A stretch of 60,934 nucleotides of DNA, counting the filler. It is 6 parts of 6 records of this genome, joined end to end, with 100 filler letters (N's around TTAATTAATTAA, not from the genome) between each part and the next. Parts side by side here need not be neighbours in the genome. Positions count along the whole stretch, not along the records: positions 1 to 10,185 come from SRR7504441_1985; 5 more parts are not named here. One strand, 5' to 3'. Below the pieces are notes generated by a model, which was given only the letters and a program-made list of their open reading frames with translations, did not search any database and was not told the origin of the DNA. Below, in pieces: positions 1-60,934 of this stretch (position 1 is the stretch's first letter; each line of letters begins with the position of its first letter). The position numbers were made by a program, and so were the translations under genes.

Positions 1-1
1 C

Positions 2-196
2 GACCGGTCTCGTCGAAGCCTCGTGGCAGCAACCGGCTGCAGAGGACGCAACGTTGCTAGGCTTGTGCATCATCGCGTTCCTCGGTTCCTTGTGGCGTGG
101 TTGCTAGCCTCGGTCGACTGCGCCCGTCCCCAGGACACCCTAGGAAATGAGTCTGGCGCCACTCCAGCTTCGAGCACCTCCAGTCCTAACGCATGA
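2..196 (+). CDS. 3' end of a gene entering from the left edge (possibly a short-chain dehydrogenase C-terminus)
   Basis: Frame 2 is open from the window start to TGA at 194-196 (DRSRRSLVAATGCRGRNVARLVHHRVPRFLVAWLLA...PNA*), followed by an AT-rich convergent spacer. Resemblance to SDR C-termini is weak. Confidence 0.35.
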   Translation, partial: DRSRRSLVAATGCRGRNVARLVHHRVPRFLVAWLLASVDCARPQDTLGNESGATPASSTSSPNA

Positions 197-440
197 AGGT
201 CTACGTACCAGGTATTAAAATAGTACGATTTTCCCCGGCCCCCCTGATAATACGAGGATCTCTACAGCACATGTACAGTATTTAGTAGTAGATCTCTAGG
301 ATGACCATGAGGATTTTAATTGGAACAATCAGTTATCTTTACAGACTTTACTACTCCGGCGTACAAGTAAATCTTTACCAAAATTGTCAAGGTTAGATTG
401 TTACAAGTTAGTAGTAACTGTTACTATCGTCGATACTCTA

Positions 441-2681
441 TCAATACTTCAGGATGAGACCACCAAAGCTTACGCCTGCGCTTGTGCCGCACAAAAGCAC
501 CTTGTCACCGCGTTTGATCTTGCCCTGCTTGACACCCTCATAAAGCGTGAGAGGGATGGACGCAGCAACACAATTACCGAATCCCTCAATTGTTGTGATG
601 ATTTTCTCCTTAGGCCACCCCAACGCCTGTAGTGAGGAGAGCCCTGCCCCACTAGCTTGATGCGGGACCACCCATTGCAGATCATGCAGTCCCTTCGACA
701 GGCCCGGAAGGAGTCTCTCGAGATAGTGTTCCAAGTGCTTTCCCGCAAATTCCATCATGCTCGGGTGCATACTTAGGTACTGGTCTTCAGTCTGGGTTTG
801 GCCGCCTTGGCCCAGCCCAGCGTGCTCATTCGGAAGACGTCTGTTGCCACCGCCTCGAATCTCACATAAGTCAGCACCCTCGGAGAATGTCTCGATTTCA
901 ACCCTGACTATCGCACTCTCTTCGTGAGCTCCGCTCGGCACCACCACTACTGCGGCAGCAGCGTCACCAAATAAAACAGCCGAATGCATGTCGTTGGGAT
1001 CTAAGCCATGGTGTGTCATCTCGCTCGATGATATAACTACAGCCTTGAACCGACCAGTTGTGATCAGGGCTCCAGCCAGGTCCATCGCTGTCACAAAACT
1101 GAGACACGTGCTACTAACACTGAAGCATGTGATTCCCGATTGGCTGAGCCCTAGTGCTCTCTGCAGCAGGGGGCTACCATCTGGCAAGGATTGGTGATAA
1201 GTACCACTTGCATTGATGATGCAATCGATTTGCTCTAGGGTCATGTTGGCTGACAGCACTGCCTCGCGCACAGCGTGTGCCGCCATCTCTGGCTGGCTCT
1301 CGCCGCAGTTGGGATCGGCCATGTGCCGCTGAGTCACACCACTCTGCACTCTGTCAGTGCTCCCAGGATCCCAGCCAAACCGTTTCTCTAGGTCGGCATT
1401 TGTTACCACCTTGCGAGGCAAGTATCGCCCAACGCCTGCGATGCGCGTGTGGTAACAGAATGAGGGCGCGTTTGCAGCTCGTTGCAAGACTATTGCCGAA
1501 GCGCCATCTGCATCGCTGCTCGCCAGCTTTTCTGCAGCTCGTGTGCTGATCTGGTGCACGCGCTTGACGTAGCGCTGCATTGCATCAGTTTTGCTGAGCC
1601 CGGCCGCCTGACACCACCCCCGCCACTTGAGCATCTGTCTGGTCTGAGCTGCCGGAGGGGCTTCAGCCTTCTGGTCGCCCAGCTTCGCCTGCTTGTAGTG
1701 GCCGTAGAGATAAGCCGCATCATCAGTCGAGATGTACAGGGCCATCCCTGGCAACATGGCAGCCGCGACCTCAAACTGTCGAGTGACTGAGAGGCCAGGC
1801 TCGAGCCACGGCTGGGGCGGCCCAGCACTACCTTGTGACAGTAGCAGCGCGCGAAGGCGGCTGATGATTCCATACCGTTGATCTGCAAACGTCCCAAACA
1901 GGTACAAGTAGCTCGTGTAGACGAGTCCCGTCGCCAGCAGCGAGCTATCCGAGACGGCACATGACACTCCACTCAGCTTCTTGAGCCAACCGGCCAGCCC
2001 GACTAGTGCTATTGCGATTGCCATTTGAGCACACTGGGCGAGTGTGATGATGAGCGGCACCCGCGAATGCCGGATCTCAGGGAAGAGGTCGGCCAGCCCA
2101 AAGTAGGAGTACATGCCGGCATGCACCCCGAAGTTCATCGTGGCGAGCCATGCGCTAGTAGGGCTCTGCTGCACGCACTCATTCCAGGCTAGGAGCATCG
2201 CCGACGGATGGTGCCACAGATGGAGCGCCGACGGCCGCTTGCCGGCACTCAGCAGCAGCGCGGTGTCGCCAAACTCAAGTAGCTTGGACCAGACGAACAG
2301 CATCGCCCACAGCCCGGCCGCCCCCTGGGTAAGTAGCCCCTTGGCCTCCTCGTCGCATACGGTGTGCGCCAGCCCGTCCGCCCACAGGGTATGAACCAGC
2401 GCCGGCGCCAGCCTGGTGAACCCGATCGCAGAGAACAGCGCCAGCCCTATGTTCCAAGCGACCCGTATCCAGGGCGGCAGCGCCAACGTCGGCTGCCGCG
2501 CCGCGTGCCACAGGCCGACGGCGAAGACATAGCCCAGCGCGGCATAAGCAGACCAGAGCTGGTGCTCGCGCATCCAGCCGGTCGCTGGCCCGGCATCGAA
2601 CGAGTTCTCGAACGGCGTGTAGGCAAAATGCCCGAGCCCGCCCGGGTAGGACCAGGCCGGGCAGGAGTGGTCGCCTGTCAT
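441..2681 (-). CDS. Fusion protein: ELO/GNS1-SUR4 fatty acid elongase + acyl-CoA-binding (ACBP) domain + KAS III (FabH-like 3-oxoacyl synthase)
   Basis: One uninterrupted ORF from ATG 2681. ELO motifs KLLEFGDT, HLWHH, NFGVHAGMYSYF and ITLAQCAQM with TM helices. ACBP motifs LYGHYKQA, KWRGW and AMQRYV. KAS III motifs IAGVGRYLP, STCLSF (catalytic Cys), LFGDAAAA, PHQAS (His) and GNCVAASIP (Asn). Confidence 0.92.
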   Translation of the reverse strand: MTGDHSCPAWSYPGGLGHFAYTPFENSFDAGPATGWMREHQLWSAYAALGYVFAVGLWHAARQPTLALPPWIRVAWNIGLALFSAIGFTRLAPALVHTLWADGLAHTVCDEEAKGLLTQGAAGLWAMLFVWSKLLEFGDTALLLSAGKRPSALHLWHHPSAMLLAWNECVQQSPTSAWLATMNFGVHAGMYSYFGLADLFPEIRHSRVPLIITLAQCAQMAIAIALVGLAGWLKKLSGVSCAVSDSSLLATGLVYTSYLYLFGTFADQRYGIISRLRALLLSQGSAGPPQPWLEPGLSVTRQFEVAAAMLPGMALYISTDDAAYLYGHYKQAKLGDQKAEAPPAAQTRQMLKWRGWCQAAGLSKTDAMQRYVKRVHQISTRAAEKLASSDADGASAIVLQRAANAPSFCYHTRIAGVGRYLPRKVVTNADLEKRFGWDPGSTDRVQSGVTQRHMADPNCGESQPEMAAHAVREAVLSANMTLEQIDCIINASGTYHQSLPDGSPLLQRALGLSQSGITCFSVSSTCLSFVTAMDLAGALITTGRFKAVVISSSEMTHHGLDPNDMHSAVLFGDAAAAVVVVPSGAHEESAIVRVEIETFSEGADLCEIRGGGNRRLPNEHAGLGQGGQTQTEDQYLSMHPSMMEFAGKHLEHYLERLLPGLSKGLHDLQWVVPHQASGAGLSSLQALGWPKEKIITTIEGFGNCVAASIPLTLYEGVKQGKIKRGDKVLLCGTSAGVSFGGLILKY

Positions 2682-2796
2682 CACTCTGCGCGTGCCACAC
2701 CTGGTTGACCAAAGCGAGACTCCCTCCTGCGGATTCAGCTTCAGGAACGAAAGAATCCCACCTCACTGCTCAGGACATGAGGGTGGGCGGGCAGAG

Positions 2797-5067
2797 ATGA
2801 AGTCGGACCCGCCCGAGGAGGGGGACCGCATCACGACTCCCAACGCCCTGTTGTCAGCCAGAGCGAACGGGCTTGCTTGCCCGACTGCCACAGCCGCCGG
2901 CTGCTTGTGCGCGGCGCTGGCCCGGCACTTGGTCCGACCGACCCAGCTCCGGGGGGCACTCGGGAACTGGTTCGGACAACACTGCCCGCACGGCCCGGTG
3001 CCAGCTCAGCTGATCCAGTGGAGGGCGCACGCCATCCGGACACCGCACCGACCGTGTGTCATCTTCAAGCGGCCAGACTTCCAGCCGGCTGGCTGCCCGG
3101 ACTGGCTGCCGGTGTTCCTGTGGCCGGGCTCCAATCCAGTGCCGCTTATCCTCCTGGCCGCCGCTGTGGTGGTCGCCGCTCTCATGACTGCTGCGGTCAT
3201 CGGCTCGCGGTCGTTGGACGGATGGCTGGTTGGAGGAATCGCTGTGCTGCTGGCTGACCTCGCTTGGTGGCTCTCGCGTAGGAAGCGCCGATTCGCCCAG
3301 GCGGTTATGCGCAACCGGGAATGGTCCAGCCTGAGCTTCCGCGATTTCCACCGCCAAATGGAGGCCGCCCTCAGCCAGCTTAATGCGAGGGGTCCGCGCA
3401 CTATTTGGATGCTTCAGATGCCCGAAGATCAGTCCCAGCTCCTAGTTTGGTACATGGCTGCTATGCTGAGCAACAGCACATACTTAGCGCTCGACCCGAA
3501 TGCATTCCCTATCTGCGAGTACATCAAGCACGTGGAGTCGTTCCAACCCGATTTAATAGTGGCCACATGTCCAATCAAGTGCATCGTTCGGGCTCTGCGC
3601 ATATGCTGCTGCTGCTTTAAACACATAACGTCATTCATAACTCTCGTCACCAGCAGAATCGCGCGCCGCAAGATTGACGCTGCTCGCTTCAGACAGCCTG
3701 ATGATACTGCAATCGTCGCAAATACCTCTGGCACAGGTGGAACAAGCAAAGCTGTTCAGCTCACCCGCGGTAATATGGCAGCTCAATTCGAGTCCTTCAA
3801 GGATCTCGTCCTGACGAGCGAGGCGCGTGTATCCTTGCACGCGCACCCGATACCAGCAGGGGTTTGTGACATGTGTCTTGGGGCAACGCTTGTGTTCCCA
3901 CCCTTTATGCCGCCAGGGGAGATCGACCGCCACTTCCTGCTGGAGCATTACATCAAACCTGCCAATGCATATCGGGTCGAGTGTATGAGCGCTCCAGTCA
4001 GGACATGGGAAGACATTGCAGACTTTGCGTGCGAGCAATCAGCGGATCCAGCGGATCCCCGAGTTGTTCTTCCATCGGTAGAATCTGCGCTGACCGGTGG
4101 TACTCCACTCTTCATTGGACTACTCAACCGCCTGTGCTGTCCAGAGACTGGCTGTGCACACACACTGCAGGAAGGGGTTTGCCTCACCAGCGTTTATGCT
4201 CTCACCGAGGCGCTACCAGTGGCCTCAACCCAAAGTTGCCGCCACTTGTGCTCTAGGAGGTATCGGGCACGTGCAGAGCTTGGCTGTGGTGTTCCGTTCG
4301 GTTCAGCTCTGGGGGATGCCCAGCTTCATTTAGTTCCGCTGGTTCTAGATCTCTGCGAGACGCAGTTCCCGCTCCCGCTGGCAAAGTTGGCAGTCTCAGG
4401 TCCGATGGTGGCTAAGAGTTACGGCACAGACACTGCAGCACAGTTGGATCTGCCGCACGTGGTGGTGCAAAATGCCTGGTCTGATGCGGCTCCAGTTTCC
4501 GCTTTTTGTACTGGCGATTTGTGCTGGGAAGACCCGTGCGGGGAGCTTTGGTACTGTGGGAGACAAGCGGACGTGCTAGGGTTTCCATCAGGCCGTGACG
4601 CAATTACATGTGTCCCGCCTGTGTGTGTAGAGAGTGCAGTCTATTGTTCTCCACTTGTGCGCCAGTGTTGTCTGGCGAGTGTGAGCTGTAATGAGGCTGA
4701 GACTCCTGTGTTAGTGGTGAGAGTTGCCGACAGCCAAGCAGCTGAGTCATGGACCTCGGGTGAGACACAGCTCGAGTTAATTTCCTTGCTAAATAAGTGC
4801 ATTTGGGCCGCTGCATTACGCCGCATCGGTCTGCTCAAATACGAAGATGACAGCCCATTTCCAACAGATTACCGTCACAACTCTAAAATTCAAAGGCATC
4901 TGATACAGGACTGGGCCGCCGAGAATTCGGTTGACATGGATCTCTTCAGTCTGGAAGCTAATACCGAATCCTCACTTGACCGTGCATTTGGTTTTGACGA
5001 AGACTTGCCGAAGGGTGAAGCCACTTTCGAGGCTCCGGTGTTGACGGCGATTGGAGTCGAGATTTGA
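2797..5067 (+). CDS. OleC-like AMP-dependent (ANL superfamily) ligase / putative beta-lactone synthetase with N-terminal membrane hairpin
   Basis: ANL motifs NTSGTGGTSKAV (P-loop), YALTEALPV, TGDL and WYCGR. The C-terminal FPTDYRHNSKI matches the OleC-type FPVDIRHNAKI with the catalytic Lys. First in-frame ATG is at 2797. Confidence 0.8.
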   Translation: MKSDPPEEGDRITTPNALLSARANGLACPTATAAGCLCAALARHLVRPTQLRGALGNWFGQHCPHGPVPAQLIQWRAHAIRTPHRPCVIFKRPDFQPAGCPDWLPVFLWPGSNPVPLILLAAAVVVAALMTAAVIGSRSLDGWLVGGIAVLLADLAWWLSRRKRRFAQAVMRNREWSSLSFRDFHRQMEAALSQLNARGPRTIWMLQMPEDQSQLLVWYMAAMLSNSTYLALDPNAFPICEYIKHVESFQPDLIVATCPIKCIVRALRICCCCFKHITSFITLVTSRIARRKIDAARFRQPDDTAIVANTSGTGGTSKAVQLTRGNMAAQFESFKDLVLTSEARVSLHAHPIPAGVCDMCLGATLVFPPFMPPGEIDRHFLLEHYIKPANAYRVECMSAPVRTWEDIADFACEQSADPADPRVVLPSVESALTGGTPLFIGLLNRLCCPETGCAHTLQEGVCLTSVYALTEALPVASTQSCRHLCSRRYRARAELGCGVPFGSALGDAQLHLVPLVLDLCETQFPLPLAKLAVSGPMVAKSYGTDTAAQLDLPHVVVQNAWSDAAPVSAFCTGDLCWEDPCGELWYCGRQADVLGFPSGRDAITCVPPVCVESAVYCSPLVRQCCLASVSCNEAETPVLVVRVADSQAAESWTSGETQLELISLLNKCIWAAALRRIGLLKYEDDSPFPTDYRHNSKIQRHLIQDWAAENSVDMDLFSLEANTESSLDRAFGFDEDLPKGEATFEAPVLTAIGVEI

Positions 5068-5184
5068 CCACATGTGGCTTTGATTGACGTCACAAATTAT
5101 TAAAGCAAAGGAGACTAGAATCTGTATTACGATCGCGAGTACACGTACTTGTATAATCTAACAGTTTCATCCCCGTATCTAAGC

Positions 5185-6129
5185 TTAGAACAATTCACGG
5201 AACGCCCGGCGAGCAGCTGGACCACGAAGTTTTGCACCGGGAGCAGCTCCGGTCACACGCGGCAGATCTAACCAATCTCTGAATTTGGACAAGCAATGTG
5301 CCGCGCAGATCATCGGTTGGATCACCAACTTGGCGAAGACAAATGCAGATAATACCTTGAGCATCAGCAATACCCCATTGACATTGGTTGCCCGCCACGT
5401 CCCTCGGGCGTACTCTAAGCGCCCGGGGGCATGCTCGTGTTCATGCTTCCACCAAACCGAGATGCTGCAATTGAACCGGCCCTTGTGCACCACATAGTGC
5501 CACCAACACCGCGGCACGTACAGAACGTCGCCGGGCTCGAGCAGCACTGTCGAACCCAGGCCGGCAAGCTCTCGGGCGTCACGCGCCGCCAGAAAGTGCA
5601 GCGGGAAAGGCAGCGCCGGCACGTCTGGCCCTGGGGCGATCAGCCTCACCTCCTTGGCGCCGCTCAGCACTTGAAGGAAATTGTGGTCCCCACGTGCGTC
5701 CCAGTGGAGCCAGGAAGCGAACTCCGGCTCGTCGCGCACTGGAGGCGCACTCGACAGCCACATCCCCACTGCCTGCAGGAGGCTCTTGGCCGGCAGGAGG
5801 TCAGCGACCCTCCCAATATCGCCCGGGCGCGCAGTCGTCTGACCGCTGCTCGTACCTAACGCCGCACCACTCGTGTACCATAGTGCCGTGCGGGCTGTGG
5901 CTGATGCCAGCGTCATTGGCCACCAGACGGCAGATCGGGCCACCGCGGGGAAGGAGCCAGATGGACTGAACGCCGCGATGTGGACCGGTAAGGTCCCTGC
6001 GGCGGCGCGGCTCAGGCAGCGGGCGTGGGTCGCCTCAAAGTCTCTCACACGCTTTAGTCGCGCAGGCCGCCCGCCCTGCACGTGCTCTCGAAACTCGGCC
6101 TCGCTCTGGGCTTCACTGATGGTGGACAT
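5185..6129 (-). CDS. JmjC/cupin-8 Fe(II)/2-oxoglutarate hydroxylase
   Basis: HWD...HNFLQVLSGAKEVRL and LEPGDVLYVPRCWWHYV give the HxD...H metal triad and the 2OG-binding Lys. Hydrophobic C-terminal segment. Start at ATG 6129 preferred because ATG 6213 abuts the ATAD3 start. Confidence 0.85.
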   Translation of the reverse strand: MSTISEAQSEAEFREHVQGGRPARLKRVRDFEATHARCLSRAAAGTLPVHIAAFSPSGSFPAVARSAVWWPMTLASATARTALWYTSGAALGTSSGQTTARPGDIGRVADLLPAKSLLQAVGMWLSSAPPVRDEPEFASWLHWDARGDHNFLQVLSGAKEVRLIAPGPDVPALPFPLHFLAARDARELAGLGSTVLLEPGDVLYVPRCWWHYVVHKGRFNCSISVWWKHEHEHAPGRLEYARGTWRATNVNGVLLMLKVLSAFVFAKLVIQPMICAAHCLSKFRDWLDLPRVTGAAPGAKLRGPAARRAFRELF

Positions 6130-6130
6130 C

Positions 6131-6177
6131 CTCCACTGGGCGCTCCAAACACCCTCCACTGGCGCGCTCCAAACGCC
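6131..6177. repeat. Two-copy ~23 bp tandem repeat in the divergent spacer between the JmjC and ATAD3 genes
   Basis: CTCCACTGGGCGCTCCAAACACC followed by CTCCACTGGCGCGCTCCAAACGCC. Confidence 0.8.
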
Positions 6178-6213
6178 GAGGAATCCCAACGGACCCGAAC
6201 GTCCCCGAGCCAT

Positions 6214-8621
6214 ATGCGCGGTGTGGGTCGGGTTTCGAAGCTGCTGCCGGCGCGGGTGCGGTCCATGTGCCGGGGCGGGGCGTACGACGACGCTCGGTTC
6301 AAGAAATTCGTGCGGGAGGAGAACGACAGGGTTCGCGAGGTGGTGGCCGGCATGGTACGGGACAGCAGCGAGGCTGAGCGGAAGGCCAACGCGGCGCTGC
6401 TCGGGCTGTCGGTGCTGGGTGGCGTCTGTGTGCTAATGAACCTGTCGGACGAGTTCGCAAACGCGGTGGCGCACCTGCTCCGACTGAAGTCCACCTCGCA
6501 CACTGTCAATGTCCAGGCCGGCGGCGGTGCCAGCGGCCGCGGACAGGGCCAGCCGGGTCCTCCGGGCCCGCGCGGACCACCTGGGTCAGTGGACCAGGCG
6601 GAATTGAGCCGGGCAATTGGGCTCCAGCTGGGCAAGCTGGCCGAGCAGGCAGAAAAGGCCGCAGAGCGCAAACTGGAGGTGAGCCGGCAGATGCAGCGGG
6701 AACGCACCAAGGCCGAGGCCGAGGCCCAGGAGAAGCAGGCTCAGGCCGAGCAGCGGAGACGTGCGGAGGACGCACGGGCAGCCGAGCGGGCGCGGGCTGC
6801 GGCGGCCGTGGCGCACAAGCAGCAGCTTGAGCGGGCTGCGGAGCACGCCAAGAGCGAACGGAGGGCTGTGTCGGAGCACCAGAGGCGTAAGGCCGAGCAG
6901 GCCCGGGAGGCGGAGCAGGCGGCGCTCATGGCGCAGCGGCAGCTGGCGGAAGAGAGGAAGCGGGAGAGGGAGCAGGCCGCCAGGGAGCTGATGACCTCGC
7001 AGCAGCGGCTGCACCAAGATAAGCGCCAGAGGGAGGAGGAGGCTATCAAGAACGAAGCGCGACTGGGGGCGGCCAAGCGGGAGGCGGAGGCCAAGTTGGC
7101 GGCTCAGAGGGAGAAGCAGGCGGTCGAGCAGGAGCGCAAACTGCTTGAGTTGAGGCAAGAGGCCGAGAGCCGGATGGCTGCGGAGAGGGAGCGCCGAGAG
7201 ACCAGTGTGGCAGTGGCGCAGGCAAAGGCTAAGGCAGAGGCCGAGGCCGAGGCTGAGCGACAGAACGAGCAAGTCCGAGCTAGGGCTCGTGCTCAGGCGG
7301 GGGGGATTGAGAGCGATCGTGCGGTGAGGGTGGCCAGCACGGTGCTCAGCTCGATAGGTTCCGGGGTTCAAGGTTTGCTCGCCGACACGGAGCGACTCTC
7401 TCGGCTTGTGGCGGCCACTGGGGCGTTAGTGGTGGTCGGATTCACCGCCCGGGAGGGTGCCAAGCTGGCCCGAGGGCTGCTCGCGGCCACTCTTGGGCGG
7501 CCTGGGCTAGTGCGGGAGACCTCGCGGCTGGTGTGGACTAAGCCAGTCCAGTCGCTCCGGCAGCTGCAGCAGCGCTTGGCTCGGACCGCGAGTCTAGACC
7601 GGGCCTTCTCTGAGGTGGTGCTCAACCCACCGCTTCGAGCACGGATGCAAGGGATAGCGGAAGCCACCAAGAACACTCGCGCTAACGGAGCACCGTTCAG
7701 ACACACGTGCTTCTACGGTCCACCCGGCACAGGGAAGACAATGCTGGCTAAGAAGCTAGCATACTACTCTGGACTGGACTACGCCATCATGAGTGGCGGG
7801 GACGTGGGACCACTTGGGTCTGGAGCCGTCACTGAGATTCATAAACTCTTTGAGTGGGCAAGGTGGCAGCCAAGCCCTGCTGCCAGCCAGCAGTTGGCAG
7901 GTATTCGCGTAACGGGCTCCTGCTGTTTGTGGACGAAGCGGAGACGTTTCTAGCCACACGCGACTCGCACATGTCGGAGGCCCAGCGCAACGCGCTGAAC
8001 GCTCTACTCTTCCAGGCATTGCGTTGGGCGACTGCGGGCAGAGCCTGGGCAGACTGGGACCGAATCGCGCAACTTCATGCTGGTGCTTGCAACCAACAGA
8101 CCGGCCGACCTGGACGCGGCTGTGGTGGACCGGATAGACGAGATGGTTGAGTTCCCACTGCCCGGGCTGCAAGAGCGCCAGGAGCTGGCCCGGTGCTCCC
8201 CAGCCATGGAGAGGGCGAGCCTTGCGGGGCAGCATGTACTTCAAGTCTATGGTGGAGGAGAGCCGATCGAGCTCGCAGATTACGCTGACAGGGGTGGAGG
8301 GGAGCCACTTTTGTAGAATTGCGGAAATGACCGATGGATACTCGGGCCGAGCGTTGGCCAAGCTGATGATCTCTGTGCAGGTAAAGCCCGTGTAGTGCCG
8401 CAGCTGACGCTGGCTGTGATATAGGGCTATGTTTATGGTAAATCGGAGCCGAAACTGGACGGACCGGAGCTAATGGAGGTCACCTGCCGGTTTTAAGGCT
8501 TGCACTTACTTACTTGTGTGGTATTCTGCATGCGTAGGTGGTCGAGCAAAAGGTCGCTGCCTATGCTAAGCGGACGAAGCTGGAAGAGCTTCAAGAGCAA
8601 TACTTCGCGCGTGGGTCTTAA
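6214..8621 (+). CDS. ATAD3: ATAD3-family mitochondrial AAA+ ATPase (spliced, 5 introns)
   Basis: Coiled coil, LGRPGLVRETSR, Walker A YGPPGTGKT, DYAIMSGGDV, Walker B LLLFVDEAE and VLATNRP. The frame is restored by introns 7863-7900, 8016-8052 (GC-AG), 8193-8232, 8381-8424 and 8479-8537. Stop TAA at 8619-8621. Confidence 0.92.
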
Positions 8622-8789
8622 TTAAAGTGTACATGTACCATGTGATTCAGCAAGTTGGTGATAATCACGAGCGAGTATTAAGACGTTCAGTCGGATGAAT
8701 AGATTAATGTTGCATGAATTTAAAACGAGACTACCGACCCGCTTAGTACCGATCCGCGCCGAGGTTGATTAGAGATTGATCATGAAGGC

Positions 8790-10052
8790 TCAATGCGGCT
8801 GTTGCATGTGTCGGATAGCTCGCCCAAGACGTTCTAAGAGGGACCACGGTACTCGCTGGCGCCAGCCAAGGTGACTGGCATATACTTGCATCAACTCGAC
8901 AGCAGACGTGGCACCTCGAGACCGCTTGAAGTCTCCGGCACCGCCAGACGCATGACAGCATAAGCCGTGCCGCTTCGCCTCTTGCATAATCTTCAAGCTC
9001 AGCAACCGGTAAAGTCCCACAGCTTGAGGCAAGCGCGTCTCGTACCCAAAAAACGGAGTTGTCAAGAGCCCACCACGCCGGTAGTAGCCAATGACGCCGT
9101 CAATTTCTCCGTGCCGTACGTTGACAAGGATGAAGACCGTAAGCAGCTGTTGGGTCACAGCTGTGCGTACAAACTCTGCCGTATACTGGGGATTGCAGGC
9201 GGTATACTTGTCAATGTATAGCAACACATAGAGCTCAACCACTCGATCTAGCACTCTGGGAGCTGGTGCACTATCGAGTAATTGCCACTCATATTGCCCA
9301 TCAGAACTGTCGGCGTTGCATAGCTGCTTCCTGGCAAGCTTCTGGTCATTCTTTATGGGATTCCTACCCCAGACTTCCTCGGAGAGCACGTCTTGGTAGT
9401 GAACATACCGCTCAGGGACCCGAGACCAGCCCAGCTTGTCTAGCGCCGCTAAGGTGTGTGGGCTGCCGATTTCATCCAGAGATCGGTAGGCTAGGGCGTG
9501 GCTCGGGTGTGAGGCGAGCAGCTCTTCTGTCAATTCCCGGAGAAGCGCTTCCAGCCGTTCGGGCTCCTTGGGCATCTGGCTGGGGTGTAGGTTGGTGGAG
9601 AGTAGAAAGTTGTTCACATAGACCACTTTATCCATGCTGCAGCACCACCCCACCAATATCCAACACCAGCAGACTCCTATCAGCACAGCCGCCGCCACCG
9701 CTGCCACAAAATCGGCCAGCCCAGCTGGCTTGAGCCCGCGCAGTTGAAGCCTCCGGGCGAGCACGGGCCGGAGAACAAGCACTTCATCGATCACAACCCA
9801 GCCAAAATGCGAGTGAGCGGACGAGGTGTATGATCGTCGCCACGGCCAACAAGGCCGCCGGCACGGCCGCGACAGTGGAACGAGCACTCGGCCGTGGCCC
9901 AGCACCGCAAGCCCCACCTCAGTCCCCCCTGCGTTCCTTATGAAAGCTTCAGTCCCCCCGGCGGCCAGCTCACAGAGGTACCTGCGCACAAACTGGGACT
10001 CCGCGTCGGCGGGCCAGCTGAGGCTCTCCAGCTCGGTGCCCCAGTAAATCAT
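8790..10052 (-). CDS. Bacterial-type GNAT/FemAB-fold protein with an inserted TM segment
   Basis: Intronless ORF with motifs VNNFLLSTNL, LYIDKY..CNPQYT..F, TTPFFGYET.LPQ.VGLYRLL and HASGGAGDFKRSRG. The last is the typical C-terminal G..FK..G signature of GNAT_6/Fem-like proteins. Confidence 0.7.
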   Translation of the reverse strand: MIYWGTELESLSWPADAESQFVRRYLCELAAGGTEAFIRNAGGTEVGLAVLGHGRVLVPLSRPCRRPCWPWRRSYTSSAHSHFGWVVIDEVLVLRPVLARRLQLRGLKPAGLADFVAAVAAAVLIGVCWCWILVGWCCSMDKVVYVNNFLLSTNLHPSQMPKEPERLEALLRELTEELLASHPSHALAYRSLDEIGSPHTLAALDKLGWSRVPERYVHYQDVLSEEVWGRNPIKNDQKLARKQLCNADSSDGQYEWQLLDSAPAPRVLDRVVELYVLLYIDKYTACNPQYTAEFVRTAVTQQLLTVFILVNVRHGEIDGVIGYYRRGGLLTTPFFGYETRLPQAVGLYRLLSLKIMQEAKRHGLCCHASGGAGDFKRSRGATSAVELMQVYASHLGWRQRVPWSLLERLGRAIRHMQQPH

Positions 10053-10185
10053 CGTGCGCTGCCCGTCGCCATTGGGCAGTCCTCACCCTGCGAGCAGATT
10101 CCCACCCGCTACCCGCAACCGAGTCAATCCAACGGCTTCTGGCGGTGAGGACTGCCGACCGGGCGCTCAGGAGGGTCGAGGGGTG

Positions 10186-10285
10186 NNNNNNNNNNNNNNN
10201 NNNNNNNNNNNNNNNNNNNNNNNNNNNNNTTAATTAATTAANNNNNNNNNNNNNNNNNNNNNNNNNNNNNNNNNNNNNNNNNNNN
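10186..10285. other. Artificial contig-joining linker
   Basis: 44 N + TTAATTAATTAA (stops in all six frames) + 44 N. Confidence 0.98.
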
Positions 10286-10483
10286 GTGGAACTGGGAGGA
10301 CGGCTGCTGGTACTCGAGATCGGCCCACAGCTCACAGCTGAACAGCCGGCGCCCGTCCTCGCCCGTGCAAACAATGGTGGGCGGATCTCTGTACAGCGCC
10401 ACCTCGTTCAGCTCGTCGCCCTCGCGGATCCAGGAGGCGCCGTCCGAGGCGTAGTACGCCGCGCACACCGTCACTTCCGCCAT
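10286..10483 (-). CDS. 5' fragment of a gene with an EVH1/WH1 (PH-like) domain, truncated by contig end
   Basis: MAEVTVCAAYYASDGASWI...LFSCELWADLEYQQPSSQFH resembles the EVH1 L.Y....FH motif. Confidence 0.5.
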
Positions 10484-10931
10484 GGAGCCGGCTGTGCTGT
10501 GACGCCGCCCCTCCACCACCTGGCAAGCTTGTGGCGCAACCAGTCTTGAACATAACGGCAAAGATCTGCTCCCCTCTGAGACATCGTGGTGCAGCATCCG
10601 AGGCTTGCAGCGGCTTACTCGTCCAGTATGATTATAGCATGCGGCCGTCGCGGGGCGTGCAAAGGTGCGGAGACTTGGGCGTGTAAAACAATTGGCCCAT
10701 ATCTTAGAAGATCAAAGAATAATCTAAGAAGCGATTCACTAAAACTTTATGAATATGTACAACGATACTGCTCGTCAGGTGTTTGTTACATGTATGTTCA
10801 AAACGTCCGACCACTTGGCACCATATTGGGTTTGGACGTTGCTCTCCTATTACTCCGCATCGATAGGAGTAGGGATCGGTGAGTACAATGATTGTGATTT
10901 GCGAGCTCAACCACACCACAGCATTGATCAA

Positions 10932-11150
10932 TCACTTGAAGGACAAGTTGGTGCAGAGCAGCAGCATCTCTTCCTTGGTGTCCAGCGTGCCGGAGTCATT
11001 GAGATCGTATCTCTGGAATGACGCTCGGAGCGTCTTTTTCAACGCTGGTAACGCTGGCAGGGGGCTTGACGATTCGACCTTTCGCAGTTTGTCCAACCCG
11101 AATGTGAGCACCTTTGCCAGTGCGGTGTGGTCGTCCACCCCAGAGGCCGT
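10932..11150 (-). pseudogene. EF-hand protein fragment
   Basis: LRASFQRYDLNDSGTLDTKEEM is an EF-hand-like loop. No clear start or downstream exon could be reconstructed, and it abuts a + strand fragment. Confidence 0.45.
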
Positions 11151-12327
11151 ACAACCCGGACCAGCACCAATGGGACCACGGCCTCCACCGCATCTCGGAC
11201 AGCCGCGGGCGCGACGCGGGCTTCGCGCAGTATGTCTGGGGTGAGGTCCTGGCCCGACCGACTGAGCCAGCTTGTGCACTCAGGGATGGCCAACCAATCA
11301 ACAGACAGAGTGCGGGTGTACTATGGCCACGAGCTGGAGTCGCTGAGCGCGCCTGACCGCACCCAGCCGATAGCTCTCAACCTGCGAACGGCGGAAGGCC
11401 CACTGACCGTGCTTGCTTCAAAGAGTGTACTGCTCAATCTACCACAGGTCAACTTGCCTATCTGTCGCAGACCGGCCTAACCTTCTATTCGAACGTCAGG
11501 CCCCTCTATTGTCGGTGCTCTCCCGGAGCTCCCCGAGCCGCCTCCCGGCCCAGCTGCATAATCCGAACCCAACGGCCTACATGAAGCTTTATCTGCACTA
11601 CACCGACGCTTGGTGGCGCGGAGGCAAGTACGGCCTCGACCTGGCAAGCGGCAACTTCAGCAACTTGGCGAGCACTTCCCGGCCTTACACGGATAACATC
11701 ATCCACAGTTTCCCAGGCACAAAGACCGCTCCACTCAAGGGCGCGTACCACGACGGGGACGTGCGCTGTGGGGCCGGCTCATGCCGAGGATTCATCCAAG
11801 CCGTGTATACAAGCGACGTATTCGCGCTGATGTTCTACCGCAGCCTGGGCATCAGCACGCCAGGCGCGACGATCTCGACAGTAACCAGATCGAGCCATGG
11901 CGATCGGGGCAGTTGGCTACTTACAGAGGTGCACAAGGCGCTGGTCGAAATGCACGCACAGCAGCTGGGCCAGAACGCCTCGGCAGTGCTCGCGGGACTG
12001 GCCACCCAGCCAGACAGCGCAGTACTGGCAATGTGGGATGCAACTGCAGAAGGCTTTGGGGCGGCCTGCCACTTCTCTCGATTGCACGGGCGGTCAAAAG
12101 CAGCTGCTGCGCTCGGGCTAGGACACGCAGACCGCGAGAGAAGCCAGCCTATCGGGCCACAGGGGAGTGGAATCAGCATCGAGGGTGGGAAGGCGACGCC
12201 CTGGGTGGGGCTGGGCATATCTGAGCCACCCACGCTGGAAATAACTGCGAGTTGTGCAGCCGACTGCTCTGCTTGGACTTCAGAGGAAATCAAAGTGGAA
12301 TGTAAAAGGTGCGCAGGCTCTTTATAG
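11147..12327 (+). pseudogene. Flavin amine/L-amino-acid oxidase-like fragment (5'-truncated)
   Basis: Spliced pieces VRVYYGHELESL..., SVLLNLPQ and MKLYLHYTDAWWR resemble the mid/C-terminal part of amine oxidases. No N-terminal GxGxxG FAD motif is present and the 3' end diverges. Confidence 0.45.
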
Positions 12328-13030
12328 GGACGCCCAGTACAAAAAAGTGAAGGGCGACATGGTTACAAAATACTTCGGCACATCATTCAGTCGCCAGAAG
12401 CAAGAAGAAGCAGAGCAAAAGGCATCTCTGATCAAAGCACAGTTAGACGCCGAAAATCGGAGATGGGCCGAAATCCGAAAGCTGGAACGCGAGATTCACA
12501 GACTTTATGGGTTCTGCCGAGAAGGAATCCAGGCTGTATGCCGGCAAAGAAAGGGGAAGTATGGTCGTGTTGATCCTGAGAAGACATGGATCAGCTACAG
12601 CTTTTGTCATGACCGCATCAAGCCAAAAATCCAAGCATTGCAGGGTAAATTACAGGGCTTAGGCCAGTCGAATCTGTACACTGATTTTGGCGAACACAAT
12701 TCTGGCTCGTGTACGGGTTGGCAAGCGCCAATGGAATTGAGTCAAGAGGATTTTGTCAACTATATGACTAAGGTTTGGTGCAAGAAGTCCATGTGGACCA
12801 ACGAAGGTGATGAATCTTCCTCCTGGTACAAGAGGTCACGTGAGAGGCACCGCAAGGGCTATAATTTATTTTGGAACATATTGAATGAGGACGACAAGAA
12901 TGACTGCTCTAACGAACTGCTTGATGGCCTCAAGGATATGGACACTGCCGGGAAGTACACATCCAAGATCAACAAGTTGAAGACCTACAAGATCACTCGT
13001 TCACGGCATTACTACTTCACGGATTCATAG
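12254..13030 (+). CDS. Hypothetical Lys-rich protein
   Basis: 258-aa open frame with lower GC than its flanks. Start uncertain and no family recognised. Confidence 0.45.
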   Translation: MQPTALLGLQRKSKWNVKGAQALYRDAQYKKVKGDMVTKYFGTSFSRQKQEEAEQKASLIKAQLDAENRRWAEIRKLEREIHRLYGFCREGIQAVCRQRKGKYGRVDPEKTWISYSFCHDRIKPKIQALQGKLQGLGQSNLYTDFGEHNSGSCTGWQAPMELSQEDFVNYMTKVWCKKSMWTNEGDESSSWYKRSRERHRKGYNLFWNILNEDDKNDCSNELLDGLKDMDTAGKYTSKINKLKTYKITRSRHYYFTDS

Positions 13031-13318
13031 TGTCCACTATGCTCCCACGGAACACTATACTACTCCGATTATGTGCCAACGAACATCGAATCTCTGGTAG
13101 ACCAGCAAGGACCTTGCTGGTCAGCCGGCGAGGACGCCAAACTTGTGCTCAACTACTTGTACTTAACAGACTTAAAACGCGATTCAGGCATGATCTGATC
13201 ATGCAGATCTATTCATGATGAGAAATTGCTATTGAGACTAACTTTAATCAATGAAACAAATCATGTTGTCTTGATGCACTCCAGCCCAGGCAAAGTGCCG
13301 TTACAGTGCCATTGCGCA

Positions 13319-13909
13319 ATGATCCCAGTTGTGGGCCTCCTGCTCAGCGGCTACGTGCCCGATGCCTTCTTCTCGGCGCTTCTCGCGGCCTTCCCACTCC
13401 GAGTCCACTCGGGCTACCAAGCGCTGCTGCTCGCCACGGCGCTCGTCTACCTCCCGGTGAGCCCTCGGCGGGCTGACAAAAAAATTGAGCTGGGCGGACA
13501 GTTCGGGCTCAATTTGCTGTACAAACTCAAGCTGACAGGCGGCAAAGTGGACAACGTCAACCCGCGCAAGCAGGCCGAGACGCTCAAGGCCACCCACCCG
13601 GCTTTCGCCCGACTGGCGGTGCGCAGCCCTGCCCTCATGGCCGGGACCGGCTGGCTACAGGCGGCCGAGCAGAACATGCAGGAGGGGATGCTGATCTTTG
13701 CGCCGGCCGTGCTGGCCGCCACGCAGGCCGGGGTTTCCAAGGTGCTGATCTGCCAGTTTGGTACTGCCTGGCTGCTCGCCCGCGCGGCCTACGTCTTCGT
13801 CTATGCTATTGGATCGAACGAGGCCCTAGGCGCACTCCGGTCTTTGCTGTTTGTCATCAGCCTTCTGGCCACCGGGAAGCTGCTCCACGCGGCAGCCGCG
13901 CTGGCTTGA
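13319..13909 (+). CDS. MAPEG family membrane protein
   Basis: DNVNPR.Q, AAEQNMQEG (AH.N..E-like) and LARAAYVFVY, with about 4 TM helices. Confidence 0.8.
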   Translation: MIPVVGLLLSGYVPDAFFSALLAAFPLRVHSGYQALLLATALVYLPVSPRRADKKIELGGQFGLNLLYKLKLTGGKVDNVNPRKQAETLKATHPAFARLAVRSPALMAGTGWLQAAEQNMQEGMLIFAPAVLAATQAGVSKVLICQFGTAWLLARAAYVFVYAIGSNEALGALRSLLFVISLLATGKLLHAAAALA

Positions 13910-14073
13910 AATGACCAAATGCTGGTGACACTGTTAGCGGCTCAGATTCTAGAATTATGCCGCGCTGATTGTCGCGGGTTGTGTGGCGATCCAAACGACT
14001 GCACTTGCGCTTTTATTCGTACCTAGAGTACGTTGATAGTAAATAAAAGACGATGCGCAACTCAATAGGTGGC

Positions 14074-15371
14074 CTACCGCTCGAAGTGCTGTGAGGCCAC
14101 AGTGCCCTCGGGAATAAACTGCCACCATCGTGGGCAGAGCCTCAAATCCCCGTGCCAGGTTTCCATTTTCGGCCCCCAATGCTCAAGTGTGCTGCCGTCC
14201 GGCGACACGTTGACGTGCCAGTGGCCCGGAGGCGCCGCTCCGTGCTGTGCAAAGTCTACTGAAGCTAGCAAGTCCCAACGACCCTCGCAGCTGTGATAGA
14301 TCAAGTTGTGCCGGACATCTAGCGGCCTCGCCTCAACGGAAATCGATACGACCTTGTACAGATACTTGCCGGAGCTGCAGGTACCCACCTGGCTGTGCGC
14401 GTACTGCACATCATTCCGCAGCAGACCGGACAGAAAGCAGAACAAGATCGCTTCCCTGGGCTGAGGCGACAGCGCCACCTGCAGAGGCTTTGCCATCGCA
14501 CTCCCGACAAACATGGCGTGGAATCGCTGCTCGTGATCGCAGCCGCGCTCCATCAACTCCCAACTGCGCCCCACAGGTGAGCCCGGCTGCCAGGCAACGG
14601 TGGCACTAAGAGGAGAGTGGCTGGCTGCAGGCCTCGGCTTCGTGCTCAAGCTCGTTAAACACGGCCCGGACCACCGGCTTGACGTGCACCTTCTCCTTGT
14701 TCCGCACGTGCGGAAGGACTCGCTCCTCCAGCTGCCCGGCGCCCAAAGCGACTGCCCGCCACTCAGCTTCAGGGGGCGCAGCGCACACCAAGCAGACTGC
14801 CTGAGATGTCCTCTTGAACAATAATCGCCGCCACCTTTTGCACAATGTCTGCCCGTCGGTGGTGCACTTCGGCCACCCGTTTGGCTAGCTCGGCCGGCTC
14901 CATCTCCTCCAGGCCACGCCCCTGCAGCTCCGTGGCCCAGCCACCGTCGAGGTACTCGCCCGCTGCCGCGTTCAGGGCACATCCCTCGTCCTCGGTGACC
15001 TCCCGAGCTGCTGGCCCGCGGGCAGACTTCTTGCGCCGGGCGGGCTTGCCCTCACGGCCCTCTGGTTCGCACTTTTCTGCCTCGGGCGGTGCCCCCGCCG
15101 CCGCCTCGATTGAAGGCGCCAGGCACACCACGCTGCTAAGCACCTGCGGCACCGGCTCCGGCGCCTGCCCCGTGCACAGCGCCGCGAGCCTGGCGAACAG
15201 GTCTCGGGCGGCGGTCTGGTCCAGCCCACCGGCGGCCTCCAGGAAGGCCCGCACGTCGTCGGCGCAGTCCGCGGGGTCATCCGACTCCTCGAGCATCCCC
15301 GCAATATACTCGCGCGTGTCGGGGTCCACTGCCGCCACCTCGGCCAGCAGCGACCGCACAGGATCGGCCAT
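14074..15371 (-). CDS. Hypothetical protein (spliced) with an N-terminal acidic helical domain
   Basis: MADPVRSLL...VDPDTREYIAGMLEE N-terminus. Consecutive ORF pieces can be joined through short introns. Confidence 0.55.
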
Positions 15372-15487
15372 CGCCGCGGCAGTCAATCCCCGGCGACCCG
15401 CCGAGGACGACTCTGGACCGATGGGTGCCGTTGCCGTTGCCTTGCAGGGCTGGTGGATGCTCCAGTGGCTCTAGTGCCACGGCGTCG

Positions 15488-17129
15488 ATGGAGCCGGCCG
15501 CGGACGACGAGGCGGCGCTGAGCCAGCTGCGGAAACAGAACGCGGAGCTCAAGGAGCAGCTCCACCTGCGGAACGACGCCGAGGACAAGGAGCTCCGGCA
15601 ACTGTTCCCGCACCTGCCCGACACGGAACACGTTATAGACTACTTCGCCTGCGCACTCTCGGCCAAGATCCTGCTGCAGGGTGCCCGGCCCGGACGCTCG
15701 GCCGGCCATCGAGGGCAGGCTGGATGTACCTGACCCCGAATTATATATGCTTCTCTTGCAACCTGCTCGTGTACAAGCGCCGCGAGTGCTTCGAGCTGAA
15801 GGAGGTCACAAAGATCTCCAAATCGCGGCACGCTGGGGTGGGCGCGGCATGGGTCGGCCCCGGGCCGAGGCCGGTCAGGTCAATCCGGGGGTGTGTCTGC
15901 ACCTAGGCAGCAAGAAAGTCTTCTTCTTCTCGTTTTTCGATCGGGATAAGGTTGGCGGCCGGGCCGAGCCGGGCTGCAACTGGCGACAGGTGATGATGCT
16001 GCTCCAACGGCTGGTCGACCTCCACAAGGAGCAAGACGAGGACGCGGAGGAGGACTTTGAAGAATACGTGTACGAGGTGAACCGACCGCGCCGCGCTACT
16101 GAACCGGGCGCAGGACGTGGTGGCCTCGATCACGCCAGAGGGCGGCTCCGCATTCCCGGAGGCCGCTGTAGACAAGGACGAGTCCGGTGGCTGCCGGGGG
16201 CTGCCGGGGGCTGAGGGATGTGCAGCGTATAAGAATAAAGTGCACAGCTGTGAGCTACCTATGACTACTAGAGAGGCGTTTGCGTTGCTGTACTCCGAGC
16301 CTAGCAACTTCACGATGAAGAACAAGGAGTACGAGGGCGCGTCGGAGGTGTCTCCAACGGCAGCCCCCGGGCCTAGGCTCGGCCAGATCACTATCTCCCA
16401 ATGGGCCACCCCAGCGGACAAAAAGGAGGGTTGGATCCGAGAACTCAATTTCCGTTATCCTCTGGACGGGATACCGATGTGTCCGCCGAGCACGATGGTG
16501 CACGAGGTTCAGCACTGCAGGTGCCCGGCCCTGCTCGGCGCCCGTCGAGCTCCTTGGATCAGGCTGGACACCGAGACTGGCCATTTGGTGGTGGTTTATG
16601 CAGTGCAAAGCCACGACGTACCGTACGGTGCCCGACCGCACCCACCCGCGGCTCAGGGCCAGGCAGGCACCTACTTCACTGTAGAGACTAAACACATATT
16701 CTCGCCTGTGGGCGAAGACAAGTGCCGGCTGGAAATCTCTATGGAGGTGCAGTCTCTCGTCGCTCGAACTGAGCCAGACGCAGGTCTGTTTCTCCAAGTC
16801 GACTTTCCTCGAGGGCAAGATCACCTCCAACACCGTCTCGCGCGAGATCGAGCGCTGGAAGGAGTGGTGCGTGTTCGTTCGAGACTACGTCGAGAGGAAG
16901 AAAGGGCTCCGCAGGTGCAGCCCAATGCAACTGGCAGGCGGCTGATCGGCTGTGAAGGTCGGCCAAGCCGTTGCCGTCCAAGCAGTCGGGCAAGGGCGAG
17001 AAGCAGCAATCGCGAGGTTATGACGACTTTGTGGCGATGGCGATTGGAGCGATGCTGATAGTTGTGTTGTTCCTAATCTGGAGAGTCAATTCACGGGTGC
17101 GGGTCTTACAAGACGCCAACCTAATTTAG
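15488..17129 (+). CDS. GRAM + VASt (StART-like) lipid transfer protein with C-terminal TM anchor (Lam/Aster type), multi-exon
   Basis: GRAM: YFACALSAKILLQG|WMYLTPNYICFSCNLL (intron 15681-15718). VASt: ITISQW...RELNFRYP...SHDVPYG..FTVETK...KCRLEIS. TM: FVAMAIGAMLIVVLFLIW. TAG at 17127-17129. Confidence 0.88.
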
Positions 17130-17193
17130 GCGTCTTGTAACGTATAAATTAAAGACGCGTGTAGGCCCGCTAACATATAATTATGTAAAAATA

Positions 17194-19106
17194 TCAAAAC
17201 CAGAAAATAATGGCAACTTGAGCACTTTCAGGAGCCAGCACTCTATGCGTCACGTTTTTCGCTAGCACAACACCTTGACCGGCATCAAGGTGTAACGCTA
17301 CTATTGAGTTGTCGTCGGTAGGCACGGGAGAACACGACAGCTCAACAACAGATGTGCTGCTGCAACGCAGCACCACAATTGCCGAGCCATGCACCACGTC
17401 AACATCGCGATGCCACGGTACCGAAATTCCAGGCCTCAACAGCGAGATATGCATCTGCTTCGGAAGCTTGCCATTGGCTAGAGCACGGCTCAGCTGTTGC
17501 TTCTCACAGTGTGTATTAAGCAGCAGCGCCAGCTGTGACGCACATCGCTGGCCAAGCTGGGTCAAACATGCGGAGCTAGCCCATCTGCCCAGTTCCGGTT
17601 CCACGCTCCAGTGCTGCACGTAAAGGTACGGCACTGGCTCATGCGGCGTGGTACCTACTCGGGCTAACCGCTATAATTATTCTAGGAGCAGGCCACCTCC
17701 AAAACTGTATTCCTTGGCCGATTCGGCGGCCATGTCCACATCTTTAAGAAAGCTTCTAGTGCCGCGCGGAAGCTGTACCTGGAAGCTCCTAAAGGGCTCC
17801 GACGCGGACGCAAACTTGCCTCTATCATTGCGCTGCTGCAATCATTACAACCCGGTTCTGCTAGGATGCACCTGTTGTACTAAAGGCGCACTGCCGTAGC
17901 GCGCCGTTCTGTACTCGTTCCTCCATACTTTTTTCACCTGCCACAACATTAAACCAACGCCTATTGAGTCTCACCAGGTCGAGCCTAACATGCAGCTCAG
18001 CGGCGCAACGCCGTAGCAGCTCATCACGCCTCGTCGTGCGGACCTGGGTGGGATCAGCGAACCCTAGGCCAGCCGCTGACCACAGGTGCGCCATGCGGGA
18101 AGCGCTCCTCTTCCCACATGCCATTGGCCATCCGCAGCCACTGTCGTACCCGCGCAGTGCGGCCTCCGCCACCCAACCTCGCCTCCGAACCGCTAAGTGC
18201 AGCTTGAACCCGTTTGGGCTGTGGGATCAAATCTATCAGCTGTGGTAGCGCAGTTGAGTTCTGAGGGCTGAGAGATTGTTTGGGATCCCAAGGCACAACG
18301 GACGCTTGCTTGCATTGTGGGCAGTGCAGAGACCATTTCTCGCCGGCACACTCAGCATGATATGGATTAACACCACACTGACTGCACGTCAACACATTAT
18401 CCGAACGACGCACAGAAAGCTCGCAAATCAAGCAGTCATACGAGCCTTCTATGCAATAGTCTGCAACTTGCTCTAACTTTATGCGGGCTGCACTTTGCAC
18501 TGCTGGGTCTCGCGCCACTGCCTCCACCACCTGTAGGTCTATAATTGCTGCTTCGGGCGACGCCTGAGCTGGGTCTTCGGGCGATGCTGCCGCCGGCTCA
18601 GGCGATACAGTGGGCTCTTCTTGCAAATGATGCAATCCTGCACCACTGTTAGACCCAGGGTGGGCGGCAGGGCGGTGGGCGGGGTCACAGAGCAGCCCAG
18701 GGTGGGTTAAGGCGCACCAGGGATCTCGACATACTTGTCATCTGCCCGGGTGTTGTACCGGGCCGCCTGCCAATCCAGGGTCAAGACCGGCGATTGGCGA
18801 GCAAAGCAGCCGGCGAGGTCGGCCAAGCGGGCAGCCCGGATGACCTTAGCTGGCTGCTGCCCGTCGTCAGTCGAGCCTTGGTCTCGAGTACCAGTTGGCC
18901 GTTGGTCATCGTGTTGTTCCTGCCCTCGCACTCGCACTCGCACTCGCACCGGGCGCAAGGGAGGAGGGAGGGGCGCGGGTGGGGGCGTAGCGCACCTGCG
19001 GTCGCTTCCTGCCGGCCCGCGGCGTCAGACCAGCCTGCAGCTGGAAACGCGAGCGCCTCGCACTGCGACGCAGCGTCTGCTCGGGGCTAGCTTGCATCTC
19101 TTGCAT
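17194..19106 (-). CDS. PHD/RING-like finger + helical (homeodomain-like?) segment + 2OG-Fe(II) oxygenase-like domain, multi-exon
   Basis: C4HC3 finger CLIC...CSQC....HAEC...CPQC and C-terminal PWHRD...VTHRV double-stranded beta-helix. Exons can be joined through short GT-AG introns from ATG 19106. Confidence 0.6.
18925..18948. repeat. (CTCGCA)4 microsatellite
   Basis: Four direct copies, probably intronic. Confidence 0.85.
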
Positions 19107-19204
19107 TATTCAAAGCACGGCCGGGCTCCGAGCAGCTGCGCGCCGATCTGGTGTCGTGAACCCGCGGAGCCTGCCCTGCCGTTAACCGAAGTGCACAACC
19201 GACA

Positions 19205-20337
19205 ATGGCCTCTCCCGTGCGCGGTTCGGTTCCGCTGGCCGACTTGTATTCCACCCCGGTGCGGCCAACCCGGCGCGATCGGACTCCCACCCGGAGCAGC
19301 CCAGCTCGTAGCCGCATGAGCCCGGGCCGGAGCCGAAGCCGGAGCCGGAGCCCGGGCCGGTCTCGGCAGGCGGTGGAACAGGGCTGGTTCTCCCCAGGCC
19401 GGAACGCGGACGGCGAGCTGACCAAGCCCTGGCTGGACGTGAGCGAGTGGGTCGGGGAGCAGGACGAGATGCAGCTGCTGGCCATAGCCGCCGCTGGGCT
19501 GGTGGCGCTTGTGGCTTTGCTGTGCATGACCAGTGGGTTCCTATCGCCCTACTCGCCGCCGGCCAGCCTCGACGGCCCGTCTGGGTGCTGCTTCGGGTTC
19601 AGAAACCGGCAATACACGATCGTGGAGGACTACGTGACGGATGAGCAAGGCCGGGCCCCGACCGGGGACGCACACGGGCTGACTACTACAACAGTCGTCT
19701 CGGACGAAGCCCGCAACCAACGGATCACTAGTCGGACCCCTTTCCGGGACAGCGTACTGGGCACGTGGGAATACCTGTCGGATGAGCTCTACCTGAGTGA
19801 GGCGGACCGCACGCTCACGATTAAGGGGGTGGTGTGGTCGAATGGCACACGCGCGCTGGTCTGCAACACTCTGCCTGGCAACAGACTGGACGGGCCGATC
19901 ACGCAGATGTGCTTCGGAACGGCCTCCAACGGATCGGATCCGACCCAGTTCGACACCAACTCGAGCTTCCTGCGCAACACCACGGCAGGAGGGGTCGAGA
20001 TGCAGCTGTATGGCGGGATGCTGAATGGGTGCGTCAACAGGTACGTACTGTACTATACTATACTATACTGAATGGGTGCGTGAGCAGGTACGTTGTTGGG
20101 CCTGGCTGCATGCTGCTCTCCAACCAGCAGATCGAGTGCGGGAGAGGGGTAGGCGACAGTGCGTACCAGATGATGTTTAGTGACATTCAGCCAGCTCGGG
20201 ACGAGCCTCACACGTTTGAGGTGCCCGGTGAATGTTACAAGACTCCGAACCCTGCGATCGATGCGGTGACCGCCGATATGGTTCAACGGCTGATGGGCCC
20301 CAACTTCAAGCCGAGGCTTTGGGCACGACCGCACTAG
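19205..20337 (+). CDS. Ependymin-related protein with an RS-rich N-terminus and TM anchor (one intron, 20041-20087)
   Basis: TM helix followed by conserved-looking Cys spacing (GCC...VCN...MCF...GCM) and the C-terminal FSDIQ...DEPHTFEVPGEC motif typical of ependymin/EPDR proteins. Confidence 0.65.
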
Positions 20338-20987
20338 GCTGGTCCATAGGCAGCAGATGCACATTGGTTAGTTGTTGCTTTCGCTGTTTGAGACGGAGAG
20401 CGCATTCACGTTGGCCTAGTATACCAAGGTGTGTCGGAGGATAGATCGACCTCTCACCAAACTCCTGGAGGAAAGTTCAAAGGGACAGCTTATTGATTAA
20501 AGCTTATTATAATAATGCTCAATTCTGATTCGCATATCAGATACGTACTCGTTCTTATTCAACCCCCTCCTATTTTGAGCAGTCAAATAACGGATCGCGT
20601 CCATGCACTGTTGCATCGTCCACGCCTCTCCTCACGCCCGGCTGCCTCTTCGCCGCCGTACTTGCGCCTTGAGGCTCAGCAGGCGCCCGCTGCCTTCTCG
20701 CAGCCGTGGGATGCGTGCACTGTCTGGCCGATCGGCCGCGCCAGCAGCTCGCCGCGAGACAGCCCGAGGTCGGTTGGCTGCTCCCCACTCACTTTGTCAG
20801 CAGTCCGTAGAGCCAGCACAGCAGGACTGCGCTGCTGAGTAACAGCACCAGCCCGCGCAGCTCGGCCCTGGCCTGTGCCGCCTCCCGCCCGGAGCTGAAC
20901 GCAGTGAACACCCGCCCGCAGAGCTTGAACCCGTCTGCACCTCCCGTAGACAGGGCGAGCCAGGGCGCTTCATCACCCTGTCCAACC

Positions 20988-22935
20988 ATGTCGCAGTCCC
21001 AACGGCAATTGCAAGTTTCGGGCCGAGGCTCCTCAGGCGAAATGACAGACCGGAGCCAGCGCGCAATCGAGGGCTGGAAGACCCGGCGGCAGCGCGAGGC
21101 CAACCCACCCCCGGCCGCTCCCCCGCCCAAGCCCGACAAGCGCCGGTTGCTCCCGAGCAAACCTTCCGCCGTGGTGAGCCGCCCACGCCCCGGCTTGGCT
21201 TCACCCCGCGCGCAGGCGATCCCGCCGGTGGCAGCCAAGCCGCGCAAGTTCAAGAAGCCGGCCTCCCAGCCGCCGGCGTTCTTGGTCGCGAGCCGGGCCG
21301 AGGAGAGGCTGCAGAGCCGGGTGGCCGACTACGGGGCGCATGAACTTCTCCGGCTGCTTTCCAGCGGCGAGCAGTACAAGCGACGGGTGGCGCTGGACGA
21401 GCTGACCGACCGGCTCGAGGCACCGGCCCGGGGCGTTTGGGGCCGCGAGCCGGCCGGGCAGAACGACGAAGTGTCGGCGCAGGAGCTGTGGGACTTGGGC
21501 GCCATCGAGGCTTGCTTCCGGCTTCTCGGACAGAGCGGGTGGCCCGGGGAGGGGGGGGAGCCCTGAGCGCGGGACAGGTATCCGGCGGCCCGGCTGGCCA
21601 GCTGCCGGTTGCTCACGGAGCTGGTCAAGTGCCGCCCGGCAGTGGGGCTAGCGATGGTTAGGGCCGGCCTCATCCCACTCGTTCTTCCAATGTTCCAGTG
21701 CCACTCGATTGAAATGCGCCGGGCGGCCAAGCGGCTGCTGTACACTCTGAGCCCGTCGGCGCTCTCCGGGAGCACACTCAAGGCCCTGCAGCCGATTCTG
21801 AAGCCGCCTGCCACGGCGCTCGCCACGAGTCAGGCGGCTACACCAGGAGAGGAGCTCTACCCTGAGATTCGGCTGATCATGCACGCGTATGGCGACCACC
21901 CGATCCCGGAGCAGTGCTGCGTGGCCGCGGTCAACTCCATCGCCCGCCGCTTCGTCTCTGAGCTGCATGAAGCTGCTCTCGGACCGCGCAGCCGGCACCG
22001 GCACCGCGACACGTCGGCAGGCCCACTTCCGAGCGAGGCATTTATACCGGCTGGCGCGAGGCCGATCTGGTGGGGCAGGTTGCGCGGCTTGTGCCCGAGT
22101 ACGCCGTTCGGTTCAAGGAGCTGAAGGAGCGCTCGCAGGAGGTTTGGCTCGGGTCGCAGGCGCTCGTGGCCGACGGAGGAGCTCTGCAGCAGGACAGAAA
22201 GTTTGGGGAGAGGGTCCAGTTCGCGAAGGAGCGGCTAGAGGCGGCCGGTGTCGGCTCGAGCGCGGCTGGCAAGCTGCTGACGGCCTTGAACAGCAGCCTG
22301 AGCCTGAAGAAGGATAAGTTCCGACGGTGGGCCGGACTCAGGCTGGGGTCGGCTCGGCTGGTGGAGTTGTTAGGGTTTATGGCGCAGCAACGAGCGGCGG
22401 GGACGATCACTGAGGCGGTCCGGTGCCAGGCGGCCGGATCGGATAGGTCAGGCGTGCCGGGGCGAGGCTGATCAGCAGGCAGGTGCTCGAGCAAGACAAT
22501 GCTGATGCCACTGGACGCCGATGAGAAACTGTATATCGATAAAGTCCTGCTGGGCGCGGCCAAGTCGGCGCCCAAGATCGGGCGGGACTGGGCAAAGGAC
22601 GCGCCACAGGTTCCCGGCTGCCTTGGGCTGGGCTGAGTCTTTGAGTGTAGATCGATTTTAGCTGGTTTGATGATGACGAATCAGTCAAGAAACGGAAGCT
22701 GTCGGAAGCTGGAACCGCGGCGGGCAAGAAACGGAAGCTAGCCAGCAAGAAAGCGGCGAGTGAGAAGCCGCAGTTCTGTTTCTGCCGGCAGCCCGAATTC
22801 GGATTTATGATAGGATGTGACCTGTGCGGTGAGTGGTTTCATGGCAAGTGCGTCGGGCTGACAAAGCGGCACGAGACTGGCCGCACCTGGAAGTGCCCGT
22901 TCTGCCGTGGGGTGCGCAAGCGGCCGGATGAGTAG
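20988..22935 (+). CDS. ARM-like repeats + Spt3/TAF13-type histone folds + C-terminal PHD finger, multi-exon
   Basis: First fold YPEIRLIMHAYGDHPIP...VNSIARRFV; second fold KFRRWAGL...LVELLGFMA; PHD QFCFCRQPEFGFMIGCDLCGEWFHGKCVG...WKCPFC. GC-AG intron at 22038-22078. Confidence 0.7.
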
Positions 22936-23206
22936 GGCAGCTCGCCTTTGCAAAAGCGTGTTCAAAGCGCGTGATGCCGAAGAGATTTCCGCTTAGACTT
23001 TTTATATTAATTAAGTCTTGTACATTAATAAAATTAAGAACAATCGGGACGAACCACAATCATAACCGTCGAACCACAATCTATAGTAACACTACCTAGT
23101 ACAAGAGCTATACGATTCATCACACTATGTTTGTGGGCCTTTTTTGAATTTCGATTAATCAGTCGAGGTTTGCTATTTGAATCGTCATTCGTCCCAAGTC
23201 ATCCAT

Positions 23207-24943
23207 TCAAGGTTCGTCTCGCGGGCCGATGCTGGTGCACTTGCTTTCATTGACGATGGAGCGAAGCACCGAGGCGTACCACGTCGAGAAGTTGGCTTGG
23301 ATTGCACTAAAGACTTTGGGTAGTTGCTTCGAGAGGTCCGTGTGCTCGCCGAGGTCGGCAGCCAGGTCGAAGAGCATCGGCTTTCTGCAATCCGGGTGGG
23401 AGCAGCTCCTTGAATTCCGCACGTACTTGTACTGGCCATAACGGAAGCCCAAGTGCGAGTTCTTGTCACCAACCGCGTCCCAACCGTTGTACATCCAGCC
23501 CATTGGGTGGGGAGCCATCACGTTCTTACCGTCCGCGTACACTGTTCGGGTCTGCTTATCAAACATAGAAACAGGAGCCCGCAGGAGCGGCAAGATCGAT
23601 CGTCCATCCACACCCCAGTCGCTCTGGCTCGCAGGGCGGCTCACATTGAGCACATCCACGATTGTGGCAAAGAAGTCTGAGGTAGTCACCATCTCCCACG
23701 ACTCGCGGCCTCTCTCGCCAGCCACCACCGCAGGCCAAGAGATGATCGACGGGATCCGGTGGCCTCCTTCCCAGATGTCCCGTTTTCGGCCTCGGAGTGG
23801 GTCGGCCACGCCAGGCGCCTCCACGTAGTGAGACTTGGGACAGCGCCCCTCGGGCTGGCAGTTCACCTCAGGGCCGTTGTCAGTAGCCAGCCAGGTTAAG
23901 GTGTTCTGGCCGTAGCCATGGTTGTCCAGATGGTCGAGCACTGCTCCAACCGCCCCATCCAGTTCGTTAAGACAGGCGTAGAAGTCAAGCTGGGCAGACG
24001 AGAGCTTGGCGAGCGGGCCCGATGCAGCGGATTCAGTACAAGTGGTGCCGTTACGGCAGAGCTCGCGCTGATGCGGAGTACCGACGAACGGTATGTGGCA
24101 GTTGTGGAAGGAGAGCTGGGCGACGAATGGTCGGCCAGTGAGCCCATCGAGAAAGCGGCCGAATGAGTCGGCCACATAGTCCTCGGCCTCGTTGCCCGGG
24201 ACCGGTGAGCTGAGGTTCATGACCCCATGCGGCTGATCGGCGTCGTTCCACCAGTAGTTGAAGCAGCAGCCATCACCGGCGTCGGGATCAGGGCCCGGCC
24301 CGCCTTGACAGTGGGTTCCGGGCTCGTTGTGGCCGAAGAAGCAGCTGTCAGCCCACTCCTTCTTGCATTGGCAGTTGGTATACCCGGTGGGGGCCACCTC
24401 CACCGTACTGTTGAACCGGTCGAAGCCGTGGGTAACCGGCGAGGAGGTCTTGCCGCCACTCGCCTCGGAGTCGTTGAAGAACGACCCCAGGTGCCACTTG
24501 GCCCAGTGCGATGACACATACTCGCGAGAAGCGGCGCGCGCTGCGTCGCCGATGGTGAAGGTGCGCTGTGGGGCAAACTCGAAATCGGGCACGCACTCGG
24601 TCATGTCTGAGCAGCCGTATACCCCATTGACACAGTCGCGTAGCGGTGTACGCCCGGTCAGGACAGATGCTCGGGTGGGTGAGCACACCGTGCCAGCCGA
24701 GTGCGAGTCCTGCATCAGGACTGAGCCGGCGCGCTGGGCCCAGGCGGCCATCCTAGGAGTGTTGGCTGTGCCCCCGTTCCATGCCATGTCCGCCCAACCG
24801 ATGTCATCTCCAAGCAGGAAGAGGAAGGAGGGCAGGCGGGATCTCGCAGTACCAGATTCATGCTGAGCGGGGCGGCCGACTCGGGCAGCGGCGGACGCCC
24901 CCGCTGCGAGCACACACGAGAGGAGCACACGAGAAGCGGGCAT
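23207..24943 (-). CDS. Secreted formylglycine-dependent sulfatase (arylsulfatase family)
   Basis: Signal peptide, FLLGDDIGW, CSPTRASVLTG (CxPxR), KWHLG, TDNG and GRKRDIWEGGHRIP. Confidence 0.93.
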   Translation of the reverse strand: MPASRVLLSCVLAAGASAAARVGRPAQHESGTARSRLPSFLFLLGDDIGWADMAWNGGTANTPRMAAWAQRAGSVLMQDSHSAGTVCSPTRASVLTGRTPLRDCVNGVYGCSDMTECVPDFEFAPQRTFTIGDAARAASREYVSSHWAKWHLGSFFNDSEASGGKTSSPVTHGFDRFNSTVEVAPTGYTNCQCKKEWADSCFFGHNEPGTHCQGGPGPDPDAGDGCCFNYWWNDADQPHGVMNLSSPVPGNEAEDYVADSFGRFLDGLTGRPFVAQLSFHNCHIPFVGTPHQRELCRNGTTCTESAASGPLAKLSSAQLDFYACLNELDGAVGAVLDHLDNHGYGQNTLTWLATDNGPEVNCQPEGRCPKSHYVEAPGVADPLRGRKRDIWEGGHRIPSIISWPAVVAGERGRESWEMVTTSDFFATIVDVLNVSRPASQSDWGVDGRSILPLLRAPVSMFDKQTRTVYADGKNVMAPHPMGWMYNGWDAVGDKNSHLGFRYGQYKYVRNSRSCSHPDCRKPMLFDLAADLGEHTDLSKQLPKVFSAIQANFSTWYASVLRSIVNESKCTSIGPRDEP

Positions 24944-25108
24944 TGCTGCCGTTATAATCTGCGCCGGTCTTCGGGAACAACGTTCGGTTGGCAACCGGCA
25001 GTGAGACACTCGCCAGGTCTCTTGATCGCTAATTTGGCAGTACGACGCCAAACTGGATTACACGAAACGAAATGGATTGCGTGTGAGAGAGGGACGAATC
25101 GCTCGTTG

Positions 25109-26504
25109 ATGGGCAAGGGAGGCGACGCCGACTGCGGCGGGTGCGACTGCGGGGGATGCAACTTCGGGTCGTACGAATGCCGCGGCTGCAACGCCTGTTG
25201 CCACTGTGACAACTGTGACTGGTGCGCCCGGCCGGCGGGCCAGATGCGGCTAACCTGATTTTGCTCAGCGGCGGATGCAAGTGCTGCACCAGCTGGCTTT
25301 GGTGCTGCGACTGCAACTGCGCCCGCTGCCAAGGTGTCTGGCCGGCCCAACCGCCGTCCGCTCACCCGGCCCGCCAGATTGCGACTTTCGGAGCCGGTTG
25401 TGTGAATGTGTTTACTTTGGAGGCGATGCAGCGTGCGAGTGCGCCTGTTGCGGGCTCGGCGGATGCGAGTTCGCCGAGAATTGCGGCAGTTCTTGCATCC
25501 GCGGCTGCTGCTTTATCAACGTGTGCGCTGCCGATGGCGATCGGCTGTGCTCCCGGATCTGCGCCACCCGAAGCACTGCGGACACGAAGGGCAAGGGCTG
25601 CGTGGTCTGTGACTGCCAGGAATGCGAATACGAGTGCGGAATGGCCCGGTGATACCCCCCTCCCCGGCCCCCCACAACTGTGGAGTCCGATCGGACCTGG
25701 CAGGTGCTGCAACTGCGACCACGAATTCAGTGACGTGGACTGGCTTAAGCCTGGTCAGACGTTTGAAGCGACCACCTGGTGCAACTGGGGCCTCCAGTTC
25801 TGCGCAGACTGCCCCGTGTGCGGGTGCGCGGCTCGCGGGCCAGCCGGCTCACCAGTGAATCGGCAGCTACTATCAGAATCACGGCTGTGTGTACTTTTGG
25901 GAGACTCCAAATGCTCCGCTCGGCTGCTGCTGCTTTGGATTCGATATGGAGTTCTGCAGCTGCATGAAAGACACCCGGACTGAGCGAATGCAGCCGGCCC
26001 CGGGCCAGCAGACCATCACCACCAAAAGGGCAGGGCAAGTCACACCTCGCCGGCTGTGCTGCTGCTGCGACTGCATTGAAGGGACGTACTTCTCTACTCT
26101 CCAGTGCCTCGATACGCCCACCGCCGTCTCCATGCTGGCTTGCTGCACTTGCTGTCCACTGTGTCAAGCCTCCACCGACTCAGAGGAGCTGAATGTGCTC
26201 CTCAACGAGCGTGCGGTGGGTGCTGCTCTCCTGTCTGAGCTCACGCGGGTCCAGGCCATCGAAGTGGTTCGGTCAGGAATGTGCCTCTCAACATGCTTCT
26301 GCCTGGGTGCTTTCTGCCCTCCCAGCTCAATGATCGGCCTGCGCAGGGTGCGCCCCCGGCTCATTCTGCGACCAGTATTTCCTGATCAACCTCGGGCGCT
26401 GCCTGACTTGCTCGCTCGATGGCCAGTGCATGTGGGGCAAGTTTTGCTGCGATGAATCTGTTTGTCCCAAGTACGCCCTCCGCAAAGACTCCCGGCGAGT
26501 GGAG
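25109..26504 (+). CDS. Extremely Cys-rich protein with PLAC8-like domains, multi-exon, 3'-truncated by contig end
   Basis: Spliced reading MGKGGDADCGGCDCGGC...CECACCGLGGC... then YFSTLQCLDTP...LACCTCCPLCQ...CLSTCFCLG...LRR, which is the PLAC8 pattern. Confidence 0.65.
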
Positions 26505-26604
26505 NNNNNNNNNNNNNNNNNNNNNNNNNNNNNNNNNNNNNNNNNNNNTTAATTAATTAANNNNNNNNNNNNNNNNNNNNNNNNNNNNNNNNNNNNNNNN
26601 NNNN
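26505..26604. other. Artificial contig-joining linker
   Basis: 44 N + TTAATTAATTAA + 44 N. Confidence 0.98.
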
Positions 26605-26842
26605 AAGCTCAACTGAGTAAAGCTTATTGCAACCAGCGCTTGGCATCGTAGCGCTATCGTAGCGCGACGCCTAGGCTTGTTACTAGTAAACAAAAATGTA
26701 CAAATGGTTTGCCATAGCTTGCATAGCATGGCACTGAGTCATGCTTTGATCCATCGGTTGATTGATAGACTCCAATCTTGAGTCGGCCTGCAGCACTTTA
26801 CATTCATCACTGCATTACTTCACTGCCGCTGTTGCCAGCAAT

Positions 26843-28594
26843 TTAATCCAGCATCTGCTGGAGCAGGTCCTTGATGTGATTCAGATTCTTCTCCAGCGAA
26901 CTAACACGGAACTCGACATCTTGCAAGGCAGAGTACATCGATGGCTCTGTTGCTTCCTCGCCCTCCACAATCCCCAGGGTTTTCCTTTTAAGCATTGACA
27001 CCATCTGGAGATTCTGCATCGAATCATCTTCTGCATGGCTGTCGCCGTGCTCTGCAAGCGCCGCCAAGTCGCCACTGGCTCCACTCATTTTGTTGAACAT
27101 CGAGACAGCGGCTGAGTAGTACTCAGATTGCAGCTTCCGCTGCTCATCAGGTGGCATATCTGTGCTTGACTTGACTGCCAGGTAGCGCCACCAGTACGCC
27201 AGGTAGTCAGTGGCAGCATTTCTCTCTTTTTCCTTGAGCTGGTGCTCTCGCAGCCAATCGAGGGCATAGCTCTCGTTGCTTGTCAGTGCCAAAGCATTAA
27301 ATACCACAGCAATAGCAAGGGAAAGTACAATGATACCAAAGAACATCACGCACATGGACACAATCTGGCCAAACTCCGTCTTGGCACCCATATTGTTGTA
27401 GCCGCACAGAAGCGACTGATAGATTGTGAACCAAACAGAGTCCTTGAGGGTGAAAATGTGGGGCTGAAAGTCGCGCTCTGACACAAATGTGCAGTATGAC
27501 AGAATTACGGTGCCAATGATGAGAATGACGAACACCGAGAGCGCTTCTTTATGCAGGTACAGCTTCTTGCATGCCAATTTGTAGTTGATCTCCGCACCAC
27601 CACGGTCCCGATACCCTCCCAAGTATACGAGCCGACGGCGCTCGTAGATGTTGGAGTAGTCCCGAATCACACGAATCCACAGGTACAGCCGCAGGCACAT
27701 GAACACTTGCAGCTTGTCGCTGATGAACGGCTTCTTTAGACCAGGATTAACGTTTGTCTTGCCCTCTGGAACTGTCCAGTATCGAAAGTCTACCCCTGGT
27801 GGCACGTGGATGAAGAGAACTACCAGCTCGATAATGAATGCGAGCCATAGATGGGAGGAGAGGATGCCGCGGGGCAAGTTCCCAGGGCGCTTCCCATTGT
27901 ACAGCTGCACATACCAGTTCTTCTTGATGCCAATTACTTGGTAGTCGTAGTAGTCCCAGATCATATACACTGCACAAAGCAAATCACTCACAAGCAGACA
28001 CGATTCTTACAGAGCACGATCGTCAAAAAGGACTGCAAGCCCTTGATGATCCGCCCCCTCAGGGATCCTACGTTGTACATGTACTCCTCGGCGTCATACG
28101 CCAGCTCAATCTGGATGACCGCCAGGAGAATCGTGAACGTGCCCAGCAAAGCCATCCTCATATTCTTCCGTTTGACCACCTGCAGCGCTCGGTCAGGCTC
28201 TGACAGTGGCGCCTGGCGCAGCCACCCAATCGAACTCGGCCTCGAGCAGTGAGATTGGCTCTTCCGACTTGAAGTACACCCTGCCCAGTCGACAGCGACT
28301 GAGCCCCCCTTGCCAGGGGAGCCAACTGACCGCGGATTGGAGAACTCCGAGCTTCCGAACAGCAGGCTGCGCTCTATCGGCGGCTGGGCGTACGGCTGGT
28401 TCCGCTCGTCCTTGAGGATGTCGTCGATCTTGCTGTTATCCACGCCGTACATCGACTCCTCCACCACCACCTCGTCGCTGCCATCGAGCGTGGTGTTGAA
28501 GTTGGGCTGGACAAGCCGGTAAGTCCCCGGCCGCCTGGACCGGCCAGCGACGCACCTCGGGCCCATCGTAGTAACGAGGCGGCATTCCCTCCAT
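26843..28594 (-). CDS. SK/KCNN-like 6TM Ca/calmodulin-gated channel homologue with a non-canonical filter, multi-exon
   Basis: S3 ELVVLFIHVPPG, S4 MCLRLYLWIRV, pore SVWFTIYQSLLCGYNNMGAKTEFGQ, S6 followed by LALTSNE, CaM-binding-like ERNAATDYLAYWWRY and a C-terminal coiled coil. Start inferred through a short intron. Confidence 0.8.
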
Positions 28595-28662
28595 TGGCCC
28601 CCGGCAGCAAGCAGGTGGGCTCTGCACGCTGTTGGCTGAAACGCAAGCCAATAATCTCAGCA

Positions 28663-30450
28663 ATGGAGCTGCGCCGGCTTGGGCGGCCAGGGCTCGCGCT
28701 GTGTGCGCTGCTGGCGGTGGCGGTGCAGGTGGCGCGCTCGACCAACGGTGCGGACCGAGCGCGCGGGGGCTGGCTTGATCCTCCGGCGCTGGCAGGCGAC
28801 TTCCTCGAGCGCGGCCAGATGCGCGACGCGATGGACTCCTACCAGCCGTCCACCGGCGAGCAAAGTCGGACCCTGAGTGCTGCCGGGATCTACCAGCACC
28901 GTTCCCAGGCCGAGCAGGAGGCTCGTGCCCGAGAGTTGATGGCCGACAGCGAGATGGAGCAGGACCAGGTGCAGCAAGCAGCCGAACAATACCGCCACAA
29001 GCTCCAGGCTGGAAAGGAAGAGTCGCCAGAGCTTGGGGAAGGTCGCGAGAGCTCGGGCGATGGCGCATCCGGTGCCTCGGTTGAAGCCAAGCGCATTCGA
29101 CAGGCCATGCACCAGTATGATCAGAAGCAAATGAACCAGCAGGCTCAGGAGTCTGAGCCGGATCTTGGCGAGGGTGAGGAGGTCGTGCAGCACACGGAGC
29201 ACACAGCGGCGAATGATTTGACCGCCCGAGCGCGGTCCAAGGCAAAGGCGAGGGCCGCCGAGGCTGCCAAACATCAAGCTGCTGACCGTGCAAAGCAAAT
29301 AGCTGCTAAGGTGAAGAAGCTGGTCTCTGTTCAGCGCAACTTGGAGAAGAAAGCGTCAATGCCGCACCGTGGGATGGTCGATCTTAGAGAATCACAGGAT
29401 GCTACAGAGAAGATTACACAGGCAGCAAAGACCACAATGCAGGACAGCCTAGTTGCTCAAAAAATGGAAGCCGAGGCAGCCCAGTCGACTTTCCAAAACT
29501 TAATCGAACACGAGCGCGAGGAACAGCGCAAAGCAATCGAGCAGGAGCGGGAGAAGGGCAGCGCCATGCTAGCATCTGTGAAAAAGACGCTGCGGGAGAA
29601 GCAGAAGACGTTCCTGGCTCAAATGGCAAAAGCTGAAGAGAAGGCTGAGGCCAAGCTTGAACATACCCTAGCAGATACCAAGATCGCTCAAGCGCTCGAG
29701 ACGGCCGTTCAGCGCAAGCTATCAAAGAGAGTGCAAGAGCTGACCACTGCAGGGAAACAAGTTGTCGGTGGTGTCACTGACAGTGTCAACTCCCTGAAGA
29801 GGCGCGTTCGTCGACTGCGCAGATCACAGGAACGCATGAAGAGCGAACAGTCCACCATGCAGCAAACATTGAGCTCGCAAGCAGCAACACATCAAGGTCT
29901 AGGCGAGTCTTACCACAATCGGCATCTAGAGCAGGAGTTAGAGGAGATGCGGCTAATGCAGCGTCCACCACAGATTCCGCAGCAGGATAATTCTGCACAC
30001 GTCGAGAATATGCTGCTTAAGCAGCAGCTGAAACTTGCTGAGCAAAAGAATCAGCTACTCGAGAAGGCCTCGACTGGCGTGATGTACCAGCCACAGGCAC
30101 CTATAAAAGAGTACTCAGGGGATAGTATGCACAAGTTTTTCCAGAAACAAAAGCAACAGCGGCTGCTGAGACAACAGATAGCAAAGAAGGAAGAGAATTT
30201 GAATATGTTGAAGTCTCAGCTAAGGAAAGTAGGAACGCATTCAGAAAGTCGAGTTCCTCGAGAAGAGCCTCAATTGCAAGCAGACCTATTCTTGCAACTT
30301 GACGAGGGTGAAAGCTCCACAGAGGGTCCAGTCGCCGCTCCTCTTTACATGAAACACATGGACGAAGCGTATGAAGATATTGAGAGACTACGATCCCTGG
30401 CACAACAAAATTCGATTGAAGCTTCCAGCAGCGATGTAGAAGAGCCTTAG
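28663..30450 (+). CDS. Secreted Gln/Glu/Lys-rich coiled-coil protein with repeated xLGE motifs
   Basis: Signal peptide LALCALLAVAVQVA, heptad-rich body and intronless ORF. Confidence 0.8.
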   Translation: MELRRLGRPGLALCALLAVAVQVARSTNGADRARGGWLDPPALAGDFLERGQMRDAMDSYQPSTGEQSRTLSAAGIYQHRSQAEQEARARELMADSEMEQDQVQQAAEQYRHKLQAGKEESPELGEGRESSGDGASGASVEAKRIRQAMHQYDQKQMNQQAQESEPDLGEGEEVVQHTEHTAANDLTARARSKAKARAAEAAKHQAADRAKQIAAKVKKLVSVQRNLEKKASMPHRGMVDLRESQDATEKITQAAKTTMQDSLVAQKMEAEAAQSTFQNLIEHEREEQRKAIEQEREKGSAMLASVKKTLREKQKTFLAQMAKAEEKAEAKLEHTLADTKIAQALETAVQRKLSKRVQELTTAGKQVVGGVTDSVNSLKRRVRRLRRSQERMKSEQSTMQQTLSSQAATHQGLGESYHNRHLEQELEEMRLMQRPPQIPQQDNSAHVENMLLKQQLKLAEQKNQLLEKASTGVMYQPQAPIKEYSGDSMHKFFQKQKQQRLLRQQIAKKEENLNMLKSQLRKVGTHSESRVPREEPQLQADLFLQLDEGESSTEGPVAAPLYMKHMDEAYEDIERLRSLAQQNSIEASSSDVEEP

Positions 30451-30656
30451 CGCACCTTACATCACTTGATTTGCTCGCTTTTAGAGGTCTAGCAAACGCC
30501 AATAATAAAGTTTTGAAACAAAATTCCTGTGTGTTTTCTTTAATTAATCATACCAGACTCACTGCATCACCGTGCCTGACCCTAAATTCCACTTCCCACT
30601 TTAAATACTAGTTACTAACCCACTTCAGTGTGCACATCTTTATACTCTTAATGCCG

Positions 30657-33600
30657 TCATATCGTGTCGTAACGTACAGTTGTCCGGGCCGCATTGCGAA
30701 GAACCTGAGCCAAAAGCTCTTCATCCAGGTTGGGGTAGCTAGGAACTGTGATATAGTTTTCGCATTGTCTTGCAAACGGGCCAGCTGCTGAGGAGGAAGG
30801 TGGATCTTCCAAGTGAAACCCAAGCTCTTCTGGCAAGACAGGGGTGCCGGTTCCAAAAGCAATCAGCGCAAGCCGCTCATCGACAGAGAACTGCCTCAGC
30901 ACTGCCCAGACGCACCGCTCAAGGTCAGCAAGTTCGTTCGGGTCATTTCCACGCCCTTCTGAAGTCCGAGAATCTACAAAGTGCAGTCTACCAACAAAGT
31001 CTTGCACTGACACGTCTCCAGACTTGCCTGCAAGCAGCAACTGGAGGTCTTCCGCCGTGAGACCCTGCAGTGAGATCTCTGGGACAACGTCCAGGAGCCC
31101 AATTTTCATGTTTTCGAGCTCGAGCTTCACGCCGTCAATCATCTCTCCTTTCGCAAAACGGCGCACATATGCTGCCCAGTTGTTTCTGGTGACTGGAATA
31201 GCGTTGCCATCAGGAGTCCATTGGGCTGAAAATTCTAAGCTCATTGAAGAGATATCGAAACTCGGATCCTTCGCGATTGTCTTGATCAGATTTGTAATGG
31301 AGGTATACGTGTCGCCCTTATAGTAAGCTAGGTCCGCTAGGGACACTCGGCGTCCAAGCAGATACTTGTACACATGACGATGGAAGAACACAGGCAGGCG
31401 GCAATCGAACAGCAAAGACAGCCCAAGCAGCCTTCCGACGTTCCGGAACTTCTGCAGCCTCTCAGGCTCACGGGTGCTCCAGCTTGCTGGAGAGAAATGA
31501 CGCAGCTGTTCTTGTGCATCCGACGTTTCTTCAATGCTCTGGTCCGAGGTTAGCAAATCCTCGTCAAATCGCAGAACATGGGCCACTTGAGCAAGGCACG
31601 ACCGAAGCAAGGCTGATCCCTCTCCAAGTTCACCTTCAAATTTGGCCGTGAGCGTTTGTACAGCCAGCGGTGGGACTGACGGCTTTCCTGCATTAGTGTC
31701 TCGCGGGTTCTGAGCTGTCACCTCGACGTAGCACAGATCCATTGACCGGCTGACTTGCTGGAAGATATTGTGCTTGGTGTCCCGACTCACATTGAAGAGC
31801 AGCTTTCGACCCTCACACTTCTCACGCCGCAGCTGAGCCATCTCGGTGCGGAACCGCTTCTCTTTCTTTTCATAGCTGGCCATCAAATGTAAGAAGGAGT
31901 CTGGGCCCACAACAGCTTCAGCTTCGCTGAATTCATTCGCAAACTTCGCAATGGCCATATCCCAGCGCGCCAAAATATCCACTAGCCCTTGCTCCTTCCA
32001 TGGTTGCGATGTTATGGCTTCTCGTGGAGGCGACTTTGCTTCTACGTGCTCCCTTGCAATCTCGGCAACAGGATCAGTCACTTTTCGGAGGTGGGACACG
32101 TTTCGCATCATTCGATCCTTGTGAAGCCACTCTTGCACCCCGCAGCTCTGCCATGCCACAATGGCATCGAGCACAATAGCTACATGGCCATAGTTCGCTT
32201 CAGTGACATTTGGAGCCACCGACAAGACATCCCCATGCGCTGCTCGCAAGCAGGCGAGCAGTCCTCCGTGCAGCTCAGCAGTTGCCACTGCAGAGGTAGC
32301 CTTGTTGGTCCGCGGAAGCCTTTGCACTCGCAGCTCAGCTGCCTTTAGCTGTGCTTGTGTAGAGTCCATCACATGAAAAATCCATTCCCACGACGAGTCG
32401 AGCTGATATCCGGCACATAGCATGGCATCCTCGATCTTTTTGGATCTGAGGGCTCCTCGGGCTTTGTTTAGGATCCCCATAGTGGTGGGAGACTTAGGAC
32501 TGATAATGTCATTCACGCTGTTGATGTTAGATACTGGGGTTGTTGGCTGCTTACAGAGTTCTTCCTTGGCCACAAAAGCAGACTTGTAAATCTCCACCAT
32601 TGTGCGGACCAGAAAGTTGAATGTTGATGCACATACAATGCGAGGATCCTGCTTAGCAGGAGGTCGGGTTTCTTTGCTGCTAGTTGAAACAGTGCTAGCC
32701 TCGCGCTTCCGGGCAAGGGCACTTGGCACCCAAGGCAATTCCGAGTTTGCATTGCTGGTTGCATCTGGAGTGGGAGCAGGCTTTGGTATCAACCGGTCAG
32801 GTATTCCTGGTACTGGCCCAGATAGAGACCCCCCTCCACTTCTGCCCCATCGCATCTTGACGGTTCGAATCTTAATATTATGGCCACGTGTGCGCACAAA
32901 CGCAATATGGACACAGCCTGGAGTCTCGATAGGCTGTGTGAGTAGTTCTGTCCAACCCTCTTGTGCAAGTACATGAGTATGCGCCTCGCCTGCATCAGCG
33001 TTTTCTCGGACAGTCACTCTGACTTCCTGCGGACAATAAGAATCGTCGCTTGACGCGGAGCAATACATCTCCAGAGACTCAAGAACATTATCCCGCTCTG
33101 CAAACTCAAACTCAAGCCAGTGTGTGTTCATTGCCCCGTTGCTCTGCCAGTACCTGTCTAGGCCTGGCAGCAGTATATTGCCGGCAGAGCGCTGTGACGA
33201 AGACGCCAGGACGTTTGCAGCGGGTTGCTTGGACGAATTGGCAGGTCCACACCGCCGGTGTCCAGACCCACCAAAGCAGACTCTGCCAATCTCGGTGGCC
33301 GGGAGGTGAGCCCCTGGCTGTCCAGACGCTACTAGCGGCATCCCCAGCCGCATTGGCTTCAGTACCAATGAGGCAGTTTCCGAGAGGCACTTGATGGCTG
33401 CTTCGGGGACCATATGCAGAGCACCAACAAGTGACTCCCGCAGAGGATCTGACGCATCTCGTGTTGCAGCTCCTGCAAAAGTTGTCGTGAGCACTCGGAC
33501 AACAGCCTGGACCCATCGCTCAGCTGTGCTGCTCATGTGAGTGATTCCAAATGTAAACAGCTTCGCAGCAGTTTGGGTCACTGCCTTTGCCAATTCTTGT

Positions 33601-36600
33601 TTACCTGTCTGGCTACACAGCAGGCTCCACACAAACACGTCTACTGCTGCGCACTCGCCTGAGAGAGCACGCTGCACTGCCTGTAGTGATCTACCACATT
33701 GTGCTGCAAACGATAGACGGTCCAGTGGACCTAACACTGTGTAGGCTTCCAGGGCTGAAAGTCCATTCAGGTCCTGCGACGTGCGCAATTGCTCGTAATT
33801 CAGCATTTTCTCTACAAGTTCTGAGCACGAAGATTCCAATGGAGGGTTGCCTTCTGGGAGAGGGACGGCGTGTACTGACAACCCGAGTAGGGCATGCAGT
33901 GGAGGGGTGCCACCTAGATCAGCTGGAGAGATTGCTGCGAGTTTGGTGGCATCGTCGCACTTTGCTGCAACACATGCGGACTCGACCTCTTCAAGCATCG
34001 CTAGCGCAGTGGTGATGTTGCCATTCTCTAATGCAACAAAGAACGGTGTGCGGCCACCAGAGTCACACGCCTTTAACAAAGAGACAAGTTGTTCTGGCTC
34101 TTTGCTCGCTGTGCAGAGCTCATTGAGAGAGGAAACCGCCCATACTTCATCAGGATGAGATGCAATGAGGTGCATCACATTTCGGCTGCCTCCAACAGTG
34201 TGGTCTGCATTCAACAGCACAGCTTTGTCTTCGGGCAGCTTGCTGTTTACTATGTCAAGCAGTGCAGACTTTGTCGCAGAGAACACAACCACAGTTGCAG
34301 CTACAGGGAGGTTCTCCTGCGGCTTGCTTGCAGGGGCAGCAGCGGCTGATTTTGAGAGAGACGAGATGCTGAGGGTTGGTCGGTCTTGTTCAAGTCGGAG
34401 CATGTAAGTGATGTGCTCACGTCTATTCAGCTCAAACCCGTCAAGCAAATCCTCCACTTCGGCATATTCCTCGGCTTCAAGCAGAGTGCGAATCTCAACC
34501 AGCGCAGGGTCCTCTCTCCTGCTTCCTTCACTTGGCTGCTTTTCGTTCGCCTCAGCTGGAGTACCATGCAAAAGCCCGAGGCTCATGGCGGCTAGAGATG
34601 TGGTGGGTCCAATCGCTGCACTGCACAACTGCAGCTCGCCGTCCTGAGTCTCGGCACAGTCCACTACTGCACCAAGTTCGCTGCACTTGAGCTTGCAGCC
34701 TTTAGACCTGCTGAGATGCTGCACTGTGGCCTGCCACTGCAGCTCTTCCATCGATGCATGCCACTGGACAACAATGCCTTCAGCTGCACCAGGCTGCTTT
34801 CGGCGCTTGAGGGCTGCATGCACACTCCAGCTGGTGGTTACAAGACCCAATACATCAAAGCGTCCAGCACCGGCTTCAATCTCCTGACACAAGTACGGAT
34901 GGACCTCGCCCTGGCTGCTGCCACTCTCGAGCTTGCCGCCAAATATACAGTGTGGTTCTGCTTGGAGCATTTCTGAAGTCTCCTGTATTGCGCTAGCAGG
35001 CGTCAGTTTGTGCACTGCAATGATGTGGCACTGCTTGAGCATCTGGTCTACCATTCCTTCAGCAGCCGCGCCAGGGTCTTTCGAGTCCGAGTGCAGTCTA
35101 ACAAGAGCGGACATCCCCGAGGGCTCCAGCTTTAGAATTGTCCCCCGCTTTCTGCCTGCTGTGGGCGTCAAGAAGATCACAGAGGACGGCTGCAGCTTGC
35201 ATGGTGGCAGAGTTGTCTCAGTCGGGCTGACCACGTCAAACAGAGCTGTTGAATCGAAGTTGGTGACTGCTGTTCTAAGCTTGAGGAATATTGGGTGTCC
35301 AAGCACTCCGCTTGATGGTTCGTACATGGCCAAGGCACCCGCTTCATATATCTCCTCTCGGCGAATAAACACCTCATCTCCCTCGCGCAGCCCATCCACA
35401 GTGGGCGGGCTGAGCGGGGTCCCATCAGTGGCTCGAGGCAGTCTGATCTGGTATGCAGACAGCCTCAAAACGTGCACCCCGCCATCGCCATCCAGCCGAA
35501 CCTTCAAGTTGTTGTGATCCTCCGAATCAGACACAACAGTCGCCGGCTGGAACACGCCATCCCTTGTGAGCTTAGCCTCAACCTGAGTGCCCTGGTTTGG
35601 CGGCTTCCTCACCCCGCCCCTTGAACCCTGTGTCTTATGCGACGTGTGCGTGTGCAGTGGAGCCAACCGACTGCCGCACACCGGCATCCACTCATCCCTG
35701 TCCCAACCCACTCATTGAATCAAGCGCACGAGGCGACTATACCATTTGTTATCCCAGCCGTCAAAATTTATGAGCACAGATGCGCCATCAGCAGATCGCT
35801 TCACGACAGTGGCAGTGTACCTGGGCGTACAATTTAGAGGCAGCAGCCGGTATGCGCGGACACACCAGACAAAGTACTCATCCATCGCATCCACCGCAGT
35901 GTTCGACTCGTCAGCCAGCCAACTCCTAGCCTCTGATGCGGAGCCAGCGTCTCTAGCACTGACAACAGCTTGCCTCCACGGACAAGGCCGCCGGCCCCAG
36001 AAGAAAATCATCCCACTATCTGTCGCTGCCACGCTGAAGAGCTTGGAGGACGCTGCCACGTGAATCACTTTGCCTGCAGTCGCCAGTCGATCACACCGGC
36101 ACACAAGACCGTTGGCAGTACCTGCTTCTGGCGGCACTTTGAGCTCCATCCACTTGTGCTCGAGCGCACTGAAAGCCTCAGCACCGAGTGGGTGCCGCAA
36201 GCTCTGGTCATGCCACGAGGCCACGCGGCCCTCGAGAGTCAGCGCCGTGCACCGGAGCAATGAGCCTGCCAGCTGCACCACAGAGTCGCCCTGAAGCTCC
36301 CTAGAATACCAAACTCAGGCCTTCTGGCTCGAAAAACGGACCTGAGAAAGCCGGGACTGGCCGTATTATCCACCGCAGCGTCTTCGGGCTGTGCTGTCCA
36401 CGGCCAGATGGCAATGGTGCCATCACTCTTAAGCCCAACCACCGCTGCAACAGACAGGCACCGTGAGCCAAAGCAGCAGCAGCTGGCCAGTACCTGAGAG
36501 CATGGCCACCAACTGGGAGCACTGGAGTGGCTTCTGGCTGGGCCCGAGCCACTGTACGGCAGGCCCGTCGAGCTGGAACGCCTGGGCCAGCTGCTGCTGC

Positions 36601-37617
36601 TCCTCTGCCGGGTCCGCAGGGGTCATCATCGCCATCATCTGCTCCCTCTGCATCTCCAGAGTGTTGAGTAACTGCTCCGCCTAGCCCCATCCGGTCAGCG
36701 GGTAAGGCCGGGCGCTGACCTGTTCGACCATCCGTCGAGCCCTGTAGTGATGCTGGTCCTCAGGAGCCTCGTCAGCTATATACGGCATCAGCACCTAGCT
36801 GCCCGCTCAGCTGCCCCTAAGCCGGCAGGGCTCACCCCCATGGCGAGCTGCATCCTATTCTCGCCGGCATCGTTCATCGCATCTTGCGGGAACCGCGAGA
36901 GCGCAGCTATGATCTCCTCAACCGGCATCGATGTTATCGCCTGCAGCTCGGCGATCACCGGGTCGTCCTCTGCGACCTGCGGTGGCCGTCAGACCGGTGC
37001 CCCCCCCCCCCGAGGCGCCTCGTGTCTGATACCCTCCAGCCTGGCCAGGTCTTGCCGCGCCTCCTCCAGCCGCTGCCGAGTCTCGACCACCTCCGCCTCG
37101 AGCTAACCCCCAACCGCTCAGCCGCCGGCCGGCCTGACCCGACCTTCTCGAGCGTGCTGGCCGCCCCCTTTGAGCTCGAGTCCGCGCCGCCGCTCTCTTC
37201 GGCAGGCTTGGGCCGCACCCCGACCCGCCAGACGGTACAGCCCGCTGACAGACCGCACACGGTCATGCTCCCGGCGCGACCGCAGCGGCCAATAGCGGGC
37301 CGGGTGTCGGGTGGGTTACCGGGCTGTGTCGGGTCGGCGCAGTCGGGCTGTACCAGGAACGCGATCGCAGCGGGCCCGATCACCGCGTCCCGGATGCGGC
37401 TGCTGTCGAACGGAAGTCCCTGGAGCCGGCAGGGTGGGCGGGCAGCGGCCGCAGCCCGGGGGCACCTCGATCAGCGTGGCGGCAGCTTGGCGCGGGTCGC
37501 TGGCCACCTGGTGGACTGCCTGGTGCAGCTGGTCCTCGCTGCCCAGCGCTCGCCCGGCCGGCCAGCAAGGCACGGCCGGCACCTGTCGAGCAGGAGGTGC
37601 ACCCCGCCGGACGGCAT
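30657..37617 (-). CDS. UBR5/HYD-like giant HECT E3 ubiquitin ligase with Tudor-like and DOC/APC10 domains, multi-exon 5' region
   Basis: UBR5-like segments SEDQLHQAV, VIGPAAIAFLV, a UBA-like helix bundle, VASWHD...LEH, FFWG, GDEVFIRREEIYEAGALA and GRTPFFVA. DOC: YWQSNG...HWLE...DDSYCP. HECT: FEGELGEGS, FRNVGRLLG, LTAEDLQLLL and PFARQC (catalytic Cys). Confidence 0.85.
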
Positions 37618-37724
37618 GGTGCGCGCCCCCAAGCCGGCTGCGGCGTCGCCCCCTGGGTAGTAGCCCTGAGTGATGCCACTCTGGAGGAGCCTGAGCTGGA
37701 GCAACGGAAAGACTGCTGGACAAT

Positions 37725-39965
37725 ATGGCTGCCGCCGAGGGTAAAGCTTCAGCCCCCCGGGTGTGCTCAGGGCCGGGTGGTTGCAGGCGAAGGTCCTCCG
37801 GCGCCCCGTCTATACGGCGGGCGTGTGGTCCCCACGGCCACCTTCGCTCCGGAGGAGGTGCCCACCCGCACCCGGTGGCGCACTGATCGGTCAACGCGCT
37901 GCAGAAAGCGCTCATCGACCAATTCAGGGAGCGGCTGTCGGCCCAGTTCGAGGAGCTCCCCGACGACATGGTGCTGCGGCCGAGCCCCGCCACCGGCCTC
38001 ACCAGTCTGGGCCACAGACCCTGCTGAGGTTTCTGCGGGCGCGGTCGATGGAGCTGGATCCGGTCCGAGTCTCCGCCCCGCCTGCCCTGATCGGCCGGCG
38101 CGGCAGGCCACCCTCATGTACACCAACCACCGCGCGTTTCGCGACACCCACGAAGCCGACACCATAATCTGGGTACGCCCCCCCGTGCTCGGTGGATGGA
38201 GTCCGATGCGGCCTGCAGGACTTCCATTTCCCTGAGCGAGACCGTGTGGTCGAAGTATACCCGGCGGCGTACCACAAGGTGCGGCCGTCGACCCGGCCCG
38301 CGGGCTGACTGCCGGTGCAGACCGGCAGGCTGGGACACCCGCTGTACATCGAGCGGGTCGGGCAGCTGGACGTGGAGGCTCTGCTCAGAGTCACAACAGT
38401 CGAGCGCTACATCAAGTGGTTGGGCCTGGGGACCGGCTGAATCGCGGGCAGGTACCACATCCAGGCGTACGAGGACATGATCACGAATAAGCTGCCGGCA
38501 TGTGCGATCGCGGCCAACAGACCGGTCACGCAGGGGATCACCATTCTCGATCTGAACGTGACCCGCCGGGGCCCGGGGGCCAGTCCTGACCGGGCTGGTA
38601 GGGGATCTCAATGTCCTTTCTGCTGAACAGCGAGAACCAGGCCTTGCTTAAACGGGTCGGTTGGCTGGCCTGCGTGCGGCTCAGCTGTCGAATCAGGTGA
38701 TTGGGATAGACCAGGACAACTACCCCGAGTGCCTGTACAAGGTCAGCCAGCCGTCCTGCTAGCCCTGGCACTGACGGGCGGGCAGATGTTTGTAGTGAAC
38801 GCTCCCCGCATGTTTACGATGGCTTACTCGCTTATCAAGAACTTTATTGACCCTGTCACGCGGGAGAAGATCCAGGTTCCTAGTGCTGCGCCGCTGGCTG
38901 CTCAGCTGGCCGCAGATCTTTGGCTCGAGCTTCATCGGTGAGCTCGAGAAGCATATAGACATAAAGAACATCCCGGACTTCCTTGGCGGGAAGTCCAAAT
39001 GGGACCCGAGGGTGCAGCCGGGCCCGTGGGAACACATCCTGCCTGCGCCACGCGAGGCGTCGGTCGAGAAGTTTGGGACGCCGCGGCACCCGGCCCCGCG
39101 CTCCGAGAGCCCGTGCCGCAGCCCCAGCCCGTGCAGTTTGGAGGAGATTATTCCAGAGGAGCGCGAATGGGCACCGATTGCGCCCAACAGGGTGAGGCCG
39201 TTGGGCACTGCGGGGCTGCTCCGTTTCGCGAGGAGGTCACAAAAGCGGGGGATGTTCACGGTGGTGGCCAAGGAGGCGAATAACGAGCAGGTGGCTTACA
39301 AGACCATCAACTGCTGGGGAGGCGTTTACAGCAGCAGCAACAGCAGCAGGCTCCGGTTGAGAGCCTCGTCCAAGACTGAGAGGATGGAAGAAGAGCGGCG
39401 GATTCTTCAGGACATGGCAGGCCGGGTCTCGCCGGAAGGCACTGTGAGCGTGTCTTACGCCTTCCACCAGGCGGCTACGGCGCGTAACGTGGACGATCTG
39501 GCCCAGGCATTAGCAGCAGGTTCGGCTCCTAACCATGACGGGATGATCCAAGTGAAGCTCGCAGGAGGCCTGTTCCCTAAATGGGCCCAGCTGTTTGTTT
39601 CAGTGGCTGGAGGGGTGCTGGTCTGCAAAGAGGCCCCGTGGGCAAAGGACGCGCTGGCCCCAGCGTCGTTGCTTCAGGCCACAGGAGTTAGCCTCAACCA
39701 AGGCCGGTACATCAAAGTTGAGGGGCTGAAGCCACCGCTTGAGCTGTGGCACGAGGAAGAGCACGAGGCCATGACTTGGTTTATCACGCTCTGGTGCAGC
39801 AGAATCATGTCCAGGGTGGCCGCCCACCTGACGGCATTAGATCAAGATCAGGTCTCCCTCGACTGAGCGTGTCTGTCGCCAAGTTGACTGTGCAGGCGGT
39901 TCAGTGGTGGAGTCAGGAGCTGACCAAGATCGACCATGTGTTTCTGGAGAGAGCTGCGACACAGG
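37725..39965 (+). CDS. SEC14/CRAL-TRIO lipid-binding protein with a C-terminal PH-like region; many micro-exons; 3' end uncertain
   Basis: Spliced TLLRFLRAR, YHK.TGRLGHPLYIERVGQLD, ITILDL, DQDNYPE, MFVVNAP, FIDPVTREKI and IPDFLGG. Confidence 0.88.
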
Positions 39966-40617
39966 TGGGCTTGCCACTGAGCCTTAACCGAGCCTGGTAT
40001 AATTGAAATGACAACTCCTCCCTGACCCACCCCTGCAAATGCCTCCTGACAGCCCTCAAAGTTGGGGGTACCTTGTGATAGTTTTCTTAAGTTGTATTTG
40101 ATACCATTCGAGCATGTCAATGACGGGGGCTGTCTGTCAGACTCATGAGACATCAGATGGATTAAGTGAAAAGAACGGCCTAGTTTCCAAAGCCGCCAAT
40201 GCCACATTCTCAAAGGTGTCCTGTCGCCGTGTTATTTGTTCATGAGCCAACCACATCCATCAGTTCTGAGCTGTTGTTGCGGCAGGCGCGGGACTTGAAG
40301 GATAAAGTATTCAACTTCTTTTGATACCCGATGACTTGAAATCTTCCTATGGACTACCAGTCTGGACAAACTTCACGCCTCAGATGGTCGTGCGAGCTGA
40401 TTTCACCGAGTAATAGGCAAATAGGAGAGCTTGGAACAGCTCGGAGCATATGACTAGCTCGAATTAATTACATTATACACTAACACAATTCACAATCATT
40501 CATGAACTATTCATGAACACTCTTTCGCCTGTATCGCCAATGATTCACGAATAGAATCTTATGGTCCAAATTACACGGCTGGATTACAATATAAAATCAG
40601 AGTTCTCTCATAACGTG

Positions 40618-41120
40618 TCATAACCCAAACAAGCAAGCGATCTCTTCTCTCGTGTGAGTCACGTCCGCGCTCAAGAGCTCACAGAAGTGCTCTTGTTGAT
40701 TCATGACCGCTCGAGCCAGATCTCCCTCGCCCACCTGCACCACACCGCGCAGCACGCTCTCCAGCCCAGCCTTGAGCTGCTCCGTGCTTTCGGCCATCAG
40801 CCTCATCAGCTGGTCCAGCTCACTCATCACGCGCGGACCCACCGGGTGATCCCGCCCCGCCGGCTCTTCGGACTCCCAGTTGGTGTTCCGAGCGTCCATC
40901 AGCTGATAGACCTGCCACACCGGTCACTCTCGACACCGAGCTCAGGCACCTCTCCCGAAAGCTTCGCCACAGCCCTCGTCAGTTCCCCAATCTCGGTGTC
41001 GCCACCGGCCAGCAGCGCAGCACCGGGTCGGCGAGCTGCGGGAGGTCGACCGTCTCCGGCGGGAGAACGCCCGGCTCCGGCGGCGCGAGGCGGGCGGGCC
41101 GGGCCGGGTGGAGCGGCTAG
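40618..41120 (-). CDS. Partial hypothetical gene, 5'-truncated by contig end
   Basis: Coding-like GC-rich frame (MWQVYQLMDARN...). No family recognised. Confidence 0.4.
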
Positions 41121-41220
41121 NNNNNNNNNNNNNNNNNNNNNNNNNNNNNNNNNNNNNNNNNNNNTTAATTAATTAANNNNNNNNNNNNNNNNNNNNNNNN
41201 NNNNNNNNNNNNNNNNNNNN
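41121..41220. other. Artificial contig-joining linker
   Basis: 44 N + TTAATTAATTAA + 44 N. Confidence 0.98.
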
Positions 41221-41347
41221 CCACCATGTAGGTGGCATCGAAAGATACCGGTAACCGCCATTTTTATGAAATGAGTTAACAGAATAAAAACAAACATCAC
41301 TCACTCTAAAGTCCTACTCTACGGACATGGAGGGAGCGATGGTGGTT

Positions 41348-44300
41348 CTATGAACTACAGACTAGCGTTACAAGCAATTCAGTAGTAGGGCACAATGATA
41401 TAGCCCGACGGAGTACAACCATCAGCCAACTGGCTTCAAGTGCTTGAGGTTTTCCATATCTTTGTCTATGCGTATTTGATCTTCTGGCTGATCTGCATGC
41501 AGTCCAACAAGCTGGCCCTGTGACAAAATAGTTTATCACACCAATATAGTGTAACAAAATAGTTTGTTGCAGGAGCAGCTGACATGTCTCCAATATAATC
41601 ACTACATTTGCTCGGACATGTTAAGGGTTGAATCCACCGGTTCAGATCCCACAGCCACTTCTACAAGTTGCTCTTGAGAGGAAGCAAGTCGTCCAATGTA
41701 GGACCTGGCGTTTTGCATAATAATCTTCAATTTTTCAAACTCGCAAATATCGTAAGTCCCAAAATAGTATGAGCGGGTTCTCTTGTTGTCATTGACATAT
41801 CGCTTTCCAGACACTTTGAGGACCTTAGGTAGGGTATCGCCTGTACTGAGGTCCACGACATCGCCCAGAGGAGAAATGATGCTTGCAATCACAGCATTGA
41901 TGGGTAATGCACTCACTGTACCTTCCTGCGAGTCTGAGCGTGTCAGTATGTCAGATCTTTGCGCGCCAAAGTCTACATCTCTCTACAAGGCAAGAAGCAC
42001 TAAGTTGGTCCAGAGTTTGGAGCTACCGTGTGCGTGGCGATTAGTGCAGTGTCCAGCATGTACATGTTGACATGAAGGTAATCCTGCAACAAAGCGAAAC
42101 GATCAAAGCAGAGGTGCGGCAATTTCCTGGAAACCTGCTCAGTGAGAGCACCACCCTGAAGCTGATTGACTTGGACAGCCACATCTTCGGTTGGTGTCTC
42201 GTCCTCAGCTACTGGAGTGGCAGTCTGCCCATTACTTTGAAACGCCTCTGGATCCATGCTTTGCACAAATGGTGATAACTGATCTAGCAAAAGGATTCCC
42301 TTGTTTTCGAACCCTTCAGAAGGAGCACCGGCCTCAGCACTACTCACAGCCTGTTCAAACTTCTTGCCCTCGTCAGGGTACACCATGAGCTGGCTCTTTT
42401 CATCTCTCCTGTTCATGTAGAGCATGTCAGTAGCTTTCTTGATCAGTCCAGCTTCATGATCATCGTTTGCAAGGGAATCTCCTAGGAAATCTTCAATTGC
42501 CTCCTGTTTGCGAGCCTGTGCTTTGTCTTCAGCTGTAGATACATCAGCATCTCCCCTGCTCAAGGTTACAATCCTGAAAACTCTGAACATGGCAGCATAG
42601 TCCCTCCGAATTTCATGACGGGCTTTGAAAATCATGCAGAGAGATGCGAGATGCCGATGCCCTTCAAAGATCAGGCCCATCTCATTTGCTTTGGCAATCA
42701 TGCCGTTGCCATGAGGGTGAACACCACCGTGAGGGTTCCAGTCAAACAGAACCTTGCCTGAGTCATTGATAGAGTACTTCCCATCGAGGAGCTCGCTTTG
42801 GAGATACCGAGCAGCTGTGCCAAATGACCCTTCATATGTCTGGTCTTTGAGTGCATTCCTCGAGGTGAGATAGTGGTTCAAGTAACTCTCGTTCCTGAAG
42901 TAGAAAACACTCTCAAACAGTTCATCAACGTGCCCAACTGTACTCTTGAACCATTGAGACATCTCAAAGAATTCTGTTCTCTCAAGTTCAAGCTGGAACA
43001 GCGCCTCTGCCTTGCTGGTAAGCTCAGCATTGAAATCGTTTATGCGCGTGGTCCTGCTCACCCGCTTATCACTTGTGACGCTTTTGATAATTTGTTCAAT
43101 GCAGTCTTGCTGGATGTCAGCTAGCAACTGCTCAAACTGCTCCCATGACTTTGCACCATCAACACAGAGCCTGCCAAGCAGGTCTTGTTCCCAGTTTGCA
43201 GAGGCCCGCTTCCTTTTATCATCTTCTGCAAGGCGCAGATGCATTGCCACAAAGTCTGAATACGCAAGTTCTTCACCTGCTTGAATGAAGCTAATCCGGT
43301 CATCCCAGAGTGTGATGTCACCATCACTACCAGAGTGCTGGGAATCAGCACAGTCTGCCAAATGCGATGCCCGGATGCGACCAACCCAGTCTTGGAGCGT
43401 TTCATGGCTCACAGAGCCCTGGGTACCAGAGGACCCGTTTCCAATGGCCTCAGCTCCTTGGGTGAGCATCACATGCACAACACCATAAATTGCTCTAGCC
43501 TTCAGGATCAGATAAGCTGTGCGCAAGACAGCAGGTCCGAAATGAGGTTCACAGTCCTTCCCTCGGAAGTTGCTTGTGTCTCCTCTTTTGAATTCTCCCA
43601 TAGGGGCAAACACAATTCCATCGTGATCCCTCTCGACAAACTGGTCCAGTGGCTCAAAGATTTTCTTACAGCCCTCTTCTAGACCCTCCATGATTGTATT
43701 TGCGTTCTGTATAAGTTGAGTAAATGATTTCTGGGGACTGGACGAACATAACGGATCAGCACTGGCTGCTTCTGTCATGTTGTTTGCAAACAACCTGAAA
43801 GCGATCGTCTCATCTTCGACCTCCTTAAACTTCATATACCTGCGATTGCCTGTGGCATACATGGCAACAAATAGATCTGTAATGTAGTACTCCAGAAACA
43901 GGGCCATCGCGTATGGGATCGGAGCTTGAATGTGATCAAAGCAAGCCAGTCCTCTGTCTAGACTCTTATCTTCTTCCGGTGATCGGTAATCAACAGGATC
44001 GACCAGCGTCTTCCAGGCATTATAAAGCTCCTCTGTCTTGATGAAGAGATCGTACAGGGACGTTCCAGTGGTCAAATCTCCAAATATTTCATTCCAGTGA
44101 GCATCAGCAATGATCTCTACTCCACCCATTGCATTTCTGCTTGCCTGATAGTTGTCTGCATAGGCTCCAAAGTTCTGGCCAGCAGGGGCAGATGGAAGTG
44201 CATAGTACTCAAATAACAGTTTGAGATCTTTGTACCACATTTTGATCCCAGCAGCAACCGTATTTCCCATTACTTGGTCCTTTATTACTGTCAAAGTTGC

Positions 44301-47300
44301 AGCATAGTCTTCATCGTGCTTTTCTGTCAGTAGAGGAGGGCTGTCGTGGATGCCTGGTGGATTCCTGGTCTCGTAAACTGTCATTGCGTTGAGGTTGGTG
44401 AATTCAGACGCAGGAAGATTGGTCTCTGCCCATTCGATTACTTCACTCTGCCTCAGTGTCTCTTGGGGGGGCTGTCCACTTGATTCTTTGACTTCGTCCA
44501 GGGCCAAGGTGACTTTGGTTGTCAAGCCACCATGCAGAGCAAAGTCTGCCATTTCGTCAATTGTGGTAGACGTCCGAGCACTGTATGCGACAGAAACAAT
44601 GAAGTGCCCTTCAAAGCATATCTTCTCCATATTCAGGATGACGCTCATTGTCTCGTCACCAAATATCTGTGAAAAGACCGACAAACGCTCGTCAGAGGTG
44701 CAAGAAGGTATCCCTTCCTCTGAGTAGCAACTGCCACAAATACAAGTCGCCTGAAGAGCTCTTGGGTAGAGCACATTATCCAAGAGGAAGTCAATCTGTT
44801 TTGCAGTGAAAACCTTTTGCAGTGTCTCAGGTGATTTTGAGTCTGCGGCCAACGTCATCAGAGTGCGGCAAGTCCTCAGTTCAGTGATTGCCCACTTGCG
44901 CTTCTCACCTAGGAAAGTGTCATCCCATTCTAGAATACCAAAGCCTAAGCAATGCTCTTTGAAAAATGTCAGGAAGGTATCCACATCGTATGCATAGGCT
45001 TTGCCTTGAGCAGAGGCAGGCTGCATTTGAGCAAGCTTGGCATTGAACAGCTTGGGGTCCCAGATTGGACCTTTCTTTCCACCCCGAGTGTGTTGGTTCT
45101 TATAATTCTGAGGTCCATCCCATGAGTTCTCAGGAATCTTTCTGTCAAAGCATTTTGGAAATGCACTCCATGCAATGCTATAGATGTTTTCAGCTGTGAG
45201 CAAGGCATCAAGCACATCAACTCCTCCTTCGGAGTTGTTTGCCCTGAGGTGCTCCTCAACATATTCCAACAAGATTGCCTCGATTTTATCAGCTGGGGTC
45301 ATGCAGACTGGTCTCTTTGCAACATATTTGTAATTGCCTGAAATCTTGTAGTTGATCCACAGCAGATGTGCCAAAGGTAGTGTAGAAAGCAGCAGCATCA
45401 CCAGGGCTGAGACAATCATTCCAATGCACATTTGAGCAGATCCGAAAAGGAAGTCAACATCAGGTAGCATGATTGCCAGAACTCCCCAGGTGAACAGGGT
45501 CAAGGATCCGAAAATGATTAGGAGCATTGGAAAGTTGGTTGGGATCACCGGTTGGGAAAAGTCAAATGTATCGCTTGTCTTATGTATTTGAGGGACAATC
45601 ACCGGAAGGAAGAGGACCGATGAATGAGACCACGAAAAGGTGTTTTCTGACAGGGCAAAGCCAACACCAATAAATATCAGGAACATGATGCCACAGAAGG
45701 CAGTTGCCGTATACATCACAACTTCAGCACCCCGGGAATGCGCATCCACTTTGTAGGCAATAATAGCCATTGTAGCACATGCACCACCAACTAGCAATAC
45801 AAAGATGACAAAACCAGAGATGTACTCCCAGTGGTCCACCATCAAATCAACACAATTGGTACAGTAGCCACCGTGGTTGTCGTCATCATATATCAACAAA
45901 TTACCTTCATCATCATGTATTTGCATAGCATGCAGAGTACTTGCTTTATTAGCTTGACTGGCAGCACCTTGATCAGAGGGGTCCTGATCTTGGTCCAAGT
46001 CGTCCAGCTTAAGATAGGTCAAACGCCGGTCTTGACGAGCTTCCATTCGCTTGTCAGTATGCTGGTCTAAAACACGGGTGGCAACTCGCTTGCACACATA
46101 CAAGAGAAACAGATAACCAAGGACAGCTGCAAGGATAGCAACCTCAGCACCAACAATGGTAGCCTTGGTATCAGAAGTTTCGCCCCACTGGTCCTTACAC
46201 CATTGGTACACACTGGCCAGGAGACCAGCAGCCGGCAACACCCAGATTTTGTCAACATTTTGCAGCAGCCAACCGTCTTCGTAGCCAACCATAGAAGAGC
46301 GCAAACCAATCAGAATCAAGTCCACCAAAAGGTACCATGCACAGGAAAAAGTGACCACAACCCAAGTTCCATCAGCGGCATATAGGATTGCATTCAGGAT
46401 GGCAACAAGTACGAAACCAATCAGTAGGAAATCATCCATAAAGGAGTCTGCCATCTTATGCGCCAACCCTCGAACAATGGGGAGAATACAAGTCAGACCA
46501 GCAATAACCCCAATCGCAATGCTGAGCCCCTCAAGAGCAGAATACCAAGCAATAATGCCTACAATCCATCCAACGAAGCAAGCAAACCCAATGAGGGTGA
46601 GGTAAATATTCATTTGGTCTCTGAAGCGCATCATACCAGTGCGCCAGGCCAACCAGCGTGAGCGGAAACTCGAATAGTCTGTAGAGGTCCAGAAATAATA
46701 CTTGTTTCGAGACCATGATTGGATCACAATGAACCAGCAGATGAGCACAACTGGCAAGAAGATCGAAAACAGGATGTTGCGCTTATTGCCTCTCTTGTCA
46801 CACCCAAGCCACTCTGTGTTGTTCCCAGGATCATAGGCAAGAACAATGCCGAAGAATCCAGACAACATGAACCCAAAGAAGGTGCCAACAACAGCTCCCC
46901 AATACCCTCTGAAGATTGATTCATTGTATGCTTCAATCTCTTCAATCTTTTTTCTGTCCAGACCTCCTAACTTGGGCCACCGGTTCTCTTCATTTGCAAT
47001 CACCGCAAGCTCACGGATACGATCTTCCCCGAGGAATGTGTGTTCACTGGAAGCTTGTGATAGCTGCTCCGAAGTCAATCGGTACCTGCAACGCTGCGCA
47101 GCTCTCTGAGCGGCAGCTCTTCCAGTAACTGCCATTGTCTTGAGCTGGCGGCCAAAGCCACTGCTGGTGAAGAAGCTGTGTGCCAAACATGCCCCGTAGA
47201 TGGCTGCTGCAATCTGCTGCTTCCGTGTAGCATTTACGGATGCTCCGCCTTGGTATTTTGCAGCTTTCTGAGCCTCCTTGGCAATGTACTCAACTCCCCA

Positions 47301-49249
47301 GTAGCACATCACACACAGTGTCCCCTTAAAAGCACGATTAATCTTCTGCTCTTTGCTGTCTGCCTCGTGTTCCAGGTCAGCAGCTACCTTGAACTGCTCG
47401 AAGGTGTTGGTAAGGACATCAATGACACCCCACTGTTGCACAAATGCAGCATCAAAGCCTTGCTGGCTAAATGTAATCAAATCCTGCAATTGCATCTTTC
47501 CGCCTCTTTTTGCAGCCAAGAGGAAGTCTTGCCACCTGTTCATGATGGCAACTGCTGCGGCCTCTCCTGCAACTTTTGGCTTTTCGCTTTCAAGCAGACC
47601 AGAATCGTCAGAGAGATCCTGCTTCAGAACATTATGAACAGCTTCCTCAACAGAGTCCTTTTCATGCTGCCTCTCACGAGCCATGTGATGCTGATAGGAC
47701 ATTGGTCGCGGATGTGAGATACTGCCTCTGGCGTTGCAGGCGATGTCCCGAGAACTTTCAGATTGCAGAGCACTCCTAACCTCCTCGCGCTCATTGTCCA
47801 AATCCTCTGACATCAGCATGTAATACTGCATGGCTCCGTAAACAAATGTCCAGACAAAAAACCCGAATGCGTATGCAGCCATCAGCCAAGCAATGTTGAC
47901 AGATCGGATGGAATTTGAGTAGCCAAAAGGCCAAATGGTGCGGTCAATTGGATCCGTGAGATACCACATAGCAATGCTGTAACTCTGCAGTCACACAACA
48001 TGATCAAAGCCTAATATGCAGCCCCACTCACCACATGGACTACTGTGAACAGAAACAGCAGTCTGTACTGCAGGATAATTTTGTAGAGGGTCAGTAGCCC
48101 CGCCTTGGAACTAGTCCAGCGCCGCTTGTCCCTGTGCTCTTGCAGCCGTGTCTTGGCTTGCTGTCTCTCGTCCTCTGACATGTCAACGCCAACTCTGGCG
48201 TTCTTGGGACGACGCTCCGAAGGCTCAGCTTCGATCCGCTTGCGCTTTTCGCTATCCTCTGGATAGTATTCATCCCCAATGACAGTGTACTTGCCAAAGT
48301 CCCTCTCTTGCTCGTAGCTGACCTCCAGAGCCTGCAATGCACCATCTCAGCCTGTGGGCTTGTGCTAATTGCCAACACCTTGCGCTCCGCAGTCTCGTTA
48401 TCGAGCCTCTTGATCTTGGCTGTCACAATCTCCAAGCCAGACCGGCGTGACGTCTCAGCCGACAAGCCGAACACAGCTGCAACCGTAAAGACCATGTTCC
48501 TGAGGCATGATGCAAACACGCCACTGTCACTATCTCTACGCTCCCGAATAAGAAGACGCTCATTCCGTAGCCATTCAGCGTAGCGCTCGTCAGTAACAAT
48601 CTGGACAACCTGGTTCTTCGGGACGGTCCAGAACCTGCCAGAGAAGATCTTGGAGAGTGAGCACGCAATCAGGATGAACCAAAACGGCTCGACAAACTCC
48701 CATGCGCCCTGCTTGTTGGCTGGGACGGTGCGGTCGTTCATCCCAAGGAAGACCACCAGCACTCGGAATCCGATAATGGTGGTGATTGTGAGGGAAAATT
48801 CGAGCACTTCCTGGGCCTGCAGGTAGTGCAGGTTGAACAAAGTCATGAAATCGACGATCAGCACCCATGGGAACACGTACATGGCCGAGGTGGGCCTCGT
48901 GTAGAGCCACTGTCCGGCAAACGCGTACGTGCAGAGGCAAGCGAAGTGCAGAAACATGACGAGGATGTACCTACCACTTGTTAGCAGGCCAGGCAGAAAG
49001 GGCGAATCACGTGGTGAATGGCCATCGGCCCTGGCCTCTGGCGGTGCCCTTGCAATGGATCTGGGTCTCATCGGCCTTCTTGTATAGATAATTGGTGATG
49101 TCGATACCAAGATCATCGCAGTACTGATACACGATCATGATCAGCAACAGCCCAGAGAGTAGGAGGAATGAAATTGCCATTTGCACGTCATCGTAAACAT
49201 CGACCGAGTTGGCTAGAATGAAGAAGAATGCACAGTACATGATCGCGAA
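41348..49249 (-). CDS. Giant polytopic membrane protein (>2300 aa), 5'-truncated, multi-exon; 3' end uncertain
   Basis: A 1989-aa exon plus upstream TM-rich exons (48011-49240) and likely downstream exons (41348-41916). Roughly 20 or more hydrophobic segments precede a ~1100-aa soluble tail. Confidence 0.8.
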
Positions 49250-49349
49250 NNNNNNNNNNNNNNNNNNNNNNNNNNNNNNNNNNNNNNNNNNNNTTAATTA
49301 ATTAANNNNNNNNNNNNNNNNNNNNNNNNNNNNNNNNNNNNNNNNNNNN
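49250..49349. other. Artificial contig-joining linker
   Basis: 44 N + TTAATTAATTAA + 44 N. Confidence 0.98.
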
Positions 49350-50020
49350 TTGCCACCGCCCTTGCCACCGCCCTTGCCATCCCTCCCCTGCCCGGCAGGG
49401 CCGTCGCCCTTCTGGCCCGCTCCACTCTTGGTCTTCTTCATCCGGGTCTGCGAAGGCAGTGGCATCAGCCCGGCGTCCTCGTCGTCGCTGCTGTTCTCCT
49501 GGCCGCGCTTCCGGGAGCCAATCCGGACCAGGTGCACCCAGAACAGGATCACCGAGTTGGCCGGCACCTTATCGTTCTCCTGGGACCCGTACGCCAGCTG
49601 CGACGGGACCACCAGCCGCCGCTTGCCCCCCGGCCGCATGCTCTGCACGCCCTCGTCCATTCCAGCCACCATGCTCTTGTCTCCGATCACGAAGCTCGTG
49701 CTCCCTTTGCCCAGCCGGGCGCCAGTCTTCATGACCGAGGCCACATACCGTACCGTCACCCTGTCCCCGGGCCGCGGGCACTGGTCCCCGCTCCCGATCT
49801 CCAGATCTTGGTATCGCAGCCCGCTCGGCAGGTTGACTGCTTTCCCCGGCTCGGCGGGCGCCGCGGGCTCGGCCGATTCGGCGGGCTGCTGCGCCGGGGC
49901 GGCCTGGCGTTTGCGCTTGCGCTGTCTGCGTGACTCGGGCTGACGCGGCGCCGGAGCCTTCTCCGCGGCCGGCTCGTCAAACACCAGCACCAGTGGGTTG
50001 CGCCCGCGCTTCAAAGCCAT
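49350..50020 (-). CDS. FKBP-type peptidyl-prolyl isomerase (basic, probably nuclear/nucleolar), 3'-truncated
   Basis: LPSGLRYQDLEIGSG...GDRVTVRY...GMDEGVQSMRPGGKRRLVVPSQLAYG...VPANS. NLS-like RRQRKRKR and a GKGGG repeat tail. Confidence 0.92.
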
Positions 50021-50177
50021 CTGGCGCACGCTACAGGTCATCAGAAAACAACCGTTGTAAACTCCGGCCGTTATTGTTAGCCGAGCGCCCCCCGATATCT
50101 CGTCGGCGGGGCAAGCTTGTCAGCGGGCTTAGTCAGCGGCGATGCGAGTGACCACACGCTCTGGAGGCCGGCCAGCC

Positions 50178-52286
50178 ATGGCGTCGGCCGGCTGGGGGCG
50201 ACCGACGAGGCTAGGCAGGATGCTGGGCGCAGTGCTAGTCCTGCACGGGTGTAGCGGGCTGCTGGCCGGGCCTGAGGTGCTGCTGGCCGGGCCTGAGGTG
50301 CTCCTGGCCCACTCGCTGGTCAAGATCCGACCCGAGGCCCGGCTGCCGACCGAGGCGGCGGTGCGCTCTATCAGCGCGGCCCGGGGCGAGTACGAGAGCC
50401 TGCAACTGGCGGTAGCCGGGCCGGCGGTCGTCACCGGGCTAGAAGTAGCGTTCCCTGGGGCAGCTGAGGGTCCGGCAGCGGTGCTGGTCCACCGGCAGCA
50501 CTACATCAACATCACGGTGGTGAGCAACTGCGACGGGGCCCAGGGCCGCTGGCCGGATGCCCTGGTGCCTGCAGTGGACGTCTACGACCGGCAGGCCCGA
50601 AGCGCGTTCCCAGTACGGGTGCAAGCCGGCTCGAACCAAGCTTTCTGGGTCGACGTGTACGTGGCCAACGACACGGTGGCAGGGACGCACGCGGGCACGG
50701 CGACCGTCCACCTGGACGGGACTGAGCCGTTAGTTCTGCCGCTGTCCCTGCGAGTCCGCAACTTTACGCTGCCTGCCATTTCACGCTACGCAACCAGCTA
50801 CAATTGTGGCATTCAAAACATCATCGACGGCAGATTCTTGGGCAAACCACCGAGCAATATCACAGCGGAGGAACGCGTGCACTGGCAGCGGCAGTACGTA
50901 GACCTAGGGCTGATGCATCGCGTTACCTTCAGCGATTTTCTCAATTCTGATAGCGCAGCGCTCGGCACTACACCCGAGCCGGACTGGGCCACTGTGGAGA
51001 GCCACTGGGCCAGATATCTGGGCACAGAGGAGCAAGCGGTCGACCTGCCTTTCGGTTTGCAGCGCACGAGGCCGACTACGATCCAGCTTCCAGCGCAGCA
51101 CTATCCCGGGCCACCGGTCAACGTCAGCGTCAACGCCAGTCTAGTCGACCGGCTGTGGCACCGGACCGGGTGCCTCAACCCGACCCCGCGCTGGGGGTAC
51201 TCTTACTGGAGCGGGCTGCCAGACTACGGAGTGCGCGACATGATGGTATATTGCTCTCACAGCGAGCAAGGCCTCGACGATCCTTGGTCCAGGACCTGCG
51301 CTCCAGTCGGGGCCAAAGTCAGCTGCGCCCCGCAACCCGACCCTCACGTTCCTCTCGGTCCGGCCAACAACACGCTCGCCGTCCGGTACTGGCAGAACGT
51401 AGCTGCCCACGCCAAATCGAGCGGCTGGTGGCCCAGGGTGTTTGACTATACGTGCGATGAGCCCGGCGCCGACGTTACTCGCTACCACGCCTGCCGTGCC
51501 CGTGCGGAAGCCATCCACAGCGCCGATTCAGGATTTCGGGTGATGATCACGGCCGAAAAGCCCTCGGCAGACTCGGTAAATATTAGCGACATGATTGACA
51601 TTTGGACCCCTATTATCAACTTTATGGACTCGAACGCATCGCTGTGCCAGTACAATCATTGGTATGACGGCAACAGGAGAGGGGACTACGCCCCGCTGGT
51701 GAAGGAAGGCAAGGGACTCTGGTGGTATCAGAGCTGCATGTCTGAGGGGTGTGCAAGTGCAGTGCAACCTGCGCATGGCTCAAGCGCACCCGGATGCAAC
51801 CCGGACGAGAAGTGCACGCAGGGCACGTGGCCGAGCTACATGATTGACACTAAGGCGACATTCAACCGTGTGATGTCTTGGATGTCATTCAAATACGATA
51901 TACGGGGCGAGCTTTACTGGGGCACAAACGCAGCAGACAGCCACTACACCGACCCCCGCAACAGCAGCTGGGAGACCCAGTGGTATGCTGGTGGGAATGG
52001 GGACGGCTCATTGACCTATCCAGGCCGGCCCGACCACATAGGCGGCACCAGTACCATCCCGATTGCCTCCATGAGGCTAAAGCACATCCGAGATGGGCTT
52101 GAGGACCTGGAATATCTTTATCTGTTGCAGGATGCCACCGGGAGCCGTGCTGCCGCTGAGGAGGTGGTTGGCGAGGTAGTGCAGCACGCGTATCAGTTCG
52201 AGCACGACCCAGCGGTGATGCTGGCCGCTCGGGCCAAGCTTGCTGACGCTGTGGAGCGCGCGATGTGTGGCTCTGCTTGTGTATAA
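50178..52286 (+). CDS. Secreted DUF4091 / GH123-like glycoside hydrolase
   Basis: Signal peptide, AARGEYESLQ, WPDALVP, FWVDVYV, YTCDEP (DE catalytic pair), GELYW, NGDGSLTYPG and SMRLKHIRDGLEDLEYL. Confidence 0.8.
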   Translation: MASAGWGRPTRLGRMLGAVLVLHGCSGLLAGPEVLLAGPEVLLAHSLVKIRPEARLPTEAAVRSISAARGEYESLQLAVAGPAVVTGLEVAFPGAAEGPAAVLVHRQHYINITVVSNCDGAQGRWPDALVPAVDVYDRQARSAFPVRVQAGSNQAFWVDVYVANDTVAGTHAGTATVHLDGTEPLVLPLSLRVRNFTLPAISRYATSYNCGIQNIIDGRFLGKPPSNITAEERVHWQRQYVDLGLMHRVTFSDFLNSDSAALGTTPEPDWATVESHWARYLGTEEQAVDLPFGLQRTRPTTIQLPAQHYPGPPVNVSVNASLVDRLWHRTGCLNPTPRWGYSYWSGLPDYGVRDMMVYCSHSEQGLDDPWSRTCAPVGAKVSCAPQPDPHVPLGPANNTLAVRYWQNVAAHAKSSGWWPRVFDYTCDEPGADVTRYHACRARAEAIHSADSGFRVMITAEKPSADSVNISDMIDIWTPIINFMDSNASLCQYNHWYDGNRRGDYAPLVKEGKGLWWYQSCMSEGCASAVQPAHGSSAPGCNPDEKCTQGTWPSYMIDTKATFNRVMSWMSFKYDIRGELYWGTNAADSHYTDPRNSSWETQWYAGGNGDGSLTYPGRPDHIGGTSTIPIASMRLKHIRDGLEDLEYLYLLQDATGSRAAAEEVVGEVVQHAYQFEHDPAVMLAARAKLADAVERAMCGSACV
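50258..50309 (+). repeat. 21-bp in-frame tandem repeat (2.5 copies, LLAGPEV)
   Basis: GCTGCTGGCCGGGCCTGAGGT twice, then GCTCCTGGCC. Confidence 0.85.
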
Positions 52287-52426
52287 ACGGCATGACGAGT
52301 CGGTCGGTAACGTTACATACCAGTCGCTCCCACACCACCGCATAACCACCGCATTCTCGGTATAGTACATGTATTATTAACCTTCCCCGCTTCTATAGAT
52401 CTGCATTGATGACTTCTCATTCGACT

Positions 52427-52454
52427 GACTGACTCTCGCAGACTGACTCTCGCA
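52427..52454. repeat. 14-bp tandem duplication upstream of the 52507 gene
   Basis: GACTGACTCTCGCA twice. Confidence 0.8.
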
Positions 52455-52506
52455 AGGTGGATCGCGCAGCCGTTATTCAGGTTGTGAGAAGCGCCAAAGC
52501 AGCAGC

Positions 52507-53898
52507 ATGCCGCGGGCCGTCGCGTCGGATGACCAATTCGGGGCCGGTTTCAAGTCCAAGAGCTACTACCATCCGCCAACCAACCAGAGCTACGGCCAAT
52601 ACGCCCGCTCCACCCCTCCGTACATTCCCAGGGTGCCCCGCGGGCGCAGACCGGCCGGCTCAGCCGGTGCAGGTGTTCAGTCCGGCCGAGGTCCAACCCA
52701 CGCCGGGCCGGCACAAGGAGCACGTCGGCACCCGATGGGGCCATGCCGGCGCCCGCGAGGAGGCCCGGGCCCTCTCAGCTGCGAAGGCGCCTCCTTGGCG
52801 ACTCGAGCCCCCGAACCGGCTGGGCAGGCCGAAGCTGTTGAAGACCGGCGGCGGCGTGGGATCCGGACGCGGCAGCCGGGCAAGGCTGAGCAGGTGGGGC
52901 GACGGGGCCGGGCGGGTCTGAGTGCGGTGGGCAGGACTGGCAGATGCTGACCGTGGTGGAGCGGGATGGGCTGTACAAGAGCTACGGCACCGGGGAGCAC
53001 AAGTCGCGTAATATGCCTGGTGAGAAGCACAACGGTTCGTCGATCCCGGCCAAGGGCAAGAAGCGGAGCGACGAGTTCAAGTGGCGGACGGTCCAGGCTG
53101 GAGCTGAGAGGGATTATCACGAGATGGTGCAATCAGGCCACTGAGCCCGCTGAACCCTGGGGGGGCAGAAAATGGCCCGCAAGCACAGCCCAGGAGACAC
53201 CCCGCTGGACTACGTGCGCGACTACAAGCACCCGGAGCAGACCTCGGCTCAGTACGAATGGGAGCAGAAGCGGCGCGCACGGAACGCCAACGGCAGCGCT
53301 GTGGCCGTCTCTAATCAGCAAGAGCGGTGGGAGGTGTGCCCGCCTGGCAAGCCAGGCCCGACGGCCGGGCCAGAACGAGGAGCGCTGCAAGAGCCGGCAG
53401 AAGGCGCTCAACCAGCGGCAAGTCCGCAAGCTCCAGCGCGAAGCGCACGAAGAAGCTGAGTTTGCTGCTGAGATGCATGCTAAGCAGGCAAGCAAGGCCG
53501 CCGAGTTCAGCCAGCCGCTCGCGCCCGTTCCGGCTCTACTAAAAGACCCCCGCCCGTTCTGCCCCCCGCCCGTTCCGGCTCCGGTGCCGTTGGAGGTTCT
53601 GCCGCCGCCGCCGCCTGCCGAGGTGTACCAATCGGAGCCTCTTGTGGTGGAGGCAGACGAGGCCTATCAAAGTGAGGGTGAAGAGCTTGGGGAGGATTAC
53701 TCTCCGATGCAGGATGCGCCTGGGGTGCACAGTCGGTACGCGGGTGACGAGCTGGAGGAGGATTACATGGAGATGCCGTACGCGATGGAGCAGCCCTTTG
53801 GGCCACCGTACATGTACGGCATGCCACCACCACCTTTCGGTCCGGTGCACCCGAGGTCTTTCAATCCCTATGGCATGAATCCGTACGGCTATTACTAA
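52507..53898 (+). CDS. Hypothetical low-complexity protein, multi-exon, with Pro-rich and Tyr/Gly/Met-rich C-terminus
   Basis: ORF pieces at 52507, 52457, 52944, 53172 and 52966 can be joined through ~40-nt GT-AG introns. Ends NPYGMNPYGYY*. Confidence 0.65.
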
Positions 53899-54128
53899 GC
53901 TTGGGCGCACACGTGTTGAGAACAAGTGCAATCAACGGTTGCTATCGTGAGGATCCGATGGGCTCGGTTGCAAGTTTGTCTAGTGTTTGAACATAATTTA
54001 ACATAAAAATAATATGAATCAACTGATTCAACTCATTGCACTTACATTGTACTTACATTGCACTGTAGGGCTATCGGAAGTATATGCACCACAATGGACG
54101 TAGGCAGTTGGACGTCTAGGAGGCACCC

Positions 54129-54228
54129 NNNNNNNNNNNNNNNNNNNNNNNNNNNNNNNNNNNNNNNNNNNNTTAATTAATTAANNNNNNNNNNNNNNNN
54201 NNNNNNNNNNNNNNNNNNNNNNNNNNNN
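54129..54228. other. Artificial contig-joining linker
   Basis: 44 N + TTAATTAATTAA + 44 N. Confidence 0.98.
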
Positions 54229-57200
54229 GGCTGCCGTGATCGCCTCCGTGAAATGGCCACCAGCGCGGCTCGGGTGGATGCCCAAGAGACGGCCCGGCAG
54301 CAGCAGCAGCAAGCTGACGCCGAGTTGGTGGCCTCTGCAGCGGCAGTCGAGCAGCAGCAGGCAGATGCTGCGGCGGCGGCCTCAAGGAAAGAGGTGACCA
54401 AGGCGGACAGAATCCAAGTTGAGACCAACGCCGAGGCCACGCAAGTTGGCAACTCGGTGGTGGAGCAGGCAAGCGGTTCTGAAGTCGAGGCCAAGCGGCA
54501 GCTCAAGGGGTCGGCAGAGCGAGTACGTATGGCGAGCCAGGTGGTGAGCAAGCTGGAGCAACGGCTGGCCGAGGTTCAAAGCAAGCAACCAGCAGCAAGC
54601 GTAGCCAAACAGAAGAGCGAAGCAGAGGTCCAGGCCGCCCAGGCCGAGCTGGGTGAGCTGGAGAAGGATGTGCAGTCTGCTGAGCAGGCACGCATCGCCA
54701 GAGGCAAGGCGCTGCAGGCCGAAGTGCGGAGTACAAACCATGCGAAGCGGATGGCGATCGTAGCTGAGGCCGCTGTGCAGCGTGCCAGCACCAAGCAATC
54801 CGAGCTCAAGACAGCGGAAGCCCAGATGGCCCAGCAGCAGATGAAAGCCAGAGCAACATTGGCCAGCAAGCAAGCGCAAGTCCGGAACGCGGAAGCAGCC
54901 AGTGCCACGGCGGAATCACGCATGCATGCGGAATCTGAGCAGACCCAAAGTGATACTGTTCGGATTGCAGCGTTGGGTGGTTCTGAGCAGGCCCTCGAAA
55001 AGCAGCTGGCAGAGGCCAGCCAAGAGGAGCAGAAGGCAGCGGAGGAGCGAGTGGGGCTCCAGATCAAGAAGCAGCAGGCAAGCGCCGAGCATAAGCTAAC
55101 CACGCAGGCTGCCAAGGAGCAGTCAAGTCTGGAACAGATAGAGCAACAACAGGCTGTTAGGGAGGTTGCACAGGCCACTGCCACACTTCAGAGAGCCAGC
55201 AGTGAGCACCAGCTAGCCAGTAGCAACGTGGTCAAGGCCAAGGAGCAGGACGGCGAGGCAAAGGCTGCTGCTGAGCGTGCTGAGCAGCGAGTGGAGCAGG
55301 AGAAGGTGCTAATGCAGCAGACTGGCACGAAAGAGCAAGAGGTTGAACAGGAAATCAAGCAAGCTGATATGAAACTCGAAGGCGAGCAGAATCGGCAGAG
55401 AGCTGAGCAACAGGCGTTGCTGCAGGCCAGGAAGAAAGTGCTATGGTCTCAAAACCAGCTGGCCCAAGTGTCAGAGCAGCTTCAACTCATGCGAGCTGAG
55501 AAACAATCAGATCAGCAGGCAGTGGCTTCAGCGGATGCAGCGGAAGAGAACGCCAAGGAGCAAGACGGTCACCAAATATTGGAACAGACAAGCACGCTGG
55601 CCAAGGCTAAAGACAGGCTTGTTACAGCAGAGGAGAAGCTCAAGGTTCAGCAGTCTAGTGGCGAGGCTGAGAGTAAGCAAAGTGTCTTGGAAGCTTCCCA
55701 GGTGCTAGCCAGTAGCAAGGCTCAACTACAAGACTGGCAGGGCACAGTCAGGGAGGCAAGGTACACAGCCAAGCAGGCAGCCAAGCAGGCAGCAAATGAT
55801 GCAGCCAAGGCCCAGGAGCTCCATGCTCAATTTGAACAAACCCAGACTGCGCTTGCTAGGGACAAGAACACCATGGCTCAGCTCGAGAGTCAGCTGGGTC
55901 AGAGCAAGAGCTCGCTGCAGTTGCAGCAGCAATGGGAGACCAAGGCTGAACAAGGAGTAAAGCAAGCCAAGCAGTCCCTGGCTGCAGAAAACAAGGCGGC
56001 CAGAAGCGCAGTTGAGAAGTCTGATCGGCTCAGGCAGAAAGTTGAGGAGCTGGAGAAGCAGCAGACTGGCTTGGAGAAAGAGGCCACTGCAAGCATGAAA
56101 ACCACAGCAGCTGCAGAGACCCAAAAGGCCAGGGCACTTGCCAAGGCCAAGCAACTTGAGGATGCCGACAAGGCAGCACTCAGGGCTGCCGATGTACAGA
56201 CCCAGATGGCACAGCAAATTGAAGAGCAGGCTCAGAAAGTGAAAGCTAAGATGGCAATTGCAGAGAATGAGGAGAGTATGAGCAGGCAGAAGCTTGCTGC
56301 TGCCAATAGAAAGAACCAGGAGGCAAACGATGCAACCATTGCAGCCAAGGATGCTGTCAAAGTTGGTATGCAGCAAGAAAAAACCGCTGAGGACGTGGTG
56401 GCACAGGCATTGAAAGAAGTGAATGACGACACAAGTGAATTGGGGGAAGAGCAGATCAAGGTTGCCAAGTTGAGCCAAGAGAGTAGGGAAGCAGAGCAAG
56501 CCTCTGAGATGGCTACAACCCGGGAATTGGCACTCAGCTCGCAAGCAGCTATGGAGCAGCAGCAGGCGGCCAAGCTTGACAGCAAAGCGGGCCAGGCTGA
56601 AGCCATGACCAGCAACGCCAATCAGCAGGCAGATGAAGCTGAGAGCAAGGTGAGCCAGTTGCAGCAGAAGCTTGGGGCTGAGAATCTCGCAAACTCCAAC
56701 AGAGAGAAGAAAGCCAACAAGGCAGCAAGCCAAGAGGCACGGCAGTCCACACTGCTGGTTGGTCTGCAACAACAATTTCAGGAGGCAAGCAATGAAGTTC
56801 AGGACGCTGATGATCAAGTCAATGATGCCACAACGACTCTTCAGACTATAGATCGTGAAGTGAACTCAGCCAAGAATGTTGTGGTATCAGCTAATGCTGC
56901 TGTGAAAGAGGCCCAATCCAAAGTTGCAACTCTAAAGAGTGAATATGCAGATGCCAAGAAGAATGCTGATGGGGCTGATCAAGCTTTCAAAGCCAAGTTG
57001 GCCAAGGAGGAATCTGACCAACGTACCCAGCTTCAGAAGGCGATCAGCAAGGCGCAGCAGAAAGCCCGTGCTATAACCCTCAAATCAGAGGAAGAAGCAG
57101 CAGCAATCAAGGCTTCCGCTGAGAAGGAGATTAAACAGGTTAGAGAAGATTACACTGATAAGATCCAAAATAGCAAAAATGCATTTCAAGACAAAAGTGT

Positions 57201-60200
57201 GTCCCTGCAAAAGGCGTTGGATGCACTCAAAGCAAAGGCTGACCACGATGTAGCTGTCACCAAAAGGGATGCCAAGGCTAAGGCAGCCAGACTTCAAAAG
57301 GCAGCAGAAGACAAGAGCAAGAGTATCAAGGAGAAAGCTGAGGAGCAGGCACGGCGCACAGTTGCAGAGGCCAAACGTGCTGCCGATGTGATTCAAAGCC
57401 GCGCAAATAAACAGGCTCAACAGATCACAGCTGAGGCTCGCCACAGCGCTCAACAAGCCAAAACACGAGCACTAGCAGCGGGTACAAATGCGAGGGATGC
57501 TGAAGCAGCGGCGAAAGATGCAGAACATGCGGCACAGGTGGCTCTTGAGGAAATCAAAGCCAAGTCAAGGGAGAAGCTGGACGACGCTCAGGCCGATGCC
57601 TTGGCCAAGGCAAGCCGCAACAGGGAAGCTAGCCAGATCCAAGCCATGCAAGTGCTTGCTAATGCAGAGGATGAATCATCGCGTTTAATCGCAAATGCAA
57701 ATCAAAAGGCTGAAATGCGCAAAGCCAAGCTAGTGATTGATACAGGGCGGCTCAAAGGGGCCAGTGAATCCTCTATTGCAGCTCTGGAGAATGCAATGCG
57801 CCAAGCAGATAGCACAGTGACCAAGGCTGAGGTGCAGGCTAGCACAGTGAGGCGGAAAGCCATTGAAAACGGCCGCCAGCAGATTGAGAAAGCTAGGATG
57901 AAGGCACAAGAGCATCGAAGAAAAGCACAGGAACAGATTGTAGGGATCAGAAAGAAATCAATGAATGAAGTTACCAGGATCAATCAGCAGGCTGCGGAGA
58001 AGGTGTCTGCAATTAGGGCCGCGTGTGGGAAGGACCAGTCTGCAGTGACTAGTGATGGACCAGGTTCTACCACAATGCTGATTCAGCTCGGATCAGACCA
58101 GTGGGAACTGGCAAACAAGAAGCTTATAGCTCTCGACCTGGCAAAGGTAAAGGTGACGAGGTTGAAGCGCGCAGCCAAACTGGCAGACAATCAGCTCCAG
58201 AATGTTCAAGCCCGGCACGAGGAAGCTAAGAAGGCGCTAGCTCGTGCCAAGGAAATTTTGAACAAGAGAATCAAGAAGGCATCTGATTTGCGGGCCAAGA
58301 TCTCTCAGGCCAAGACTGCGCTTGCCAGTATGACAGAACGTGCAAATAGCTTTGCAAAGAAGATTTCTGCTGACGAGGCAGCAGCTACTAATTTGGAACG
58401 CCATCTGCAGGAAGCACAGGAAGATGCCATGGACATGAAACTGAAGTTTGAGAAGGCCAAATTTGGCGCAAAGAGAGCTGCACATGACAGCCAGTTGGCG
58501 CGTCAGATATCAGACAAGGGCAAGCTGGTGGCTTCTGACGCAAGGAAACGAACTCAGGCAGCAAAGACACAAGTTGAGCAAAATGATTTGCATGTAGCGG
58601 CGGCACAGAAGCAACTCGCTGAACAGGAAGCAAAGATCCAAGCTGCAGAAGGTAGTCTCAAGACTGCACAGTCTGAGGAGCTTGAGGCAAAGAAAAAGCA
58701 ACAACAGTCAGAGCTGAAAGTCAGCATCGCCGAAGATGTTACAAGGGCAACAGCTCAGAAAGCAGTGGAGGCGAAGTCCCAAGAGGATGCCGCTAAGCAC
58801 AGCACTGCAGAGATCTCAAAGCAGGCTGAGTCAGAGGTCAAAGCAGCACAGAAGGCTGAGCAAGAGGCTGCCGCCTTGCAGAAGGAGGCTGAGGACGGCA
58901 AGACACAGCAGGCACAAGCCTTGAATGAGGCTAAGGGAGAGCGCACCTCGGTGAGACTAAGTTATCTGGTCGCGTCTCATCTGCTTGATCACAGGTGCAG
59001 GTTGAGCAAGAGGCCAGCAGAAATGCTGAGGCTCGCTTACGAGAGGCAAGCAGACGACTAAGCCACTTGTACAACAAGCTTGCCCAAGCAAGCAAGGTAT
59101 CACAGCACTGCAGGTGCCCCGACTGAGATCCACTTTTTCAGGAGGCCACCCAGACGGAGCAGGACCAGAGCGAGGCTAGATCCAGAAGTGTTCTAAGAAA
59201 TCATGAGCTCAGCAGTGCCAAACAGGCTGTGTCCAGTCTGGAAGCTAAGGTCAAGACCAGAGAGAACGAAATTGGGAAATGGGAACTCAAAGGTAGCTCA
59301 AGCATGCATGAACAGGCTAAGTTGCTTTGCTTGCAGTTGCTCAGCTTCACCATACAGCCAAGAGTGAGCGAAACAACTATGCTTCTGCACAAGAGCAGGC
59401 GGATGCTTCAAAGGCAGCAGCAAGCCAGCAACAAGAGCGGCTATCACAAGATGAGTCCAACATAGCTAGAAAAGAGGAGCAAGTGCTCAGAAAGCAGCAG
59501 CTAGTGGACAGTGCTCAAACAGATGAAACGAAACAGCAGCAAAGATCAGACATCGCAAAGCGAGCAATGCAGAGAATGGAGCGACAGACACAGAAGTTGG
59601 GAAATGAGCTTAGAGATGCCAAAAGCTTCGCTGCTGCAAACGAACAACGCATCCAGAATGATGTCGAGACACTGAACAGTGACCTACGTGGCAAGAAAAA
59701 GGATTTGCGGTCCCTGCAAGCTGAATTCAAACACGCAAGCAAGGGCCTTAAAGATGCCAGAAAGAAGCTAGCCGAACTCGAAGCCAGCGCCACGCCGGTT
59801 TCTGGGCAATCCCAAGACGATACAATCCAGCGCAAAAAAGTCACTTTGAAAGATAAGCTGGGAAGAGAAGAGACTCAAATGGCACAGCTGCAATCCAAGG
59901 AGAGCTTGGCCAGAATTCAGACCCGGCAAAGTGACAAAGAGATGAACAACGCAAAGAGTCAACTGAAAGGATCCAACAAAGCTTTGAACACTGCGAAGAG
60001 AGTAGTAAAAAGTGCAGAAGAACGACGAGATGCTTTGGCTCATATGATCGCAAAGAATCAAGATCACGACGCAGAGCTGGATATTGACCGTATGCCTGGG
60101 CTCAACAAAGCAACACACAAACTGGCCCTCTCAAAAGAAAAGCTGCGGAACTTAGAGGTAATAGGCCTGAGGCTCCCGCCCCTGATTGGCCTGTTGCAGC

Positions 60201-60835
60201 ATAAAAAAGAGCAATTGGCACTCAAGAGACAAGGGTATGAGGACAACAAGGATGTGTCCAAAGAGAAGCTCCTCGCAATCAATGCGGCTGTGTCCACCGC
60301 AGCTGCTCAGCAAGCTGCAGCAAAGAGGCAATTGAATGTTGCCAAAGCTGAGATGCAAGAAACTGATGACAATGTAAGCAGAATGGTCAAGGAGTTCACT
60401 CAAGTGGGCAACACTTTTCGTGAGGCCAAGCTGAAGGCTCAGGATACCAATGCTGCACTGTCTAGTGCAGAGGATGCCCAGCAGAAATCAGAGGCTGGTG
60501 AAGCCAAGGCAACAGAGCAGCTCGAAAGCTTGCAAGGCAAGACTATGTTGAAAACACAGCAGCTGCAACAGCTGGAGCTGACCTATGGCAGAAAGGAGGA
60601 GGATGCATACAATGCCAAGCTAGAGAGCAGTCGGATCCAGGATAGGCTAGAAGAAGCCAAGAAGGATCTCATAGATGCAACCACACAACATGAAGTGGCC
60701 CGCAAGCAATGGCAGGCCGCGCAAGCCGCCACACTAGAGGCCAAGCAACAAAGAGCTAAAATCCTGCAACAAGAGGCGAACAATGCTGAAGCAAAATTGG
60801 CGGCAGTGAGGCCAAGGATAGTCACCAGTTCTTAA
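54229..60835 (+). CDS. Giant Ala/Gln/Lys/Glu-rich coiled-coil protein (>2100 aa), probably incomplete at both ends
   Basis: The 1602-aa and 502-aa ORFs are joined by introns 58951-58994, 59097-59141 and 59293-59336. Almost no Pro or aromatic residues. A likely further donor GTGAGG lies near 60806. Confidence 0.85.
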
Positions 60836-60934
60836 CAAAATGTTCTTTAAAAACAGTTCTTATTAAAACATCTTAAAAAAAATTCTCAACAACTTAATTT
60901 TAACACTCTCCAAATTCAGCTGTTGAGTGTTAAT

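Follow-up and report, generated by a model that had tools for sequence, protein, structure and literature searches.

The question raised by this locus is whether a eukaryotic fatty acid elongase fused to a bacterial-type ketosynthase, together with the genes that lie near it, makes up one lipid pathway or a run of unrelated neighbors. A preliminary description, drawn from the DNA alone, had proposed the former and assigned four genes to Ole-type chemistry. All five genes of the region were found where that description placed them in the window (the whole 60.9-kb stretch of DNA that was analyzed): an ELO-ACBP-KASIII fusion, an adenylate-forming ligase, a JmjC gene, ATAD3, and a gene encoding a 420-aa protein (Table 1). 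The fusion and ligase genes diverge from a putative shared promoter. Part of this junction was also recovered independently, as a 157-bp contig from another marine metagenome spans 2608–2764 with zero differences from the window, taking in the 5′ end of the fusion and most of the spacer. Among sequencing runs, two marine metagenomes shared a small fraction of the window's words and no RNA run was listed; reads from those two runs matched the window in 60–250-base pieces only, none of which bridged two genes. Head-to-head spacing is usual in this genome, a caveat already attached to the preliminary description, and it weighs against reading these genes as a joint module; the JmjC and ATAD3 genes likewise stand back to back (6213/6214). 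MAPEG and VASt genes farther right in the window were considered and set aside, being lipid-related in a generic way only.

Table 1. Genes, domains, and spacer at the left end of the window
Feature	Coordinates	Strand	Remarks
ELO-ACBP-KASIII fusion gene	441..2681	-	746 aa from ATG 2681; single unbroken frame
KASIII-type thiolase domain	444..1448	-	Cys526, His674, Asn703 present
Acyl-CoA-binding (ACBP) domain	1557..1781	-	PF00887, 48.2 bits (cut-off 28.3), aa 302-376
ELO (GNS1/SUR4) condensing domain	1872..2567	-	PF01151; intact LHLWHH histidine box, aa 153
Divergent intergenic spacer, fusion/ligase	2682..2796	.	115 bp between first in-frame ATGs
Adenylate-forming ligase gene	2797..5067	+	756 aa
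JmjC/Cupin_8 gene	5185..6213	-	Pfam
ATAD3 gene	6214..~8621	+	ATAD3_N and AAA matches (Pfam)
Tandem-GNAT/Fem-fold gene	8790..10052	-	420 aa

The N-terminal part of the fusion protein is a full-length ELO (GNS1/SUR4) domain (PF01151, 145.6 bits, aa 40–271, profile positions 4–234 of 242), and its HxxHH box is kept in all eight aligned sequences that cover that stretch; both the full-length match and the intact histidine box are common to ELO/ELOVL elongase condensing enzymes, whose product is a β-ketoacyl-CoA. We know of no ELO with C-terminal ACBP and KASIII domains, and a literature search found none, nor any published description of this fusion or of the bacterial operon introduced below. Eleven divergent eukaryotic sequences share this architecture. 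Among the ten best library matches scanned, nine carry ELO and KASIII together and all ten carry an ACBP match with KASIII, two of them (P0007 and P0008) under the Pfam ACBP cut-off. A word-index homologue search returned a single match for the fusion and a single match for the ligase, a protein atlas search with the fusion gave no usable match, and a scan of viral contigs yielded one distant FabH and nothing else.

Both halves of a KASIII/FabH-type enzyme (PF08545 and PF08541; 62.7 and 80.8 bits, aa 521–747) were recognized in the C-terminal domain, and its catalytic triad is conserved. A PDB search scored CorB at 229 bits and MxnB at 225, with the best FabH at 150 and OleA structures at ~52–57. 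By sequence similarity, the domain lies nearest to CorB and MxnB, which are chain-joining ketosynthases, and not to OleA. These two enzymes, from corallopyronin and myxopyronin biosynthesis, are its best solved relatives (~45% identity, with the Cys-His-Asn triad in common) and, according to one source (PMC9486936), use β-ketoacyl-CoA or β-ketoacyl thioester substrates. The window domain differs from them in lying outside any PKS cluster, in its fusion to ELO and ACBP, and in lacking a proline to which we return below.

The ligase was assigned by an AMP-binding match (Pfam, 49.3 bits; cut-off 29.9), and its best NCBIfam match is the PRK09274 fatty acid CoA ligase family (NF006754) at 123 bits against a cut-off of 478. 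On the OleC β-lactone synthetase models NF045786 and NF045785 it scored 73.6 and 61.4 bits, below the curated cut-offs of 900 and 850; the earlier term "OleC-like" therefore stands as a nearest-subfamily label and falls as a claim of OleC membership. The protein also carries a hydrophobic N-terminal extension.

The 420-aa protein had no direct match in Pfam (E ≤ 0.01) or NCBIfam, while 35 homologues were found and homologues carry PF13480. An AlphaFold (AF2) model (pLDDT 89) was matched by Foldseek to Sbb17, aminoacyl-PG synthases/MprF, and FemX, as well as to tandem GNATs. The "GNAT/Fem fold" of the preliminary description was thus supported by the PF13480 of the homologues and by a model resembling aminoacyl-tRNA-dependent transferases and tandem GNATs. 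The predicted structure suggests the same fold as FemX, MprF/aaPGS, and Sbb17 (Foldseek E ~1e-8 to 1e-6), but sequence identity to these is just 9–15%, and a hydrophobic insert sets the window protein apart from its bacterial homologues.

Searches with the ligase and with the Fem-like gene returned bacterial relatives only. Homologues of both, and of the KASIII domain (43–48% identity), occur in a bacterial operon found mainly in Chloroflexota, with the gene order PRK09274/OleC-like ligase, OleD-like reductase, MBL, Fem-like, KASIII, and ATP-grasp. Two sets of loci were compared. In 80 metagenome loci, fetched on KASIII similarity only, homologues of the 420-aa gene were present in ten, adjoining KASIII or ~5 kb off, and the window ligase had no match (0/80). 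A further 80 genome loci were anchored on the Fem-like gene, so their make-up is no unbiased sample; partners counted within 8 kb were KASIII (69), MBL (70), ATP-grasp (65), OleD-like (58), PRK09274 ligase (38), and an F390-type enzyme (9), with one or other adenylating enzyme in 47. The window ligase matched 37 of these genome loci. At locus L085, the operon ligase exceeds the PRK09274 cut-off (553 vs 478 bits) and falls below those of OleC (482 and 473 vs 900 and 850), and the operon further scores 268 bits on the OleD model (cut-off 580), 346 on PRK07204, and 397 on PRK06849. Judged by these scores, the operon enzymes are related to OleC and OleD but fall outside those two families. The window and L085 ligases share an FPTD.RHNSKI tail and 25% identity over 411 aa (E 7e-22). 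Identity this low to operon ligases, with scores far below every curated cut-off, weighs against the explanation favored below.

At least 492 stretches of a species-representative genome collection contain the Fem-like gene; the operon is widespread, and no characterized member of it was found. It is also accessory, since all five operon-bearing genomes examined encode a separate true FabH (392–406 bits, vs 199–205 for the operon copy). The preliminary description had proposed seeking SDR/OleD and MBL genes: they are present in the bacterial operon and absent from the window, where tblastn queries taken from L011 and L085 (their OleD-like, MBL, ATP-grasp, and F390 proteins) gave nothing better than E 0.3.

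In a KASIII tree, the eukaryotic domains (11 rows) form one clade (support 99) whose sister group is the ligase-type operon clade of Chloroflexota (97), the two having a joint support of 89; FastTree on 148 rows gave the same topology with support of 72. In the Fem tree, the window protein has a long branch and joins the ligase-type clade with support of only 59. Because a single bacterial operon contains homologues of three of the five genes, the grouping of fusion, ligase, and Fem-like gene goes beyond chance. Homology shows that fusion KASIII, ligase, and Fem-fold gene go back to one bacterial operon, of whose six families the window contains these three. The ELO-KASIII fusion and the operon homologues thereby uphold the earlier picture of a eukaryotic elongation module combined with bacterial-type enzymes. 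To our knowledge, operon-derived gene clusters that remain together after transfer into eukaryotes are rare.

We therefore favor, with moderate confidence, the reading that the three genes of this marine eukaryote are the remnant of a bacterial six-gene accessory operon and work together on a long-chain lipid. That they still act in one membrane-bound pathway is likely. Their catalytic motifs are intact. In the eukaryote, KASIII would have been fused behind an ER fatty acid elongase (ELO) and an acyl-CoA-binding domain, and the ligase and Fem-like protein would have acquired their hydrophobic extension and insert, respectively; these eukaryote-specific segments fit the membrane site of ELO. 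A five-step chemistry, running from ELO condensation through Fem-fold transfer, is offered tentatively. ELO would convert acyl-CoA and malonyl-CoA to 3-oxoacyl-CoA, which the ACBP domain would hold. The CorB/MxnB-related KASIII may then carry out a Claisen condensation with a second acyl thioester to give a branched β-keto or pyrone lipid. The OleC-related ligase would adenylate the carboxylate, leading to a β-lactone after reduction or to an activated acid, and the Fem-fold enzyme could attach either an acyl group or an aminoacyl group taken from aminoacyl-tRNA. The match of the Fem-like fold to aminoacyl-tRNA-dependent transferases, including the lipid-aminoacylating MprF/aaPGS, supports this chemistry, as does the closeness of KASIII to CorB and MxnB, whose β-ketoacyl-CoA substrates are of the kind that ELO produces. 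Our leading guess for the product is a head-to-head-condensed, possibly aminoacylated or β-lactone lipid; β-lactone or olefin chemistry is itself a guess. The most specific version is possible but doubtful as a whole: that the fusion intercepts the 3-oxoacyl-CoA of elongation and joins a second chain to it head-to-head, that the product is completed by an OleC-like enzyme anchored in the membrane together with an aminoacyl transferase, and that the source operon was of the Chloroflexota type.

The same three-gene module could instead perform different chemistry, which we regard as the best of the alternatives yet unlikely. The ligase would make an unusual starter acyl-CoA, KASIII would extend it decarboxylatively, as FabH does, with a malonyl thioester, ELO would elongate further, and the Fem/GNAT protein would acylate an amine with this chain, yielding an N-acyl amino acid or a lipoamino acid by a route with neither head-to-head joining nor a β-lactone. 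The top NCBIfam matches of the KASIII domain are indeed FabH models (PRK07204, 302.7 bits), although the PDB scores of CorB and MxnB stand far over that of any FabH. The window domain also reads PHQAS where CorB has HQP, as do eight of nine other fusion proteins scanned (P0005 had no PHQ match) and 103 of 138 KASIII sequences. One report ties the HQP proline to non-decarboxylating CorB (PMC5506619), so a FabH-like decarboxylative reaction may apply to the window domain. The name of the PRK09274 fatty acid CoA ligase family fits as well, and in the operon the ligase is exchanged for an F390/PaaK-like enzyme, the two occurring together in 0/160 loci, a replacement that suggests a generic acid-activating role; the tandem GNATs moreover include acyl-CoA N-acyltransferases. 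This chemistry sits less well with the OleD-like reductase that lies directly downstream of the ligase in 30 of the loci or with the true FabH that operon genomes keep separately, and it is hard to see what would be gained by fusing two condensing enzymes that both elongate.

A lower probability still, in our view distinctly low, attaches to the possibility that the three genes arrived in one gene transfer, lie close for that reason alone, and have since lost their cooperation. Two unrelated genes now stand between the ligase and the Fem-like gene: JmjC and ATAD3, the latter a housekeeping gene with at least four frame changes and therefore at least four introns. Half of the operon is absent from the window. 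The preliminary description had also suggested a check for conserved synteny, and none is seen: L004 (9.3 kb), the one further eukaryotic contig that bears the fusion, carries neither ligase nor Fem-like gene in the 4 kb upstream or 2.4 kb downstream (L001, also compared, extends over 2.5 kb only). Decay of cooperation is, however, hard to square with three long frames that retain their catalytic motifs, with hydrophobic segments on the ligase and Fem-like protein suited to the membrane location of ELO, and with a fusion kept across so many divergent eukaryotes.

Very improbable is the full proposal of the preliminary description, in which four genes including JmjC form an Ole-type pathway to a hydroxylated β-lactone or olefin, with OleB and OleD left of the window. 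In its favor, the JmjC gene does lie between module genes, and an OleD-like gene is indeed part of the bacterial operon. Yet JmjC homologues were found in none of the 80 metagenome loci (E ≤ 1e-5) and none of the 80 genome loci (E ≤ 1e-8), and the nearest solved relatives (JMJD5, FIH, and TYW5) are protein and tRNA hydroxylases. On both counts, the candidacy of this gene (Cupin_8, 53.1 bits; JmjC_2, 25.9 bits; the match covers the C-terminal 40 domain residues only) as a lipid hydroxylase and pathway member was rejected. Of the four-gene link, what survives is the shared operon ancestry of fusion, ligase, and Fem-fold gene. Ole membership fails too, the KASIII domain being unlike OleA (~56 bits) and the ligase far under the OleC cut-offs, and no OleB-type α/β-hydrolase was found in the two operons annotated gene by gene (L011 and L085).

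A chimeric assembly, or contaminating bacterial sequence attached to eukaryotic DNA, is scarcely credible, for even though only bacterial relatives were found for the ligase and Fem-like gene, the bacterial-type genes are interleaved with the intron-bearing ATAD3 and JmjC genes, KASIII is in frame with a eukaryotic ELO in a fusion that recurs, once beside a histone gene, and the identical 157-bp contig comes from another marine metagenome.

Like oleABCD and oleACD clusters, the bacterial operon brings together a condensing enzyme of the thiolase fold, an adenylating enzyme of the ANL family, and a 3β-HSD-type reductase, but it scores under the curated OleC and OleD cut-offs (900, 580), its condensing enzyme falls outside the OleA clade, and it has extra genes for MBL, Fem-like, and ATP-grasp proteins. 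In the window there is no OleD-like match and so no reductase, and the condensing enzyme is fused to ELO and ACBP. Clusters of oleACD without oleB are described as likely β-lactone makers (PMC7064751).

If the preferred three-gene reading holds, its logic resembles, by analogy, that of lipstatin biosynthesis, possibly with tRNA-dependent amino-acid attachment. The lipstatin pathway (lstA–F) combines KASIII-like joining of two fatty chains with OleC-like and OleD-like enzymes and with the addition of an amino acid. In the present case that residue would join via a Fem-fold (possibly tRNA-dependent) enzyme, an ATP-grasp enzyme, or both, in place of an NRPS, and the eukaryotic version holds only three of the six operon genes. 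LstAB is mentioned in PMC9486936.

The three concrete genes, which could be expressed together, and at least 11 fusion proteins offer a way to search marine protists for a possible new class of long-chain lipid, and they draw attention to a widespread bacterial operon whose enzyme set resembles that of the β-lactone lipase inhibitors. If the proposal is true, a bacterial specialized-lipid pathway would have been grafted by fusion onto a eukaryotic elongase, giving eukaryotes a route to very-long-chain branched, ketone, pyrone, or β-lactone lipids and a candidate source of algal long-chain lipids that lack an assigned biosynthesis.

A module of three genes in the first 10 kb of the window, encoding an ELO-ACBP-KASIII fusion (gene A), a ligase (gene B), and a 420-aa Fem-like protein (gene E), is real and stems from a single bacterial operon. 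The preliminary description had listed five genes there, whose order and orientation were borne out, with 115 bp between gene A and the start of gene B, which run on opposite strands. The frame changes in ATAD3 (gene D) identify the contig as eukaryotic and intron-bearing. In the JmjC gene (gene C) the longest frame begins at 6213, next to the first ATAD3 ATG at 6214, placing the two genes back to back; the JmjC start is probably its second Met (6129). The coiled-coil part of ATAD3 (6741-7414) is an Ala/Glu/Arg-rich low-complexity stretch that draws many unrelated metagenome contigs (depth 461, one run), and one metagenome contig omits 6735-7231. Scanning of other window ORFs returned MAPEG, VASt, and sulfatase matches only; the MAPEG and VASt ORFs are located 3-6 kb to the module's right, and no tie to it was found.

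Features of the window, with positions along the whole stretch
Feature	Position	Strand	Remarks
Gene A, ELO-ACBP-KASIII fusion	441-2681	-	746 aa, single unbroken frame
Gene B, AMP-binding (ANL) enzyme	2797-5067	+	AMP-binding, 49.3 bits
Gene C	5185-6213	-	Cupin_8/JmjC match, last 40 domain residues
Gene D, ATAD3			at least 4 frame changes, 7863-8538
Gene E	8790-10052	-	without direct family match
MAPEG-family ORF	13226-13909		
VASt (lipid-transfer) domain ORF	16117-17058		
Very long ORF	30657-35711		1684 aa
Very long ORF	42000-47969		1989 aa
Very long ORF	54253-59061		1602 aa

Gene A matched ELO/GNS1-SUR4 (145.6 bits) and acyl-CoA-binding (48.2 bits) domains and contains the whole of a KASIII-type thiolase domain (halves at 62.7 and 80.8 bits), with PRK07204 as its top NCBIfam match (302.7 bits). 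When 1.84 billion representatives were scanned in full with HMMER, the top matches were full-length fusion look-alikes at 37-43% identity, the best spanning residues 35-747. ELO accompanied KASIII in nine of the ten best matches scanned and an ACBP match did so in all ten, with two relatives (P0007 and P0008) falling below the Pfam ACBP cut-off. The histidine box (LH..HH) was present in all eight aligned sequences covering it, and the KASIII Cys526, His674, and Asn703 columns were invariant or nearly so; the motif names follow the ELO and FabH literature. Judged by sequence, the fusion proteins make up a family conserved in eukaryotes, and their active sites are intact. On metagenome contig L004, the sole other eukaryotic fusion contig with flanks, a histone gene adjoins the fusion and the window's neighbor genes are absent.

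The bacterial operon emerged from 80 metagenome loci fetched solely by KASIII similarity and then searched with the other window genes. Homologues of gene E occurred in 10 of these loci (30-41% identity, E 1e-30 to 1e-46), adjoining the KASIII gene or ~5 kb off, and none of the 80 contained ligase, JmjC, or ATAD3 homologues (E ≤ 1e-5). One of the metagenome loci, L011, combines in an operon KASIII (PRK07204, 421 bits, above cut-off) with an ATP-grasp-like protein (PRK06849), a reductase best matched by the OleD model (238 bits, cut-off 580), a metallo-beta-lactamase-fold (MBL) protein nearest to AHL lactonases, an F390-synthetase-related adenylate-forming enzyme (TIGR02304, 482 bits), the gene E homologue (PF13480), and an SDR (PRK06914, 357 bits).

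Scanning species-representative genomes with a gene E alignment gave 492 confirmed stretches, the best 80 of which were analyzed; these derive mostly from Chloroflexota (Anaerolineales, Caldilineae), with a few Paenibacillus, Brevibacillus, and Sporomusa. One Chlamydiae MAG (L097) carries a Fem-like homologue, the remaining carriers being Chloroflexota and Bacillota. Cultured species among the carriers are Litorilinea aerophila for the ligase type, represented in this set by MAG contigs, and Paenibacillus agricola and Brevibacillus borstelensis for the F390 type. Using proteins of the ligase-type locus L085 (Candidatus Villigracilis saccharophilus) as queries (E < 1e-15, ≤8 kb from the Fem-like gene), we found KASIII in 69, MBL in 70, ATP-grasp in 65, and OleD-like genes in 58 of these best 80 loci, together with the PRK09274 ligase in 38, the F390-type enzyme in 9, either adenylating enzyme in 47, and both in none, counts limited by the many loci that end at contig edges. 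Likewise, the PRK09274/OleC-like ligase and the F390-related enzyme (TIGR02304) never occurred together across all 160 loci (L001-L160) and are thus alternatives for one step. Repeated swapping of one adenylating enzyme for the other is suggested by this exclusion and by the F390-type locus L152, which falls within the KASIII clade of the ligase type. A separate bona fide FabH was found in five of five operon-bearing genomes (392-406 bits vs 199-205 for the operon copy), which marks the operon as an accessory pathway outside core fatty-acid synthesis. At L085, plsX (4234-5256) is situated 1.2 kb upstream of the operon's ligase gene, and just 1 of the 80 loci has the 231-aa ORF that separates the two.

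The earlier designation of gene B as an "OleC-like" ligase holds as a nearest-subfamily label and no further, as its scores lie far under the curated cut-offs: PRK09274 ranked best (123 bits, cut-off 478), followed by OleC models, with 73.6 and 61.4 bits on two OleC beta-lactone-synthetase models (cut-offs 900 and 850). The L085 ligase reached 553 bits on PRK09274, above cut-off; against the OleC models it scored 482 and 473 bits, and the L085 reductase scored 268 bits on the OleD model. A 411-residue alignment of gene B with this ligase (25% identity, E 7e-22) takes in the C-terminal FPTD.RHNSKI motif, and P0002, the sole word-index homologue of gene B, is of the same type. Homologues of gene B (E < 1e-8) were present in 37 of the 80 Fem-anchored genome loci, 30 of them directly upstream of the OleD-like gene (<600 bp, same strand).

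Descent was examined in KASIII trees built with FastTree (148 rows) and IQ-TREE (60 rows). The 11 eukaryotic KASIII domains formed one clade in both trees (support 99), whose sister is a Chloroflexota clade containing all ligase-type operons (97); the node joining the two received 89 in IQ-TREE and 72 in FastTree. KASIII of F390-type operons and ordinary FabH-like genes branched further out, and the window domain shares 43-48% identity with the operon genes of the ligase type, compared with 37% for the L011 F390-type gene. The Fem-like tree agrees weakly, with the window protein on a long branch linked at 59 to the clade holding all 18 ligase-type rows.

Gene E is predicted with high confidence (pLDDT 89) to adopt a tandem-GNAT fold, and its atlas neighbors were bacterial PF13480 clusters only. 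Its best structural matches were Sbb17, the lipid-aminoacylating aaPGS/MprF domain, and FemX, aminoacyl-tRNA-dependent enzymes that the predicted model resembles in fold.

The proposal of a four-gene Ole-like pathway including the JmjC protein fits these results poorly: none of the 160 bacterial loci contained a JmjC homologue, the solved relatives of JmjC are JMJD5, FIH, and TYW5, and neither the ligase nor the reductases reached curated Ole cut-offs. OleD-like, MBL, and ATP-grasp genes were absent from the 60.9-kb window. The nearest described kind to the module is oleACD clusters without oleB, likely beta-lactone makers according to PMC7064751. A literature search found no description of the ELO-ACBP-KASIII fusion or the bacterial operon.

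ELO releases beta-ketoacyl-CoA as its product. Against solved structures, the KASIII domain scored 229 bits with CorB, 225 with MxnB, ≤150 with FabH, and ~56 with OleA. CorB and MxnB are described as stand-alone ketosynthases taking beta-ketoacyl-CoA substrates (PMC9486936). One polypeptide would thus unite a 3-oxoacyl-CoA generator (ELO), an acyl-CoA holder (ACBP), and a 3-oxoacyl thioester consumer (KASIII), and the fusion has a rationale in that a CorB/MxnB-like KASIII would use what ELO releases. A proline after the catalytic histidine has been linked to the non-decarboxylative catalysis of CorB (PMC5506619). Counting against a CorB-like role, this site reads PHQAS in the window, in 8 of 9 other fusion proteins scanned, and in 103 of 138 KASIII sequences; the domain may therefore run a FabH-like reaction. 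Head-to-head, lipstatin-like chemistry is conceivable, if somewhat doubtful.

A crude hydropathy scan revealed a hydrophobic N-terminal extension on the eukaryotic ligase and a hydrophobic insert of ~24 residues in gene E, each relative to bacterial homologues. These putative additions would fit recruitment of both proteins to the ELO membrane, and the three genes quite probably still function together.

Follow-up and report, generated by a model that had tools for sequence, protein, structure and literature searches.

A single-exon gene of a marine eukaryote codes for a three-domain membrane protein in which an elongase (ELO), an ACBP domain and a KAS III-fold ketosynthase (KS) stand in one polypeptide. 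The gene lies in a stretch of 60,934 nucleotides, filler included, which is the whole of the DNA analyzed (the window). All three domains come from well-known families; their combination is without a described counterpart. By analogy with characterized ketosynthases, the most likely mechanism, to which we give a probability of roughly 0.4, would be that the ELO domain makes a 3-ketoacyl-CoA and that the KS domain couples it to a second chain.

The stop-free frame around the gene covers 441–2684 on the minus strand (747 codons), with the start ATG at 2681–2679 and the stop TGA at 443–441. The first-pass annotation had proposed a single ORF at 441–2681 containing the three domains; the stop-free frame, the 746 codons of the gene and Pfam matches that all exceed their cut-offs bear this out, and every catalytic or binding residue that it had named falls exactly where it had been placed (Table 1). 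The spacer towards the divergent neighbor contains an out-of-frame uORF of 7 codons with its start at 2777. In an RNA library, contigs are identical to the window over 2135–2284 and 3943–4168, which is weak evidence. Among public sequencing runs, the best match reaches at most 11% of the sampled window words, and the contigs from four runs are 97–247 bases long. An ATAD3 fragment elsewhere in the window has best matches at 53%–57% identity; its named matches are mixed (Pelagomonas, 51% over 70% of the query; Pedinophyceae, 46%) and extend, at 40%–46%, to land plants, brown algae and further green algae.

Table 1. Features of the fusion gene and of its divergent neighbor, in window coordinates
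Feature	Coordinates	Strand	Basis and remarks
ELO-ACBP-KAS coding sequence	441..2681	(-)	746 codons from ATG; intron unnecessary; homologues align full-length
ELO (GNS1/SUR4, PF01151) domain	1872..2567	(-)	residues 40-271; Pfam; seven long helices
ELO KxxExxDT box (KLLEFGDT)	2262..2285	(-)	motif scan and alignment
ELO His box HLWHH	2208..2222	(-)	residues 155-159; His all invariant, 19/19 rows
ELO NxxxHxxMYxYF box	2100..2135	(-)	motif scan and alignment
ELO TxxQxxQ box	2025..2045	(-)	motif scan and alignment
ACBP (PF00887) domain	1557..1781	(-)	residues 302-376; Pfam; alignment to 2cb8
KAS III-fold ketosynthase, CorB/MxnB-like branch	444..1448	(-)	residues 413-747; NCBIfam, PDB sequence search, Foldseek, trees
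Leu500 codon	1185..1187	(-)	position of OleA Glu117, PpyS Glu105 and CorB/MxnB Val94; hand count on PDB alignment
Catalytic Cys527 codon	1104..1106	(-)	motif scan, family alignment, PDB alignment
Catalytic His675 codon, PHQAS	660..662	(-)	CorB and MxnB have PHQPS
Catalytic Asn704 codon, GNCV	573..575	(-)	motif scan, family and PDB alignments
Spacer between divergent start codons	2682..2796	.	115 bp; putative shared promoter
Adenylate-forming (AMP-binding) enzyme P0002, PRK09274/OleC-like branch	2797..5067	(+)	from first in-frame ATG; Pfam, NCBIfam, motifs
Strongly hydrophobic segment of P0002	3145..3201	(+)	residues 152-170 of ORF; Kyte-Doolittle scan

The ELO domain matches its Pfam family with E = 2.4e-42 (145.6 bits, cut-off 27). 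The four ELO signature boxes, KxxExxDT, HxxHH, NxxxHxxMYxY and TxxQxxQ, are all invariant in 19/19 rows of the fusion alignment. In the AF2 model of the domain (pLDDT 89.3, pTM 0.85), seven long helices are present, and the sole significant Foldseek match is to ELOVL7 (6y7f, chains A and B; E = 3e-4, TMt 0.73), a structure not matched by phmmer when the PDB was searched by sequence. With its catalytic boxes complete, the domain is a predicted 3-ketoacyl-CoA synthase. The ACBP match is at E = 1.3e-12 (48.2 bits, cut-off 28.3). Residues Y327, K331, K353 and Y372, which contact acyl-CoA, are invariant in 21/21 family rows, and human ACBP (2cb8) has the same four. Long-chain acyl-CoA is the ligand of ACBP domains.

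The KS domain contains both Pfam KAS III families, ACP_syn_III at residues 521–598 (62.7 bits, cut-off 24) and ACP_syn_III_C at residues 667–747 (80.8 bits, cut-off 26.6), and C527, H675 and N704 are invariant across the 21-row family alignment. Against PDB sequences it scores 229 bits with CorB and 225 with MxnB, at most 150 with any FabH, and about 56 with OleA. In Foldseek with the KS model, CorB (37% identity) and MxnB take ranks 1–3, with FabH structures superposing about as well as CorB (TMt 0.81–0.87). The NCBIfam scores are 302.7 for PRK07204 (cut-off 402), 193.6 for PRK09352 (cut-off 249) and 178.1 for TIGR00747 (cut-off 292.1); the domain is thus under the curated cut-off of every FabH model, and the FabH models are under PRK07204. 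The family motifs PHQ[AP]S and GT[GS][SA]G, together with a hydrophobic residue at the OleA-Glu position (L, I or V in 21/21 rows; Leu500 here), are as in CorB/MxnB; FabH has a Gly-rich loop and PHQAN. On these sequence comparisons, the KS falls outside both ordinary FabH and OleA and belongs to the branch with CorB and MxnB. The OleA-like KAS proposed at first did not hold, given the 56 bits with OleA vs. 229 with CorB and a Leu at the place of Glu117.

The loop 601–642, which lines the cavity in CorB, and residues 497–500 have pLDDT < 50, and the whole-protein AF2 model has a pTM of 0.48, at which the arrangement of the domains is not trustworthy. By a hand count, the distal-channel residues L231/L232 align with M643/M644 and V269/V270 with A680/G681. 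In the window copy, a Pro replaces the nearly invariant family Gly of the FxMxG motif.

The architecture is not confined to the window. At least 23 other database proteins combine ELO and KAS; they stem from five source collections, at 33%–43% identity. Both Pfam families are listed for 18 of 25 homologue matches, to which five further representatives are added. Loci L001 and L002 (frame-split) also carry ELO and KAS III, and one family member (P0019) is a culture transcriptome sequence that crosses both domain junctions. Some diatoms carry such a protein as well, and one transcriptome label among the homologues begins with 'Striat'. The first-pass annotation knew of no described protein with this combination; the architecture belongs to a small family, and our literature searches found no paper describing it. 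The accessible parts of stramenopile and diatom lipid reviews and of a diatom fatty-acid gene paper do not mention the fusion. An ESM Atlas search with the fusion protein gave no usable match. Inter-domain linkers can be aligned across the family (21 rows) and, as judged from the alignments, all three domains are under purifying selection. Three members (P0020, P0022 and P0033) lack ELO and start with a simple hydrophobic anchor, after which ACBP and KS follow, so the KS is not strictly dependent on a fused ELO. In the tree, all fusion-family rows group by their KAS domains in a single clade (99% SH-aLRT) that lies within bacterial sequences, and the KS domain is of bacterial origin.

The closest homologues of the KS are bacterial stand-alone proteins with at most 48% identity, in Polyangiales, Archangium, Sandaracinaceae and others. 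One of the two closest that were checked (P0034, 45% identity, the same as the KAS of the Myxococcota locus L085) scores 342 bits with CorB vs. at most 178 with FabH. The bacterial operons comprise a PRK07204-like KAS, an OleD-like reductase, an MBL-fold protein, an adenylating enzyme of F390 or PRK09274 type, and an HAE3/HpnN-like RND transporter. Near the KAS, the reductase is found at 45/80 and 35/80 loci, the MBL-fold protein at 36/80 and 34/80, and the F390-type enzyme at 28/80 and 19/80. No fab gene or ACP occurs beside these bacterial relatives, and no oleB homologue was found at any locus examined. At L104, a PRK09274/OleC-like ligase adjoins the KAS (377 bits with PRK09274, 263 and 236 with the OleC models); the KAS–ligase adjacency seen in the window is found there and at L150, L083, L087 and L092. 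The Ole-family scores of the window and of the bacterial neighbors are all under the curated cut-offs. A tblastn of the 60.9-kb window with OleD-like, MBL-fold and F390-type queries returned nothing (best E 1.7). Searches of the literature gave no publication on the function of the bacterial KAS operon, and those on PRK09274 and on long-chain pyrones nothing relevant to algae. The operon with the nearest KS relatives looks like an unstudied Ole-like pathway; it would support two-chain chemistry solely through the analogy with Ole.

A divergent ligase 115 bp from the fusion gene was absent from the first-pass annotation. This protein, P0002, matches PF00501 (49.3 bits, cut-off 29.9) and has the motifs TSGTGGTSK, YALTE, TGD, GRQAD and a C-terminal NSK, which are core motifs of the ANL superfamily. 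Its three best NCBIfam families are PRK09274 (123.4, cut-off 478) and the two OleC models NF045786 and NF045785 (73.6, cut-off 900; 61.4, cut-off 850), above the generic acyl-CoA ligase models. A second hydrophobic segment in the Kyte-Doolittle scan, at residues 177–195, follows that of Table 1, and the two are likely a membrane anchor. With the L104 ligase P0002 shares only 25% identity. A word-indexed search found no relatives, the PDB gave one marginal match, tblastn against the first 80 loci gave nothing even at E = 1, and in the ESM Atlas only generic prokaryotic AMP-binding clusters appeared. Flanks are available for just one more eukaryotic locus, L002, and no ligase adjoins the gene there (0/1).

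The preferred mechanism would proceed as follows. The ELO domain would condense acyl-CoA with malonyl-CoA to 3-ketoacyl-CoA, part of which would escape the ER ketoacyl-CoA reductase, with ACBP keeping part of it near the enzyme. The 3-ketoacyl-CoA would pass to the dimeric KS domain, where a second, non-decarboxylative, head-to-head Claisen condensation would take place with an acyl or 3-ketoacyl thioester on Cys527. In OleA and PpyS, a Glu deprotonates an unactivated acyl chain, and OleA Glu117 reaches in from the partner subunit. In CorB/MxnB, Val94 stands in place of the Glu base, since the nucleophile carbon sits between two carbonyls. Similarly, C2 of a beta-keto thioester is acidic, so an OleA-type Glu would be unnecessary here. 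Placed behind an ELO, the KS would take CoA substrates. A two-chain lipid would result: possibly a long-chain 3-acyl-4-hydroxy-6-alkyl-2-pyrone, through lactonization of the CorB/MxnB type, or else a 2-substituted 3-oxo acid that undergoes further steps. We infer, less firmly, that the ligase probably acts in the same pathway and would activate the second fatty acid or act on the condensation product.

Of the handover from ELO to KS proposed in the first-pass annotation, the joining of a second acyl unit by the KS fits CorB/MxnB and the Ole-like context; the substrate, however, is more likely a 3-ketoacyl-CoA than a finished very-long acyl chain. Against the preferred mechanism are the modest 34%–39% identity with CorB/MxnB, which act on carrier-protein-bound substrates in PKS clusters, the absence of OleD-like, MBL-fold and F390-type genes from the window, the family members that lack ELO, the Pro in the FxMxG motif of the window copy, and, for the ligase, both its missing adjacency at L002 and its distance from the L104 enzyme.

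A possible but doubtful alternative is that both condensing domains extend chains in succession. The KS would then act in the manner of FabH/NphT7 or of an acetoacetyl-CoA synthase, joining a short or medium acyl-CoA decarboxylatively to malonyl-CoA, and the ELO would extend its product after the ER reductase–dehydratase–reductase, or the order would be reversed; the fusion would serve as an elongation module that is CoA-based and ACP-free, for de novo synthesis perhaps or for mid-chain-functionalized fatty acids, with no head-to-head chemistry. The Cys-His-Asn triad is that of FabH, the scores of 178 (TIGR00747) and 194 bits (PRK09352) and the superposition on FabH structures agree with such a role, and malonyl-CoA with acyl-CoA would serve both domains, which suits an ACBP. 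However, CorB/MxnB are some 80 bits ahead of every FabH, with the FabH models under both their cut-offs and PRK07204; the family has PHQAS where FabH has PHQAN; the nearest bacterial relatives are beside OleD- and OleC-like genes and not fab genes; and reductases, required between the condensations, are neither fused nor adjacent.

Rather unlikely is an OleA-type scheme, in which the ELO and the host reductases would yield a finished very-long-chain acyl-CoA, the KS would join two unactivated acyl-CoAs to a 2-alkyl-3-ketoacid, and the OleC-like ligase would convert this acid, once reduced, to a beta-lactone, with ketones, olefins or beta-lactones as the outcome. The family ranking of the neighbor (PRK09274, then the two OleC models), the OleD-like reductases near the bacterial KS relatives, the OleC scores of the L104 ligase and the affinity of ACBP domains for long-chain acyl-CoA are all consistent with it. 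The distance to OleA, the Leu/Ile/Val in place of Glu in all 21 rows, the lack of an OleB or OleD homologue in the window and the scores of P0002 far under the OleC cut-offs (74 vs. 900, 61 vs. 850) argue against it.

It is improbable that the KS forms no C–C bond and acts as an acyltransferase (esterifying), as a thioesterase-like enzyme, or as a regulatory acyl-CoA sensor tuning the elongase. KAS III-like enzymes that acylate and do not condense exist (cervimycin, xenocyloin, nonactin), the ELO-less variants retain the ACBP–KS–membrane-anchor layout, and the window copy deviates at the FxMxG Gly; but 21 diverged rows show no change in the full condensing triad or in the motifs around it, and the nearest characterized relatives form C–C bonds. 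A misassembly, chance ORF or read-through joining separate ELO, ACBP and KAS genes can be dismissed, even though the window resembles a metagenome-derived eukaryotic assembly and no contig from the poorly matching public runs bridges a domain junction, because the same domain order recurs in independent records (the database proteins and the culture transcriptome), with alignable linkers and a single KS clade.

The protein links an ER elongase covalently with a ketosynthase of bacterial type, and those relatives of the ketosynthase that have been studied fuse two chains. Should the preferred mechanism be true, the protein would represent the first enzyme of this ketosynthase lineage to couple lipids head to head in a eukaryote and a rare case of an elongase beta-keto intermediate diverted on purpose; possible new algal lipids could serve as signals, antimicrobials or sedimentary biomarkers. 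For engineering, the ELO-ACBP-KS protein offers two enzymes in one compact module that is CoA-based and ACP-free. A broader and tentative proposal is that several marine eukaryote lineages, diatoms included, make unrecognized two-chain lipids on the ER with a machine from a bacterial Ole-like cluster: the KS (here with the ligase) would have been taken from bacteria, the KS being welded behind a host elongase and ACBP so as to intercept 3-ketoacyl-CoA before its reduction. Candidate lipids under a two-chain reading are long-chain acyl-alkyl-pyrones, or mycolic-like 2-alkyl-3-oxo or 3-hydroxy acids with their beta-lactone, ketone and olefin derivatives.

Comparisons with known systems place each domain. 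Human ELOVL7 shares with the ELO domain the seven-helix fold and the four signature boxes. Known ELOs, however, are stand-alone proteins of about 250–350 residues whose product passes to a separate reductase, whereas here some 470 more residues (ACBP and KS) follow the last helix. FabH has in common with the KS the fold, the triad and both Pfam KAS III domains, but scores about 80 bits lower than CorB, and no ACP partner is in view: a scan of window ORFs gave no ACP, fab, PKS or carrier-protein gene. With OleABCD, the window shares an adjoining OleC/PRK09274-like ligase, but homologues of oleB and oleD were not found in it, and the KS is distant from OleA, with its catalytic Glu replaced. The bacterial KAS operon has the KAS without ELO or ACBP, and the window lacks counterparts of its reductase and MBL genes.

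CorB and MxnB, of corallopyronin and myxopyronin biosynthesis (4yuc, 4v2p), are the best match in sequence and fold, with the Cys-His-Asn triad in common. According to the accessible parts of the published accounts, these myxobacterial ketosynthases make an alpha-pyrone by head-to-head coupling of two beta-ketoacyl chains. The condensation of the two beta-keto thioesters is non-decarboxylative and takes place in a T-shaped cavity with two substrate tunnels; the His-Asn spacing is widened. Beta-keto thioesters are the product type of an ELO. CorB and MxnB are, however, soluble and stand-alone, belong to trans-AT PKS clusters and work on carrier-protein-bound polyketide chains, whereas the present KS is eukaryotic and part of one protein with a membrane elongase and an ACBP, and neither a PKS nor a carrier protein lies near it. 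The same overall chemistry as proposed here, on CoA thioesters and in a eukaryote, is that of CsyB, which makes a 3-acyl-4-hydroxy-6-alkyl-2-pyrone from two beta-ketoacyl units. Within the thiolase superfamily, CsyB is on an unrelated branch (17% identity with MxnB, in the part of the source available), and it makes its own beta-keto units; here, the fused ELO would supply them.

The fusion protein of the window, P0001, is encoded in a single stop-free frame (see the table). The span 441–2681 proposed in the first-pass annotation agrees with the positions of its ATG and TGA, the coordinates assigned there to the ELO His box and to the catalytic Cys codon are exact on re-check, the catalytic His and Asn lie in PHQAS and GNCV as stated there, and the three-domain content is recovered by Pfam as ELO, ACBP and both KAS III families.

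Coordinates of the fusion gene, its domains and key residues, and the neighbouring ligase-like gene
Feature	Position	Strand	Remarks
P0001 ORF	441–2684	(-)	stop-free, 747 codons
P0001 start ATG	2681–2679	(-)	
P0001 stop TGA	443–441	(-)	
ELO domain	residues 40–271		Pfam, E 2.4e-42
ACBP domain	residues 302–376		Pfam, E 1.3e-12
ACP_syn_III	residues 521–598		Pfam, score over gathering threshold
ACP_syn_III_C	residues 667–747		Pfam, score over gathering threshold
ELO His box HLWHH	2208–2222	(-)	
KS Cys527 codon	1104–1106	(-)	
KS His675 codon	660–662	(-)	within PHQAS
KS Asn704 codon	573–575	(-)	within GNCV
P0002 ORF	first in-frame ATG 2797	(+)	791 codons; divergent, 115 bp from P0001 start

In alignments of the family, the triad C527, H675 and N704 of the ketosynthase (KS) domain and the ACBP residues Y327, K331, K353 and Y372 are invariant (21 rows), as are all four ELO boxes (19 rows); ELO, ACBP and KS are thus all under selection. 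The AlphaFold model of residues 1–299 (pLDDT 89.3, pTM 0.85) contains seven long helices, and human ELOVL7 is its sole significant fold match in the PDB (E 3e-4, TMt 0.73). In the full-length model the domains are confident and the inter-domain arrangement is unreliable (pTM 0.48), with low confidence in the linkers 282–288 and 390–407, at residues 497–500 and in the loop 601–642. The C-terminus of ELO proteins is cytosolic; presumably, this would leave the ACBP and KS of P0001 facing the same side of the membrane as the opening of the ELO active site.

The same architecture recurs in other sequences. A word-indexed search with P0001 gives 25 matches: the ELO and KAS III families occur together in 18 (with ACBP in 15 of these), ACBP and KAS only in two, and unrelated KAS forms in five. 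Searched exhaustively with HMMER, 1.84 billion representatives yield 11,452 matches at E ≤ 1e-3 (346 at E ≤ 1e-30), and, among the best 150 of the 11,452, 14 are longer than 500 residues. Pfam was run on nine matches of that length and on the 383-residue P0032. Four more have ELO, ACBP and KAS, one has ELO and KAS, one is a C-terminally cut ELO–ACBP, two have ACBP and KAS, and one is unrelated (P0145, 1045 residues with nine tandem ACBP domains, matched solely via the ACBP part of the query). P0032 has the two KAS domains only and begins inside the last ACBP helix, so that it is a truncated fusion. The metagenome loci L001 and L002 carry the whole arrangement; in L002, a microbial-mat contig, the orthologue (4110–6828) is split over two overlapping frames (4110–6239 and 6223–6828), and a short intron, a frameshift or a sequencing error could account for the split. 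P0019, from a culture transcriptome, spans the ELO tyrosine box, the ACBP and the KS to its end; thus, in its source organism, both junctions lie within one transcript. Since the fusion relatives are only 33%–43% identical to P0001, they are old, independently sequenced orthologues. For the window itself, read support is thin: an RNA library contains two short contigs identical to 2135–2284 (ELO His-box region) and 3943–4168 (inside P0002, the divergent neighbour), and none of the short contigs from public read runs bridges a domain junction of P0001. With the architecture found again in database proteins, at both metagenome loci and in a transcript, P0001 stands as one real polypeptide, and an artefact is extremely improbable.

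Three relatives (P0020, P0022, P0033) lack ELO and begin with a short hydrophobic anchor, followed by ACBP and KS. In the KS trees the three group as a single clade within the full fusions, which suggests that ELO was lost secondarily or that the gene models are incomplete. KAS III is fused in another unusual way in P0023, P0024 and P0026 (∼1100 residues), with a 2-oxoacid dehydrogenase E1 (PF00676, PF02779, PF02780) and a biotin/lipoyl domain (PF00364); these are distant from P0001 (22%–25% identity).

No description of an ELO–ACBP–KAS fusion was found in the literature searched. It is not mentioned in the accessible portions of two reviews, on stramenopile fatty-acid metabolism (2026) and on diatom lipids (2025), or of a 2013 paper on diatom fatty-acid genes; the diatom ACBP discussed there belongs to lipid droplets, and the text does not speak of a fusion. 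Public databases do contain fusion proteins, two of them under the source label 3-oxoacyl-ACP synthase III. As far as the searches reach, the architecture is therefore deposited, yet not described: the domains are known, but their arrangement is new, conserved and mechanistically suggestive.

Judged from its sequence, the window belongs to a eukaryote. Its further ORFs include ones with HECT, APC10, ATAD3, JmjC, VASt, FKBP, MAPEG and sulfatase domains, and the public runs sharing words with it, in small shares each, are marine or seawater metagenomes. The MAPEG-family ORF (13226–13909, +) and the VASt, or lipid-transfer, ORF (16117–17058, +) are further lipid-related genes. Two long ORFs lack a Pfam assignment: one of 1989 codons (42000–47969, -) matches no family at E ≤ 0.001, and one of 1602 codons (54253–59061, +) has no Pfam match, a very strong AT skew (0.36–0.40) and a positive GC skew, a composition that suggests a repetitive or low-complexity protein.

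The nearest NCBIfam model of the KS is PRK07204 (302.7 bits, under every curated cut-off), ahead of generic FabH. Against solved structures, the myxobacterial ketosynthases CorB (229 bits, E 7e-67) and MxnB (225) come before the best FabH (150) and the OleA chains (∼56), and Foldseek on the KS model gives the same ranking (CorB 37% identity, MxnB 34%–35%, FabH ≤30%). A FabH-like sequential elongation by KS and ELO, which this ranking does not favor, is the best of the alternatives, though rather unlikely. The first-pass annotation had proposed an OleA-type condensation of two chains. In the PpyS paper, the Glu that deprotonates the unactivated acyl chain is Glu117 in OleA and Glu105 in PpyS; the residue is Val94 in CorB and MxnB, where the nucleophilic carbon sits between two carbonyls. 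By hand count on the alignment with the PDB sequences, Val94 of CorB aligns with Leu500 of P0001, a column occupied by L, I or V in 21/21 family rows. The OleA mechanism would thus have to proceed in P0001 without its base, and the OleA scheme, taken literally, does not hold up well and is improbable. A β-keto nucleophile would have no need of the Glu.

In a FastTree of 229 KS rows, a single clade (98) unites 26 fusion-family rows (including the three ACBP–KAS forms without ELO) with two short rows and is nested in a 55-row set (97) to which P0034 and P0036, stand-alone and CorB-like, also belong. P0034, which scores 342 bits with CorB and ≤178 with any FabH, is identical to the KAS of the Myxococcota locus L085. 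An IQ-TREE "quick" tree was made of 117 hand-selected rows, namely the 26 and the two short ones, 36 bacterial rows chosen from the FastTree and 53 rows from named genomes, each matched over at least 290 residues. The same clade is recovered (99% SH-aLRT) within a 74-row bacterial set (97%), with the nearest sister unresolved. The closest named bacterial KAS belong to Polyangiales MAGs and an Alphaproteobacteria MAG (48%, 46%, 48%), then to Archangium and another MAG of Alphaproteobacteria (both 46%); at 43%–45% follow Sandaracinaceae, other Myxococcota, Thermodesulfobacteriota, Hydrogenedentota, Chlorobiaceae, Planctomycetota and others.

These bacterial relatives sit in a recurrent operon. 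At E ≤ 1e-10, an OleD-like reductase (NF042422 ∼237 bits, under cut-off) is present in 45/80 metagenome and 35/80 genome loci, an MBL-fold, lactonase-like protein in 36/80 and 34/80, and an F390-synthetase-related adenylating enzyme (TIGR02304 508 bits, over cut-off) in 28/80 and 19/80, all minima because many loci are short. Genes for a glycosyltransferase (GT21/HpnI-like) and an HAE3/HpnN-like RND transporter are often there too. In L083, L087, L092, L104 and L150, an ANL ligase begins ∼150 bp or less from the KAS instead; that of L104 scores 377 bits with PRK09274 and 263 and 236 bits with two OleC models, that of L150 150 bits with PRK09274. The operon is widespread (L012:2294–7604, L081:7983–13380, L104:6070–13566, L150:5950–10566 and many others), with a PRK07204/CorB-like KAS, an OleD-like reductase that in some cases carries the MBL-fold protein as a fused part, and an F390-related or PRK09274/OleC-like adenylating enzyme. 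By analogy, it looks like an Ole-like or mycolate-like two-chain lipid pathway; no publication on it was found in the literature. Within the 60.9-kb window, tblastn finds no OleD-like, MBL or F390-type gene.

P0002 is an adenylate-forming enzyme (Pfam AMP-binding, 49.3 bits) with the core adenylation motifs and, N-terminal to the catalytic domain, a pair of strongly hydrophobic segments (residues 152–195). Its top NCBIfam models are PRK09274 (123 bits) and OleC (74 and 61), all far under cut-offs; generic acyl-CoA ligase models give ≤30 bits. By tblastn it matches 2/80 genome loci (L104 and L150), in both the ligase beside the KAS (25% identity over 416 residues for L104), and 0/80 metagenome loci; at L002, the one further eukaryotic locus that includes flanking sequence, a P0002-like ligase is absent. 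Since a CorB-like KS is paired with a PRK09274/OleC-like ligase both in bacteria and in the window, it is plausible that P0001 and P0002 would act in one pathway, and KS and ligase were possibly transferred jointly. The spacer between the two genes holds an out-of-frame 7-codon uORF (2777–2800; ATG 2777, TGA 2798–2800) that overlaps the first in-frame ATG of P0002.

The direct product of an ELO is a 3-ketoacyl-CoA. Most likely, at a probability of about 0.4, the KS takes this β-keto intermediate and joins it to a second thioester in a head-to-head coupling. We rate this reading first because of that product, the missing Glu, the position of the ACBP between the two catalytic domains, the coupling of β-keto thioesters by the characterised members of this KS branch (only CorB and MxnB), and the dimeric state of these two, as of KAS III-fold enzymes, by which a KS dimer would pair two elongase domains; both latter points follow the accessible text on CorB and MxnB. 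The intermediate would be intercepted by the KS and condensed with an acyl or β-ketoacyl thioester, and the product would be an acyl-alkyl-pyrone, or a 2-substituted 3-oxo acid processed on by the ligase and host reductases. A non-condensing role of the KS, a domain with its triad intact, is very unlikely. Against interception count the relatives without ELO, the uncharacterised operons of the bacterial relatives and, in P0001, a Pro where the Gly of the FxMxG motif is nearly invariant in the family. The identity to CorB and MxnB, which also counts against interception, is modest; in these two systems, as the same text describes them, a T-shaped cavity with two tunnels is the site of a head-to-head, non-decarboxylative joining of two β-ketoacyl chains, and the coupling leads to the α-pyrone of corallopyronin and myxopyronin.
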